Source: Chloroflexota bacterium (GTDB lineage Bacteria; Chloroflexota; Anaerolineae; Anaerolineales; DRMV01). Taken from it: a DNA stretch of 32,812 nucleotides. Positions 1-32,812 of this stretch are shown here, piece by piece. The notes under the pieces were generated by a model. That model was given only the letters and a program-made list of their open reading frames with translations, made no database searches and was not told the origin of the DNA. The translations under genes were made by a program, and so were the position numbers. Each line of letters begins with the position of its first letter. Positions within the stretch are counted from its first letter, which is position 1. The DNA lies in NCBI GenBank assembly GCA_013153135.1, contig JAADFA010000039.1:1-32812 (forward strand). The letters run 5' to 3'.

Positions 1-288
1 TAGATTTTGGGCGAGATGAGTAGATGGATGTTAGAAGTTAGCGATTTGTGGATGGAGGTTAATCCATTCTGTCGACTACCGACTATCGACTGCCGACTGC
101 TTGCTATCCGCTCCCTGCTCTGGGCGCACCGCCGTGCGCCCCTCCCTGCTCTGGGCGCACCGCCGTGCGCCCCTACTACCGACTAACGACTGTCGACTAC
201 CGACTGGGCTGGCTTTATCGCCAACCTCCATCTTCAAACCTCTAACTTCTTCTCGCTCCTCGCTATCCGCTCCCTGCCTCAAGGGGGG
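1..288. repeat. Composite intergenic repeat block (REP/BIME-like) upstream of glmS
   Basis: Read directly. There are CGACTRY heptads x4 at 73-100 and x4 at 180-207. They flank two identical 31-nt units (111-141, 142-172), each with the hairpin GGGCGCAC-CGCC-GTGCGCCC. The outer arms are imperfect inverted copies: GATGGAGGTT at 51-60 against AACCTCCATC at 223-232, and AGAAGTTA at 33-40 against TAACTTCT at 243-250. The same module set recurs at 15849-16173. Confidence 0.8.
111..172. repeat. Perfect tandem duplication of a 31-nt hairpin unit (CTCCCTGCTCTGGGCGCACCGCCGTGCGCCC x2)
   Basis: Positions 111-141 and 142-172 are identical by direct reading. Stems are 122-129/134-141 and 153-160/165-172, each 8 bp with a 4-nt loop. 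On the opposite strand the second copy reads GGTAGTAGGGGCGCACGGCGGTGCGCCC, so a GTAG lies just 5' of the palindrome. Confidence 0.85.
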
Positions 289-297
289 GTGTGCAGT

Positions 298-2142
298 ATG
301 TGCGGCATTGTGGGATACATTGGCCCGCGGGAAGCAGCCCCGATTTTGCTCAATGGCTTGCGACGGCTGGAATACCGTGGCTATGATTCCGCGGGCATCG
401 CGGTGTTCGACGGGCAGCGCATCCAGATCCGCCGCGCGGTGGGCAAATTGCAGGGTTTGATCGACTTGGTCGCGCGTGAGCCGGTCCAGGGGCACGTGGG
501 CATCGGCCATACGCGTTGGGCGACCCACGGCGAACCCAGCGTGCGCAACGCGCATCCGCACCTGAGCCAAAATGGTCAGGTCGTGGTGGTGCATAATGGC
601 ATTGTGGAGAACTTCCTCGCGCTGAAGGAAGAGCTGCTGGCCGAGGGTTTTACCTTCCGCTCGGATACGGATACCGAGGTCATTGTGCACCTGATCGAGC
701 GCTACCTCGCAGGAAAAAACCTGGACATCGTCGAGGCTACCCGTCGCGCGTTGCAGCACCTGCGCGGCTCCAATGCGGTCGTGGTCCTCTCCGCCCAGGA
801 GCCCGATAAGCTCATCGCGGCCCGGTTGGGCAACGCGGGCGGCATCACTGTGGGCTTTGGCCAAGGGGAGATGTTCATCGCGTCGGACCTGCCCGCGATC
901 CTCGAACACACTCGTCAGGTGACCTTTCTGGAGCCTGGGCAGATGGCCGTGGTGACGCCCGAGACCGCTCGGGTTATGCGCTTGGATGGGCAGCCCGTGA
1001 CCTACACCGTCACCACCGTGCCTTGGGACCCCGTGGCCGCGGAAAAGGGCGAATATCGCCACTTTATGCTCAAAGAGATCCACGAGCAGGTTCGGGGCCT
1101 GACCGATACCATCGCGGGCCGGGTGGAGCCCAGCGCGGCGCGGGTACGCTTCCTGCATCTGGATGCCTCGCCCGAGTTCGCGCGGCGTATCCCCAAAATC
1201 TTTATCACCGCGTGCGGCACCGCGTACCATTCAGGCCTGGTGGGCAAGTTCTATTTCGAGCGCCTGGCCCGCATTCCCACCGAGGTAATTATCGCGTCCG
1301 AGTTTCGTTACATGGACCCCATCGTCCCCGAGGGCGCGGTGGTGTTGGCCATCAGCCAGTCGGGCGAGACGGCCGACACCCTCGCCGCGATGGAGGAAGG
1401 TCGACGCAAGGGCGCGACCCTGTGGGCTATCGTGAACGTCATCGGCTCCCAGGCCATGCGCATGGCTGATGGCTATATCTCCATGCAGGTCGGGCCGGAA
1501 ATCAGTGTCGCGTCCACCAAGGCCTACACCGCTACCCTGGCGGACTTGTACATGCTCGCGCTGTACCTGGGCGAACTGCGCGGTACCCTGGATGAGACCC
1601 AACGCCGGCGCTTGATCCAAGATTTGCTCACCCTGCCCGACCTGGTGGGCGAGACCTTGCAGCGCGAAGACGCCTACGCGGCCGTCGCGCGGCGTTTCGT
1701 GCGCGCGCAAAATATGTTCTACCTGGGCCGGGGGATCAACATGCCCACCGCGTACGAAGGCGCGCTCAAGCTCAAGGAGATTTCTTATATTCATGCAGAA
1801 GGCTATCCCGCGGGCGAGATGAAGCACGGTCCCATCGCGCTCCTGGATGAGAATTTCCCTGTGCTGGCCCTAGCGCCACAAGACCCATGGTACGAGAAAA
1901 TGATCAGCCAGGTGGAGCAATCCCGCGCGCGGGGCGCGCCCACCATCGCGCTGGCGACCGATGGCGATGCGCGCGCAGCTCAGCTCGCGGACGAGGTTTT
2001 ATGGATCCCCAAGACGCCGTGGCTGCTCAGCCCCGTGACCGCGGTCATCCCATTGCAGCTTTTCGCGTATCACATCGCGACCGAGCGCGGGCTGGATGTG
2101 GATCAGCCGCGCAACCTGGCCAAGTCGGTCACGGTGGAATAG
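298..2142 (+). CDS. glmS: Glutamine--fructose-6-phosphate aminotransferase (isomerizing)
   Basis: The N-terminus MCGIVGYIG has the Ntn catalytic Cys2. Two SIS domains are present and the C-terminus ends KSVTVE. The ORF track starts at GTG 289, but the enzyme needs Cys right after Met, so ATG 298 is the real start. A G-rich RBS (AAGGGGGGG) lies at 281-289. Confidence 0.95.
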   Translation: MCGIVGYIGPREAAPILLNGLRRLEYRGYDSAGIAVFDGQRIQIRRAVGKLQGLIDLVAREPVQGHVGIGHTRWATHGEPSVRNAHPHLSQNGQVVVVHNGIVENFLALKEELLAEGFTFRSDTDTEVIVHLIERYLAGKNLDIVEATRRALQHLRGSNAVVVLSAQEPDKLIAARLGNAGGITVGFGQGEMFIASDLPAILEHTRQVTFLEPGQMAVVTPETARVMRLDGQPVTYTVTTVPWDPVAAEKGEYRHFMLKEIHEQVRGLTDTIAGRVEPSAARVRFLHLDASPEFARRIPKIFITACGTAYHSGLVGKFYFERLARIPTEVIIASEFRYMDPIVPEGAVVLAISQSGETADTLAAMEEGRRKGATLWAIVNVIGSQAMRMADGYISMQVGPEISVASTKAYTATLADLYMLALYLGELRGTLDETQRRRLIQDLLTLPDLVGETLQREDAYAAVARRFVRAQNMFYLGRGINMPTAYEGALKLKEISYIHAEGYPAGEMKHGPIALLDENFPVLALAPQDPWYEKMISQVEQSRARGAPTIALATDGDARAAQLADEVLWIPKTPWLLSPVTAVIPLQLFAYHIATERGLDVDQPRNLAKSVTVE

Positions 2143-2175
2143 CGGCCGTTCGGCGCGAGAAAGGCGAAGCGATCG

Positions 2176-3972
2176 ATGACCACATCGTCTCCAACGGAAT
2201 TTACGCCCCCGCGTACGTATCGAACGGACCGCCGGAGCCCGGTTCGCTGGTTGTTTTCCCATGCGCGGCGTCATGCCTGGCTTATGTTGCTCATGTTAAT
2301 CGGCGCGCTGGGGAACGCGGCGGGCTTGGGTTTTATTCCGCGCCTGATCGGACGGACGTTCGACCAATTCCTTGCCGCGCTGCCGGAGGCGCCGCGTGCA
2401 CTAAATATCCTGCTCCGGGGCGCGCTCGGGCTGGCTGCGGTTTATTTCATCCGCAGCCTGTTCATGGCTCTGCGCAACATGAGCGCGGAGACCTTGGCCC
2501 AGCGCATCGAGCGCGACGTGCGAGATGAGTTTTATGCCGCACTCCTGGGCAAGAGTATGGCCTTTCACGATAGCGTCTCCGTGGGCGAAGTAATGGCGCG
2601 TGCAACGTCCGACATCCGCGAGATCAACCTGATGTTCAGCCCGGGACTCTCCCTGGTCGTGGGATCGGGTGCATTTTTGCTCGCGCCGCTGCTTTATGCC
2701 GGGCGCTACCATCCGGCCTTGCTGCTCACGCCGGTGCTTTTCGTGGTGGTCTTCAGCATCGTCCTAGCTGTGCTGCTGCGTCAGCTCCTGCCCTTGAGCC
2801 TGGGCGTCCGCCAGGCTTTTGGCCAGTTGAGCAGCCGACTCAACGAAGTATTGGACGGCATCGAGACGGTCAAAGTCCTGGCCCTGGAAGACCGCGAAGC
2901 CGACCGGCTCAAAGTGCAAGTGCGGCGCTATCGGGATTTGGTCGTGCGTCGCGCAGCGGTGGAAGCGCGCTTCTGGCCCCTCTTTCTCTATTCCCTCGCG
3001 ATAGGTCTGGGCACGTTGCACGCGCTGTACCTCTTTTTACAGGGCGCGCTCAGCTTAGGCGACGTGGTGGGCTACGTGGGACTGCTGCAACTGTTCCGCT
3101 TTCCCGCGTTCGTGTCGCAGTTCGCGTATTCCCAAGTCGCATTGGGCCTGGCCAGCGCGCAGCGGCTGCTGCAATACCTCAACCAATCCTCTCGGCTGGA
3201 CCAGAATGTGGGGGGCTATCGAGGTCGGATGCGCGGCGCGGTGCGCTTTGACCACGTGACCTTCGGCTACGACCCCGAGCAGCCCGTGCTGCACGATATT
3301 ACCTTCGAGGTCCAGCCTGGGATGCGCGTCGCGATTGTGGGCCCCATGGGCTCGGGCAAGAGCACCCTGGTCAAGCTCATCCCCCGCATTTATGACGTTG
3401 ACCGCGGCGCGGTGCTGGTGGATGATATCGACGTGCGCGATTGGAACTTGGACGCGCTGCGCTCGCAGATCGCGATGATCGAGCAGGACCTCTTTCTGTT
3501 CTCCAAGACCATCGCGGAAAACATCGCTTTCGGTAAGCCTGATGCCCAGTTTGAGGAAATCGTCGCCGCGGCCAAGCTCGCGCAGATCCACGAAACCATT
3601 GAATCTTTCCCCCAGGGTTACGACACCTTGGTGGGGGAGCGCGGGCTTACACTCTCGGGCGGACAACGTCAGCGTATCGCCCTCGCGCGTGCGTTTCTGG
3701 TCGACCCGCGCATTCTCATCCTGGACGACGCGACCAGCGCGATCGACAGTGAGACCGAAGACCGCATCCAGCGGGCCATCTTTTCGGTCGCGCGCGGACG
3801 TACGACCTTTATTATTACTCATCGGCTCTCCCAAATCCGCTGGGCAGACTGGATCCTCGTCCTGGATAAGGGCTACTTGATCGCGCAAGGACGACACGAG
3901 GACTTGCTCCGCTCGTGTCCGCGCTACCGTCGTTTGTTTGTCCCACCGACGCGGCAGCGGGAAAGAATCTAG
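2176..3972 (+). CDS. ABC transporter, fused permease/ATP-binding protein (MsbA/multidrug exporter type)
   Basis: The N-terminal half is a six-helix-type TMD. Motifs seen are Walker A GPMGSGKST, signature LSGGQRQRIALARA, Walker B ILILDDATSAID and H-loop ITHRL. Confidence 0.9.
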   Translation: MTTSSPTEFTPPRTYRTDRRSPVRWLFSHARRHAWLMLLMLIGALGNAAGLGFIPRLIGRTFDQFLAALPEAPRALNILLRGALGLAAVYFIRSLFMALRNMSAETLAQRIERDVRDEFYAALLGKSMAFHDSVSVGEVMARATSDIREINLMFSPGLSLVVGSGAFLLAPLLYAGRYHPALLLTPVLFVVVFSIVLAVLLRQLLPLSLGVRQAFGQLSSRLNEVLDGIETVKVLALEDREADRLKVQVRRYRDLVVRRAAVEARFWPLFLYSLAIGLGTLHALYLFLQGALSLGDVVGYVGLLQLFRFPAFVSQFAYSQVALGLASAQRLLQYLNQSSRLDQNVGGYRGRMRGAVRFDHVTFGYDPEQPVLHDITFEVQPGMRVAIVGPMGSGKSTLVKLIPRIYDVDRGAVLVDDIDVRDWNLDALRSQIAMIEQDLFLFSKTIAENIAFGKPDAQFEEIVAAAKLAQIHETIESFPQGYDTLVGERGLTLSGGQRQRIALARAFLVDPRILILDDATSAIDSETEDRIQRAIFSVARGRTTFIITHRLSQIRWADWILVLDKGYLIAQGRHEDLLRSCPRYRRLFVPPTRQRERI

Positions 3973-3987
3973 ATTATAACCAACTTC

Positions 3988-4016
3988 TTGACGCCTTTCG
4001 GGGTTCGTGATATTGT
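3988..4016 (+). promoter_or_regulatory. Candidate sigma-70 promoter for the MBL-fold gene (TTGACG-17-TATTGT with TG extension)
   Basis: TTGACG is at 3988-3993, followed by a 17-nt spacer and TATTGT at 4011-4016, with TG at 4008-4009. The -35 element coincides with the TTG that the ORF track used as a start codon. Confidence 0.35.
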
Positions 4017-4065
4017 AAGGACGACCGCAGGCGCGGTCCACCTCGCTACGGGAGCATGGGTGCAT

Positions 4066-4950
4066 ATGTTGCGGGAGCGCCTTTCGGACGCGGTGTATTT
4101 GTTCCAAAGCGAGACGTATGCGCAAGTCAACGCGGGTATTGTGGTTGGCCAGACGGGCGTGCTCGTCATTGATACCTTAGCTCTGCCTGAGGAAACTTTA
4201 GCTATTCGGCGGTTTGTGCGCGAGATGTTCCCCCAGCTCCCGGTGCGGTATGTAGTCAACACCCATTATCACGCGGACCACGCGTGGGGCAATGCGGTCT
4301 TTCCGGATGCGTTCGTGGTGGCGCATCGCCAGACGCGCGAGCGCCTGCGCACGCATGGCCAGGCTTTGTTCGCTCAGGCTCAGCAACGGTATCCCGAGTG
4401 GCGACGCTGGCGGTTGATCTTTCCACACATCACCTTGGACTCTGGGATGTTGCGCCTGAAGCTGGGCCCGCGGCTCCATGTACGTCTGTTCCCCTTGCCC
4501 GGGCACACGCCCGACGGCATCGGCGTGTACGTTGAAGAAGAGCGCATCCTGTTCACGGGCGATGCATTCACCACCATCCCCGCGCTCATGGCTGACGAAA
4601 GCGACTTCGACGCGCTGGTGCATTCGTTGCAGCACATCGCCACCATCCCCATCGAGGTGCTCATCCCTGGCCACGGCGATATCGTCTTCCGCGGGGAGGT
4701 TAAGGACGTTATCCAGGCCAATGTGGATTATCTGCAGTGTTTACGCAAGACTGTGCGTCGCGCGGCTCGACGCAAATATCCCGGGGATGTGTTCGCGACC
4801 TCGTCGGTGGAGGACTGCGGCCTGGATCGGGTGTTGCTCGGCGGCTTGGCCGAGAGCCTACATCAGCGCAATCTTGAGGCCTTGTTGTGGAACTGGTACC
4901 AGCGGGAAGCGCTCCGTTCGGAGGATGAGTTTGAGGATGAATACTTCTAA
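4066..4950 (+). CDS. MBL-fold metallo-hydrolase
   Basis: The HYHADH motif (HxHxDH) is present, with GVLVIDT upstream and later LPGHTPDG and PGHGD metal-ligand motifs. I moved the start to the in-frame ATG at 4066 (GGGAG at 4050-4054) because 3988-4016 looks like a promoter. The original 3988 start cannot be excluded. Confidence 0.8.
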   Translation: MLRERLSDAVYLFQSETYAQVNAGIVVGQTGVLVIDTLALPEETLAIRRFVREMFPQLPVRYVVNTHYHADHAWGNAVFPDAFVVAHRQTRERLRTHGQALFAQAQQRYPEWRRWRLIFPHITLDSGMLRLKLGPRLHVRLFPLPGHTPDGIGVYVEEERILFTGDAFTTIPALMADESDFDALVHSLQHIATIPIEVLIPGHGDIVFRGEVKDVIQANVDYLQCLRKTVRRAARRKYPGDVFATSSVEDCGLDRVLLGGLAESLHQRNLEALLWNWYQREALRSEDEFEDEYF

Positions 4951-4967
4951 CCTGCAAGGAGGATGCA

Positions 4968-5393
4968 ATGGCCTTGCCAACCCGAAAGCCGGTGTTCTGG
5001 ACGCCCGACCCGCGAGCCGGGTACCGGGTTGAGCGACGACCGGATGGTGGTTTGACCGTGACGTTTTGGCGGGTTGATCCCTATACCGTGCGCCATTGGC
5101 GTGCGTTCGCGGAAGCCCATGAGCTCCATTCGGATCGATTGAACCGCAATTTATACGACTTACGCGCGCTTGACGCCCTACCTGAAGAAGCCATCCAATA
5201 CGCGGTGGAGGTCAACAGCGATCCGGCTGCGCGGCGGGTACGGGTCGCGGTGGTGGTAAGCAATGACGCGGTGCGCGAGGCTGTCGAGCGCGTCATCGCG
5301 CTGACGCCGGGGAGCGGGGCCGAGATCCGCATTTTCACCGATATCGACGAGGCCGAAGCATGGCTGGCTCAGCCCCTGGAGGAAATGGCCTGA
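4968..5393 (+). CDS. Hypothetical protein, possibly SpoIIAA-like/STAS-fold
   Basis: A strong RBS AAGGAGG at 4955-4961 precedes the ATG at 4968. The C-terminal pattern RVAVVVSND...IRIFTDIDEAEAWL resembles STAS-like small domains. That family assignment is a guess from memory. Confidence 0.55.
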   Translation: MALPTRKPVFWTPDPRAGYRVERRPDGGLTVTFWRVDPYTVRHWRAFAEAHELHSDRLNRNLYDLRALDALPEEAIQYAVEVNSDPAARRVRVAVVVSNDAVREAVERVIALTPGSGAEIRIFTDIDEAEAWLAQPLEEMA

Positions 5394-5395
5394 AT

Positions 5396-6292
5396 ATGAC
5401 CCGGGCTTGGCGCCTTGCTCCCCCGCGCGCGTCGTTCCCTCGCCGCGGCTGGCTTGGCTTGGTGTTCATCGCCGTATTTTGGCCTATCAATTGGTTCTGG
5501 CCCGGGCTGCGCACGCATTGGGCGTTCTTCCCCTTGTGGCTTGGTTACGCGCTCACGGTCGACGCGTTGGCCTATCGTTGGCGCGGGACGTCATTATACG
5601 CGCGCAACCCGCGCGCGTACGTGGCGTTGTTCTTCATCTCCGCACCCGCGTGGTGGCTGTTCGAGGCCTTTAACGCGCGATTGGGCAATTGGGTGTATGT
5701 CGGCCGCGAATTCTTCTCTGATGCCGAGTACGCGTTTTGGGCTACGTTGAGCTTCTCTACCGTCATGCCCGCGGTCTTCGGCGCGTCGGAATGGCTGACG
5801 GGCGTGTTCGCGGGCTATCCATGGGCCCGCCGCGGGCCCCGGCTCGTCTTGGGGCCGCGCGGGCTGTGGAGCATGTTCGCTTTGGGCTGGCTCGCGTTGG
5901 CCCTGCTCTTGGCTTGGCCGCGTTATTTCTACCCTCTGGTCTGGGCCGCGGTGTACCTCATCCTCGAACCCGTCAACGCGTGGCTGGGGAACCGGACCTT
6001 GCTCGAACACCTGCGCCAGGGTGATTGGCGGCCGGTGGTCGCGCTCACCGTGGGTGTGTGGTTCACCGCGTTCTTCTGGGAAATGTGGAACGTCTTTAGC
6101 TATCCCAAGTGGGTGTATCACGTGCCCTTTGTGCAGTTCTGGCACGTGTTTGAGATGCCCTTGTTAGGTTACCTCGGCTATCCTCCTTTCGCGCTGGAAT
6201 TGTTCGCGTTGTACCACTTTGTCGCAGGGCTCGCAGGCCATGGCCGAACGCGGTACCTCATCGCGGGCCTGCTGCCTGTGGACGAAAGGTAA
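5396..6292 (+). CDS. Polytopic membrane protein of unknown function with internal repeat
   Basis: The protein is Trp/Phe-rich with multiple hydrophobic segments. The motif E-x-[FW]-N-x(5-6)-W-V-Y occurs twice (WWLFEAFNARLGNWVY and FFWEMWNVFSYPKWVY). ATG 5396 lies 2 nt after the TGA of the upstream gene (5391-5393). The ORF-track start at 5360 overlaps that gene and is less likely. Confidence 0.6.
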   Translation: MTRAWRLAPPRASFPRRGWLGLVFIAVFWPINWFWPGLRTHWAFFPLWLGYALTVDALAYRWRGTSLYARNPRAYVALFFISAPAWWLFEAFNARLGNWVYVGREFFSDAEYAFWATLSFSTVMPAVFGASEWLTGVFAGYPWARRGPRLVLGPRGLWSMFALGWLALALLLAWPRYFYPLVWAAVYLILEPVNAWLGNRTLLEHLRQGDWRPVVALTVGVWFTAFFWEMWNVFSYPKWVYHVPFVQFWHVFEMPLLGYLGYPPFALELFALYHFVAGLAGHGRTRYLIAGLLPVDER

Positions 6293-6318
6293 ACTGGCAT
6301 TTCGCCAAGGAGTGCTCC

Positions 6319-7422
6319 ATGGACATCGCTATCCCTCGAGAACGGCGGCCCGGTGATTATCGGGTTGCGTTGACCCCGGTGGCCGTGCGTGAGTTGACCA
6401 CACGCGGCCACCGAGTTTTTGTTGAGCATCTCGCGGGCGAGGGGTCAGGCTTCTCGGACCAAGCCTATCGTGAGGCCGGTGCGCACATTGTATACAGCCA
6501 TGAAGAAGCGTTGCAACGGGGCGAGCTGGTGGTCAAGGTGGCTCGGCCGCTTCAGGAAGAATTGGAGCTGTTCTATGAAGGCCAAGTGGTCATGGCCTTT
6601 TGGCACTTGGCCTCGGCCCATCCGGCCAAGGTTCGCACGCTGATGGCGCACCGGGTGACGGTCTTGGCTTTAGAGACGGTGCAAGACGACGATGGTTACT
6701 TCCCGGTCTTGCATCCCATTGGCAAGCTCGCGGGCCGGTTCGCCCCGCACTTGGCCGGGCACTTGCTGCGCAATGACGCGGGAGGGAAGGGCATCCTGCT
6801 GGGAGGTGTGCCCGGCGTGCCCCCGGCTGAGGTCGTCATTATCGGCGTGGGCTCGGTCGGGACCGAGGCCGCTCTGGCCTTTGCCAACGCGGGTGCCTCG
6901 GTGTACGCGTTGGATATCAACCCGCGCGCGCTCGAACGGGTCGATCGCGATTCCCACGGCCGCGTGGTCACTCTGACCGCGACGCCTGGCAACGTGCGCA
7001 AAGTGCTCACCTTCGCGGATGTGGTCCTCCTAGCTGTCAACCGTCCCGGCTATCGCGCACCCATCGTTATCACTCGGGACGCGCTGCGCACTATGCGGCC
7101 TCGTTCTCTGATTTTGGACTTTGCTATTGACCAGGGCGGCGCGGCCGAGACCAGCCGACCCACAGACCACACCAACCCGACTTACGTGGTCGATGGCGTG
7201 GTGCACTATTGTGTGCCCAATGTGACCGGCGTGCTGGGTCGCACCGCGACCCATGTGATCAGCAACGCACTGTTGCCCTGGGTGCAGGCCATCGCGGAGC
7301 ACGGCCTTGATGCCGCGCTGGCCCAATACCCCGCGCTGCGCCGCGGGTTGCACCTCCGGGATGGGCGCATCGTGCACGAGGCCCTGAAAGCCCGCTACGC
7401 GTCCGAGGGAGGTTCCGCATGA
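6319..7422 (+). CDS. ald: Alanine dehydrogenase (AlaDH/PNT family)
   Basis: The N-terminus IPRERRPGDYRVALTP and the Rossmann motif VVIIGVGSVGTEAA are present, at about 367 aa. An RBS AAGGAG lies upstream of the ATG at 6319. Confidence 0.85.
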   Translation: MDIAIPRERRPGDYRVALTPVAVRELTTRGHRVFVEHLAGEGSGFSDQAYREAGAHIVYSHEEALQRGELVVKVARPLQEELELFYEGQVVMAFWHLASAHPAKVRTLMAHRVTVLALETVQDDDGYFPVLHPIGKLAGRFAPHLAGHLLRNDAGGKGILLGGVPGVPPAEVVIIGVGSVGTEAALAFANAGASVYALDINPRALERVDRDSHGRVVTLTATPGNVRKVLTFADVVLLAVNRPGYRAPIVITRDALRTMRPRSLILDFAIDQGGAAETSRPTDHTNPTYVVDGVVHYCVPNVTGVLGRTATHVISNALLPWVQAIAEHGLDAALAQYPALRRGLHLRDGRIVHEALKARYASEGGSA

Positions 7423-8723
7423 AGTACTGGGAACGTCTGTACCACGAACGCATGACCACCGCGGAGGACGCAGTTCGGGTGATCCAATCCGGGCAGCGGG
7501 TATTTTTGACGGGCAATTGTTCCGTGCCCCAAACCCTGGTGCATGCGTTGGTGCAGCGGGCGCGCGCGGGCGAGATCGAGGACGTGGAGCTGGTGCAGGT
7601 GCTCACCGTGGGTGACGCGGAGTACGTGAGCCCGGACCTGGAAGGACGCATCCGGGTCAATACGCTGTTCATCAGCGCGAACGTGCGCCAGGCTGTGCAC
7701 GAGGGCCGCGCGGACTTCACGCCTATCTTCCTGAGCGAAATCCCGGCGCTCTTTCGCAGTGGCGAGCTCCCGCTGGACGTGGCCTTGATCCACGTGTCGC
7801 CGCCTGATGAGCACGGGTTCTGCTCGTTCGGCGTTGAGGTCGGCATTACCAAGCCCGCGGCCGAATCCGCGCGCATTGTCATTGCGGAAGTCAACGACCG
7901 CATGCCGCGCACCCTGGGCGATTCCTTCATTCACGTCTCCAAGATCGACTACTTCGTGCCCGTCTCTTACCCCTTGCCCGAGTTGCCCCAGGGTCAGCCT
8001 GGCGAGGTGCAAAAACGCATCGCGGAGCACATCGCAGACCTCATCCCCGATGGCGCGACGTTGCAGCTGGGTATCGGCGGCATCCCGGACGCGGTCTTGC
8101 TGTACCTGGAAGACAAGCGCGACCTGGGCATTCATACCGAGCTCTTTTCCGATGGCGTGGTCACGTTGGTCGAGAAAGGCGTCATCACCAACGAGCGCAA
8201 GACCCTGCACCGGGGCAAAATCATCGCGGGCTTCGTGCTTGGCTCCCAGAAACTCTACGACTTTGTGGATAACAACGCGATGGTGGAGTTTCATCCCACG
8301 GACTACGTCAATGACCCCTTCGTCATTGCGCAGAATGACAATATGGTGGCCATCAATTCGGCCATTGAGGTGGACCTGACGGGGCAGGTGTGCGCGGATT
8401 CCATCGGCCACCGTTTTTACAGCGGTGTGGGTGGTCAGGTAGATTTCATCCGGGGTGCGGCGCGCAGTAAAGGCGGCAAGCCCATTATCGCGCTGCCCTC
8501 CACGGCCAAAGGGGGCACCATTTCCCGCATTGTCGCGACTCTCAAGCCAGGTGCGGGTGTGACTACCACGCGTAACGACGTGCACTATGTGGTGACCGAG
8601 TACGGCGTCGCGTACCTGCATGGCAAAACCATCCGGCAGCGGGTTCAAGCGTTGATCAACATCGCGCATCCGGATTTTCGTGCGGATTTGCGGCGCGAGG
8701 CCAGGCGGTTGGGTTATTTGTGA
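7419..8723 (+). CDS. Acetyl-CoA hydrolase/transferase family protein (4-hydroxybutyrate CoA-transferase-like)
   Basis: Motifs IHTELFSDG, EVDLTGQV and SGVGGQVDF are typical of this family. The start overlaps the ald stop as ATGA at 7419-7422, which indicates translational coupling. Confidence 0.85.
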   Translation: MKYWERLYHERMTTAEDAVRVIQSGQRVFLTGNCSVPQTLVHALVQRARAGEIEDVELVQVLTVGDAEYVSPDLEGRIRVNTLFISANVRQAVHEGRADFTPIFLSEIPALFRSGELPLDVALIHVSPPDEHGFCSFGVEVGITKPAAESARIVIAEVNDRMPRTLGDSFIHVSKIDYFVPVSYPLPELPQGQPGEVQKRIAEHIADLIPDGATLQLGIGGIPDAVLLYLEDKRDLGIHTELFSDGVVTLVEKGVITNERKTLHRGKIIAGFVLGSQKLYDFVDNNAMVEFHPTDYVNDPFVIAQNDNMVAINSAIEVDLTGQVCADSIGHRFYSGVGGQVDFIRGAARSKGGKPIIALPSTAKGGTISRIVATLKPGAGVTTTRNDVHYVVTEYGVAYLHGKTIRQRVQALINIAHPDFRADLRREARRLGYL

Positions 8724-8770
8724 GGTCGCGGCCTTGAGCTCGAGCTGCAGGTAATCACGGGCGAAAGGAA

Positions 8771-8800
8771 CGGGACGGGGCCCCATCGGGCCCCGTCCCG
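8771..8800. terminator. Bidirectional intrinsic terminator hairpin between convergent genes
   Basis: A 13-bp perfect stem pairs CGGGACGGGGCCC (8771-8783) with GGGCCCCGTCCCG (8788-8800) around the loop CATC. T-containing tails follow on both strands (TTCTGTGG and TTCCTTTC). Confidence 0.7.
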
Positions 8801-8845
8801 TTCTGTGGAAGGGAAGGTCGGTGGTGAGGGAGGGAGGGGTATGCC

Positions 8846-10126
8846 TTACTTGGCCATCTCCAGCACTGGGGGCTGGCTATACCATACGCTTGGGTCGTAG
8901 CGTAAGGTCAGGCCCGCCTCGCCCCGCAGATCCAGGGAATAGCAGATGAGTTGCGCGTGCACGTTGGTTTCCGAGGTGCCCGAGAAGTGGCATTTATCAA
9001 ATTCGGCGCCGCCGGTTACTAGCGCGTTAGGCGCGAAGATGGTGCCCGAAATCGCCGAGTCGGGCGTGCCAGAGATGAAGACCTGGCTGTTGCCCGGGTC
9101 GTTCATGTAAACCAACATTCCGTGCCACTCCTGGCCGTTGGCGTCGACCAGGTGGGTGGGCGCGCTCACGTTGAAGCCCAGCGTACCCTCCAGCTTGAAG
9201 TCTCCTTCGGTGATGTAGAACATCACGCCCTGGCCTTCGACGCGGCCGCCAGTGGCGAGGAACTCGCCCCGCAGGCAGTAGAGGCCGGGCTCCAGGGTGA
9301 CCCGGACGCGGGCACCGGTGATCCAAATGCGGTCATAGGTGCCAGGCGAGAGGGTGACGTCGCCATCGTTGACACTGATGTGGACCGCTCCATAGTCCGG
9401 TCCGGAGCATGCGGGCTCGGGCAGGGTAGGCACCTGGATGGGCGCGACGCCGGTGACAGGGGTGGGCGAGATGGTCCCCGGACCGGCCTGGAAGTAGCCG
9501 CCCACGATGTGGATCCAGTCGCTGCTCACCTGGATGGCGCCTGTACCCCACATGGCTGCGCTGCACGAGGCATTGACGAAGATGCCTCCCTGGACGTCGA
9601 GCTCGGGGTTGCCGGTGACCTTGAGGCCGGGGCACACGTCTTGGCCCGTGGTGACCAGGGTGTAGCCCCAGAACATGGGTTGCGCGGGCCGGGCCCGGCT
9701 TTGCGCTTCGGCCTGGATGCCAGGGTCACCAGGGTAGACGAGCTGGATGAGGGCAGGGGGCACGTGGTCCTCGATGGTGACGGTCGTGTAGTAATACACG
9801 CCATCGGGCTCAGTCTGACGCTCGATGGTGACAGTTACCTTGGTGTCCTCGTCATTCGTGTAGCCATACTCTGCTGCGCGTTCCAGCGCGGCTGTTCGCG
9901 CGGCTTCCTCGGCCGCGGGGCCGATGGTTCCGTCGCTCAGCAACGGTGAGCGCACGATGACAAAGCCCGCAGCCATCGCGGCTGCGTCGGCGGCGCTTTG
10001 CGCGTTCCGCTTCGCGACGTACAACCGACCGCCATCAACAGCCAGTCCGGTCATAGCCAACAAACCCAACATACCAACGACAAATAAAATGATTGCCTGT
10101 CCACGCGTACGGTGTTTCCGCACCAT
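8846..10126 (-). CDS. TadG-like pilus assembly protein (Tad_N / TadE-G-like N-terminus)
   Basis: The N-terminus RTRGQAIILFVVGMLGLLAMTGLAVDGGRLYVAKRNAQSAADAAAMAAG matches the TadG-type signature. I set the start at ATG 10126 because a perfect RBS AGGAGG lies 6 nt upstream on the minus strand. The ORF-track start at 10207 would overlap the upstream tadE-like gene. Confidence 0.8.
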   Translation of the reverse strand: MVRKHRTRGQAIILFVVGMLGLLAMTGLAVDGGRLYVAKRNAQSAADAAAMAAGFVIVRSPLLSDGTIGPAAEEAARTAALERAAEYGYTNDEDTKVTVTIERQTEPDGVYYYTTVTIEDHVPPALIQLVYPGDPGIQAEAQSRARPAQPMFWGYTLVTTGQDVCPGLKVTGNPELDVQGGIFVNASCSAAMWGTGAIQVSSDWIHIVGGYFQAGPGTISPTPVTGVAPIQVPTLPEPACSGPDYGAVHISVNDGDVTLSPGTYDRIWITGARVRVTLEPGLYCLRGEFLATGGRVEGQGVMFYITEGDFKLEGTLGFNVSAPTHLVDANGQEWHGMLVYMNDPGNSQVFISGTPDSAISGTIFAPNALVTGGAEFDKCHFSGTSETNVHAQLICYSLDLRGEAGLTLRYDPSVWYSQPPVLEMAK

Positions 10127-10145
10127 GATCAACCTCCTCATCAAT

Positions 10146-10577
10146 TTAGGGCGTTCCTGTAGGGCAAAGGGCCGACGATTGCAGCACCGTTTGCAGTGCG
10201 TCTGCACTTAGGTGCACCGTACCGTCGGGTACAAACGTGCGTGCAAAGGGAAACAGAACCATGTGATCCGTGCTCACCGCAACCTTGACACGGGCACCCG
10301 GGCACGCATGCCCATCCGGAAAGGTGACGTCTACCGTCACTTCGTCTTCAGGTACTAGCGAGCTGAGGGCATCTTTTACGCGATCTTCAATCCCGGGCGT
10401 ATCTGCGGGGTTGATGGCCGCGTACGCCGCACCCTCTTGAGCTGCGTCCGAGAGTGCGGTGTATTTAAACAGCACAAACCCCACATCTACCACACCCGCG
10501 ATGAGCAATAGAAGTAAGGTGAAGAATAGGGTAAATTCCACTAAGGCTTGGCCTGAGGTACGTCGTATCGTCATCAT
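10146..10577 (-). CDS. TadE-like pseudopilin
   Basis: The N-terminus RRTSGQALVEFTLFFTLLLLLIAGVVDVGF has a prepilin-like G/Q-x-x-x-E-F followed by a hydrophobic helix. The start lies 4 nt after the stop of the upstream gene, and the RBS GAGAGGTGA spans that stop. Confidence 0.8.
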   Translation of the reverse strand: MMTIRRTSGQALVEFTLFFTLLLLLIAGVVDVGFVLFKYTALSDAAQEGAAYAAINPADTPGIEDRVKDALSSLVPEDEVTVDVTFPDGHACPGARVKVAVSTDHMVLFPFARTFVPDGTVHLSADALQTVLQSSALCPTGTP

Positions 10578-10581
10578 GGTT

Positions 10582-11577
10582 TCACCTCTCCAGAAGTCGT
10601 CCCGCCCAACAGTAGTAAAGTCGGTCTAAAGTTTGCGAAAGCTCATCATTGGCAAAGCGGGCGTAGACAGTGATTCGTACGGAATCGCCATGAGCGATTT
10701 CCATGTCCGCGAAATCCCACACGGTGGGATTCGGGTCGGCCGCAGGCAGGTCATCCCAAAGGTAAAAATCCGCGCTAAGCTGGGCATGATAGGATTGTGC
10801 TGGTTGGGTCCAGCTCGGGTTAGGTTCCCAACTCGCGCTTTGGAGTACGCATTGGCGGCCGAGGCTGCGGTAGCCCACGCGCAGGTTAACCGGCGGTAGC
10901 GCGACCGGGGTTGGCGTGTGGGTCGGCGTAGCGGTTGAGGTCGCGGTTGCAGTAGGTGTTGGCGGTGGTGTGGTCGCGGTTGGGGTCGGCGTTATGGTAG
11001 CCGTGGGCGTCGCGGTAGCCGTGGCCGTGTAGGTACTGGTCGGTGTGGCAGTAGCTGTTGGTGTACCTGTTCCGCTCCACACCGCGGGGTGGTCGACGGT
11101 AATTTGGGCCAAGATGGTCCGTTTAGCTGTCGAGCGCAACGTCATCGACACCGAGGGAACCAAGGGAACCCAGGGCTTGTACTCCGCTTCAACGGTTACC
11201 AATACGCGCACACCTTTGGGGTCCGGGATCACGATGCGATCGACACCCGGCGGGCACTCCGCGAACACGGGAGTGTCGGGGCCACGATCGTATTGGATAC
11301 GTATGTCGTCCGGTTCCACACCCACGCTGCGCGCTAAGCGCAGCGCGGCGTCTCGGATACCTGCGCAGTCTTCATAGCGCGGCACCATAGGATCGCGGGG
11401 GCTCGCACCCACCGCGGCTGCATAGCGCGCGGCCTCTCGCGCGCCCATGATGACGGACGCGTACGTCCATACCAGGTGACCGAATTCAAAGAGCCCGGCC
11501 ACGATGAGCAAAACCAACGTGATGACTAGTGCGAACTCCAGTAGAGCTTGTGCGCGCTTAGCATAACGGATCCGCAT
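10582..11577 (-). CDS. TadE-like pseudopilin fused to a Thr/Pro/Ala-rich linker and an extra C-terminal domain
   Basis: The N-terminus KRAQALLEFALVITLVLLIVAGLFEFG is TadE-type. A low-complexity linker of T/P/A spans about aa 168-225 (nt about 10903-11076). It is followed by a unique C-terminal domain of about 105 aa with 2 Cys. An RBS GGGGGAG lies upstream of ATG 11577. Confidence 0.8.
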   Translation of the reverse strand: MRIRYAKRAQALLEFALVITLVLLIVAGLFEFGHLVWTYASVIMGAREAARYAAAVGASPRDPMVPRYEDCAGIRDAALRLARSVGVEPDDIRIQYDRGPDTPVFAECPPGVDRIVIPDPKGVRVLVTVEAEYKPWVPLVPSVSMTLRSTAKRTILAQITVDHPAVWSGTGTPTATATPTSTYTATATATPTATITPTPTATTPPPTPTATATSTATPTHTPTPVALPPVNLRVGYRSLGRQCVLQSASWEPNPSWTQPAQSYHAQLSADFYLWDDLPAADPNPTVWDFADMEIAHGDSVRITVYARFANDELSQTLDRLYYCWAGRLLER

Positions 11578-11803
11578 GGTTCGCCCTCGCTCCCCCTATG
11601 GGTGACATTTTGCTGTACTGCAGAACGCATCCTTGGGGTCTGGTGTTACACTTGAATACCATGAGCTTCCTCACATGCTCAGCCATAAGCCCTTTCGGCA
11701 GGTTATGCTCCTATCCCTTATATCCCTGGTAAGTGTGGGAGATCTTATGCCTTGGCTTCGGGTACAATAAAGCCATACTTACTCCCGCCCCGCGAGGTGT
11801 CCC

Positions 11804-12523
11804 ATGGCCGACCCTGCCCATGATGTTGCCCGAGCGATTGCTGCGTGGTCCGATCCCGCGCGGCCGTTCGTCACCCTGACCTATGCCCAAACTCTCGATG
11901 GCAGCATCGCAGTTCGCCCGGACGTGGGTTTGGCGATAAGCAGCCCCGAAACCAAACGACTCACCCATCGTCTGCGCGCGCGGCACGATGGTATCTTGGT
12001 AGGTGTGGGCACGGTTTTGGCGGATGACCCTAAGCTCACCGCGCGGCGGGTCGGTGGTCCCCATCCGACGCCCATCATTTTGGATAGCCGCCTGCGGACT
12101 CCGCCTACCGCGCGGGTATTTGAACATCCGAAACCGCCCATCATCCTGACCTCCGAAGACGCGGATGACGCTCGCGAATCTGAGTTGATACTCGTAGGTG
12201 CCCGGGTGGTGCGTGTGCCGTCTACGGATGAAGGGCTGGATTTGGCCGCCGCGTTAGCGCGTTTGCGCGCTTTGGGTCTGAAGAGCGTGATGGTCGAAGG
12301 TGGAGCCCAGGTGCTCACGTCGTTTTTGCGCGAACAGCAGGCCCAATGGGCTGTGATCACCATCGCGCCGTATCTGCTCGGCGGCTACAACGCGCTGACC
12401 GGCCTGGTTACTGATCGGGAACCCCCGCCCCTCCGCCTTGAGGCCTATCCCCGCATTGAGCCCGCGACGTGGCGCGGCTATGGTCGGGATATGGTCGTAT
12501 GGGGCCCCTTACAATGGGCTTAA
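11804..12523 (+). CDS. RibD C-terminal domain reductase (diaminohydroxyphosphoribosylaminopyrimidine reductase type, stand-alone)
   Basis: LTYAQTLDGSIA near the N-terminus and MVEGGAQVLTSFL later are typical of the RibD_C/DHFR-like reductase fold. No deaminase domain is attached. Confidence 0.75.
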   Translation: MADPAHDVARAIAAWSDPARPFVTLTYAQTLDGSIAVRPDVGLAISSPETKRLTHRLRARHDGILVGVGTVLADDPKLTARRVGGPHPTPIILDSRLRTPPTARVFEHPKPPIILTSEDADDARESELILVGARVVRVPSTDEGLDLAAALARLRALGLKSVMVEGGAQVLTSFLREQQAQWAVITIAPYLLGGYNALTGLVTDREPPPLRLEAYPRIEPATWRGYGRDMVVWGPLQWA

Positions 12524-12571
12524 TCGCTTTGGGCATTCCCGCGGTTTCGCGCGGTTTGGTTGGAGGTGACG

Positions 12572-13345
12572 ATGATGGCGTCAGCCCCCCGGTTTTTGTT
12601 GTTACAGGCGCGCAATCCTGATGACCCGGTTCGGGAGAGCGAGCGCCGCGACTTCTTATGGGCGACCGGCCTGCCGGACGAAGCCATCGAGGCCTATGAT
12701 TTGCTGCAGGGACCGCCCCCGCGCAGTCTGTGGCAGCGTTACGATGGCCTCTTCGTTGGCGGGAGCGGTGAGTACAATGTTTCGGATGGCAGCTGTCCCC
12801 ACTTGGATGCTACGTTGGACTTCCTAAATGACCTGATCGCCGCGGGCAAGCCCATGTTTGCGTCATGTTTCGGTTTTCAACTGTTGGCTGTGGCGCTGGG
12901 TGGGCGGGTCGAACGGGATATCAGCCGGACCGAGGTGGGCACCTTCCGCATTTACCTTACGCCTCAAGGTCAGGCCGATGAGCTCTTCGGACGCCTGCCT
13001 CCGGCTTTCGACGCGCAATTGGGGCATAAGGAGCACGTCACCCAATTCCCCAGCGAGCGCGCGGTGCCCCTAGCCTATTCAGACCTATCACCCTATCAGG
13101 CTTTGCGCATCCCAGGCGTGCCTATCTGGGCGACCCAGTTTCACCCCGAGCTCAATCGCGAAAGCAATTTGGGCCGGCTTATGCGTTATCGTGAGGTATA
13201 CGTGCGCACATTGGGTCCTGAAGCCTTTGAGCGCTTGGTAGCCAATTTCCGTGAGAGCCCTGAGGCCAATATGCTCCTTCCGTGGTTCCTGGACCTGGTC
13301 TTCGGCTGGCGTTCGCCGCGTTTGACCTCGAACTCGCGCTCATGA
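12572..13345 (+). CDS. Class I glutamine amidotransferase (GATase1) family protein
   Basis: The nucleophile elbow FASCFGFQLL and the QFHPE histidine motif are present. I chose the start at ATG 12572, 5 nt after GGAGG (12562-12566). The ORF-track TTG at 12560 overlaps that RBS. Confidence 0.8.
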   Translation: MMASAPRFLLLQARNPDDPVRESERRDFLWATGLPDEAIEAYDLLQGPPPRSLWQRYDGLFVGGSGEYNVSDGSCPHLDATLDFLNDLIAAGKPMFASCFGFQLLAVALGGRVERDISRTEVGTFRIYLTPQGQADELFGRLPPAFDAQLGHKEHVTQFPSERAVPLAYSDLSPYQALRIPGVPIWATQFHPELNRESNLGRLMRYREVYVRTLGPEAFERLVANFRESPEANMLLPWFLDLVFGWRSPRLTSNSRS

Positions 13346-13357
13346 GGGATAGCCGCG

Positions 13358-14170
13358 ATGCGCGAACCCCTCATCCGCAGCCCGCGTAATCCGCGTATTA
13401 AGGCGGCCCGCCGGTTGAATCGTCCCCGAGCCCGCCGGGAAACAGGCCGTTTTTTGGTCGAGGGCCTTACCCATATTGCAGCCGCGCTGGAGGCCGGTGG
13501 ATGGTTAGAAACTTTATTCTGGGCTCCTGAACGCTTGCGTAGCGCGTTCGGTCAGGATGTGATCGATCGAGCGCGCGCGGCGGGTGTGGAGGTTATCCCG
13601 GTCACGTCTGAGGTGCTTGACGCCCTTTCGCCCAAGGACACGTCCCAGGGTATGGTCGCGGTCGCACGGCAGCGATGGACACGGCTGGACGAGCTCTCGC
13701 CGCACGAGCATTCGTGGCTGGTAGCTATGGTCGCGCCGCAAGACCCGGGCAATGTGGGCACGGTCTTGCGCACCATGGACGCGGCTGGCGCTTCGGCGTG
13801 GGTTCGGCTCGAGGGCGGAACCGATCCCTTTCATCCTACCGCGGTGCGCGCGAGCATGGGCGCGGTGTTTTGGCTCCCTGTGGTCGATGCGCGGTGGTCG
13901 GATTTCGTTGTCTGGGCCCGGCCGCGCGGTTATGTGCTGTATGGGTCCTCGGCCCACGCGGCTCAGACGTATCGCTCGCTTCATTATCAACGGCCGCGGG
14001 TCCTGGTGTTAGGCAACGAGCGCACCGGCTTGACGCCCGAACAGCGCGCGGCTTGTCACCACGTGGTACGCATTCCTATGGTGGGACGGGTGCGCTCGCT
14101 GAATGTGGCTGTGGCCGCGGGGCTGTTGCTTTACGCGATGCGTGAGCTCGAGGCTGGGCAGGAGGCATGA
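13358..14170 (+). CDS. TrmH/SpoU-family RNA 2'-O-methyltransferase
   Basis: SpoU motifs GNVGTVLRT, LVLGNERTGL and IPMVGRVRSLNVAVAAGLLLY are present, with an N-terminal substrate-binding-type domain. Confidence 0.85.
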   Translation: MREPLIRSPRNPRIKAARRLNRPRARRETGRFLVEGLTHIAAALEAGGWLETLFWAPERLRSAFGQDVIDRARAAGVEVIPVTSEVLDALSPKDTSQGMVAVARQRWTRLDELSPHEHSWLVAMVAPQDPGNVGTVLRTMDAAGASAWVRLEGGTDPFHPTAVRASMGAVFWLPVVDARWSDFVVWARPRGYVLYGSSAHAAQTYRSLHYQRPRVLVLGNERTGLTPEQRAACHHVVRIPMVGRVRSLNVAVAAGLLLYAMRELEAGQEA

Positions 14171-14718
14171 CCGTGCGTTGGTGGGTGTGGTTCGCGCTTG
14201 GCCTGCTTGGATTGGGTATCGCGTGCCAGGCAAAGGGAACGCTTTCGCCTTCTGAGCCCCTCGCGTCGCAGACGTTGCCCCAGGCTACGGTCGTGCCCTT
14301 GCCCACGCGACCGGTCCCCGACCCGCGTACGGCCACCGCCTCGCGGCCGAACTTTGAGGCCCGAGCTACGCCTTCCCCCAGCCCAACGGCTGCACTTTCG
14401 ACCTCGTTCACGCCGCCACCTCCGCCGTTGCCCTGGCCCAAGGATGCGACGCCGCAAGCCGGACTGCCTGGGGTATGGCTCGCGGTGTGGCCCCAGGGCG
14501 ATTTTGACGCGGCGCGCGCGTTTTACGACGACTTGGTCGAAACGGGACAGGCGCGCATCCTCGCGACGTATGGCCCCAAGGGGTACGGCTACCTTTATTT
14601 GCTCGTGGAAGATCAAACCACCACGCGGTGGCGCGTGTTTGTGACATTGCGCCGCGAAGGTGGCGTGGATATTACCCTTATGAGCGATGTAACTCCCTCG
14701 CCTCAGGAGACGCCATGA
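14167..14718 (+). CDS. Exported/lipoprotein-like hypothetical protein with Pro-rich linker
   Basis: The signal peptide WWVWFALGLLGLGIAC carries a Cys. A P/T/S-rich segment follows, then a unique domain of about 85 aa. ATGA overlaps occur at both ends (14167-14170 and 14715-14718). Confidence 0.6.
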   Translation: MTVRWWVWFALGLLGLGIACQAKGTLSPSEPLASQTLPQATVVPLPTRPVPDPRTATASRPNFEARATPSPSPTAALSTSFTPPPPPLPWPKDATPQAGLPGVWLAVWPQGDFDAARAFYDDLVETGQARILATYGPKGYGYLYLLVEDQTTTRWRVFVTLRREGGVDITLMSDVTPSPQETP

Positions 14719-15848
14719 GCCCCATGCGCCCTCCCTTCCGCTTTGAGGTGTTGGCGACCCATGGCCGGGCCCGGGCGGGCATTTTGCACACGCCCCACGG
14801 CCCGATTCCCACACCCATTTTTGCCCCTGTGGGCACGCAAGCTACAGTCAAGGCCCTGACCCCAGCTCAACTGCTTGAGATGGATGTCTCCCTGATCTTG
14901 GCAAATACGTATCATTTGTACCTGCGGCCCGGGGACGAGCTTATCGCTGAGCTAGGCGGTTTGCATCGGTTTATGGCTTGGCCACGGCCGATCTTGACAG
15001 ACTCAGGCGGGTTTCAAGTCTTTTCCCTGGCCAAATTGCGAGAGATCGACGACGATGGGGTTACCTTCCGCAGCCATCTGGACGGCTCCGTGCATCGCTT
15101 TACGCCCGAGCTATCCATCCGCATTCAAGAGAACCTGGGCGCGGATATCATCATGGCCTTTGACGAGTGCCCGCCGCCTTATGACCGTGCATACAACGAG
15201 CGCGCGCTCGAACGGACGCATCGCTGGGCAGAACGTAGCCTTAAGGCCCACACCCGTCGCGATCAAGCGTTGTTCGGCATTGTACAAGGCGGCGTGTTCC
15301 CCGACCTGCGGGAGCGTTCGGCCCGTTTTCTGACGTCGCTGGATTTTCAGGGATATGCGATCGGTGGCTTATCGGTTGGCGAAACCAAGGCCGAGATGTA
15401 CCGCATGATCGAGATCGTGAACGATATTCTGCCCAAGGATAAACCGCGTTACCTCATGGGCGTTGGTACGCCCGAGGACCTGGTGGAGGGCATTTTGCGC
15501 GGGGTAGATATCTTCGATTGTGTCCTGCCGACGCGTTTGGCCCGGCACCACGCGGCCATGTTGGCGCAGGGGGGACGGTTGAACATGCGCCGCGCGGAAT
15601 TCGCGCGCGACCCCCGGCCTATTGATGCTACCTGCGGTTGCTATACCTGTCGTCATTTCAGCCGAGCGTATGTGCGGCATCTCATTGTGGCCAAGGAGAT
15701 GCTCGCGGCGACGCTGCTCTCTATTCACAACATCTACACCCTTCTTCGCATTGTGCGCGAAATGCGCGAGGCTATCCTCGCGGGCACCCTGGACGATTGG
15801 GTGGCTCAGTGGCGAGCGGAAAGGGAGCAAGAAGCAAAGAGCGGGTAG
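14715..15848 (+). CDS. tgt: tRNA-guanine transglycosylase (queuine tRNA-ribosyltransferase)
   Basis: Motifs FRFEVLATHGRARAG, ILTDSGGFQV and GLSVGE are present, with the zinc site CGCYTCRHFSRAYVRHL. The start is ATG 14715, preceded by an AGGAGA RBS at 14705-14710. The ORF-track start at 14628 adds a non-homologous extension that overlaps the upstream gene. Confidence 0.95.
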   Translation: MSPMRPPFRFEVLATHGRARAGILHTPHGPIPTPIFAPVGTQATVKALTPAQLLEMDVSLILANTYHLYLRPGDELIAELGGLHRFMAWPRPILTDSGGFQVFSLAKLREIDDDGVTFRSHLDGSVHRFTPELSIRIQENLGADIIMAFDECPPPYDRAYNERALERTHRWAERSLKAHTRRDQALFGIVQGGVFPDLRERSARFLTSLDFQGYAIGGLSVGETKAEMYRMIEIVNDILPKDKPRYLMGVGTPEDLVEGILRGVDIFDCVLPTRLARHHAAMLAQGGRLNMRRAEFARDPRPIDATCGCYTCRHFSRAYVRHLIVAKEMLAATLLSIHNIYTLLRIVREMREAILAGTLDDWVAQWRAEREQEAKSG

Positions 15849-16173
15849 CAGGTGGCAAGGAGCAGGGAGTAGGAAGTTGGTGAGTAGTTATTAGTCGGCA
15901 GTCGGTAGTCGGTAGTAGGGGCGCACGGAAGTGCGCCCAGAGCAAGAAGCGGGAAGGTTGGAGGTTGGGAGTTGGAGGTTGGAGGTTAGCGATAAAGTTG
16001 ACAGTCGACAGCCGGCAGTCGGTAGTAGGGGCGCACGGCAGTGCGCCTAGGGCAGGAAGCAAAGAGCGAGGAGCGAGAAGGAAGTTAGAAGTTGGAGGGT
16101 GGTGGTTAGTAGTTGGCTTATCTGCTGACTAACGACTGTAAACTGCCGACTTTTACCGCCAACCACCAACCTC
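15849..16173. repeat. Composite intergenic repeat block, same family as 1-288, mostly in inverted orientation
   Basis: AGTCGGY heptads lie at 15893-15913 and heptad-like units at about 16002-16028. The hairpins are GGGCGCAC-GGAA-GTGCGCCC (15919-15938) and GGGCGCAC-GGCA-GTGCGCCT (16029-16048), each preceded by GGTAGTAG. GRRGGTT heptads x5 lie at 15953-15987. The distal part flips orientation (CGACT heptads about 16126-16150, then CCAACCACCAACCTC). The segment AGCGAGGAGCGAGAAGGAAGTTAGAAGTTGGAGG matches the reverse complement of 225-265. Confidence 0.8.
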
Positions 16174-17475
16174 TTACCTCGCGTCCTCGGCCCTGGCTAT
16201 CGCGCTGCCCTTTTCCACGTCCACCCATGGGAGCAGCGCTAGTCCCACGACAAAGAAGAGAATGACGGCAAGGATACCATTGCGGCCGCTGCCCATGGTC
16301 TGGGTAATGACGCCTACGACTGCAGGGCCTGCGATGCCCGCGAACTTGGCACTTACGCTGAAGAACGCGAAGAACTCGGCTGACTTGCTCTTAGGGATAA
16401 GGCGGCTGTAGAGGGAACGGCTGAGGGCTTGGCTGCCCCCCTGGACCATGGCCACGCCAAATCCCAGGAGCCAGAAATGCCATGCCTCGCGCATAAAGTA
16501 TGCGCCGATGGTAATGAGGATATATACACTGATGGCTAGATACAGTCCGCGTTTGGCCCCAATACGTTTAGCTAAATAACCAAAGAGCAACGAGAACGGA
16601 ATACCCACAAACTGCACCATCAAGATAGTACCGATGAGGTCCGTCTCTTTGAGTCCGATTTCGGAGCCATAAATGGTAGCCATTTTGATAATGGTACTTA
16701 TACCATCGTTATAGAACCAAAACGCAATAAGGAACTTAAGTAATTCGCTGAATTTTCGGATTTCGCGGAAAGTCTCGGCCAGCTGTCGGAAGCCCGCGAC
16801 CACGGGGTTGAGTCCAGCCCATTTTGGGTTGGGCCGCGCGGGCGGTTCTGGTACCCATTTCCATAGGGGAATGGTGAAGACGAACCACCACACCGCGACG
16901 GAGAGCAACGACAGGCGGGTCATGAGCCCCTTTTGCTCTTCGGGTGCGAGCATGATCATGGCTAAGTTGATGGCTAGCAGAATACCTCCACCCAAATAGC
17001 CCATGGCATACCCTAAGGTCGAGACAATATCGACCTCATCCTCACGCGCGACGTGGGGTAGCAACGCGTCATAAAAGACGTTCGCAGCCGCGAAGCCTAC
17101 ATTGCCGATGATGTAAAAGAGCGATGCTTTAAGCCAATCTCCCGTGTAAACGAAGTATAGCAGCGCGGTACCGAACATACCGAGCAGCGCGAACGCGGTG
17201 AGAAAGAGCTTTTTGCGGCCTTTTTGGTCCGCGATGGCACCGAGAACAGGCGTGAGGAGCGCGACGATAAGAAGTGCGATGGACGCTGTATAGCCCCAGT
17301 AGGCTGTGGTGCGTGCGTCTCCTAACACAGGTGACGCGATAGCGTGGTAATACACCGGCAAGACCGCGACCATTACGGTAGTCGCGAACGCGGAGTTGGC
17401 CCAGTCGTACATCACCCAGCCCCAAATGGCCTTGCGCCGTTCGGGTGGAAAGCGGAAAAGATCCAGCCAGCGCAT
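16174..17475 (-). CDS. MFS transporter, UMF1/Atg22-like family
   Basis: The protein has about 12 hydrophobic segments, and the N-terminal WGWVMYDWANSAF motif is characteristic of this family. An RBS AAGGAGG precedes ATG 17475. GC is lower than in the neighbours (29/60 in 16621-16680). Confidence 0.8.
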   Translation of the reverse strand: MRWLDLFRFPPERRKAIWGWVMYDWANSAFATTVMVAVLPVYYHAIASPVLGDARTTAYWGYTASIALLIVALLTPVLGAIADQKGRKKLFLTAFALLGMFGTALLYFVYTGDWLKASLFYIIGNVGFAAANVFYDALLPHVAREDEVDIVSTLGYAMGYLGGGILLAINLAMIMLAPEEQKGLMTRLSLLSVAVWWFVFTIPLWKWVPEPPARPNPKWAGLNPVVAGFRQLAETFREIRKFSELLKFLIAFWFYNDGISTIIKMATIYGSEIGLKETDLIGTILMVQFVGIPFSLLFGYLAKRIGAKRGLYLAISVYILITIGAYFMREAWHFWLLGFGVAMVQGGSQALSRSLYSRLIPKSKSAEFFAFFSVSAKFAGIAGPAVVGVITQTMGSGRNGILAVILFFVVGLALLPWVDVEKGSAIARAEDAR

Positions 17476-17669
17476 ACGCTCCTCCTTGGCGTGCTGGCGC
17501 GCGAGGCGCGCTCGCGAGGCTATAACCCCATCGCGGCGGGAAAGTTCCGGGCGCCGAATTCCAAGCCTGGTGCGATTCTTGGTCTCAGGCCTGCACGGAT
17601 GGGCTGGTTAGAGGTAAACTTAGGGTAAATCCGCGCGTAGCTCAAGCGTAAAGACGGGGAGGTTATCGT

Positions 17670-19004
17670 ATGGAACGTTCCGCCTTGTTGCGACGATGGG
17701 GAGTTGGGTTGCTCCTTATGCTTGTGCTCCTGATGGGGGTAGGTTGCGCGCGTGGTGGGACGAGCTCGCAGCCTCAGCAGCCACCAGCCTCGGCTGCGCC
17801 GCCCACCGCGACGGCCGCACCCGTGCAAGAGGAGATGCCCAAAGCCGCGTCGCCGACGCCCTTGCCCCAGATGCCCACGCCCACCATTCCACCTTCGGCT
17901 TCGCCCACGGTGGCTACTGGACGCATTGTCGGCATGGTGTGGGAAGACCGCTGCCCGCCGGAAGCGGCCACCCTGTTTTGTCGCGAGGACGCGACGTATG
18001 GCCTCATCGGCGATGGTGCACGGCAGCCCGATGAGCCCGCGCTCGCGAATATCGTCGTGCAACTCGCACAAGGCTCTTGTCCAGGTACCGTGTTGAGCGT
18101 GGCTAGCACCGATGCCCAGGGGCGCTTTGTGTTTGAAGGCGTCCAGCCGGGTACGTATTGCGTGCGCATTGACCCGGACGACCCCGCGAACGCGATGGTA
18201 CGGGATGGTATATGGACCTATCCCGTGGTTGGACAGTCGCAGGTCGAGGTGACCGTCGCACCCGGCGCGGAGGTCACGGTGGACTTTGGCGTGACGCGTG
18301 CACCTGGGGTCGCGGAGGCCGAACCCACCCAGGCGCCGCCTGCTGGGCCGCAGGCCGCACCAACGCAGGACGTCGCTCAGGCCAATATTCCGCCGACGCC
18401 CACCGCTACGCCCGTGCCTACCAATCCCTATGATTTGGGCGCTCCGGACGTGTTGGATACCATGGATCTGCCAGGGTTGCACTGGTATTTGCGTTGGGGC
18501 ACGGATGTAACCTTCAAGACGGCTTCGAGTAAGCCGGGTGTTTTGGTTATTCAGGTGCATAAGCCGGGCCCCGCGAATTATTGGACCTTGTCCACCTATC
18601 CTCCTTTGCGCAATGCCTACATCGAGGCAACCTTCATCACAGGGCCGCAGTGCAAACACAAGGACCGCTATGGGCTTATTGTGCGTGCACCAAGCACGCG
18701 GGAAGGATATCTTTTCTTGGTTTCGTGCGATGCTCGATACCGCATCTTGCGTTGGAACGGCGGCTTGAAGATATTGAAGGATTGGACGCCGTCGGATGCC
18801 ATCCATAAGGGGCCGAACCGCGTAAATCGGGTTGGCGTATGGATGCAGGATGACATCATGAAGCTTTATATCAACAGGGCTTTGGTTACCGAAGTTCAGG
18901 ATGATTACTTCCGCGAGGGCTACTTTGGCGTGGCCGCGGGGTCAGACCGAACGCCGGAGTTAGAGATCTACGTGGACGAAGTGGCGTATTGGATCTTGCC
19001 GTAA
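17670..19004 (+). CDS. Exported protein: signal peptide, Pro/Thr/Ala linker, Cna-B/SdrD-B-like beta-sandwich, second linker, ConA/LamG-like C-terminal domain
   Basis: The signal sequence is LLLMLVLLMGVGC. GRIVGMVWEDRC...GRFVFEGVQPGTYCVRI resembles SdrD B-like or carboxypeptidase-regulatory-like folds. The C-terminal YLFLVSCDARYRILRWNGG...MKLYINRALV...GYFGVAAG looks like a lectin/LamG jelly roll. The domain names are recollection, not a search result. An RBS GGGGAGG is present. Confidence 0.6.
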   Translation: MERSALLRRWGVGLLLMLVLLMGVGCARGGTSSQPQQPPASAAPPTATAAPVQEEMPKAASPTPLPQMPTPTIPPSASPTVATGRIVGMVWEDRCPPEAATLFCREDATYGLIGDGARQPDEPALANIVVQLAQGSCPGTVLSVASTDAQGRFVFEGVQPGTYCVRIDPDDPANAMVRDGIWTYPVVGQSQVEVTVAPGAEVTVDFGVTRAPGVAEAEPTQAPPAGPQAAPTQDVAQANIPPTPTATPVPTNPYDLGAPDVLDTMDLPGLHWYLRWGTDVTFKTASSKPGVLVIQVHKPGPANYWTLSTYPPLRNAYIEATFITGPQCKHKDRYGLIVRAPSTREGYLFLVSCDARYRILRWNGGLKILKDWTPSDAIHKGPNRVNRVGVWMQDDIMKLYINRALVTEVQDDYFREGYFGVAAGSDRTPELEIYVDEVAYWILP

Positions 19005-19035
19005 CAGCGGTGCCCCTAATCTGAAGAAAAACGAA

Positions 19036-19068
19036 ACAACCGGGCCCGAGGGTAAAGGGCCCGGTTGT
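19036..19068. terminator. Intrinsic terminator hairpin between convergent genes (stronger for the minus-strand gene)
   Basis: A 12-bp stem pairs ACAACCGGGCCC (19036-19047) with GGGCCCGGTTGT (19057-19068) around a 9-nt loop. On the minus strand it is followed by TTTCGTTTTTCTTC. Confidence 0.75.
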
Positions 19069-19125
19069 CGCGTCTTCTTAGGGAAAAGAGGGCTGGCTTC
19101 CCGTTCTGAGGTTGACCGCGCCGGT

Positions 19126-20175
19126 TTAGAAGTTCAACCCCTCGGGTGCGGTCGGCTCAGCCTCACTCGCTGTCGCGGGGCCTTCGCCTGTTGGGGCCTT
19201 TTGGAACACGCGGAATTCCACGGTCAACCGCGTGAAGTATTGGCCGTCCTGATCGGAGTCGCACTCGCAATCGCGCACAAAGACTTCTGCCCGTAGGCGT
19301 TCGGTCTCAAGCACGATTTGCTGTTGGGGTTCAGCCGCGAGGATGGCGCCACGTACTTCTAGGCGCTGACGCAGGGCTTCGTCGGCCGCGGCTTCTGGTG
19401 TGGCCAATACCACCGTCTCTGTGCGGATATCACTCTTGTCAAAGAGCCACACCTCAAACGCGTATACCTTCTTAGGTTGCGTTCCCCTTCCTTCCGAGAT
19501 GCTAATTCCGGCTTCGCCCAAGAACTCGCCCGTGGCTGAATCAATGGAGAAAGATTCGTCAAAGAAATCGTTGCCCAGTTCGTAGGTAGTCGTGTAGGCC
19601 GAGATGGGGCCCGGGCCCATCTCATCGCTAGTGATACCCGCGGCGCGTGCTGCCTCCGCCTTCTCTTGGGCCTTGGTCTTGTAACCTTGCCCTCGGCTCC
19701 GGGCTCGAATAAGCAGGAAGGCCAGCGCAGCGATGATGAACAGGGCCAAAATGCATAACAAGCCGTATTTTAGCAAGGAACTGGTTCCACCGCCTGCAGC
19801 CGCCCCAGCTTGGACTTGGCTAGCGATTTCGTTTTGGAAGCGCTGTACGGCTTCAGGGGGCAAATAATCGGGATTTTGGCTTACTGCACGCAAGGTTGCC
19901 TCCGCGGCCGTGCCCAATCCTTGGTATCGGATTTTAGCTCGGGCCGCGTCGCCCGTATTGATATAATCCGCGACCACCATGCGCAAGTAGTCTTGTCGCC
20001 AGCTGGCTTCCAGATGTTGCGGAGCCGCATCGGTCCACTTGACGGGCGCGATGAGCCAGCCCAGGATAAACCAACCGACGAACAGGCCGATCAAAAAGGC
20101 CACACCCAACGCGAGGGCGGGCTTGTTTCGAATCCGCTCGCCGATCATGTCGTTGAGGACGTCCAGAATCATCAT
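19126..20175 (-). CDS. Two-TM membrane protein of unknown function (349 aa)
   Basis: The start MMILDV at 20175 is preceded by GGGAGAGAG. The ORF-track start at 20325 lies upstream of the candidate promoter. TM segments are ALALGVAFLIGLFVGWFILGWLIA and LLKYGLLCILALFIIAALAFLLI. An acidic soluble C-terminal domain of about 190 aa follows. I recognise no family. Confidence 0.6.
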   Translation of the reverse strand: MMILDVLNDMIGERIRNKPALALGVAFLIGLFVGWFILGWLIAPVKWTDAAPQHLEASWRQDYLRMVVADYINTGDAARAKIRYQGLGTAAEATLRAVSQNPDYLPPEAVQRFQNEIASQVQAGAAAGGGTSSLLKYGLLCILALFIIAALAFLLIRARSRGQGYKTKAQEKAEAARAAGITSDEMGPGPISAYTTTYELGNDFFDESFSIDSATGEFLGEAGISISEGRGTQPKKVYAFEVWLFDKSDIRTETVVLATPEAAADEALRQRLEVRGAILAAEPQQQIVLETERLRAEVFVRDCECDSDQDGQYFTRLTVEFRVFQKAPTGEGPATASEAEPTAPEGLNF

Positions 20176-20221
20176 AACTCTCTCCCACCGACGAAGTCCT
20201 GCCCCTGGGGCGTTTGGCTTT

Positions 20222-20250
20222 ATTCTACGCCAAAGGCCAAAAATATGCAA
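20222..20250 (-). promoter_or_regulatory. Candidate sigma-70 promoter for the 349-aa membrane protein gene (TTGCAT-17-TAGAAT on minus strand)
   Basis: The minus strand reads TTGCAT (plus 20245-20250), a 17-nt spacer, then TAGAAT (plus 20222-20227). This is about 47 nt upstream of ATG 20175. Confidence 0.5.
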
Positions 20251-20338
20251 TGGCGCGTCGCGGCCTGGAATGCACGCAAATGTTGTCGAAACGGTCAAGG
20301 GGCGAGGGTCTGCGGCGCAGGGCATTGTCGCCGTTGGC

Positions 20339-20580
20339 GCCGCGGGCTAGAAACCCACGGTTGACTGATATAAAATTGCACGCGAATTGTCCAGCCCAAC
20401 GCGCGGGAACGCATGGGGACGGCGATCCTAGCGGGCGGGTTCCGCCGCACGCGGGGCGGCTCGCGTGCCGCGGCCGCCTGCGGCTAGTTGGTATAACATT
20501 GCGCGCGAATCATCCGGCCCAACGCGCGGGAACGCGTGACAGACAGCGAGCATAGGGGGCGAGTTCCACCGCACGCGGGC
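20339..20580. repeat. Tandem pair of a unit of about 123 nt (second intergenic repeat family)
   Basis: TATAAAATTGCACGCGAATTGTCCAGCCCAACGCGCGGGAACGCATG (from 20369) aligns with TATAACATTGCGCGCGAATCATCCGGCCCAACGCGCGGGAACGCGTG (from 20492). By my count this is 41/47 identical at offset 123. The similarity continues through AGCGGGCGGGTTCCGCCGCACGCGGGG against AGGGGGCGAGTTCCACCGCACGCGGGC. A related partial copy lies at 32690-32812. Confidence 0.8.
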
Positions 20581-20645
20581 ATAGGTTTTACAAGATTGGC
20601 CTGCGCCCTCGCGGCCTTTCCTTTGAATGCGCGCGTTTTATATGC

Positions 20646-20674
20646 TTGACGTAGAACAAGTGTTCGCTTATAAT
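20646..20674 (+). promoter_or_regulatory. lexA promoter (TTGACG-17-TATAAT)
   Basis: TTGACG is at 20646-20651 and TATAAT at 20669-20674, with an exactly 17-nt spacer. The spacer contains the SOS box. Confidence 0.8.
20653..20666. promoter_or_regulatory. LexA operator (SOS/Cheo-type box AGAAC-AAGT-GTTCG)
   Basis: The palindrome is GAAC (20654-20657), N4, GTTC (20662-20665). It lies inside the spacer of the lexA promoter, which is the classic autoregulatory layout. Confidence 0.8.
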
Positions 20675-20721
20675 AAAGCCAACCTTAGTTCGGGTTGGTT
20701 TTGGGCAAAGGAGGCCTCGCG

Positions 20722-21417
20722 ATGCCCAAAGGTACTGTTCGGAAGCGACGCCGACGGATGGGTGAATTGGATGAAATGGACCGCCGCATTTTAGCCTTTT
20801 TGGAAGAGCATTTTCGTACGCACCATACACCGCCCACGGTCCGCGAGATTCAGCACGCGGTACGGGCGTCTTCCACCTCGGTGGTCAATTATCATCTCAA
20901 GCATTTGGAAGAGGCTGGTCGCATCGTACGGCATGCTCATCGCGCGCGAGGAATTCAGCTGGTTCAGGCTCATGCGCCCGGGGTACGCTATATCCCTGTG
21001 TTGGGCACCATTGCCGCGGGCACGCCGCGAGCCGCGTTCCCAGAGGACTGGGCCTACGTGGACGAGACCATTCCTGTACCTGAGGGATGGCTCGCGGCCG
21101 ACCCAGAACGTATTTTCGCCCTGCGGGTGCAGGGGCAGTCTATGCGTGACGCATCCATCGAGGATGGCGATGTGATCATTGTAGAGCGCATCGATGACCC
21201 AAGCCGGGTGCGCAACGGCGAGATGGTTGTCGCCTGGGTCGAGCCCGAGGATGAGGCTACAGTCAAATACTATTACTTGGAAGGGGATCACGTACGGCTG
21301 CAGCCTGCGAATCCGGATTACCCCGTTATTCGCCTGCCGCGAGATCAAGTTTGGCCGCAAGGCCGCGTCATCGGCGTACTACGCCATGTTCGACGTATGC
21401 CCATCGATGAGACGTAA
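20722..21417 (+). CDS. lexA: LexA repressor (S24 peptidase)
   Basis: A winged-helix N-terminus (RRILAFLEEH...PTVREIQHAV) is present. The Ala-Gly self-cleavage site lies in GTIAAGTP, the catalytic Ser in VQGQSMRDA and the Lys in EATVKYYY. The start is ATG 20722, 7 nt after AAAGGAGG. The ORF-track start at 20695 is upstream of that RBS. Confidence 0.93.
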   Translation: MPKGTVRKRRRRMGELDEMDRRILAFLEEHFRTHHTPPTVREIQHAVRASSTSVVNYHLKHLEEAGRIVRHAHRARGIQLVQAHAPGVRYIPVLGTIAAGTPRAAFPEDWAYVDETIPVPEGWLAADPERIFALRVQGQSMRDASIEDGDVIIVERIDDPSRVRNGEMVVAWVEPEDEATVKYYYLEGDHVRLQPANPDYPVIRLPRDQVWPQGRVIGVLRHVRRMPIDET

Positions 21418-21445
21418 ACGCGCGTTCGGCGCGAGCGTGTTGAGC

Positions 21446-21469
21446 AGGCCGGGCTAAAGCGCCCGGCCT
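21446..21469. terminator. Terminator hairpin between convergent lexA and cutA
   Basis: A 9-bp stem pairs AGGCCGGGC (21446-21454) with GCCCGGCCT (21461-21469) around a 6-nt loop. ATTGCGTATATTT follows. Confidence 0.55.
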
Positions 21470-21480
21470 ATTGCGTATAT

Positions 21481-21819
21481 TTAAAGGACCTTTGGCCCCG
21501 CCGCGCGCGTTTCTGCCCGCAGCCAGGCTAGGTAATCCGGATTCCCGGCCACGACGGGAACAGCTAAAATCTCGGGGACTTGGTAAGGGTGCGCGGCCTT
21601 GATGGCTGCTTCCAGCGCGGGGTAGATCTCAGTCCGACTTTTGAAGATGATAAGGTATTCCGTCGCGGTTTCTACCTTGCCCTGCCACCAATAGGTGCTT
21701 TGCATAGGCCCGAGGATTTGGGCGCACGCGGCCAGGCGCTGGTTGATGATAGCCTGAACCAGGCGCTCCGCATCCTCTCGGCGTTCCACCGTGGTAACCA
21801 CTTGGATCGCGTCGGTCAT
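21481..21819 (-). CDS. cutA: Divalent-cation tolerance protein CutA
   Basis: At 112 aa, motifs LAACAQI, STYWWQGKVE, HPYQVPEI and YLAWL are typical of CutA1. Confidence 0.88.
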   Translation of the reverse strand: MTDAIQVVTTVERREDAERLVQAIINQRLAACAQILGPMQSTYWWQGKVETATEYLIIFKSRTEIYPALEAAIKAAHPYQVPEILAVPVVAGNPDYLAWLRAETRAAGPKVL

Positions 21820-21846
21820 GGCTCCCTCCTTGCTCGGATGGGCGGG

Positions 21847-22914
21847 TTATGGCACGGGTTTGGGCTCGTGCCCCGCGGCAGCGGGGATGAGCTGTTCGAC
21901 CGCGCGCGCATAATCGGGTGCACGGCCCTGGAGTCGCGGCCAGGTCAAGAGTGCGCCTTCGAGCACCAAACGCGGGTTTCCATAGCGCGCGAGCAAGCGC
22001 AAGCCCTGTTGAATGTGTTGTAGTCCTTGCAACACTTGGTTCAACGTCAGCTGCCGTGCGACAGCACGCATAATCTCCCCGCCTGCGACGTGGCCCCGCG
22101 GGTCGCTCAGGCCCTGGTGTAGGCGAAGCCACAAATCCCAAAGGGCCTGCCACGTCGCGAGGCGGGCTTGCACGGCCTCCCGGTCGGCCGCGCGGTAGGG
22201 CGCGGCGTAGGCTAATCGCTCGCGCAGGGGCGCGTGCAAGAGCTGCAGGCCGTCTTGGATTTGCGCGACATAAGCGCGCCAGTCGTCCGGCTGCTGTGCC
22301 CAGCGAAGTGCGCGGCCAGGCCGCCCTTGGGCCCAGGCCGCGAGCCACGCGGCTTGGGCCAGAGGGAACCCGCGCGCCGTGAGCCCGTCCCGCAGGGTCG
22401 CGTAGGGCACCGGCCGTAGGGGAAACTCCTGGCAACGGGAGGCCAAGGTAGGGAGGATGGCCTCGGGGCTGCGCGCGGTGAGCAAAAACACCACGTGCTC
22501 AGGTGGCTCTTCCAGGCTTTTGAGGAGCGCGTTGAGCGCGGCCGGGGTTGCCTGCTCGACGTTGGGCAGGAGGACCACGCGCACGCGCGCGTCGCGCGGG
22601 CTGAGCAAGAGCTTGGGGCGTACCGTGCGCACGGTTTCGACCTTGAGGCCGCCGGGGTCATGCAACACGTGCAGATCAGGATGAGCCTGTTGCGGGTACA
22701 AGCGGCACACGCGGCAATGGCCGCAGTAGGCCCCCGCGTGGGGAGGATGGGCGCACGCGAGGGCCTGCGCGAAACGCAGCGCCAGGGTGCGCCGCCCCAC
22801 GCCGGACGGCCCGGTGAAGAGGTACGCGTGGCCGACCGTCCCGCGTTGAATCTGGGCTTGCAAGAAGCGCACGGTTTCTTCGTGGCCGATGAGGTCCCAG
22901 GTTTCGTGCCCCAT
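21847..22914 (-). CDS. holB: DNA polymerase III subunit delta prime
   Basis: GHAYLFTGPSGVGRRTLALRFAQALAC is the AAA+ Walker A region. A Cys cluster CGHCRVC and the sensor motif VVFLLTA are present. The start is ambiguous. ATG 22914 (MGHETWDL) gives a typical N-terminus but has no clear RBS. ATG 22980 would add 22 aa. Confidence 0.85.
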   Translation of the reverse strand: MGHETWDLIGHEETVRFLQAQIQRGTVGHAYLFTGPSGVGRRTLALRFAQALACAHPPHAGAYCGHCRVCRLYPQQAHPDLHVLHDPGGLKVETVRTVRPKLLLSPRDARVRVVLLPNVEQATPAALNALLKSLEEPPEHVVFLLTARSPEAILPTLASRCQEFPLRPVPYATLRDGLTARGFPLAQAAWLAAWAQGRPGRALRWAQQPDDWRAYVAQIQDGLQLLHAPLRERLAYAAPYRAADREAVQARLATWQALWDLWLRLHQGLSDPRGHVAGGEIMRAVARQLTLNQVLQGLQHIQQGLRLLARYGNPRLVLEGALLTWPRLQGRAPDYARAVEQLIPAAAGHEPKPVP

Positions 22915-23182
22915 GGTGGGGCTATTGTACCGCGGTAAAACGTGGGACGAATTTTCGAACTGACGGGAACGTTTTGGCATTGAACACCGTTAAAAGAAAG
23001 TAACAGGCGAACCACACCAAGAGCGGAAGGAGAAGTATTGTAAGTCGCAACTCAAAATATATATTATCATGCACCATTGCGCAAACACGCGCAAGGATAG
23101 GAAAGTGTTGTTTGTTTCATAAGATAAAAGGTGCTTTCGCTCAGATAATCGCCAGTAATGCGGGAAATATTCGGGTTTATCC

Positions 23183-23211
23183 TTGACAATGTGCCATATA
23201 TTTGGTATATT
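23183..23211 (+). promoter_or_regulatory. Near-consensus sigma-70 promoter (TTGACA-17-TATATT) in an AT-rich spacer
   Basis: TTGACA is at 23183-23188 and TATATT at 23206-23211, with a 17-nt spacer. GGAGG follows at 23227-23231, then ATG 23235/23238. The surrounding 22981-23234 is unusually AT-rich (24/60 GC in 23041-23100). Confidence 0.7.
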
Positions 23212-23234
23212 GAGGCAGGCTGAGAAGGAGGGTT

Positions 23235-25124
23235 ATGATGCACGTTGAGCCAAGTTTGCGGCAGCGAGTGTTCGAGGATTTGCATCAAGAGGGCGTTCTA
23301 CAGGGTGGCTTTTTCCGCGTGGATGCTGAGGGGCGAGTTGTGGACATGGACGCGGGCGTGCGCCAGCTGTGGTGTATTCAAGTGGGCCAGCCATGGTATG
23401 AAGCCACCTTTTACCCAGAGCGTGCCCGGCAGTGGTTCTTCGAGACCGTGGGTCGCGGGCATGGGAAGGTGCCCATGAAGACCTGGCTGCTGCGCGGTTG
23501 CCCGAAGACGTCGAAGGGCCGCTCCTATTTCTGGGGGCGGCTCTTCTTTTACCCTGCTGACCAGGGCTGGCTGGGATATGTGCTGGATCGCACGGGCGAT
23601 GAGGTATGCCGACGGCTGCAACGCATCCCTGTGGGTTTTTACGTCGTAGCGCGCGACCCCGAAGGCGTGGAGCGCGTGGTCTACGCGACCCAGGGCTTCG
23701 CGGATCTGTACCAGTTCCCCAGCGTCGAGGCCGCCATCGAGACCCCCATCGTGAAGCTGTTCCGCCATGAAGAGGACTATGAAAAATTCTTGCACGAACT
23801 GCGCACCCGCACTCCGCATCGTCTGCAAGGCTGGAAAAACGAAACGCGTACCGCCCAGGGCGAGCCCCGGCACATTTCCGCGGACATTGCCTGGCACCTG
23901 GAGGGGGAAGGAAAGGACGCCCAAATTGCCGAACGCTACGGCATTTTACGCGACCTAACCAAAAGCGAGTTCTACACCTCCTATCTGCGAGATTACGCGG
24001 TGGTGCTGCACACGTATTCCAACGCACTACTTGAGATGCTCAACGTCCTCAGTGTGCTCAAGATCCCCATGTTGCCTGACCCTTTCAAAGATCTTGAGAA
24101 TACCAGCTCCATTCTTGAGCATGCGGAATATGTTCACCACTGGTTCCACAAGACTCGCCAGCCCGTGCTGGCCGCGTTGCGGGACCTGTTATCTCAGGCC
24201 GAAGCGCGCGGCCTTCAGGATGACATTGAGGTGCGCCACATGCAACGATATTACGAGCGCTTACGCGCGTTAGATGAGCACTTGGATTTGCCTTCGCCCC
24301 GGTTCATTGCCTCGGTGCATTTGGAGATTGGGAGTCGAATCTTGCGGCGCACCCAGCGCTTGCGTGAACAGCGCCCGCGCCACGGTCCCTGGTTCTCTAA
24401 AGAGGTCTTGCGTCGCGTGCGGGCCACCGCGTGGGATATGGTTCGCATTGCGTCCCTGCTGGTCATTTATCCCCTGGCGGGGCGTTTGATCGAACTTGGG
24501 GATGAGATTCGATTGTTCCGCGAATTTTGGAACACGCCATTGCGGCGCTATCAGCCTAAAGACGTCAATTTAGTCGACGTGCTCGAAGGCGTGCTGCAAG
24601 CCTTGAGCGACTTCGCTCACAGCCGGGGCGTGCGCTGGAAGCGCCTTGCACCCTGGCCGCGCGCGGCGTGGGTGCGTGCGGACCCCGCGGCCTTGCGCCG
24701 GGCCCTCAGCCACCTGGTGCATAACGCGGTCAAGTACAGCTGGCAGCGCGCCAGCGGAACGTGGGTGGCCTTGCGCCTGACCCAGGAAGCGCGCGCGGGC
24801 CAGGCAGGGTGGCTCCTGGAGATCGAGAATTACGGCGTGCCCATCCCGCCCGATGAGCTCCAAGATGGCACCATCTTCCAATTTGCCTATCGCGGTCGGC
24901 TGGCGCCCGACCGGCACCGTTTGGGTACGGGCATTGGGCTGTACGACGCGTATCGGGTCATCCGCGATTTGGAGGGGAACCTGACCCTGACCAGTGACCC
25001 GGCCTCGCCCATCGCGCCGGACGAGGACCCGCTATATGAGGTCGACCCCGCGACGGGCGAGCGCAAACTGCGGCCGCATTTGGTTCGCGCGCGGGTGTGG
25101 TTGCCCGCCACCGCACAAACGTAG
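23235..25124 (+). CDS. Cytoplasmic sensor histidine kinase, PAS-like x2 + HisKA_2-like H-box + long helical insert + HATPase_c
   Basis: No TM segment is present. Two PAS-like modules span about aa 1-120 and 130-240. The H-box-like LHTYSNALLEM (H259, codon CAC 24009-24011) fits H-x3-N-x-L. The N-box is LVHNAVKYS (N497), followed by IENYGVPIP and the G2 box GTGIGL. Confidence 0.75.
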   Translation: MMHVEPSLRQRVFEDLHQEGVLQGGFFRVDAEGRVVDMDAGVRQLWCIQVGQPWYEATFYPERARQWFFETVGRGHGKVPMKTWLLRGCPKTSKGRSYFWGRLFFYPADQGWLGYVLDRTGDEVCRRLQRIPVGFYVVARDPEGVERVVYATQGFADLYQFPSVEAAIETPIVKLFRHEEDYEKFLHELRTRTPHRLQGWKNETRTAQGEPRHISADIAWHLEGEGKDAQIAERYGILRDLTKSEFYTSYLRDYAVVLHTYSNALLEMLNVLSVLKIPMLPDPFKDLENTSSILEHAEYVHHWFHKTRQPVLAALRDLLSQAEARGLQDDIEVRHMQRYYERLRALDEHLDLPSPRFIASVHLEIGSRILRRTQRLREQRPRHGPWFSKEVLRRVRATAWDMVRIASLLVIYPLAGRLIELGDEIRLFREFWNTPLRRYQPKDVNLVDVLEGVLQALSDFAHSRGVRWKRLAPWPRAAWVRADPAALRRALSHLVHNAVKYSWQRASGTWVALRLTQEARAGQAGWLLEIENYGVPIPPDELQDGTIFQFAYRGRLAPDRHRLGTGIGLYDAYRVIRDLEGNLTLTSDPASPIAPDEDPLYEVDPATGERKLRPHLVRARVWLPATAQT

Positions 25125-25136
25125 GAGGAGAGAGGC

Positions 25137-25736
25137 ATGGGTACACGAGAACCGTTACAACCACCCGTACGGGTTTTGTGGATGGAAGACAAAGCGGGTC
25201 ATGAGCTCGCCATGGTGGCCAGCGCGGTCTATTTGGACGGCCGCTTTGCCCTGGACTTCGCGACTGACGCGTCCGAGGCCCTGCATTTGCTGGCCCTGAC
25301 GGACCAGGAGCGCTATCCTTATCAGATCCTCGTGGTCGACCTCGACCTGCCCCCGGGGGAGCAGCAGGACCTGATCGAGGTGTACCAGGAGGTGCACCAT
25401 CAGGGCCGTACGCCCATGCTCGGCCTTTACCTGCTCGAATATTTGCTGGCTGGTGAAGGTCCCCTGCACCAGCGGGTGCTCCAAAAGCCGGACAGTCCGC
25501 TTTCTTGGGCCTTGAATTTGTTACGGAAGAATATCCGCAATCAAACCCCGCCCCCGCGTATTGGCGTGTTTTCCATTTACGCGGAGATGACCAAGGACCG
25601 CCTTCGGCAATTGGGCCTGGAGGATGACGTCATCATTCAAAAGCGCGTAGGGATGCCGCGCTACGAGCTGCTGAATCTTTTGATTCGCCTCGCGGGTTGG
25701 AATGAAGACGACGCCTTAATTGAAGACCTCTGGTAA
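25137..25736 (+). CDS. Single-domain response regulator (receiver) with internal insertion
   Basis: The RBS is AGGAGGAGAG. The acidic pair is in LWMED (E17/D18). The phospho-acceptor candidate is D68 in ILVVDLD (GAC 25338-25340), with S146 in VFSIYA and K169 in IIQK. An extra segment of about 40 aa lies between the D68 strand and the S146 strand. No output domain is present. Confidence 0.65.
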   Translation: MGTREPLQPPVRVLWMEDKAGHELAMVASAVYLDGRFALDFATDASEALHLLALTDQERYPYQILVVDLDLPPGEQQDLIEVYQEVHHQGRTPMLGLYLLEYLLAGEGPLHQRVLQKPDSPLSWALNLLRKNIRNQTPPPRIGVFSIYAEMTKDRLRQLGLEDDVIIQKRVGMPRYELLNLLIRLAGWNEDDALIEDLW

Positions 25737-25802
25737 GGCCATTGGAACGCTTCGGTTTGCCAGGCCAGGTAGGGTTGTTGAACTGTAAAGGAGGGGTGCA
25801 CA

Positions 25803-27389
25803 ATGCTGAGTTCGGGGTGGTTGAGCCTTCTGGAAGCGTTGACGGAATTGATCCTGTTCGGCATCACCGTGCCGCTGTTGTTCTTCGAACGACCCGCATG
25901 GATGCGCCTGCTGCGTCGTCGCTATTCCTCATGGCGCCTGTTCCCGTTGCGCTTTGGGCAATCATGGATCAAAATGACCTTTGTCGGCCTGGGATTGCTG
26001 CTCATTGCAACGGTGATGAGCGGGCTCGCGGTGGCCGCGTCCTATTGGCCCGAGGTCCCTTTGTTTGCGTGGCTGCTGCGCCATGAGACGTGGTTTTCTT
26101 TGGCTCGTTTCATCATCTTAGGCCTCGCGATTATACTTATTGGTGTTCTTTGGTACCAGCTTTATACAACTGAGCTCTCCATCCTCGCCCGACGTATCTT
26201 TTGGATTGCACGAGCTTGTTTGAAGTGCCCTCAATGTCAGCCGAAAGTGTATGATTTTGGTTCGGAATCTGGCTTATTCTTGTCCGAACAAGAGATGGAC
26301 AACCTTATCAAGCGGACGGCCGTGCTGCAAGAGGGGCGTCCATCTCGCATCCTCGCCAAGGTGCAGGTGTGGCTGGTATGTCATGGGAAGAGGTTTTTTG
26401 ACCAGATTCGCTATGACTATCGCCGGTCGATTCGGGACTTAGGGTTGCTGGGGCTGAATACAACGATCCCGGCTGAGACGCACAATATCTTGCGACTGCT
26501 TCATATTTTGGCCTTTAAAGTGCCCCTTTGCACGCGATCGCTTGACGGCCAGGATGAGCCCACGCCCTTTGTCCTGCTCTTGGAGGCGGTGCTCAATACG
26601 CTGCGGCCTTTGGAAGCCAGCGATAAAGGGTGTTTTAAGGAGGCTCTGGATACGTTCCACGTCTTGATGAAGCGTTGGCGGGTGGTTGACGCGCTGGCGG
26701 ATATTCCGTCGAGCGAGCGCGATCAGTGTTTCTCAGAATCCCCCTTTGTCATATACCTGGAGCGCTTTGGCGAGCTCCTGCTCGAGCGGGATGACCTGTT
26801 CGATCTGTTTACGACATTTATCAAGCTTTTTGAGCCCGACCGCAACCCCGCGGAAAATAGCCAGGAGATTGAAGCTCTGGTGCGCTTGAGCAAAGGTGCA
26901 TTGGAGCAGGGCCGTTGGTCCGCGCTGGGCGCGGTGCTCTCGCAAATGCGGGATTATCTTATGTATTACACGAAGGCTGATCATGCCCACCTGGCGCGCA
27001 TTTGTTGTTCGACGCGCACCAATGGCCGCGTGGACGATGCCTTCGTCAGCTGGGCGTGGTATTGGGGCTTCGCGGCCCTGGCCTGGTATCGCGTGGCCGG
27101 AACCTGTCCGTGGATCGTGCGTTTGCTGGCCTCGCACGTCCATCACTTGCAGCAAGCTTATAACACGGATTTCGCGACCGCGCTACGCCGTCTAGCCCAG
27201 GGGCTGGATGAGGTGATCCACTTTTTAACCCTGTACACCCTGGAGCCTGATATGGCCGTGGCTGTGTACGCGCTGCAGCGCCATCTGGAACGTCAGGCCA
27301 CGCGTGGGGATTGGCGTCACTTTTGCCGCGAGCGTTTCGACGCCGCGGCGTTACCTGCGGTCCAAGCGGGCGCGGTGGACGAGGTTTAG
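25803..27389 (+). CDS. Membrane-anchored protein of unknown function (528 aa)
   Basis: The RBS is AAAGGAGGGG. The first 125 aa contain three hydrophobic helices. A C-x2-C-x2-C motif follows (C139, C142, C145; TGT at 26217). The remaining region of about 380 aa is predicted helical and soluble, and I recognise no family motif in it. This gene has the lowest coding GC in the window (27/60 in 26101-26160). Confidence 0.6.
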   Translation: MLSSGWLSLLEALTELILFGITVPLLFFERPAWMRLLRRRYSSWRLFPLRFGQSWIKMTFVGLGLLLIATVMSGLAVAASYWPEVPLFAWLLRHETWFSLARFIILGLAIILIGVLWYQLYTTELSILARRIFWIARACLKCPQCQPKVYDFGSESGLFLSEQEMDNLIKRTAVLQEGRPSRILAKVQVWLVCHGKRFFDQIRYDYRRSIRDLGLLGLNTTIPAETHNILRLLHILAFKVPLCTRSLDGQDEPTPFVLLLEAVLNTLRPLEASDKGCFKEALDTFHVLMKRWRVVDALADIPSSERDQCFSESPFVIYLERFGELLLERDDLFDLFTTFIKLFEPDRNPAENSQEIEALVRLSKGALEQGRWSALGAVLSQMRDYLMYYTKADHAHLARICCSTRTNGRVDDAFVSWAWYWGFAALAWYRVAGTCPWIVRLLASHVHHLQQAYNTDFATALRRLAQGLDEVIHFLTLYTLEPDMAVAVYALQRHLERQATRGDWRHFCRERFDAAALPAVQAGAVDEV

Positions 27390-28285
27390 CCCGGCAGCGC
27401 GGTCAGCACCGCGGCGAGGGTGACCCAGGCTAGGTAGACGTTGGAGAAGTGAAAGAGGCGTTTAGCCTCGGGCGCGGTGGGCCAACGCCACAGGCGCCAC
27501 GTTTGATAGAGATAGTAAACCGAGGGTGGCGCGACGAGCAGCGCGTAAGCCAGGCCTAGCCGGGGCCACGCGGCCATGAGCAGAGCCACGAGCACCGACG
27601 CGACGGTGTGCAGCGCGACCCAACGGACCGCGTGCGCGGCTGGCACGCGCACCGGCAGCATAGGGAATCCAGCTCGGTGATAGTCTTCGCGGTAGACCAG
27701 CGCTAGGCTCCAAAAGTGCGTCGGCGTCCACAGAAAAACCAGCGCGGCCAAGGCCCAGGCCGCGGGGTTGTCCCAGTGGCCCACCGCGGCTGCACCGCTG
27801 ATGACGGCCGCGCTACCCGCCGCGCCACCGATGACGATGTTGACAATGGTACGCCGTTTCAATGCCCAAGTGTATACCACCAGGTAAATCAGGGCCCCTG
27901 CGGCCACGGCCCAGCCCAGTTGCGGACGATGCCATGCCGCGAGCAGCAGGCCAAGGCCCAAGGCCCCTGTGCCCAGCAACGCCGCGAGGGCCGCGGGGAT
28001 ATCTCCGCGGGGGAGGGGGCGCTGCTGCGTGCGCTCCATCGCGCGGTCTAGATCGCGTTCCCAGACCTCGTTGAGGGCCGACGCCCCGCCCGCCGCGAGC
28101 AACCCGGCCAGGAGCAGCACCGCCAAATCCGGCCACGCGCGGCCGTGGTTGAGCCACGGCTCGGCCGCCAACACCGCGCCGCCCACCGCGACCACCAAGA
28201 GCAGCGCCACGACCCGAAGTTTAAACAACACAACCGCGCGCGCACCCCAGGCCCGCGCGTCCCAGCTAGGCCGGTTTTGGCTCAT
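27386..28285 (-). CDS. ctaB: Protoheme IX farnesyltransferase (heme O synthase)
   Basis: It has a UbiA-family topology with the motifs NEVWERDLDRAMERTQQRPLPRG and FLWTPTHFWSLAL. The RBS GGGAGG lies 8 nt upstream of ATG 28285. Confidence 0.9.
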   Translation of the reverse strand: MSQNRPSWDARAWGARAVVLFKLRVVALLLVVAVGGAVLAAEPWLNHGRAWPDLAVLLLAGLLAAGGASALNEVWERDLDRAMERTQQRPLPRGDIPAALAALLGTGALGLGLLLAAWHRPQLGWAVAAGALIYLVVYTWALKRRTIVNIVIGGAAGSAAVISGAAAVGHWDNPAAWALAALVFLWTPTHFWSLALVYREDYHRAGFPMLPVRVPAAHAVRWVALHTVASVLVALLMAAWPRLGLAYALLVAPPSVYYLYQTWRLWRWPTAPEAKRLFHFSNVYLAWVTLAAVLTALPG

Positions 28286-28330
28286 ATGGACAGCCTCCCG
28301 CGGTACCCCCGTATCCCATCACCGAGCAGG

Positions 28331-29281
28331 TTAGGCGGCTTGGGAGAAGTCCAACACCGGCTGTTTTTGTGGCGCGGGTCCGGTGATGAGTGTTTCCAGG
28401 GTGATGAACAACCAGCCGAGCCACAGCACGTAGCCCACCGAGAGGTGCAGCAGCTGGACCCAAATGGCGAAGTGCAGGGCCACATTGAGCAGGCCCAAAA
28501 GGATTTGGACACCGTACGCGATAAGCACGGTCATGACCAGCCCATGGATGGGGCTGTGGAATAAGCCCAAACGACGCAAGACCCAGAACATATAGAGCCC
28601 AAGCACCACTGCCCCCGCGATGTGTACAGGCAACATCGCGCGCACGAACGCGGCCGGCCCCTCGTACGCCGCGGGCAGTCCCCCGCGCGCTTCCCAGCGG
28701 GCGACGACCTCGTTGAGCGCGACGATGGAACCCAAGGCACTCTCGAGCCAGATCAAGGTGAGGACATTCATCAACCCACGCACCCAATCTCCTTGTTCTT
28801 TAGGGCAAACGAAGGTGCCGCCCGAAGCCAACCAGGCGGTCATCGCGATGGCCGCGATTAAGAGGTACGTATTGGTCAAATGCACGGCCATGATGATGAC
28901 GCGGCCCCAGGTGAGGTTATCCACCACCCAGTCGAACAGTACCAGGCTGCCGCCCGCGAGCACCTCTGTCACCATGAGGACGAAAGACGCGGCTGCGGCG
29001 ATGCGAGTTGGGTGCCCCGGGGGATATTGCTTGCGGGCCCACCACCAGAGGATGAAGACCATCACGAACGCGGCGGCGCTGGTGAGGCGGTGGGTGAATT
29101 CGACCACCGTGTCCCATTGGGTGAGGTCGGGCCAGATGGCGCCGTAGCACAGCGGCCAATGGTTGCCACAACCGGCGCCCGAGCCAGATGCGCGTACAAA
29201 GACGCCGCCCAGAGCCACCAAGAGGTTGATGGCTAAGGTCCACCAAGCGTAGCGGCCGAAAGGATCGAAGGGTTTACGCAT
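28331..29281 (-). CDS. ctaA: Heme A synthase (COX15/CtaA family)
   Basis: There are eight hydrophobic segments, with conserved His in EFTHRLTS, MAVHLTNTY, LPVHIAGAV and LLHLSVG, and an N-terminal Cys pair GSGAGCGNHWPLC. It sits directly upstream of ctaB. Confidence 0.85.
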   Translation of the reverse strand: MRKPFDPFGRYAWWTLAINLLVALGGVFVRASGSGAGCGNHWPLCYGAIWPDLTQWDTVVEFTHRLTSAAAFVMVFILWWWARKQYPPGHPTRIAAAASFVLMVTEVLAGGSLVLFDWVVDNLTWGRVIIMAVHLTNTYLLIAAIAMTAWLASGGTFVCPKEQGDWVRGLMNVLTLIWLESALGSIVALNEVVARWEARGGLPAAYEGPAAFVRAMLPVHIAGAVVLGLYMFWVLRRLGLFHSPIHGLVMTVLIAYGVQILLGLLNVALHFAIWVQLLHLSVGYVLWLGWLFITLETLITGPAPQKQPVLDFSQAA

Positions 29282-29480
29282 GGTCCTCCTCCGTTGAGGG
29301 GGTTGCAGGGATTTTACTATAGGGCCTGGTTAATGTTGGGTGAGGTTGAGAGCGGAGGGGAGTAAGACCGACTTAATGCGTGTAGCCATAAACAATAACT
29401 AACCCCAAGCGTATTGGGCCACCCACACTCCCATTAGGTTCTCCCCAATCCTTGGAACACCACGCCGTACAGTCGGACGC

Positions 29481-31166
29481 TCACGGCGCGGGAAGGGCTG
29501 CGCAGCGCACGCGATAAATGCGCACGTTCGCCCACGCGATGGGTAGATCGAGCCAGGGCCGCGACGGAGGCGGCTGCAGACCCGGTGGGTTTTCATCTAC
29601 ATAAGCCCACACCGTGCGCCCAGGAGCACATTGCCTTCGGAGAAAATTCGCTTCCCACCATCTCACCTTGCGCGATACACGTTCGACCTGGAGCCCTGTA
29701 AGCACTGGAACCCACGCGCCCCCATCGTAAGCCCAGGTTCCACCCCCGCGCGCGATAAGCACGTGCGCGGGCGGCTGGGCCTGACGGCGCAAGAAGGTTT
29801 GGGCAACCACATCGTCTTCTTGCGCGATGATGGTGACCGGGTTGAGCCAGGGCGGTTTATGCGCCAGCCAGGTGAGCGCACCTCCCAAGGCCAAGGCTCC
29901 GAGCACGACCTGCCCTGCCGCGCGCCACGTTTCAAGGGTCAAGCCCTGGGGCCAAGCCCGTCGGAGCGCCGCGGCCCAGGTAAAGGCCGTCGTAAGCGGG
30001 GCCAAGAGCTCAAAGGTGGGTCGGTCGATCCAAGGCGAGCCGATCCCGGGCAGCCAAGGGAGCGGTGCGTACGCCAACGCCAGCAGCGCGGCCCATCCCG
30101 CGCTTGCCAACCCAGCCCGTCGAGGGCGCAGCAAGTTAAGGCCCACAAGTAGCCCCATCCCCAACCACGCGGGCCGAGCAATGAAGCGCCAAAAGCCCAC
30201 GTCGCGTATCAAGAGCCCGTGCGCGGCCCAAAGGCCATACACCCCCCAGGCGAACCAGAACCCACGGCGCGCGGTCCACGGGCCCATCCACCGTAGCCAC
30301 CACCACACAAGCACGGTGAGCCCAGCCCACAAGGCCACCCGACTATGCACCCAACCAAGCCCCATAAGCAAAAGCCCCGGCAGAAGCCGCGCGACGAATC
30401 GCCGCGCCCGGGAGCTTGGGCCCCAATGTGCCAGCACACCTGGCGTGAGCGCAATGGCCCAGAGCGCGGGGTACTTGCCCCAGGTGAGGCCATAAAACGG
30501 CGTGGTCCATGCCCACGTACCAAGCCACGCAATTAGCGCGGCCAGTCCCGCGGGCGCGCCCTGGCTGCGCTGCAGCCGATACAGCCCCCAGGGCAGAATC
30601 ACGCCCAGGGCCAGGATGGTGAGGGCCAGCAGCCCCATGGGTTGGAAGGACAGCCCTGCCCATAGGGGCCATGCCATCAGCGCGTAGCTTCCTTGGTGAT
30701 AATACGCTACCTTCCAGGGACCAATCCGGAGGATGGCGCCATGGGGAGACACGTCCGGCGGTACGTGGAGGTAGTCAGCCCGAAGGTGCCACGCGTGCAG
30801 CGCTGCGTCGGGGTAGGGAGGCAAAACCAGGCCCGCGAGGGGCGCGAAAGCCCATAGGAGCCCGCCCGCGCTTCCGAGTACAAGCAATCCGGCCGCGAGG
30901 GTAAGGCGATGCCGCCACGCGCGCGCCCAACGCACCAGGCCGATAATCACCAGCGCCCACGTGAGCCCGAGACGTGGGTATGTTGGCCAATCGCGCACAA
31001 GCCATCCCGCGACCCCCAACGTAACGAGCCCGGCTATTACGTCGCCCGAGCCCCGAGTTGTCCCCTCGGGGCTGAGACCACGGGCTGCAAGGTACAGCAC
31101 CCCAAAACCAAGGAGCCACGGGCTCCACAGGAGGAGTTGATGCAGGCCGCGGAGGAAGGTATCCAC
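29481..31166 (-). CDS. Large polytopic membrane protein (561 aa) with C-terminal soluble domain, function unknown
   Basis: The GTG start at 31166 has AGGAG 9 nt upstream. About 12 or more Trp/Leu/Gly-rich hydrophobic segments are followed by a non-membrane tail of about 120 aa. It lies 30 nt downstream of the paralogous exported-protein genes. Confidence 0.6.
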   Translation of the reverse strand: MDTFLRGLHQLLLWSPWLLGFGVLYLAARGLSPEGTTRGSGDVIAGLVTLGVAGWLVRDWPTYPRLGLTWALVIIGLVRWARAWRHRLTLAAGLLVLGSAGGLLWAFAPLAGLVLPPYPDAALHAWHLRADYLHVPPDVSPHGAILRIGPWKVAYYHQGSYALMAWPLWAGLSFQPMGLLALTILALGVILPWGLYRLQRSQGAPAGLAALIAWLGTWAWTTPFYGLTWGKYPALWAIALTPGVLAHWGPSSRARRFVARLLPGLLLMGLGWVHSRVALWAGLTVLVWWWLRWMGPWTARRGFWFAWGVYGLWAAHGLLIRDVGFWRFIARPAWLGMGLLVGLNLLRPRRAGLASAGWAALLALAYAPLPWLPGIGSPWIDRPTFELLAPLTTAFTWAAALRRAWPQGLTLETWRAAGQVVLGALALGGALTWLAHKPPWLNPVTIIAQEDDVVAQTFLRRQAQPPAHVLIARGGGTWAYDGGAWVPVLTGLQVERVSRKVRWWEANFLRRQCAPGRTVWAYVDENPPGLQPPPSRPWLDLPIAWANVRIYRVRCAALPAP

Positions 31167-31196
31167 GCGTTCACACTCCTGACGAGAGGCAGGTGT

Positions 31197-31850
31197 TTAG
31201 GGATAGCTGCCCTCCCCACCCAAGAGCCGCGGTTTCGGTGGCTCTCCTACAGGGATGTCGTTTTGTATCGCGGCCAGTACTATTGGCGGCACGGGGATTT
31301 CATAAAGCATATTATCTTGAATGTAGCCAAGGCGTAGTTGAATGGGCCGCGTGGGTGGCACGACGCCCATACAATACGCGCGCGAGGGCGAGATATCGGG
31401 CAGGGTGATGCAATCGAGGCGTACACCGTTGATTTCAACAAAGAACGTCTCCGGATGAGGAAGGTTTTCAAAAACGTAACGGTAGACCCGCTGCCCCTGG
31501 TAGACCGTCCAGCCGATGCTATATAGACAAGGTTCCTTGATTTCGTACTCACAGTGGCCGGCGAAGGCAAGAGGCGCTGCCGTGGGGGAGGGAGTAAGGG
31601 AGGGTGTCCAGGTGGGGCTGGCGGACGCTACGGTGGGGGATGGTGGCGACATGGTCACCGCGGGTGTTGGACTGGGCTGCGGGGTCGAGCTCGCGGTAGG
31701 CCGAGGCGAGGGGAGGCTCGGCGTGGTCAGGGGTGAAGGAGGGGTTGGGCTTGGGAGCAAGGTGGGCGCCGTGCTCTCTTGGCGGCTGCAGCCCCATAGC
31801 GCAAGCAAGGCCCCGAGTATGACCACAAAATAATGCACGCAGGTTCGCAT
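31197..31850 (-). CDS. Exported four-Cys domain protein, paralog 1 (217 aa)
   Basis: The RBS AGGAGGG lies 5 nt upstream of ATG 31850. The signal peptide ends in Cys (ALLALWGC). A P/S/T linker is followed by a domain with PCLY, VYRYVFEN, FFVEINGV, DCITLP and AYCMG. Confidence 0.7.
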   Translation of the reverse strand: MRTCVHYFVVILGALLALWGCSRQESTAPTLLPSPTPPSPLTTPSLPSPRPTASSTPQPSPTPAVTMSPPSPTVASASPTWTPSLTPSPTAAPLAFAGHCEYEIKEPCLYSIGWTVYQGQRVYRYVFENLPHPETFFVEINGVRLDCITLPDISPSRAYCMGVVPPTRPIQLRLGYIQDNMLYEIPVPPIVLAAIQNDIPVGEPPKPRLLGGEGSYP

Positions 31851-31894
31851 GGTGTCCCTCCTAACGTAAATTTTATTTGCGGCCCATTACCGCC

Positions 31895-32638
31895 CTAAGG
31901 TGTCGACGTTGCCGTCGGGGTTATGGGCGGCGTGTTGGTTGGCGTAAACGACGGCAAGGGGGTGGGCGTCTGGGTTCCGGTTGCGGTCGCGGTAGGTGAG
32001 GGCCAGGGGATAGGCCCGGGTGGGGTGCCCTGGGGAAGCCAGAGACGCATTTCGCCTTGAATCGCGGGCGGAATGAAGATCAACCGTTCATCTCCCCCAA
32101 AGCGATAACCAATACGCAGCTCAGGAAAGAGACGATAGGGCGATGGACCCATGCAGTACACACGCGTTTTGGAGAACTCGGGCAGATAAACGCACTCCAA
32201 CTCCGCGCCGTTGAGCTCCATGAAGAAGTGCCTTGGGTATAAAATGTTCTCGAAAACGTAGCGATAGACGTATTCCTGCTTATATATCATTTTGCCAACA
32301 TGGTAGAGGCAGGGCAGACGCATGCCGGGCTGGCAACGGCCACCGAATCGATACGCGTCGATGGTTGGGGTTGGGGTAAAGGTGGGGGATGGGGTCGGTG
32401 TGAGCCAGACGACCGTCGGGGTAGCGGTAGCCGTTGGGGTTGCACTAGGGCGCGGGGTGGCTGTCGGCGGCTGGGTGGGCGAGGGGCGGAGGGTGGGCAA
32501 CTGGAGCGGTTGCCACTGCTTGGAGTCTGGTGTTGGGCTGGGCAAAAGCGTTGGGAGCGCGGATGGGCCTGTGCAGCTGAGCAGGCCCATCAAGATGCCC
32601 ACAAAAAGGAGGAACAAGCTAAAACGATGGTATCTCAT
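31895..32638 (-). CDS. Exported four-Cys domain protein, paralog 2 (247 aa)
   Basis: The signal peptide has the lipobox-like GLLSC. A P/T linker is followed by the same domain (PCLY, VYRYVFEN, FFMELNGA, ECVYLP, VYCMG) and an extra C-terminal P/T-rich tail. Confidence 0.7.
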   Translation of the reverse strand: MRYHRFSLFLLFVGILMGLLSCTGPSALPTLLPSPTPDSKQWQPLQLPTLRPSPTQPPTATPRPSATPTATATPTVVWLTPTPSPTFTPTPTIDAYRFGGRCQPGMRLPCLYHVGKMIYKQEYVYRYVFENILYPRHFFMELNGAELECVYLPEFSKTRVYCMGPSPYRLFPELRIGYRFGGDERLIFIPPAIQGEMRLWLPQGTPPGPIPWPSPTATATGTQTPTPLPSFTPTNTPPITPTATSTP

Positions 32639-32676
32639 CCCACAGTCCTTTGACGATTCCAGATGGGCTTAAGGGA

Positions 32677-32682
32677 ATTATA
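32677..32682 (-). promoter_or_regulatory. Perfect TATAAT -10 hexamer (minus strand) upstream of the paralog operon
   Basis: The minus strand reads GGGTATAATTCC, about 39 nt upstream of ATG 32638. I see no convincing -35 element. The -35 position falls at the edge of the repeat copy at 32690-32812. Confidence 0.35.
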
Positions 32683-32689
32683 CCCGCAA

Positions 32690-32812
32690 ATCCCATGAGG
32701 ATAGCGGACGGGTTCCGCCGCGGGTGCACGCAAAGGTTGTAGAAACGGCAAGCGCCCTGCGGCCATGGTCGCGCTCGCGTGCCGCCCCGCCGCGGGCTGG
32801 AAGCCCGCGGCT
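32690..32812. repeat. Third, partial and rearranged copy of the 20339-20580 repeat family (runs off the window)
   Basis: GATAGCGGACGGGTTCCGCCGC (32699-32721) matches GATCCTAGCGGGCGGGTTCCGCCGC. CTCGCGTGCCGCCCCGCCGCGGGCT matches CTCGCGTGCCGCGGCCGCCTGCGGCT. A perfect 10-bp hairpin, GCCGCGGGCT-GGA-AGCCCGCGGC (32789-32811), corresponds to the degenerate GCCGCGGGCT-AGA-AACCCACGGT at 20339-20361. Confidence 0.65.

Follow-up and report, generated by a model that had tools for sequence, protein, structure and literature searches.

A candidate three-component signalling operon of uncultured Chloroflexota: a tandem-PAS histidine kinase, a divergent stand-alone receiver and a membrane protein of an unclassified family

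Two-component systems mostly end in a DNA-binding regulator, and to our knowledge there are only a few cases in which a stand-alone receiver has its own co-encoded membrane protein to control; each of these revealed a new kind of output. In the LiaF-LiaS-LiaR and BceAB-BceS-BceR systems, the genes for a kinase and its regulator are accompanied by one for a membrane-embedded third protein to which the function of the pair is tied; there, the kinase is membrane-bound and the regulator binds DNA. Here we describe a trio of genes from a 32,812-nt stretch of Chloroflexota DNA (hereafter, the window) that encodes a sensor histidine kinase (gene 1), a receiver-like protein (gene 2) and a membrane protein (gene 3). 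As in the Lia and Bce systems, the third component is a co-encoded membrane protein with very short extracytoplasmic loops; unlike them, the trio has a soluble kinase and a regulator without an output domain, and its membrane protein is similar to no Pfam family at E<=1, a comparison that would include their accessory proteins.

The trio also shares features with CheY-FliM and DivK-DivL, in which the phosphorylated form of a single-domain receiver lacking an output domain is read by a protein partner, but the candidate partner here, the binding of which is putative, is a three-TM alpha-solenoid protein unrelated to FliM or DivL; no CheA, CheW or MCP genes lie near the trio. Cytoplasmic PAS input and a stand-alone receiver with an acidic pair, Asp, Ser/Thr and Lys are shared with HisKA-type kinase/receiver pairs, and gene 1 aligns with HK853 of the Thermotoga maritima HK853-RR468 pair across the CA domain and DHp helix alpha-2, with the N box, F-box region and G2 box present. 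The trio differs from HK853-RR468 in that the kinase has Asn in place of the G1 Asp, ~150 unmatched helical residues between the His helix and alpha-2, and Thr rather than Glu/Asp after the His; in that the receiver contains two insertions and falls below Pfam detection; and in the addition of a third, obligatorily linked membrane protein. A further resemblance is to the HWE/HisKA_2 kinases and their FAT-GUY receivers: Sma0114 (PDB 2lpm) is the best PDB match of the gene 2 profile, the H-x-x-x-N-x-L of the trio kinase recalls the HisKA_2 'HRxxN' motif, and the G1 box likewise lacks the canonical Asp. No trio kinase matches Pfam HWE_HK or HisKA_2 at E<=1, however, and we therefore rejected membership in these families and retain the similarity as a resemblance only; moreover, the F-box region is present in the kinase, and gene 2 does not contain the PFxFATGY motif.

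A published description of the trio was not found in the literature, which yielded general comparators only. By its sequence, the trio is a lineage-restricted and so far undescribed three-component form of two-component signalling. We assign a probability of roughly 55% to the reading that it constitutes a self-contained, Chloroflexota-restricted signalling module with a non-transcriptional partner, encoded in one operon and operating by the phosphorelay proposed below.

Operon layout and promoter

The three open reading frames are all on the + strand, separated by gaps of 12 and 66 nt, and each has a strong ribosome-binding site, as the initial annotation had stated (Table 1). The annotation had also placed a TTGACA-17-TATATT promoter in an AT-rich spacer ahead of gene 1, and this sequence is present (spacer 22981-23234, GC 0.413). 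It matches the consensus at 11 of 12 positions, and promoter-like sites numbered 4, compared with 1.3 +/- 1.2 in shuffles. The sister genome (L001) retains both the -35 hexamer and a -10 (TGGTATAnT), again with a 17-nt spacing, although the remainder of the spacer has diverged. Transcripts from this promoter would carry about 20 nt of 5' UTR. Translation of gene 1 probably begins at its second ATG (23238), which shortens the protein from 629 to 628 aa, since L001 has that ATG only and a database copy (P0004) is 628 aa in length. At the opposite end, the stop codon of gene 3 overlaps that of the convergent gene ctaB by 4 nt. A riboswitch or sRNA as the explanation of the AT-rich spacer was rejected because the window yields no match to an Rfam family at its gathering score. 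The shared orientation and close packing of the genes, the conservation of their promoter, purifying selection on all three (dN/dS versus L001 of 0.21, 0.15 and 0.18 for genes 1, 2 and 3, respectively) and the strict co-occurrence of their families (see below) indicate that the three genes form one real operon.

Table 1. Positions of the trio and its sequence features in the window
Feature	Coordinates	Strand	Details
Sigma-70-type promoter	23183..23211	+	TTGACA (23183), 17 nt, TATATT (23211); TG extended -10
Gene 1 ribosome-binding site	23226..23231	+	AGGAGG; 6 nt before ATG at 23238
Gene 1, soluble tandem-PAS sensor histidine kinase	23235..25124	+	629 aa; no TM segment
His259 codon	24009..24011	+	VVLHTYSNAL; sole invariant His upstream of CA domain
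Asn532 codon	24828..24830	+	G1-box position, Asp in canonical DxGxG (HK853 alignment)
Gene 2 ribosome-binding site	25123..25128	+	AGGAGG; overlaps gene 1 stop codon TAG, 25122-25124
Gene 2, stand-alone, highly divergent REC-like protein	25137..25736	+	199 aa
Gene 3 ribosome-binding site	25788..25794	+	AAGGAGG
Gene 3, membrane protein of unclassified family	25803..27389	+	528 aa

The kinase and its receiver

The gene 1 protein is composed of a PAS-like domain A (~aa 1-120), PAS domain B (~aa 125-245), a helix containing the invariant His259, an unmatched helical segment of about 110-150 aa, DHp helix alpha-2 (~aa 407-440) and a CA domain (aa 483-589). The CA domain passes the curated threshold of HATPase_c (PF02518; 42.9 bits versus a cut-off of 26.4, E=7.7e-11), and hhalign pairs the protein with HK853 at a probability of 98.9% (E=1.3e-17) in an alignment limited to alpha-2 and the CA domain. 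Its description as a PAS kinase holds at the level of the family: the window kinase itself has no PAS match in Pfam at E<=1, but 5-6 of 7 family members match Pfam PAS, PAS_4, PAS_8 or PAS_9 (best E=2e-11), and the N-terminal profile matches only PAS/LOV structures (best E=7e-4).

His259 is located 19 residues after the 'RDLT' strand of PAS B and is invariant in all nine kinases that cover the region, with N, S or T at +4, suggesting that it is the phospho-acceptor. It lies ~150 residues ahead of alpha-2 on a helix that does not align with a canonical H-box; none of the Pfam models of the DHp families (HisKA, HisKA_2, HisKA_3, HWE) matches any of the 7 kinase members at E<=1, and gene 1 contains no recognisable H-box/DHp with its His next to the CA domain. 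Of the 11 family kinases, 10 have Asn at the position of the G1 Asp and the remaining one has His, within the family motif IENYGV[PAG]I (N-Y-G-V-P in the window protein). The N box HLVHNAVKYS (H493...N497), the F-box region and the G2 box GTGIGL are invariant in the family.

The displaced His helix and the substitution of the G1 Asp could compromise catalysis, and an unlikely alternative to the proposed phosphorelay is that gene 1 is a pseudokinase, or an enzyme with altered nucleotide use, that may not autophosphorylate and instead binds the receiver as its receptor or scaffold, or uses a nucleotide other than ATP. There is precedent for such a change of role: a histidine-kinase catalytic domain has been repurposed as a sensor of response regulator phosphorylation state, and the DivL pseudokinase plays such a receptor or scaffold part with DivK~P (PMC4211667). 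The residue replaced throughout the trio family is the one that contacts adenine, and there is no alignable H-box beside alpha-2, both of which favour this alternative; yet adenine N6 could still donate a hydrogen bond to an Asn, and the conservation of the N-box Asn, the G2 lid, the F-box region, His259 with its +4 residue and all of the phospho-chemistry residues of the receiver is a pattern of constraint more in line with retained catalysis than with decay of the site.

Gene 2 had been called a receiver, which is right only for a very divergent version: the protein has no Pfam match, and the call stands on profile matches to REC domains and on invariant catalytic residues. Neither Pfam nor NCBIfam contains a family that it matches, and Response_reg (PF00072) does not match the window protein even at E<=10; 2 of 7 members of the gene 2 family match this model, the best at E=0.038, short of the curated threshold. 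When compared with the PDB, the family profile returned 11 matches, 10 of which are receiver domains (best, 2lpm at E=0.0032), and hhalign placed P-MLGLxLL of gene 2 on the alpha-3 motif PNMDGLELL of CheY. In an alignment of 14 loci, of which two are 5'-truncated, E17-D18, D68, S146 and K169 do not vary among the copies that cover the respective position, and they occur in the canonical receiver order of acidic pair (after beta-1), acceptor Asp (end of beta-3), Ser/Thr (end of beta-4) and Lys (end of beta-5). In the PDB alignments, the ED of gene 2 coincides with ED and its D68 with the acceptor Asp, pointing to D68 (codon 25338-25340) as the probable acceptor of gene 2. One insertion, of ~21 aa, directly follows D68-L-D-L, and a second lies between alpha-3 and beta-4. 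An AF2 model built from 2 sequences was unusable (pLDDT 45), and its Foldseek matches, such as Rubisco small subunits, were disregarded as noise. In agreement with the initial annotation, none of the three proteins has a DNA-binding output domain by Pfam and NCBIfam searches, and the rest of the window was likewise found to encode no response regulator that binds DNA.

The membrane protein, gene linkage and the question of acquisition

Gene 3 encodes a protein with three TM helices (aa 4-28, 54-79 and 95-121) and, judging by the positive-inside charge pattern in 8 of 8 members, an N-out/C-in topology. TM1 contains two invariant Glu residues (E11 and E15) and, together with the cytoplasmic surfaces, is the most conserved part of the protein; the extracytoplasmic loops are minimal. 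A cytoplasmic Arg-rich loop (loop 1) bears the invariant sequence RPAWxRxxRxRYSxW (aa 30-44), and a variable linker (aa 146-205) leads to a cytoplasmic, all-alpha helical-repeat domain (an alpha-solenoid, ~aa 206-505) that opens with the invariant DLGxLGxNTxxPxET (aa 212-226). A CxxCxxC sequence (aa 139-145) was considered as a metal site and rejected, as it is kept only in the sister genome and not family-wide. The annotation had assigned the 528-aa protein to no well-characterised family, and our searches bear this out: Pfam, NCBIfam and PADLOC gave no match at E<=1, the best match of the profile among PDB sequences had E=1, and Foldseek searches with the AF2 model (pLDDT 78.7, pTM 0.75, all-alpha) gave best matches of E=0.036 in the PDB, with TM<=0.29, and E=0.035 in BFVD. 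The model resembles only generic protein-binding solenoids and has no recognisable catalytic fold.

The trio is confined to uncultured Chloroflexota, in a few genomes and from a few samples, and is represented by only 7 clusters among 1.84 billion representatives; a metagenome scan for more family members returned 4 loci, 2 of them new. Linkage of gene 3 homologs to a kinase/receiver pair, a check that the initial annotation had called for, was found throughout: gene 2 is directly upstream of gene 3 in all 14 distinct loci, and the kinase is present in all 10 gene 3 loci whose contig reaches far enough. The flanking genes differ between lineages, giving three different genomic contexts. Downstream of the trio are ctaB/ctaA in the window and L001, 2-oxoacid:ferredoxin oxidoreductase in L007, L010 and L013, and ABC transporter or acyl-CoA ligase genes in L005, L015 and L017; the downstream ORFs of L018 match the oxidoreductase loci as judged by ORF size and not by a domain scan. 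The kinase can also occur alone, as it does in one relative (L003/L004) that lacks genes 2 and 3; in the 700-nt gap that follows this solo kinase, tblastn for remnants of genes 2 and 3 gave a best E of only 0.69. The genomic linkage of the trio is silent on the direction of information flow.

The initial annotation had described the trio as a lower-GC cassette and suggested that it was acquired as a unit. Its GC counts for 60-nt segments of the spacer, gene 3 and ctaB (24/60, 27/60 and 44/60) are exact, but the description applies to genes 2 and 3 only (GC 0.580 and 0.566, 3-5 points under the window mean of 0.613), gene 1 being at the window average (0.615), and the comparator, ctaB, is the most GC-rich gene of the window (0.689). 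The proposed acquisition fared less well. GC3 of genes 1, 2 and 3 (0.74, 0.71 and 0.68) and their codon-usage divergence (JS ranks of 23rd, 5th and 19th of 25) are within the window range; dS versus the sister genome, where the trio occupies the same site, is 0.50-0.73, similar to the 0.37-0.53 of ctaA/ctaB; and the kinase of the L003/L004 relative, 47% identical, likewise follows LexA-CutA-holB. Recent acquisition of the trio is therefore not supported. We judge it highly improbable that the trio arrived as an island by horizontal transfer or serves as a defence cassette against phages. The low GC of genes 2 and 3 and the three genomic contexts are in keeping with such an origin, as is the GC3 of the trio, which is under that of the adjacent metabolic genes in every lineage examined, but equally low GC3 is found in other regulatory genes (0.61 in LexA, and 0.62-0.63 in FCD and HisKA_3 genes in L013). 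Integrases, transposases, tRNAs and repeats were all absent from the vicinity of the trio, and the window contains no tRNAs. A weak PADLOC match of the kinase CA domain (PDC-M43B, E=1.3e-5) is limited to the generic HATPase fold, for which reason we rejected the trio as a defence system.

Proposed mechanism and significance

We propose that the soluble tandem-PAS kinase would respond to a cue in the cytoplasm, which may be redox or a small ligand, by autophosphorylating on His259, and that the phosphoryl group would then move to Asp68 of the receiver. Since the receiver has no output domain, its phosphorylated form would act by binding a protein. The likeliest target would be the cytoplasmic face of gene 3, either at the invariant Arg-rich loop or at the start of the alpha-solenoid, and binding would alter what this membrane-anchored scaffold does or recruits. 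The trio, then, probably signals through contacts between proteins at the membrane and not by regulating genes, and the linkage of the genes makes an output that acts on a membrane protein instead of on DNA plausible.

The wiring could also run in reverse, which we consider possible but clearly the less probable arrangement: gene 3 would be the input, or a tether, that recruits the kinase and/or the receiver to the membrane and relays an intramembrane or envelope signal, in the manner of the accessory membrane protein of LiaF-LiaS and similar three-component systems, and the receiver would signal to an unlinked target or serve as a phosphate sink. The linkage data fit this arrangement equally well, the kinase has no TM segment of its own, and the concentration of conservation in TM1 and loop 1, with minimal extracytoplasmic loops, is as in intramembrane sensors; unlinked targets are, moreover, common for stand-alone receivers such as CheY and DivK. 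However, the kinase already has two PAS sensor domains, the trio stays together while its neighbours change, as expected of a unit that includes its own output, and no other conserved neighbour is able to serve as an output. Returning to the proposed phosphorelay, a more ambitious version of it, which we offer tentatively and consider doubtful, would see in the trio a non-transcriptional two-component output of a new class, in which the phosphorylated, insertion-bearing receiver docks on the membrane-anchored alpha-solenoid of gene 3, a protein of a family not seen before, and switches a membrane process, the invariant Glu pair of TM1 might point to an ion- or proton-linked function, and the kinase, with its G1 Asp-to-Asn change and split DHp, uses a non-canonical nucleotide or autophosphorylation mechanism.

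The importance of the trio is limited by the rarity of the family, which is restricted to uncultured Chloroflexota from a few samples. Within it, the kinases present two natural experiments on histidine-kinase mechanism, one being a family-wide G1 Asp-to-Asn substitution with the other ATP-lid motifs intact and the other a His helix that lies ~150 residues from the rest of the DHp. The family is small and sharply delimited, and since its three partners occur together, genomic context in effect puts forward the candidate partner of the receiver.

Structure and linkage of the three-gene operon

The trio, consisting of a PAS histidine kinase (gene 1), a stand-alone receiver (gene 2) and a 528-aa membrane protein (gene 3), is an operon of three constrained proteins in strict three-way linkage. 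The coordinates, shared orientation (+ strand) and gaps (12 nt between genes 1 and 2, 66 nt between genes 2 and 3) reported in the initial annotation all matched ours, its three 60-nt GC counts were exact on recount, and the strong ribosome-binding sites it described are present, with AGGAGG or AAGGAGG upstream of every gene and the gene-2 site overlapping the gene-1 stop codon. Its promoter, in the 254-nt spacer before gene 1 (GC 0.413), also stood: although the spacer of the sister-genome locus L001 (GCA_054035715.1) is weakly conserved overall, it retains both TTGACA and TGGTATAcT with their 17-nt spacing intact, a footprint that supports a functional promoter. The window has two adjacent ATGs at the start of gene 1; since L001 retains only the second and the database copy (P0004) is 628 aa long, translation most likely starts at 23238. 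The gene-3 stop shares 4 nt (27386-27389) with that of the convergent ctaB, and no terminator-like hairpin was found between the converging transcription units. Ratios of dN/dS against L001 (0.21, 0.15 and 0.18 for genes 1, 2 and 3) indicate purifying selection on all three.

Features of the window and their coordinates
Feature	Position	Strand	Basis or description
Tad-type pseudopilin-like proteins	8846-11577	minus	two, large: TadG/Tad domain, 453 aa; TadE-like, 331 aa
Lower-GC gap	around 10201-10800		GC 0.547; between TadG/Tad and TadE-like genes
Long ORF	17520-18806	minus	overlaps the next on the opposite strand
Long ORF	17670-19004	plus	
Single-TM protein	19126-20325	minus	399 aa; no Pfam match; adjoins the overlapping pair
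Promoter TTGACA-17-TATATT	23183-23211	+	11/12 consensus positions; TG extended -10
Gene 1	23235-25124	+	ORF call
Gene 2	25137-25736	+	ORF call
Gene 3	25803-27389	+	ORF call
ctaB, UbiA-family	27386-28285	minus	convergent neighbour of gene 3
Three-ORF block	29481-32638	minus	downstream of ctaA; 561-aa polytopic membrane protein, ORFs of 217 and 247 aa

Genomic contexts were gathered for every family member and tabulated by tblastn. The linkage of gene 3 to a kinase/receiver pair, which the initial annotation had proposed checking, held throughout: gene 3 is present at 14 distinct loci, a gene-2 homolog lies directly upstream on the same strand in all 14, and a PAS kinase precedes gene 2 in all 10 loci with enough contig, the other four ending at a contig edge. 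At all of these loci the genes either overlap or are separated by short gaps, and every named record with the family is a Chloroflexota or Anaerolineales MAG. The linkage has a single exception, and it is on the kinase side: P0006, the kinase nearest the window clade (47%), stands alone in loci L003 and L004, after LexA-CutA-holB exactly as gene 1 does in the window; no trace of gene 2 or gene 3 was detected beside it. The 700 nt after P0006 (L003 4552-5254, equal to L004 2436-3138; GC 0.62) occupy the expected site of genes 2 and 3, and have no sizeable ORF and no detectable similarity to either gene. P0006 itself has a 20-aa Arg-rich C-terminal tail, and a G1-box His in place of Asn.

In the window and L001 the trio converges on the heme O/A synthase genes ctaB/ctaA. 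In L007, L010, L013 and, to judge by similarly arranged ORFs of matching sizes, probably L018, it converges on a 2-oxoacid:ferredoxin oxidoreductase pair (POR/TPP_enzyme_C). An FCD regulator accompanies the pair in L010 and L013; in L007 the pair is alone within the contig. The neighbours in L005, L015 and L017 are ABC transporter or acyl-CoA ligase genes. Both convergent partners belong to redox or energy metabolism, perhaps a hint of the PAS-domain cue or perhaps coincidence. The block downstream of ctaA, whose three ORFs have no Pfam match, has a counterpart in L001 (6788-9971; identically ordered ORFs of similar size, 558, 225 and 249 aa) and may be another uncharacterised conserved block beside the heme A synthesis genes.

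Composition and origin

The initial annotation had described a lower-GC cassette and suggested its acquisition as a unit. The first part holds for genes 2 and 3 (GC 0.580 and 0.566) but not for gene 1 (0.615 against a window mean of 0.613), and all three lie within the range of the window's genes, 0.552-0.689; the contrast arose because gene 3 had been set against ctaB, the most GC-rich gene of the window. Acquisition as a unit was not borne out. Compared within the window's genes, GC3 of genes 1, 2 and 3 is unexceptional (0.74, 0.71 and 0.68; range 0.61-0.81), as is the divergence of their synonymous-codon usage from that elsewhere in the window (23rd, 5th, for a short gene, and 19th among 25), and dS against L001 (0.50-0.73 for the trio, 0.37-0.53 for ctaB/ctaA) indicates that the cassette predates the split of the two genomes. 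A recent island or defence cassette is highly improbable. In every other lineage trio GC3 falls below that of adjacent metabolic genes (e.g. 0.52-0.55 against 0.83 in L007); equally low values occur in other regulators (FCD and HisKA_3 in L013, 0.62-0.63; LexA in the window, 0.61). We read the trio's low GC3 as the weak codon bias expected of regulatory genes with low expression. The three different contexts leave room for earlier transfers among Chloroflexota.

In codon usage, the minus-strand ORF of the overlapping pair deviates more than any other in the window (JS 0.051); a Pfam scan of it gave no match.

The kinase and the receiver

The family comprises effectively 8-14 sequences, so residue invariance carries limited weight. 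HATPase_c (residues 483-589) is the sole Pfam match in gene 1, which has full-length relatives in Chloroflexota at 41-47% identity and no TM segment. Pfam PAS models are matched by 5-6 of 7 family members in the region of residues 125-245 (best E=2e-11), and a profile built from the first 450 residues matches LOV/PAS structures only, at positions 70-123; together these matches point to a tandem PAS sensor. Profile-profile comparison with HK853, the Thermotoga maritima sensor kinase (probability 98.9%, E=1.3e-17), covered only DHp helix alpha-2 and the catalytic (CA) domain; it yielded no H-box alignment, and gene 1 fell outside canonical DHp membership. Upstream of the CA domain a single His is invariant, H259 (629-aa numbering; VVLH-T-Y-S-[N/S/T]-A-L), 19 residues past the PAS-B 'RDLT' strand, the usual location of DHp alpha-1 in PAS kinases. 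The ~150 residues from H259 to alpha-2 are conserved, unmatched and helical.

There is no variation in the N box (HLVHNAVKYS) or the G2 box (GTGIGLYDA). In the G1 box, IENYGV[P/A/G]I, 10 of 11 kinases have Asn, and the other has His, at the position that aligns with HK853's adenine-contacting Asp. Because Asp-to-Asn at this position abolishes ATP binding in the GHKL ATPases Hsp90 and GyrB, the catalytic competence of gene 1 is in question. Strict conservation of all other motifs nevertheless favours a working, possibly altered, nucleotide site. A pseudokinase or altered-nucleotide reading of gene 1, combinable with either role considered below for gene 3, is improbable.

Calling gene 2 a receiver proved right in kind, for a protein so divergent that it fell outside the Pfam receiver family and that Pfam, NCBIfam and PADLOC scans returned zero matches. 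A single-sequence search found two receiver structures weakly (E~0.2). The family profile (7 sequences) matched 11 PDB sequences, 10 of them receiver domains (best 2lpm, E=0.0032), in alignments that span beta-1 to beta-3, where invariant E17-D18 coincide with the acidic pair and D68 with the acceptor Asp; S146 (S-I-Y) and K169 ([I/V]-x-K), also invariant, are spaced as expected for beta-4/beta-5. Alignment of the family with CheY by hhalign, at a probability of only 19.5%, set P-MLGLeLL-flR over CheY PNMDGLELLKTIR at the beta-3/alpha-3 junction, which is supportive, not decisive, of a ~21-residue insertion directly after D68-L-D-L; a second insertion precedes the S146/K169 region. An AF2 model from two sequences (pLDDT 45) was unusable.

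The membrane protein and candidate wiring

Gene 3 lies outside every described family. Its one relative in a word-indexed search of 5.8 billion proteins was the sister-genome copy (79% identity); six further relatives (E 3e-30 to 2e-44, ~30% identity) came from an exhaustive HMMER search of 1.84 billion representatives. None is named beyond 'hypothetical protein' in any source. The family alignment and hydropathy profile give three TM helices, with invariant E11 and E15 in TM1, an invariant motif RPAW-R--R-RYS-W in the Arg-rich loop 1, LWYQ in TM3, and then a variable linker and a conserved domain starting DLG-LG-NT--P-ET. The CxxCxxC at residues 139-145 is not kept across the alignment. In all eight members an acidic N-terminus is followed by a loop 1 with 5-15 K+R, a short loop 2 that is close to neutral, and 3-5 K+R beyond TM3, a pattern that under the positive-inside rule gives a predicted N-out/C-in topology with the ~400-aa domain cytoplasmic. 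Two relatives, P0010 (L015 1162-2763) and P0014 (L012 2628-4100), have extra residues inserted into cytoplasmic loop 1; the insertion of P0010 resembles an extra hydrophobic helix pair, with which N-out/C-in topology would persist.

AF2 produced a confident all-alpha model from eight sequences (pLDDT 78.7, pTM 0.75). Foldseek found nothing genuine for it in the PDB (best E=0.036, TM<=0.29) or BFVD, where the weak matches were all to designed helical repeats or to generic proteins of the ARM/HEAT/importin/TPR kind, and the family profile had zero matches among PDB sequences, in agreement with the initial annotation's 'orphan membrane protein'.

We favour, at a probability of roughly 0.55, a self-contained module in which the PAS domains of gene 1 would sense a cue, His259 would be phosphorylated, the phosphoryl group would move to Asp68 of gene 2, and the phosphorylated receiver would bind a protein. 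The most economical reading, still tentative, makes the membrane-anchored solenoid of gene 3 the output, because exactly these three genes persist while their surroundings change and because the module already has a PAS input and a receiver without an output domain. Its main rival, in which gene 3 as an intramembrane co-sensor would be a tether or regulator of the soluble kinase, we consider unlikely.

The trio would work in the manner of two-component systems whose receiver stands alone, such as CheY-FliM and DivK-DivL (PMC4211667), and of three-component systems that have an accessory membrane protein. Rare and confined to uncultured organisms, the trio is of real but moderate interest.

Follow-up and report, generated by a model that had tools for sequence, protein, structure and literature searches.

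A three-gene operon in a Chloroflexota genome most likely marks a candidate cell-surface protein-glycosylation module, composed of two lipoproteins (A and B) and a polytopic membrane protein (M). In the reading that we consider best, to which we assign a probability of roughly 40%, M glycosylates the tethered lipoproteins encoded with it. This reading draws on the conserved linkage of the lipoproteins with M, the membership of M in family DUF6541, a set of faint and concordant signals of a GT-C glycosyltransferase, the tethered low-complexity proteins encoded next to other DUF6541 genes, and the distribution of a C-terminal Tyr-Pro (-YP). It is weakened by GT-C signals that stay below threshold, a failed structural model of M, the lack of a sugar synthase gene in the window (the whole stretch of DNA analyzed, 32,812 nt), and lipoproteins that occur alone.

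Under this reading, A and B would each carry a small disulfide-stabilized beta-sandwich on a long, membrane-tethered, Pro/Thr-rich stalk. M would take a sugar from a polyprenyl-phosphate carrier, the putative donor, and transfer it on the outer face of the membrane to the co-encoded lipoproteins, the putative acceptors, at Thr/Ser residues in the stalks and perhaps also at the conserved Tyr-Pro terminus. Glycosylation would stiffen the stalks and guard them against proteolysis. Chloroflexota envelopes are poorly understood, and the locus offers a compact candidate enzyme together with candidate acceptors in one operon, the latter with a confidently modeled new beta-sandwich fold and a simple C-terminal motif. 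If glycosylation holds true, DUF6541 would gain a function and a dedicated enzyme-substrate operon would join the known bacterial routes to glycosylated disordered surface linkers; if it does not, the locus still documents a rare orphan domain family.

Operon Organization

The genes and a possible promoter element are placed as follows.

31895..32638, minus strand: gene A, a 247-aa lipoprotein (open reading frame and translation, orthologues in L002 and L003, no Pfam or NCBIfam match)
31197..31850, minus strand: gene B, a 217-aa lipoprotein (open reading frame, domain model, orthologues in L002 and L003)
29481..31166, minus strand: gene M, a 561-aa polytopic membrane protein with a GTG start (open reading frame, profile comparison, hydropathy)
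32677..32682, minus strand: TATAAT hexamer, a possible -10 element 39 nt upstream of the start of gene A (sequence reading)

The initial annotation had described three minus-strand genes, spaced 44 and 30 nt apart, with a ribosome binding site each. The same coordinates were recovered here, with 44 nt between A and B and 30 nt between B and M, and Shine-Dalgarno-like motifs (AAGGA, GGAGG and AGGAG, one per gene) were located 7-11 nt ahead of the three starts. The TATAAT hexamer has no matching -35 element, and a consensus promoter scan of positions 27000-32812 returned no complete sigma-70 site.

Two Tethered Lipoproteins With a Four-Cysteine Domain

A and B share the layout described for them earlier, with a signal peptide ending in Cys, a common opening, a P/T/S linker and a domain of about 110 aa. 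In A, the signal peptide with lipobox Cys22 (LLSC) is followed by a P/T linker (~aa 23-94), the domain, and a Pro/Thr tail with TSTP as its last residues; in B, lipobox Cys21 (LWGC) precedes a P/T/S linker (~aa 22-92), the domain, and a short tail with the last residues GSYP-COOH. The sequence (A/L)PTLLPSPTP comes after the lipobox Cys in both proteins, and the Pro/Thr linkers are 65-75 aa long. The lipobox Cys was invariant in the aligned full-length family proteins (7/7), and a lipobox-like L/M-x-[GAS]-C was present in every full-length representative of the lipoprotein family. The export previously proposed for the pair can be refined accordingly: the Cys at the end of the signal peptide belongs to a family-invariant lipobox, and A and B are, as judged from this motif, membrane-tethered lipoproteins. 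Their domains occupy the following positions.

31997-32356, minus strand: four-cysteine domain of A, aa 95-214 (alignment with orthologues)
31215-31574, minus strand: four-cysteine domain of B, aa 93-212 (alignment and fold model)

All sequence blocks quoted for this domain in the initial annotation, namely PCLY, VYRYVFEN, FF(V/M)E(I/L)NG, (D/E)C(I/V)xLP and (A/V)YCMG, were found along with the four Cys, which are invariant in the domain (~110 aa) and presumably form disulfides. The alignment of eight sequences contained 29 invariant positions and no conserved His or Met. Low-complexity noise aside, A, B and M had no match in Pfam or NCBIfam at E <= 1, and the domain profile matched no PDB sequence at E <= 10; the domain, which had gone unrecognized at first reading, maps to no known family in these collections. 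It is also rare, with about 14 representatives among 1.84 billion clustered proteins, and pattern scans of genomes and metagenomes added a single locus (L007), the rest being duplicates of known loci.

The domain of B was modeled as a beta-sandwich of seven strands and one helix with a pLDDT of 93.7. A Foldseek search with this model placed NEAT domains on top (probability up to 0.97, E = 0.05-0.2, TM 0.31-0.42), and the modeled structural resemblance appears to be confined to NEAT domains and to be weak. Like the NEAT domains of IsdA, IsdB, IsdC, IsdH and IsdX1, the domain would be a small surface-tethered beta-sandwich. It differs from them in having no sequence match, in the low TM scores and E values of at least 0.05, and in its four invariant Cys, which NEAT domains lack. 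The heme-ligating Tyr of the NEAT motif YxxxY is not conserved either: the Tyr of LRxGY is Trp in two of the eight sequences (L004 and L001), and LRxGY is not followed by another conserved Tyr. As modeled, the domain is a previously undescribed four-cysteine beta-sandwich.

Across 204 aligned residues, A and B share 36% identity (E = 1e-37), a similarity well above what chance would give; their domains alone are ~38% identical. The A orthologue in L002 is 95% identical to A within the domain. In the phylogeny, A-type and B-type sequences formed separate clades (support 100/99 for A, 88/87 for B), each with copies from the window, L002 and L003. Since each clade holds all three genomes, the duplication would predate the separation of genomes that share just 45% identity in M. 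The suggestion of a recently duplicated pair is not borne out; on these comparisons, the duplication is old.

The ctaA-ctaB Neighborhood

Two heme synthase genes lie downstream of M and provide context for the operon.

28331..29281, minus strand: ctaA, heme A synthase (PF02628 at 2.9e-20), 199 nt downstream of M
27386..28285, minus strand: ctaB, heme O synthase (TIGR01473 at 1.2e-69, above cut-off), 45 nt after ctaA

In three genomes (window, L002, L003) ctaA follows M, and in two of them (window, L002) ctaB follows ctaA; the L003 sequence ends just past ctaA. This arrangement could point to a role in respiratory-oxidase biogenesis, with the lipoproteins handling heme or copper outside the membrane and M serving as an assembly or transport factor. 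The heme-binding nature of NEAT domains, the best Foldseek matches, fits such a role, four invariant Cys could bind metal, and a lone homologue of the lipoproteins (L001) is encoded three genes away from one for a CcmC-like heme-handling protein. However, the three genomes with linked ctaA are each other's closest relatives, the gap between M and ctaA measures 199-335 nt in two of the three, in L004, which retains the lipoprotein-M pair, a convergent queA takes the place of ctaA, and other DUF6541 loci share no common respiratory theme. A NEAT or heme-binding identity of the domain was rejected given the weak Foldseek match, the lack of a NEAT match in Pfam and the unconserved ligand Tyr. A copper chaperone identity of A and B was likewise rejected, as no Sco, PCuAC, Cox11/CtaG or YtkA/CtaK match was found in Pfam or NCBIfam and the domain has no conserved His or Met. 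We regard a respiratory role as very improbable, and the adjacency to ctaA and ctaB is probably inherited synteny.

M Is a Divergent Relative of DUF6541

M falls below the gathering score of the Pfam model DUF6541 (PF20176) and matches no Pfam family at E <= 1, as is the case for its relatives P0004-P0006. At the profile level, M aligned by hhalign with protein P0007 over 470 columns (probability 99.6%, E = 5e-25), and P0007 itself matches PF20176 at 6.5e-10 with 38.4 bits (29-bit cut-off). A profile search found 28 further proteins, 21 of which carry PF20176. Eleven residues (D120, H124, Y156, H157, P223, W229, H274, D452, D481, G483 and W485) were invariant in a 28-protein alignment that includes M. 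The alignment to P0007, the profile search and the retained invariant residues together make a solid profile-level case that M is a divergent member of the DUF6541 family. M is co-linear with the family over its full length, including the C-terminal domain, and is similar in length. A short (~560-590 aa) and divergent branch of the family, made up of M and the five proteins closest to it (P0004, P0005, P0006, P0008 and the L020 protein), carries LPPYxDxxxH where the consensus reads WVDSxHH, and none of its members is matched by the Pfam model at E <= 1.

Hydropathy predicts about 14 transmembrane helices in M and places all family-invariant residues in extracytoplasmic loops or in the C-terminal domain. 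Two of the predicted outward regions stand out.

30642..30821, minus strand: loop of M predicted to face outward, aa 116-175, a candidate catalytic loop (LPPYxD120xxxH124 plus Y156-H157, invariant alignment columns)
29484..29855, minus strand: C-terminal non-membrane domain of M of ~125 aa, aa 438-561, with a predicted location outside the membrane (invariant D452 in QEDD, and D481-G-G-x-W485)

The loop is preceded by one transmembrane helix and, before that, by a cytoplasmic loop of strong positive charge (RAWRHR), and short helices appear in it at 121-132, 141-148 and 162-169 in a low-confidence model. That AlphaFold model of M, built from a four-sequence alignment, had a pLDDT of 43, with only the C-terminal domain reaching 60-85, and the Foldseek matches obtained with it were noise. 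In the C-terminal domain, 19 of the 28 aligned sequences keep C513, conservation of C555 is limited to the four closest M proteins, and the segment around D452 gave a weak match to Pfam DUF6798 in 13 family members.

DUF6541 is a sizeable family of polytopic membrane proteins that presumably belongs to the GT-C clan of Pfam, and we know of no member with a known activity; a literature search for DUF6541, PF20176 and DUF6798 found nothing. M had been proposed to act as a modification, export or anchoring factor. Because M is a divergent DUF6541 protein, modification is the most plausible of these roles, and the other two are less so.

Faint Signals of a Possible GT-C Glycosyltransferase

Neither the single sequence nor the profile of M gave a significant match to characterized glycosyltransferases or solved structures in Pfam, NCBIfam or the PDB. 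Fainter signals were found among its relatives, all sub-threshold. Three DUF6541 members showed co-linear matches to the archaeal STT3 model TIGR04154 (E = 0.0027, 0.21 and 0.67), with scores far under its cut-off (16 bits vs. 450), and in two of the three the invariant Asp, by extrapolation, falls near profile position ~43, which we take to be the site of the acidic motif in the first loop of STT3. One member matched YfhO at E = 0.46, and hhalign of a DUF6541 relative to a PMT_2-like protein of 833 aa gave E = 0.0015 and a probability of 17%. A GT-C fold can be proposed for M from these signals, and M most likely works as a GT-C-type glycosyltransferase, for which it is at present a candidate.

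In canonical GT-C enzymes an acidic residue follows the first helix. D120 of M follows the fourth predicted transmembrane helix, in the predicted outward 60-aa loop with its three short helices, so that the GT-C assignment requires helices 1-3 to be an added module of the DUF1616 type; helices 1-3 resemble a DUF1616-like add-on in relatives. In the literature searched, DUF1616 turned up solely as a name listed in a Haloferax glycoproteome table.

Several known systems offer a comparison. As in STT3/AglB/PglB (GT66), the multi-helix membrane core predicted for M is followed by a C-terminal domain outside the membrane whose start bears conserved acidic and aromatic motifs, a likeness to which the co-linear, sub-threshold TIGR04154 matches add; M differs in having no WWDYG motif and no PDB match, and the likely acceptors here are Thr/Pro-rich rather than N-x-S/T sequons. 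Pmt (GT39) of actinobacteria mannosylates Pro/Thr-rich stretches of exported lipoproteins. M shares with it the loosely similar loop pattern D-x-x-H ... aromatic-H and, as proposed here, would be a polytopic enzyme with an outward acidic loop that acts on Thr/Ser of lipoprotein P/T linkers. However, Pfam shows no PMT or PMT_2 match for M, the C-terminal domains differ, M lacks a MIR domain, and the gene for Pmt, a housekeeping enzyme, does not lie beside those of its substrates. The streptococcal system likewise employs a membrane glycosyltransferase on extracytoplasmic low-complexity regions of membrane-associated proteins and shields them from proteolysis, but no sequence relationship to it was detected, its substrates are scattered in the genome instead of sharing an operon with the enzyme, and no GtrB-like synthase is encoded in the window. 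Across these 32.8 kb, neither a gene for a polyprenyl-phosphate sugar synthase nor any other sugar gene was found.

Linkage Across Lineages and the C-Terminal Tyr-Pro

The order of one or more lipoprotein genes followed by an M-like gene on the same strand was observed in six lineages (window, L002, L003, L004, L016 and L020), in which the other M-like proteins are 79%, 45%, 33%, ~31% and 29% identical to M of the window. The linkage of the three genes is conserved in related genomes, and the tie to the downstream membrane protein proposed in the initial annotation is supported by these six lineages; the linkage is not universal, as four further lineages encode the lipoprotein with no adjacent M. 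These solitary copies, and the origin of all loci from one phylum and of several from related MAGs, would be compatible with genes that are neighbors merely by descent in a narrow clade, with no functional coupling. However, adjacency persists at 29-33% identity of M with completely different flanking genes, the linked genes are spaced 30-105 nt apart, which fits co-transcription, and the C-terminal -YP correlates with adjacency to M, which leaves such an uncoupled inheritance with only a marginal chance.

The -YP terminus was present in all six M-adjacent B-type proteins, including the orthologues of B in L002 and L003, and absent from the four non-adjacent ones. An unrelated Pro/Thr-rich protein in L010, encoded upstream of another DUF6541 gene, has the same ending, and protein P0013 contains five internal (E/G/A)YPA(D/N) repeats. 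Other DUF6541 loci have small tethered neighbors of their own. In L010-L013, a TM-anchored, P/T-rich protein of 229 or 246 aa is encoded directly upstream of the DUF6541 gene; in L008 and L009, a protein of ~450 aa with fn3/Ig-like and SH3 domains is encoded directly downstream, and the L009 protein combines a lipobox signal peptide with a Pro/Thr-rich linker. As a background, a comparable P/T/S-rich stretch occurred in about 5 of about 107 unrelated neighboring genes.

Adjacency fits a partner subunit of M as well as a substrate, which weakens the glycosylation reading. The lipoproteins could be partners in a two- or three-part machine, in which their beta-sandwich and -YP tail would dock on M, either at its outer face or at its C-terminal domain. 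Such a machine would have a different real substrate, for example another protein, a glycolipid or a wall polymer, or might be no transferase at all. The tight, conserved adjacency with the small gene always first, the strict correlation of -YP with adjacency to M, and the high conservation of the domain, whose invariant positions suit a specific protein interface, speak for such a partnership. On the other hand, homologous lipoproteins occur away from M, and the DUF6541 subfamilies adjoin unrelated small proteins that have in common only tethering and a low-complexity P/T stretch; with these as the sole common traits, a substrate feature fits better than a docking domain. We consider a partnership possible, if somewhat unlikely, and favor glycosylation of the lipoproteins by M.

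A bolder proposal is that Tyr-Pro-COOH serves this branch of DUF6541 as a dedicated tag for recognition or modification and that M acts on the tail, which would constitute a new tag-plus-enzyme system for sorting or modification in monoderm-like Chloroflexota; we think this improbable. If so, M could glycosylate the Tyr, or could join the C-terminus to a wall polymer, in which case both ends of the protein would be pinned. Tyr-linked S-layer glycans occur in some Firmicutes.

Organization of the Three-Gene Locus

The locus comprises two paralogous lipoprotein genes (A and B) and a membrane-protein gene (M):
31895–32638, minus strand: gene A, a 247-aa ORF preceded by AAGGA
31197–31850, minus strand: gene B, a 217-aa ORF preceded by GGAGG
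29481–31166, minus strand: gene M, a 561-aa ORF with a GTG start, preceded by AGGAG

The three ORFs described in the initial annotation are present at these positions, separated by 44 nt (A–B) and 30 nt (B–M), and the motif blocks and four Cys that it listed are present and conserved. A TATAAT lies upstream of the operon (32677–32682), with no good −35 element. On the same strand, ctaA (PF02628 match) is located 199 nt downstream of M, and ctaB (TIGR01473, above its cut-off) is also downstream. The stop codons of ctaB and of a convergent orphan gene for a 528-aa membrane protein (25803–27389, plus strand) overlap by 4 nt (27386–27389), leaving no space for a terminator. The other window genes are housekeeping (glmS, ABC transporter, tadE/G-like, tgt, lexA, holB and a kinase-receiver pair), and a survey of the window genes found no sugar-pathway genes near the locus. 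The TadG/TadE-like pilus-assembly pseudopilin genes occupy 8846–11577 on the minus strand, and the 331-aa TadE-like protein of this group also has a P/T/S-rich stretch.

A Rare Four-Cys Lipoprotein Family

A and B are 36% identical over 204 residues (pairwise alignment, E = 1e-37), and neither matched Pfam or NCBIfam at E ≤ 1. A profile of their ~110-aa four-Cys domain matched no PDB sequence at E ≤ 10. Run exhaustively against 1.84 billion cluster representatives, a profile HMM of the domain retrieved just 16 proteins at E ≤ 0.001, of which the two weakest are unrelated repeat proteins. The domain with the VYRYVFEN block, left unrecognized in the initial annotation, mapped to no known family, and we regard it as a genuinely undescribed, very rare one. 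In every full-length member, a signal peptide with a lipobox Cys is joined by a low-complexity linker to the ~110-aa domain, which holds the four invariant Cys and the RYVF and NG cores and is followed by a short tail. Since the signal peptide ends in a lipobox Cys throughout the full-length family, A and B are assigned as lipoproteins, which refines the earlier description of a signal peptide ending in Cys. The linker is usually Pro/Thr-rich; that of P0013, the member at locus L020 (385–1125), is acidic instead.

The AlphaFold model of the domain (pLDDT 93.7, from an alignment of only eight sequences) shows a beta-sandwich of seven strands and, after it, a single helix. The four Cys of this extracytoplasmic protein would most likely form two disulfides. 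Foldseek, suggested initially as a check, gave no PDB match at E ≤ 0.001, and the top of its list held mostly weakly similar NEAT heme-binding domains (E = 0.05–0.2, TM = 0.31–0.42). A reading as a NEAT-type heme binder was rejected. Given that the NEAT sequence model had no match and that the Tyr at the heme-ligand position is not conserved, the resemblance is taken as generic Ig-like.

Linkage to M and Age of the Duplication

In six lineages the gene for a domain lipoprotein directly precedes an M-like gene, with gene order A, B, M in the window, L002 and L003; B-like, M in L004; P0014 and an M fragment in L016; and P0013, M in L020. The adjacency is not consistent across the family, as four lineages encode the lipoprotein without an adjoining M (L001/L006/L014, L007/L015, L018/L019 and L021). 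These four would fit a coincidental pairing, which we consider very improbable; across the linked lineages M identity drops to 29–33% and the flanking genes are unrelated. A role in respiratory biogenesis, to which the downstream ctaA and ctaB could point, is also improbable: just the three genomes closest to one another have ctaA behind M, and convergent queA takes its place in L004.

A maximum-likelihood tree of the domain groups the A copies from the window, L002 and L003 together with support 100/99 and places their B copies in a separate clade (88/87), and the M proteins of these genomes show 79% and 45% identity to window M. Judged from these sequences, the A/B duplication is old. A long branch and a C-terminal Pro/Thr tail mark the A-type proteins, a terminal -YP the B-type ones. 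The earlier interpretation was of a recently duplicated surface-protein pair functionally tied to the downstream membrane protein; the functional tie is supported, but the recent duplication is not.

Around the lone lipoprotein of L001, an 1132-aa protein that joins a PMT_2 glycosyltransferase module to NHL-repeat beta-propellers (3684–7082; also in L006) is encoded two genes upstream and a CcmC-like protein three genes downstream. In L018, a polytopic protein of 833 aa whose PMT_2 match falls below threshold (1631–4132) is encoded two genes upstream of P0019, a distant family member, and an LCP (LytR_cpsA_psr) wall-polymer ligase gene with its own P/T/S-rich stretch (5904–6740) lies directly downstream.

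M as a Divergent DUF6541 Protein

M itself had no Pfam match. A profile of M and three close homologues aligned with the homologous protein P0007 over 470 columns (hhalign, E = 5e-25, probability 99.6%), the match of P0007 to DUF6541 in Pfam exceeds the threshold, and a six-sequence profile search recovered 28 further proteins, 21 of them annotated with PF20176; together these tie M to DUF6541. M keeps all eleven residues invariant in the 28-sequence alignment (D120, H124, Y156, H157, P223, W229, H274, D452, D481, G483 and W485). Hydropathy and the positive-inside rule predict ~14 TM helices, with all eleven residues in outward loops or the 125-aa C-terminal domain. In that domain C513 and C555 are conserved among the closest relatives, and C513 is retained in most of the wider family. 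The first ~100 residues of M relatives are DUF1616-like, and the segment around D452 is DUF6798-like.

Pfam places DUF6541 in its GT-C clan, which for M serves as a lead rather than as a test. Folding M from four sequences gave a structure model with a pLDDT of 43, whose fold search was uninformative; M-family profiles matched no solved structure. Three of the 28 members matched the archaeal STT3 model TIGR04154 below threshold (E = 0.0027, 0.21 and 0.67) in co-linear alignments, two of which extrapolate the invariant Asp to near profile position 43. One member weakly matches YfhO, and hhalign weakly links the family to a PMT_2-like protein, both sub-threshold. As hints of a GT-C glycosyltransferase, the STT3, YfhO and PMT_2 signals are concordant but remain sub-threshold.

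Neighbours of Other DUF6541 Genes and a Possible Function

In L010–L013, two homologous TM-anchored proteins (229/246 aa) are encoded directly upstream of the DUF6541 gene, the extracytoplasmic part being a low-complexity Pro-rich stretch (Pro/Thr-rich in L010). Members of this small-protein family (L010 5236–5925, L012 5236–5976) carry a TM anchor at the N-terminus, then a short conserved segment and a long tail. Together with dnaG, rpoD and a gene for a receiver-dCache-guanylate cyclase, the small-protein gene and DUF6541 form a conserved block. The DUF6541-like proteins of L008 and L009 are those closest to the M branch, and directly downstream of each is encoded a ~450-aa protein (L008 1963–3333, L009 3443–4786) that combines fn3/Ig_Rha78A_N-like with SH3_3 domains; the L009 copy is Cys-rich, with a lipobox and a Pro/Thr-rich linker. 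Among the 123 genes of all loci, 16 reach at least 60% P/T/S in a 40-aa window, and 11 of these belong to the family or are the L010 protein next to DUF6541.

The shared feature of DUF6541 neighbours is a tether with a disordered stalk, not the four-Cys domain. The lipoproteins could be partner subunits of M, as gene adjacency would also allow; this is possible though doubtful, and the common tether and stalk lead us to prefer, not strongly, a substrate over a subunit. The best mechanism, at a probability of about 0.4, is that M would be a GT-C-like DUF6541 enzyme working at the outer face of the membrane, where it would glycosylate the co-encoded tethered lipoproteins. As a whole, the module may tentatively be read as a variation on a familiar arrangement, in which the gene for a membrane glycosyltransferase accompanies that for its surface protein.

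A C-Terminal -YP Tail

We flag the -YP tail as the most interesting unexplained feature. It ends all M-adjacent B-type proteins (window, L002, L003, L004, P0014 and P0013) and three sequences without gene context (P0011, P0012 and P0017); the four non-M-adjacent lineages end in -LGP, -PAP, -GTP and -PAG. We know of no C-terminal sorting signal that resembles it, as no TM helix follows the motif. The unrelated DUF6541 neighbour in L010 ends in PPGYP, and P0013 has five internal tandem (E/G/A)YPA(D/N) repeats that echo its C-terminal -YP.
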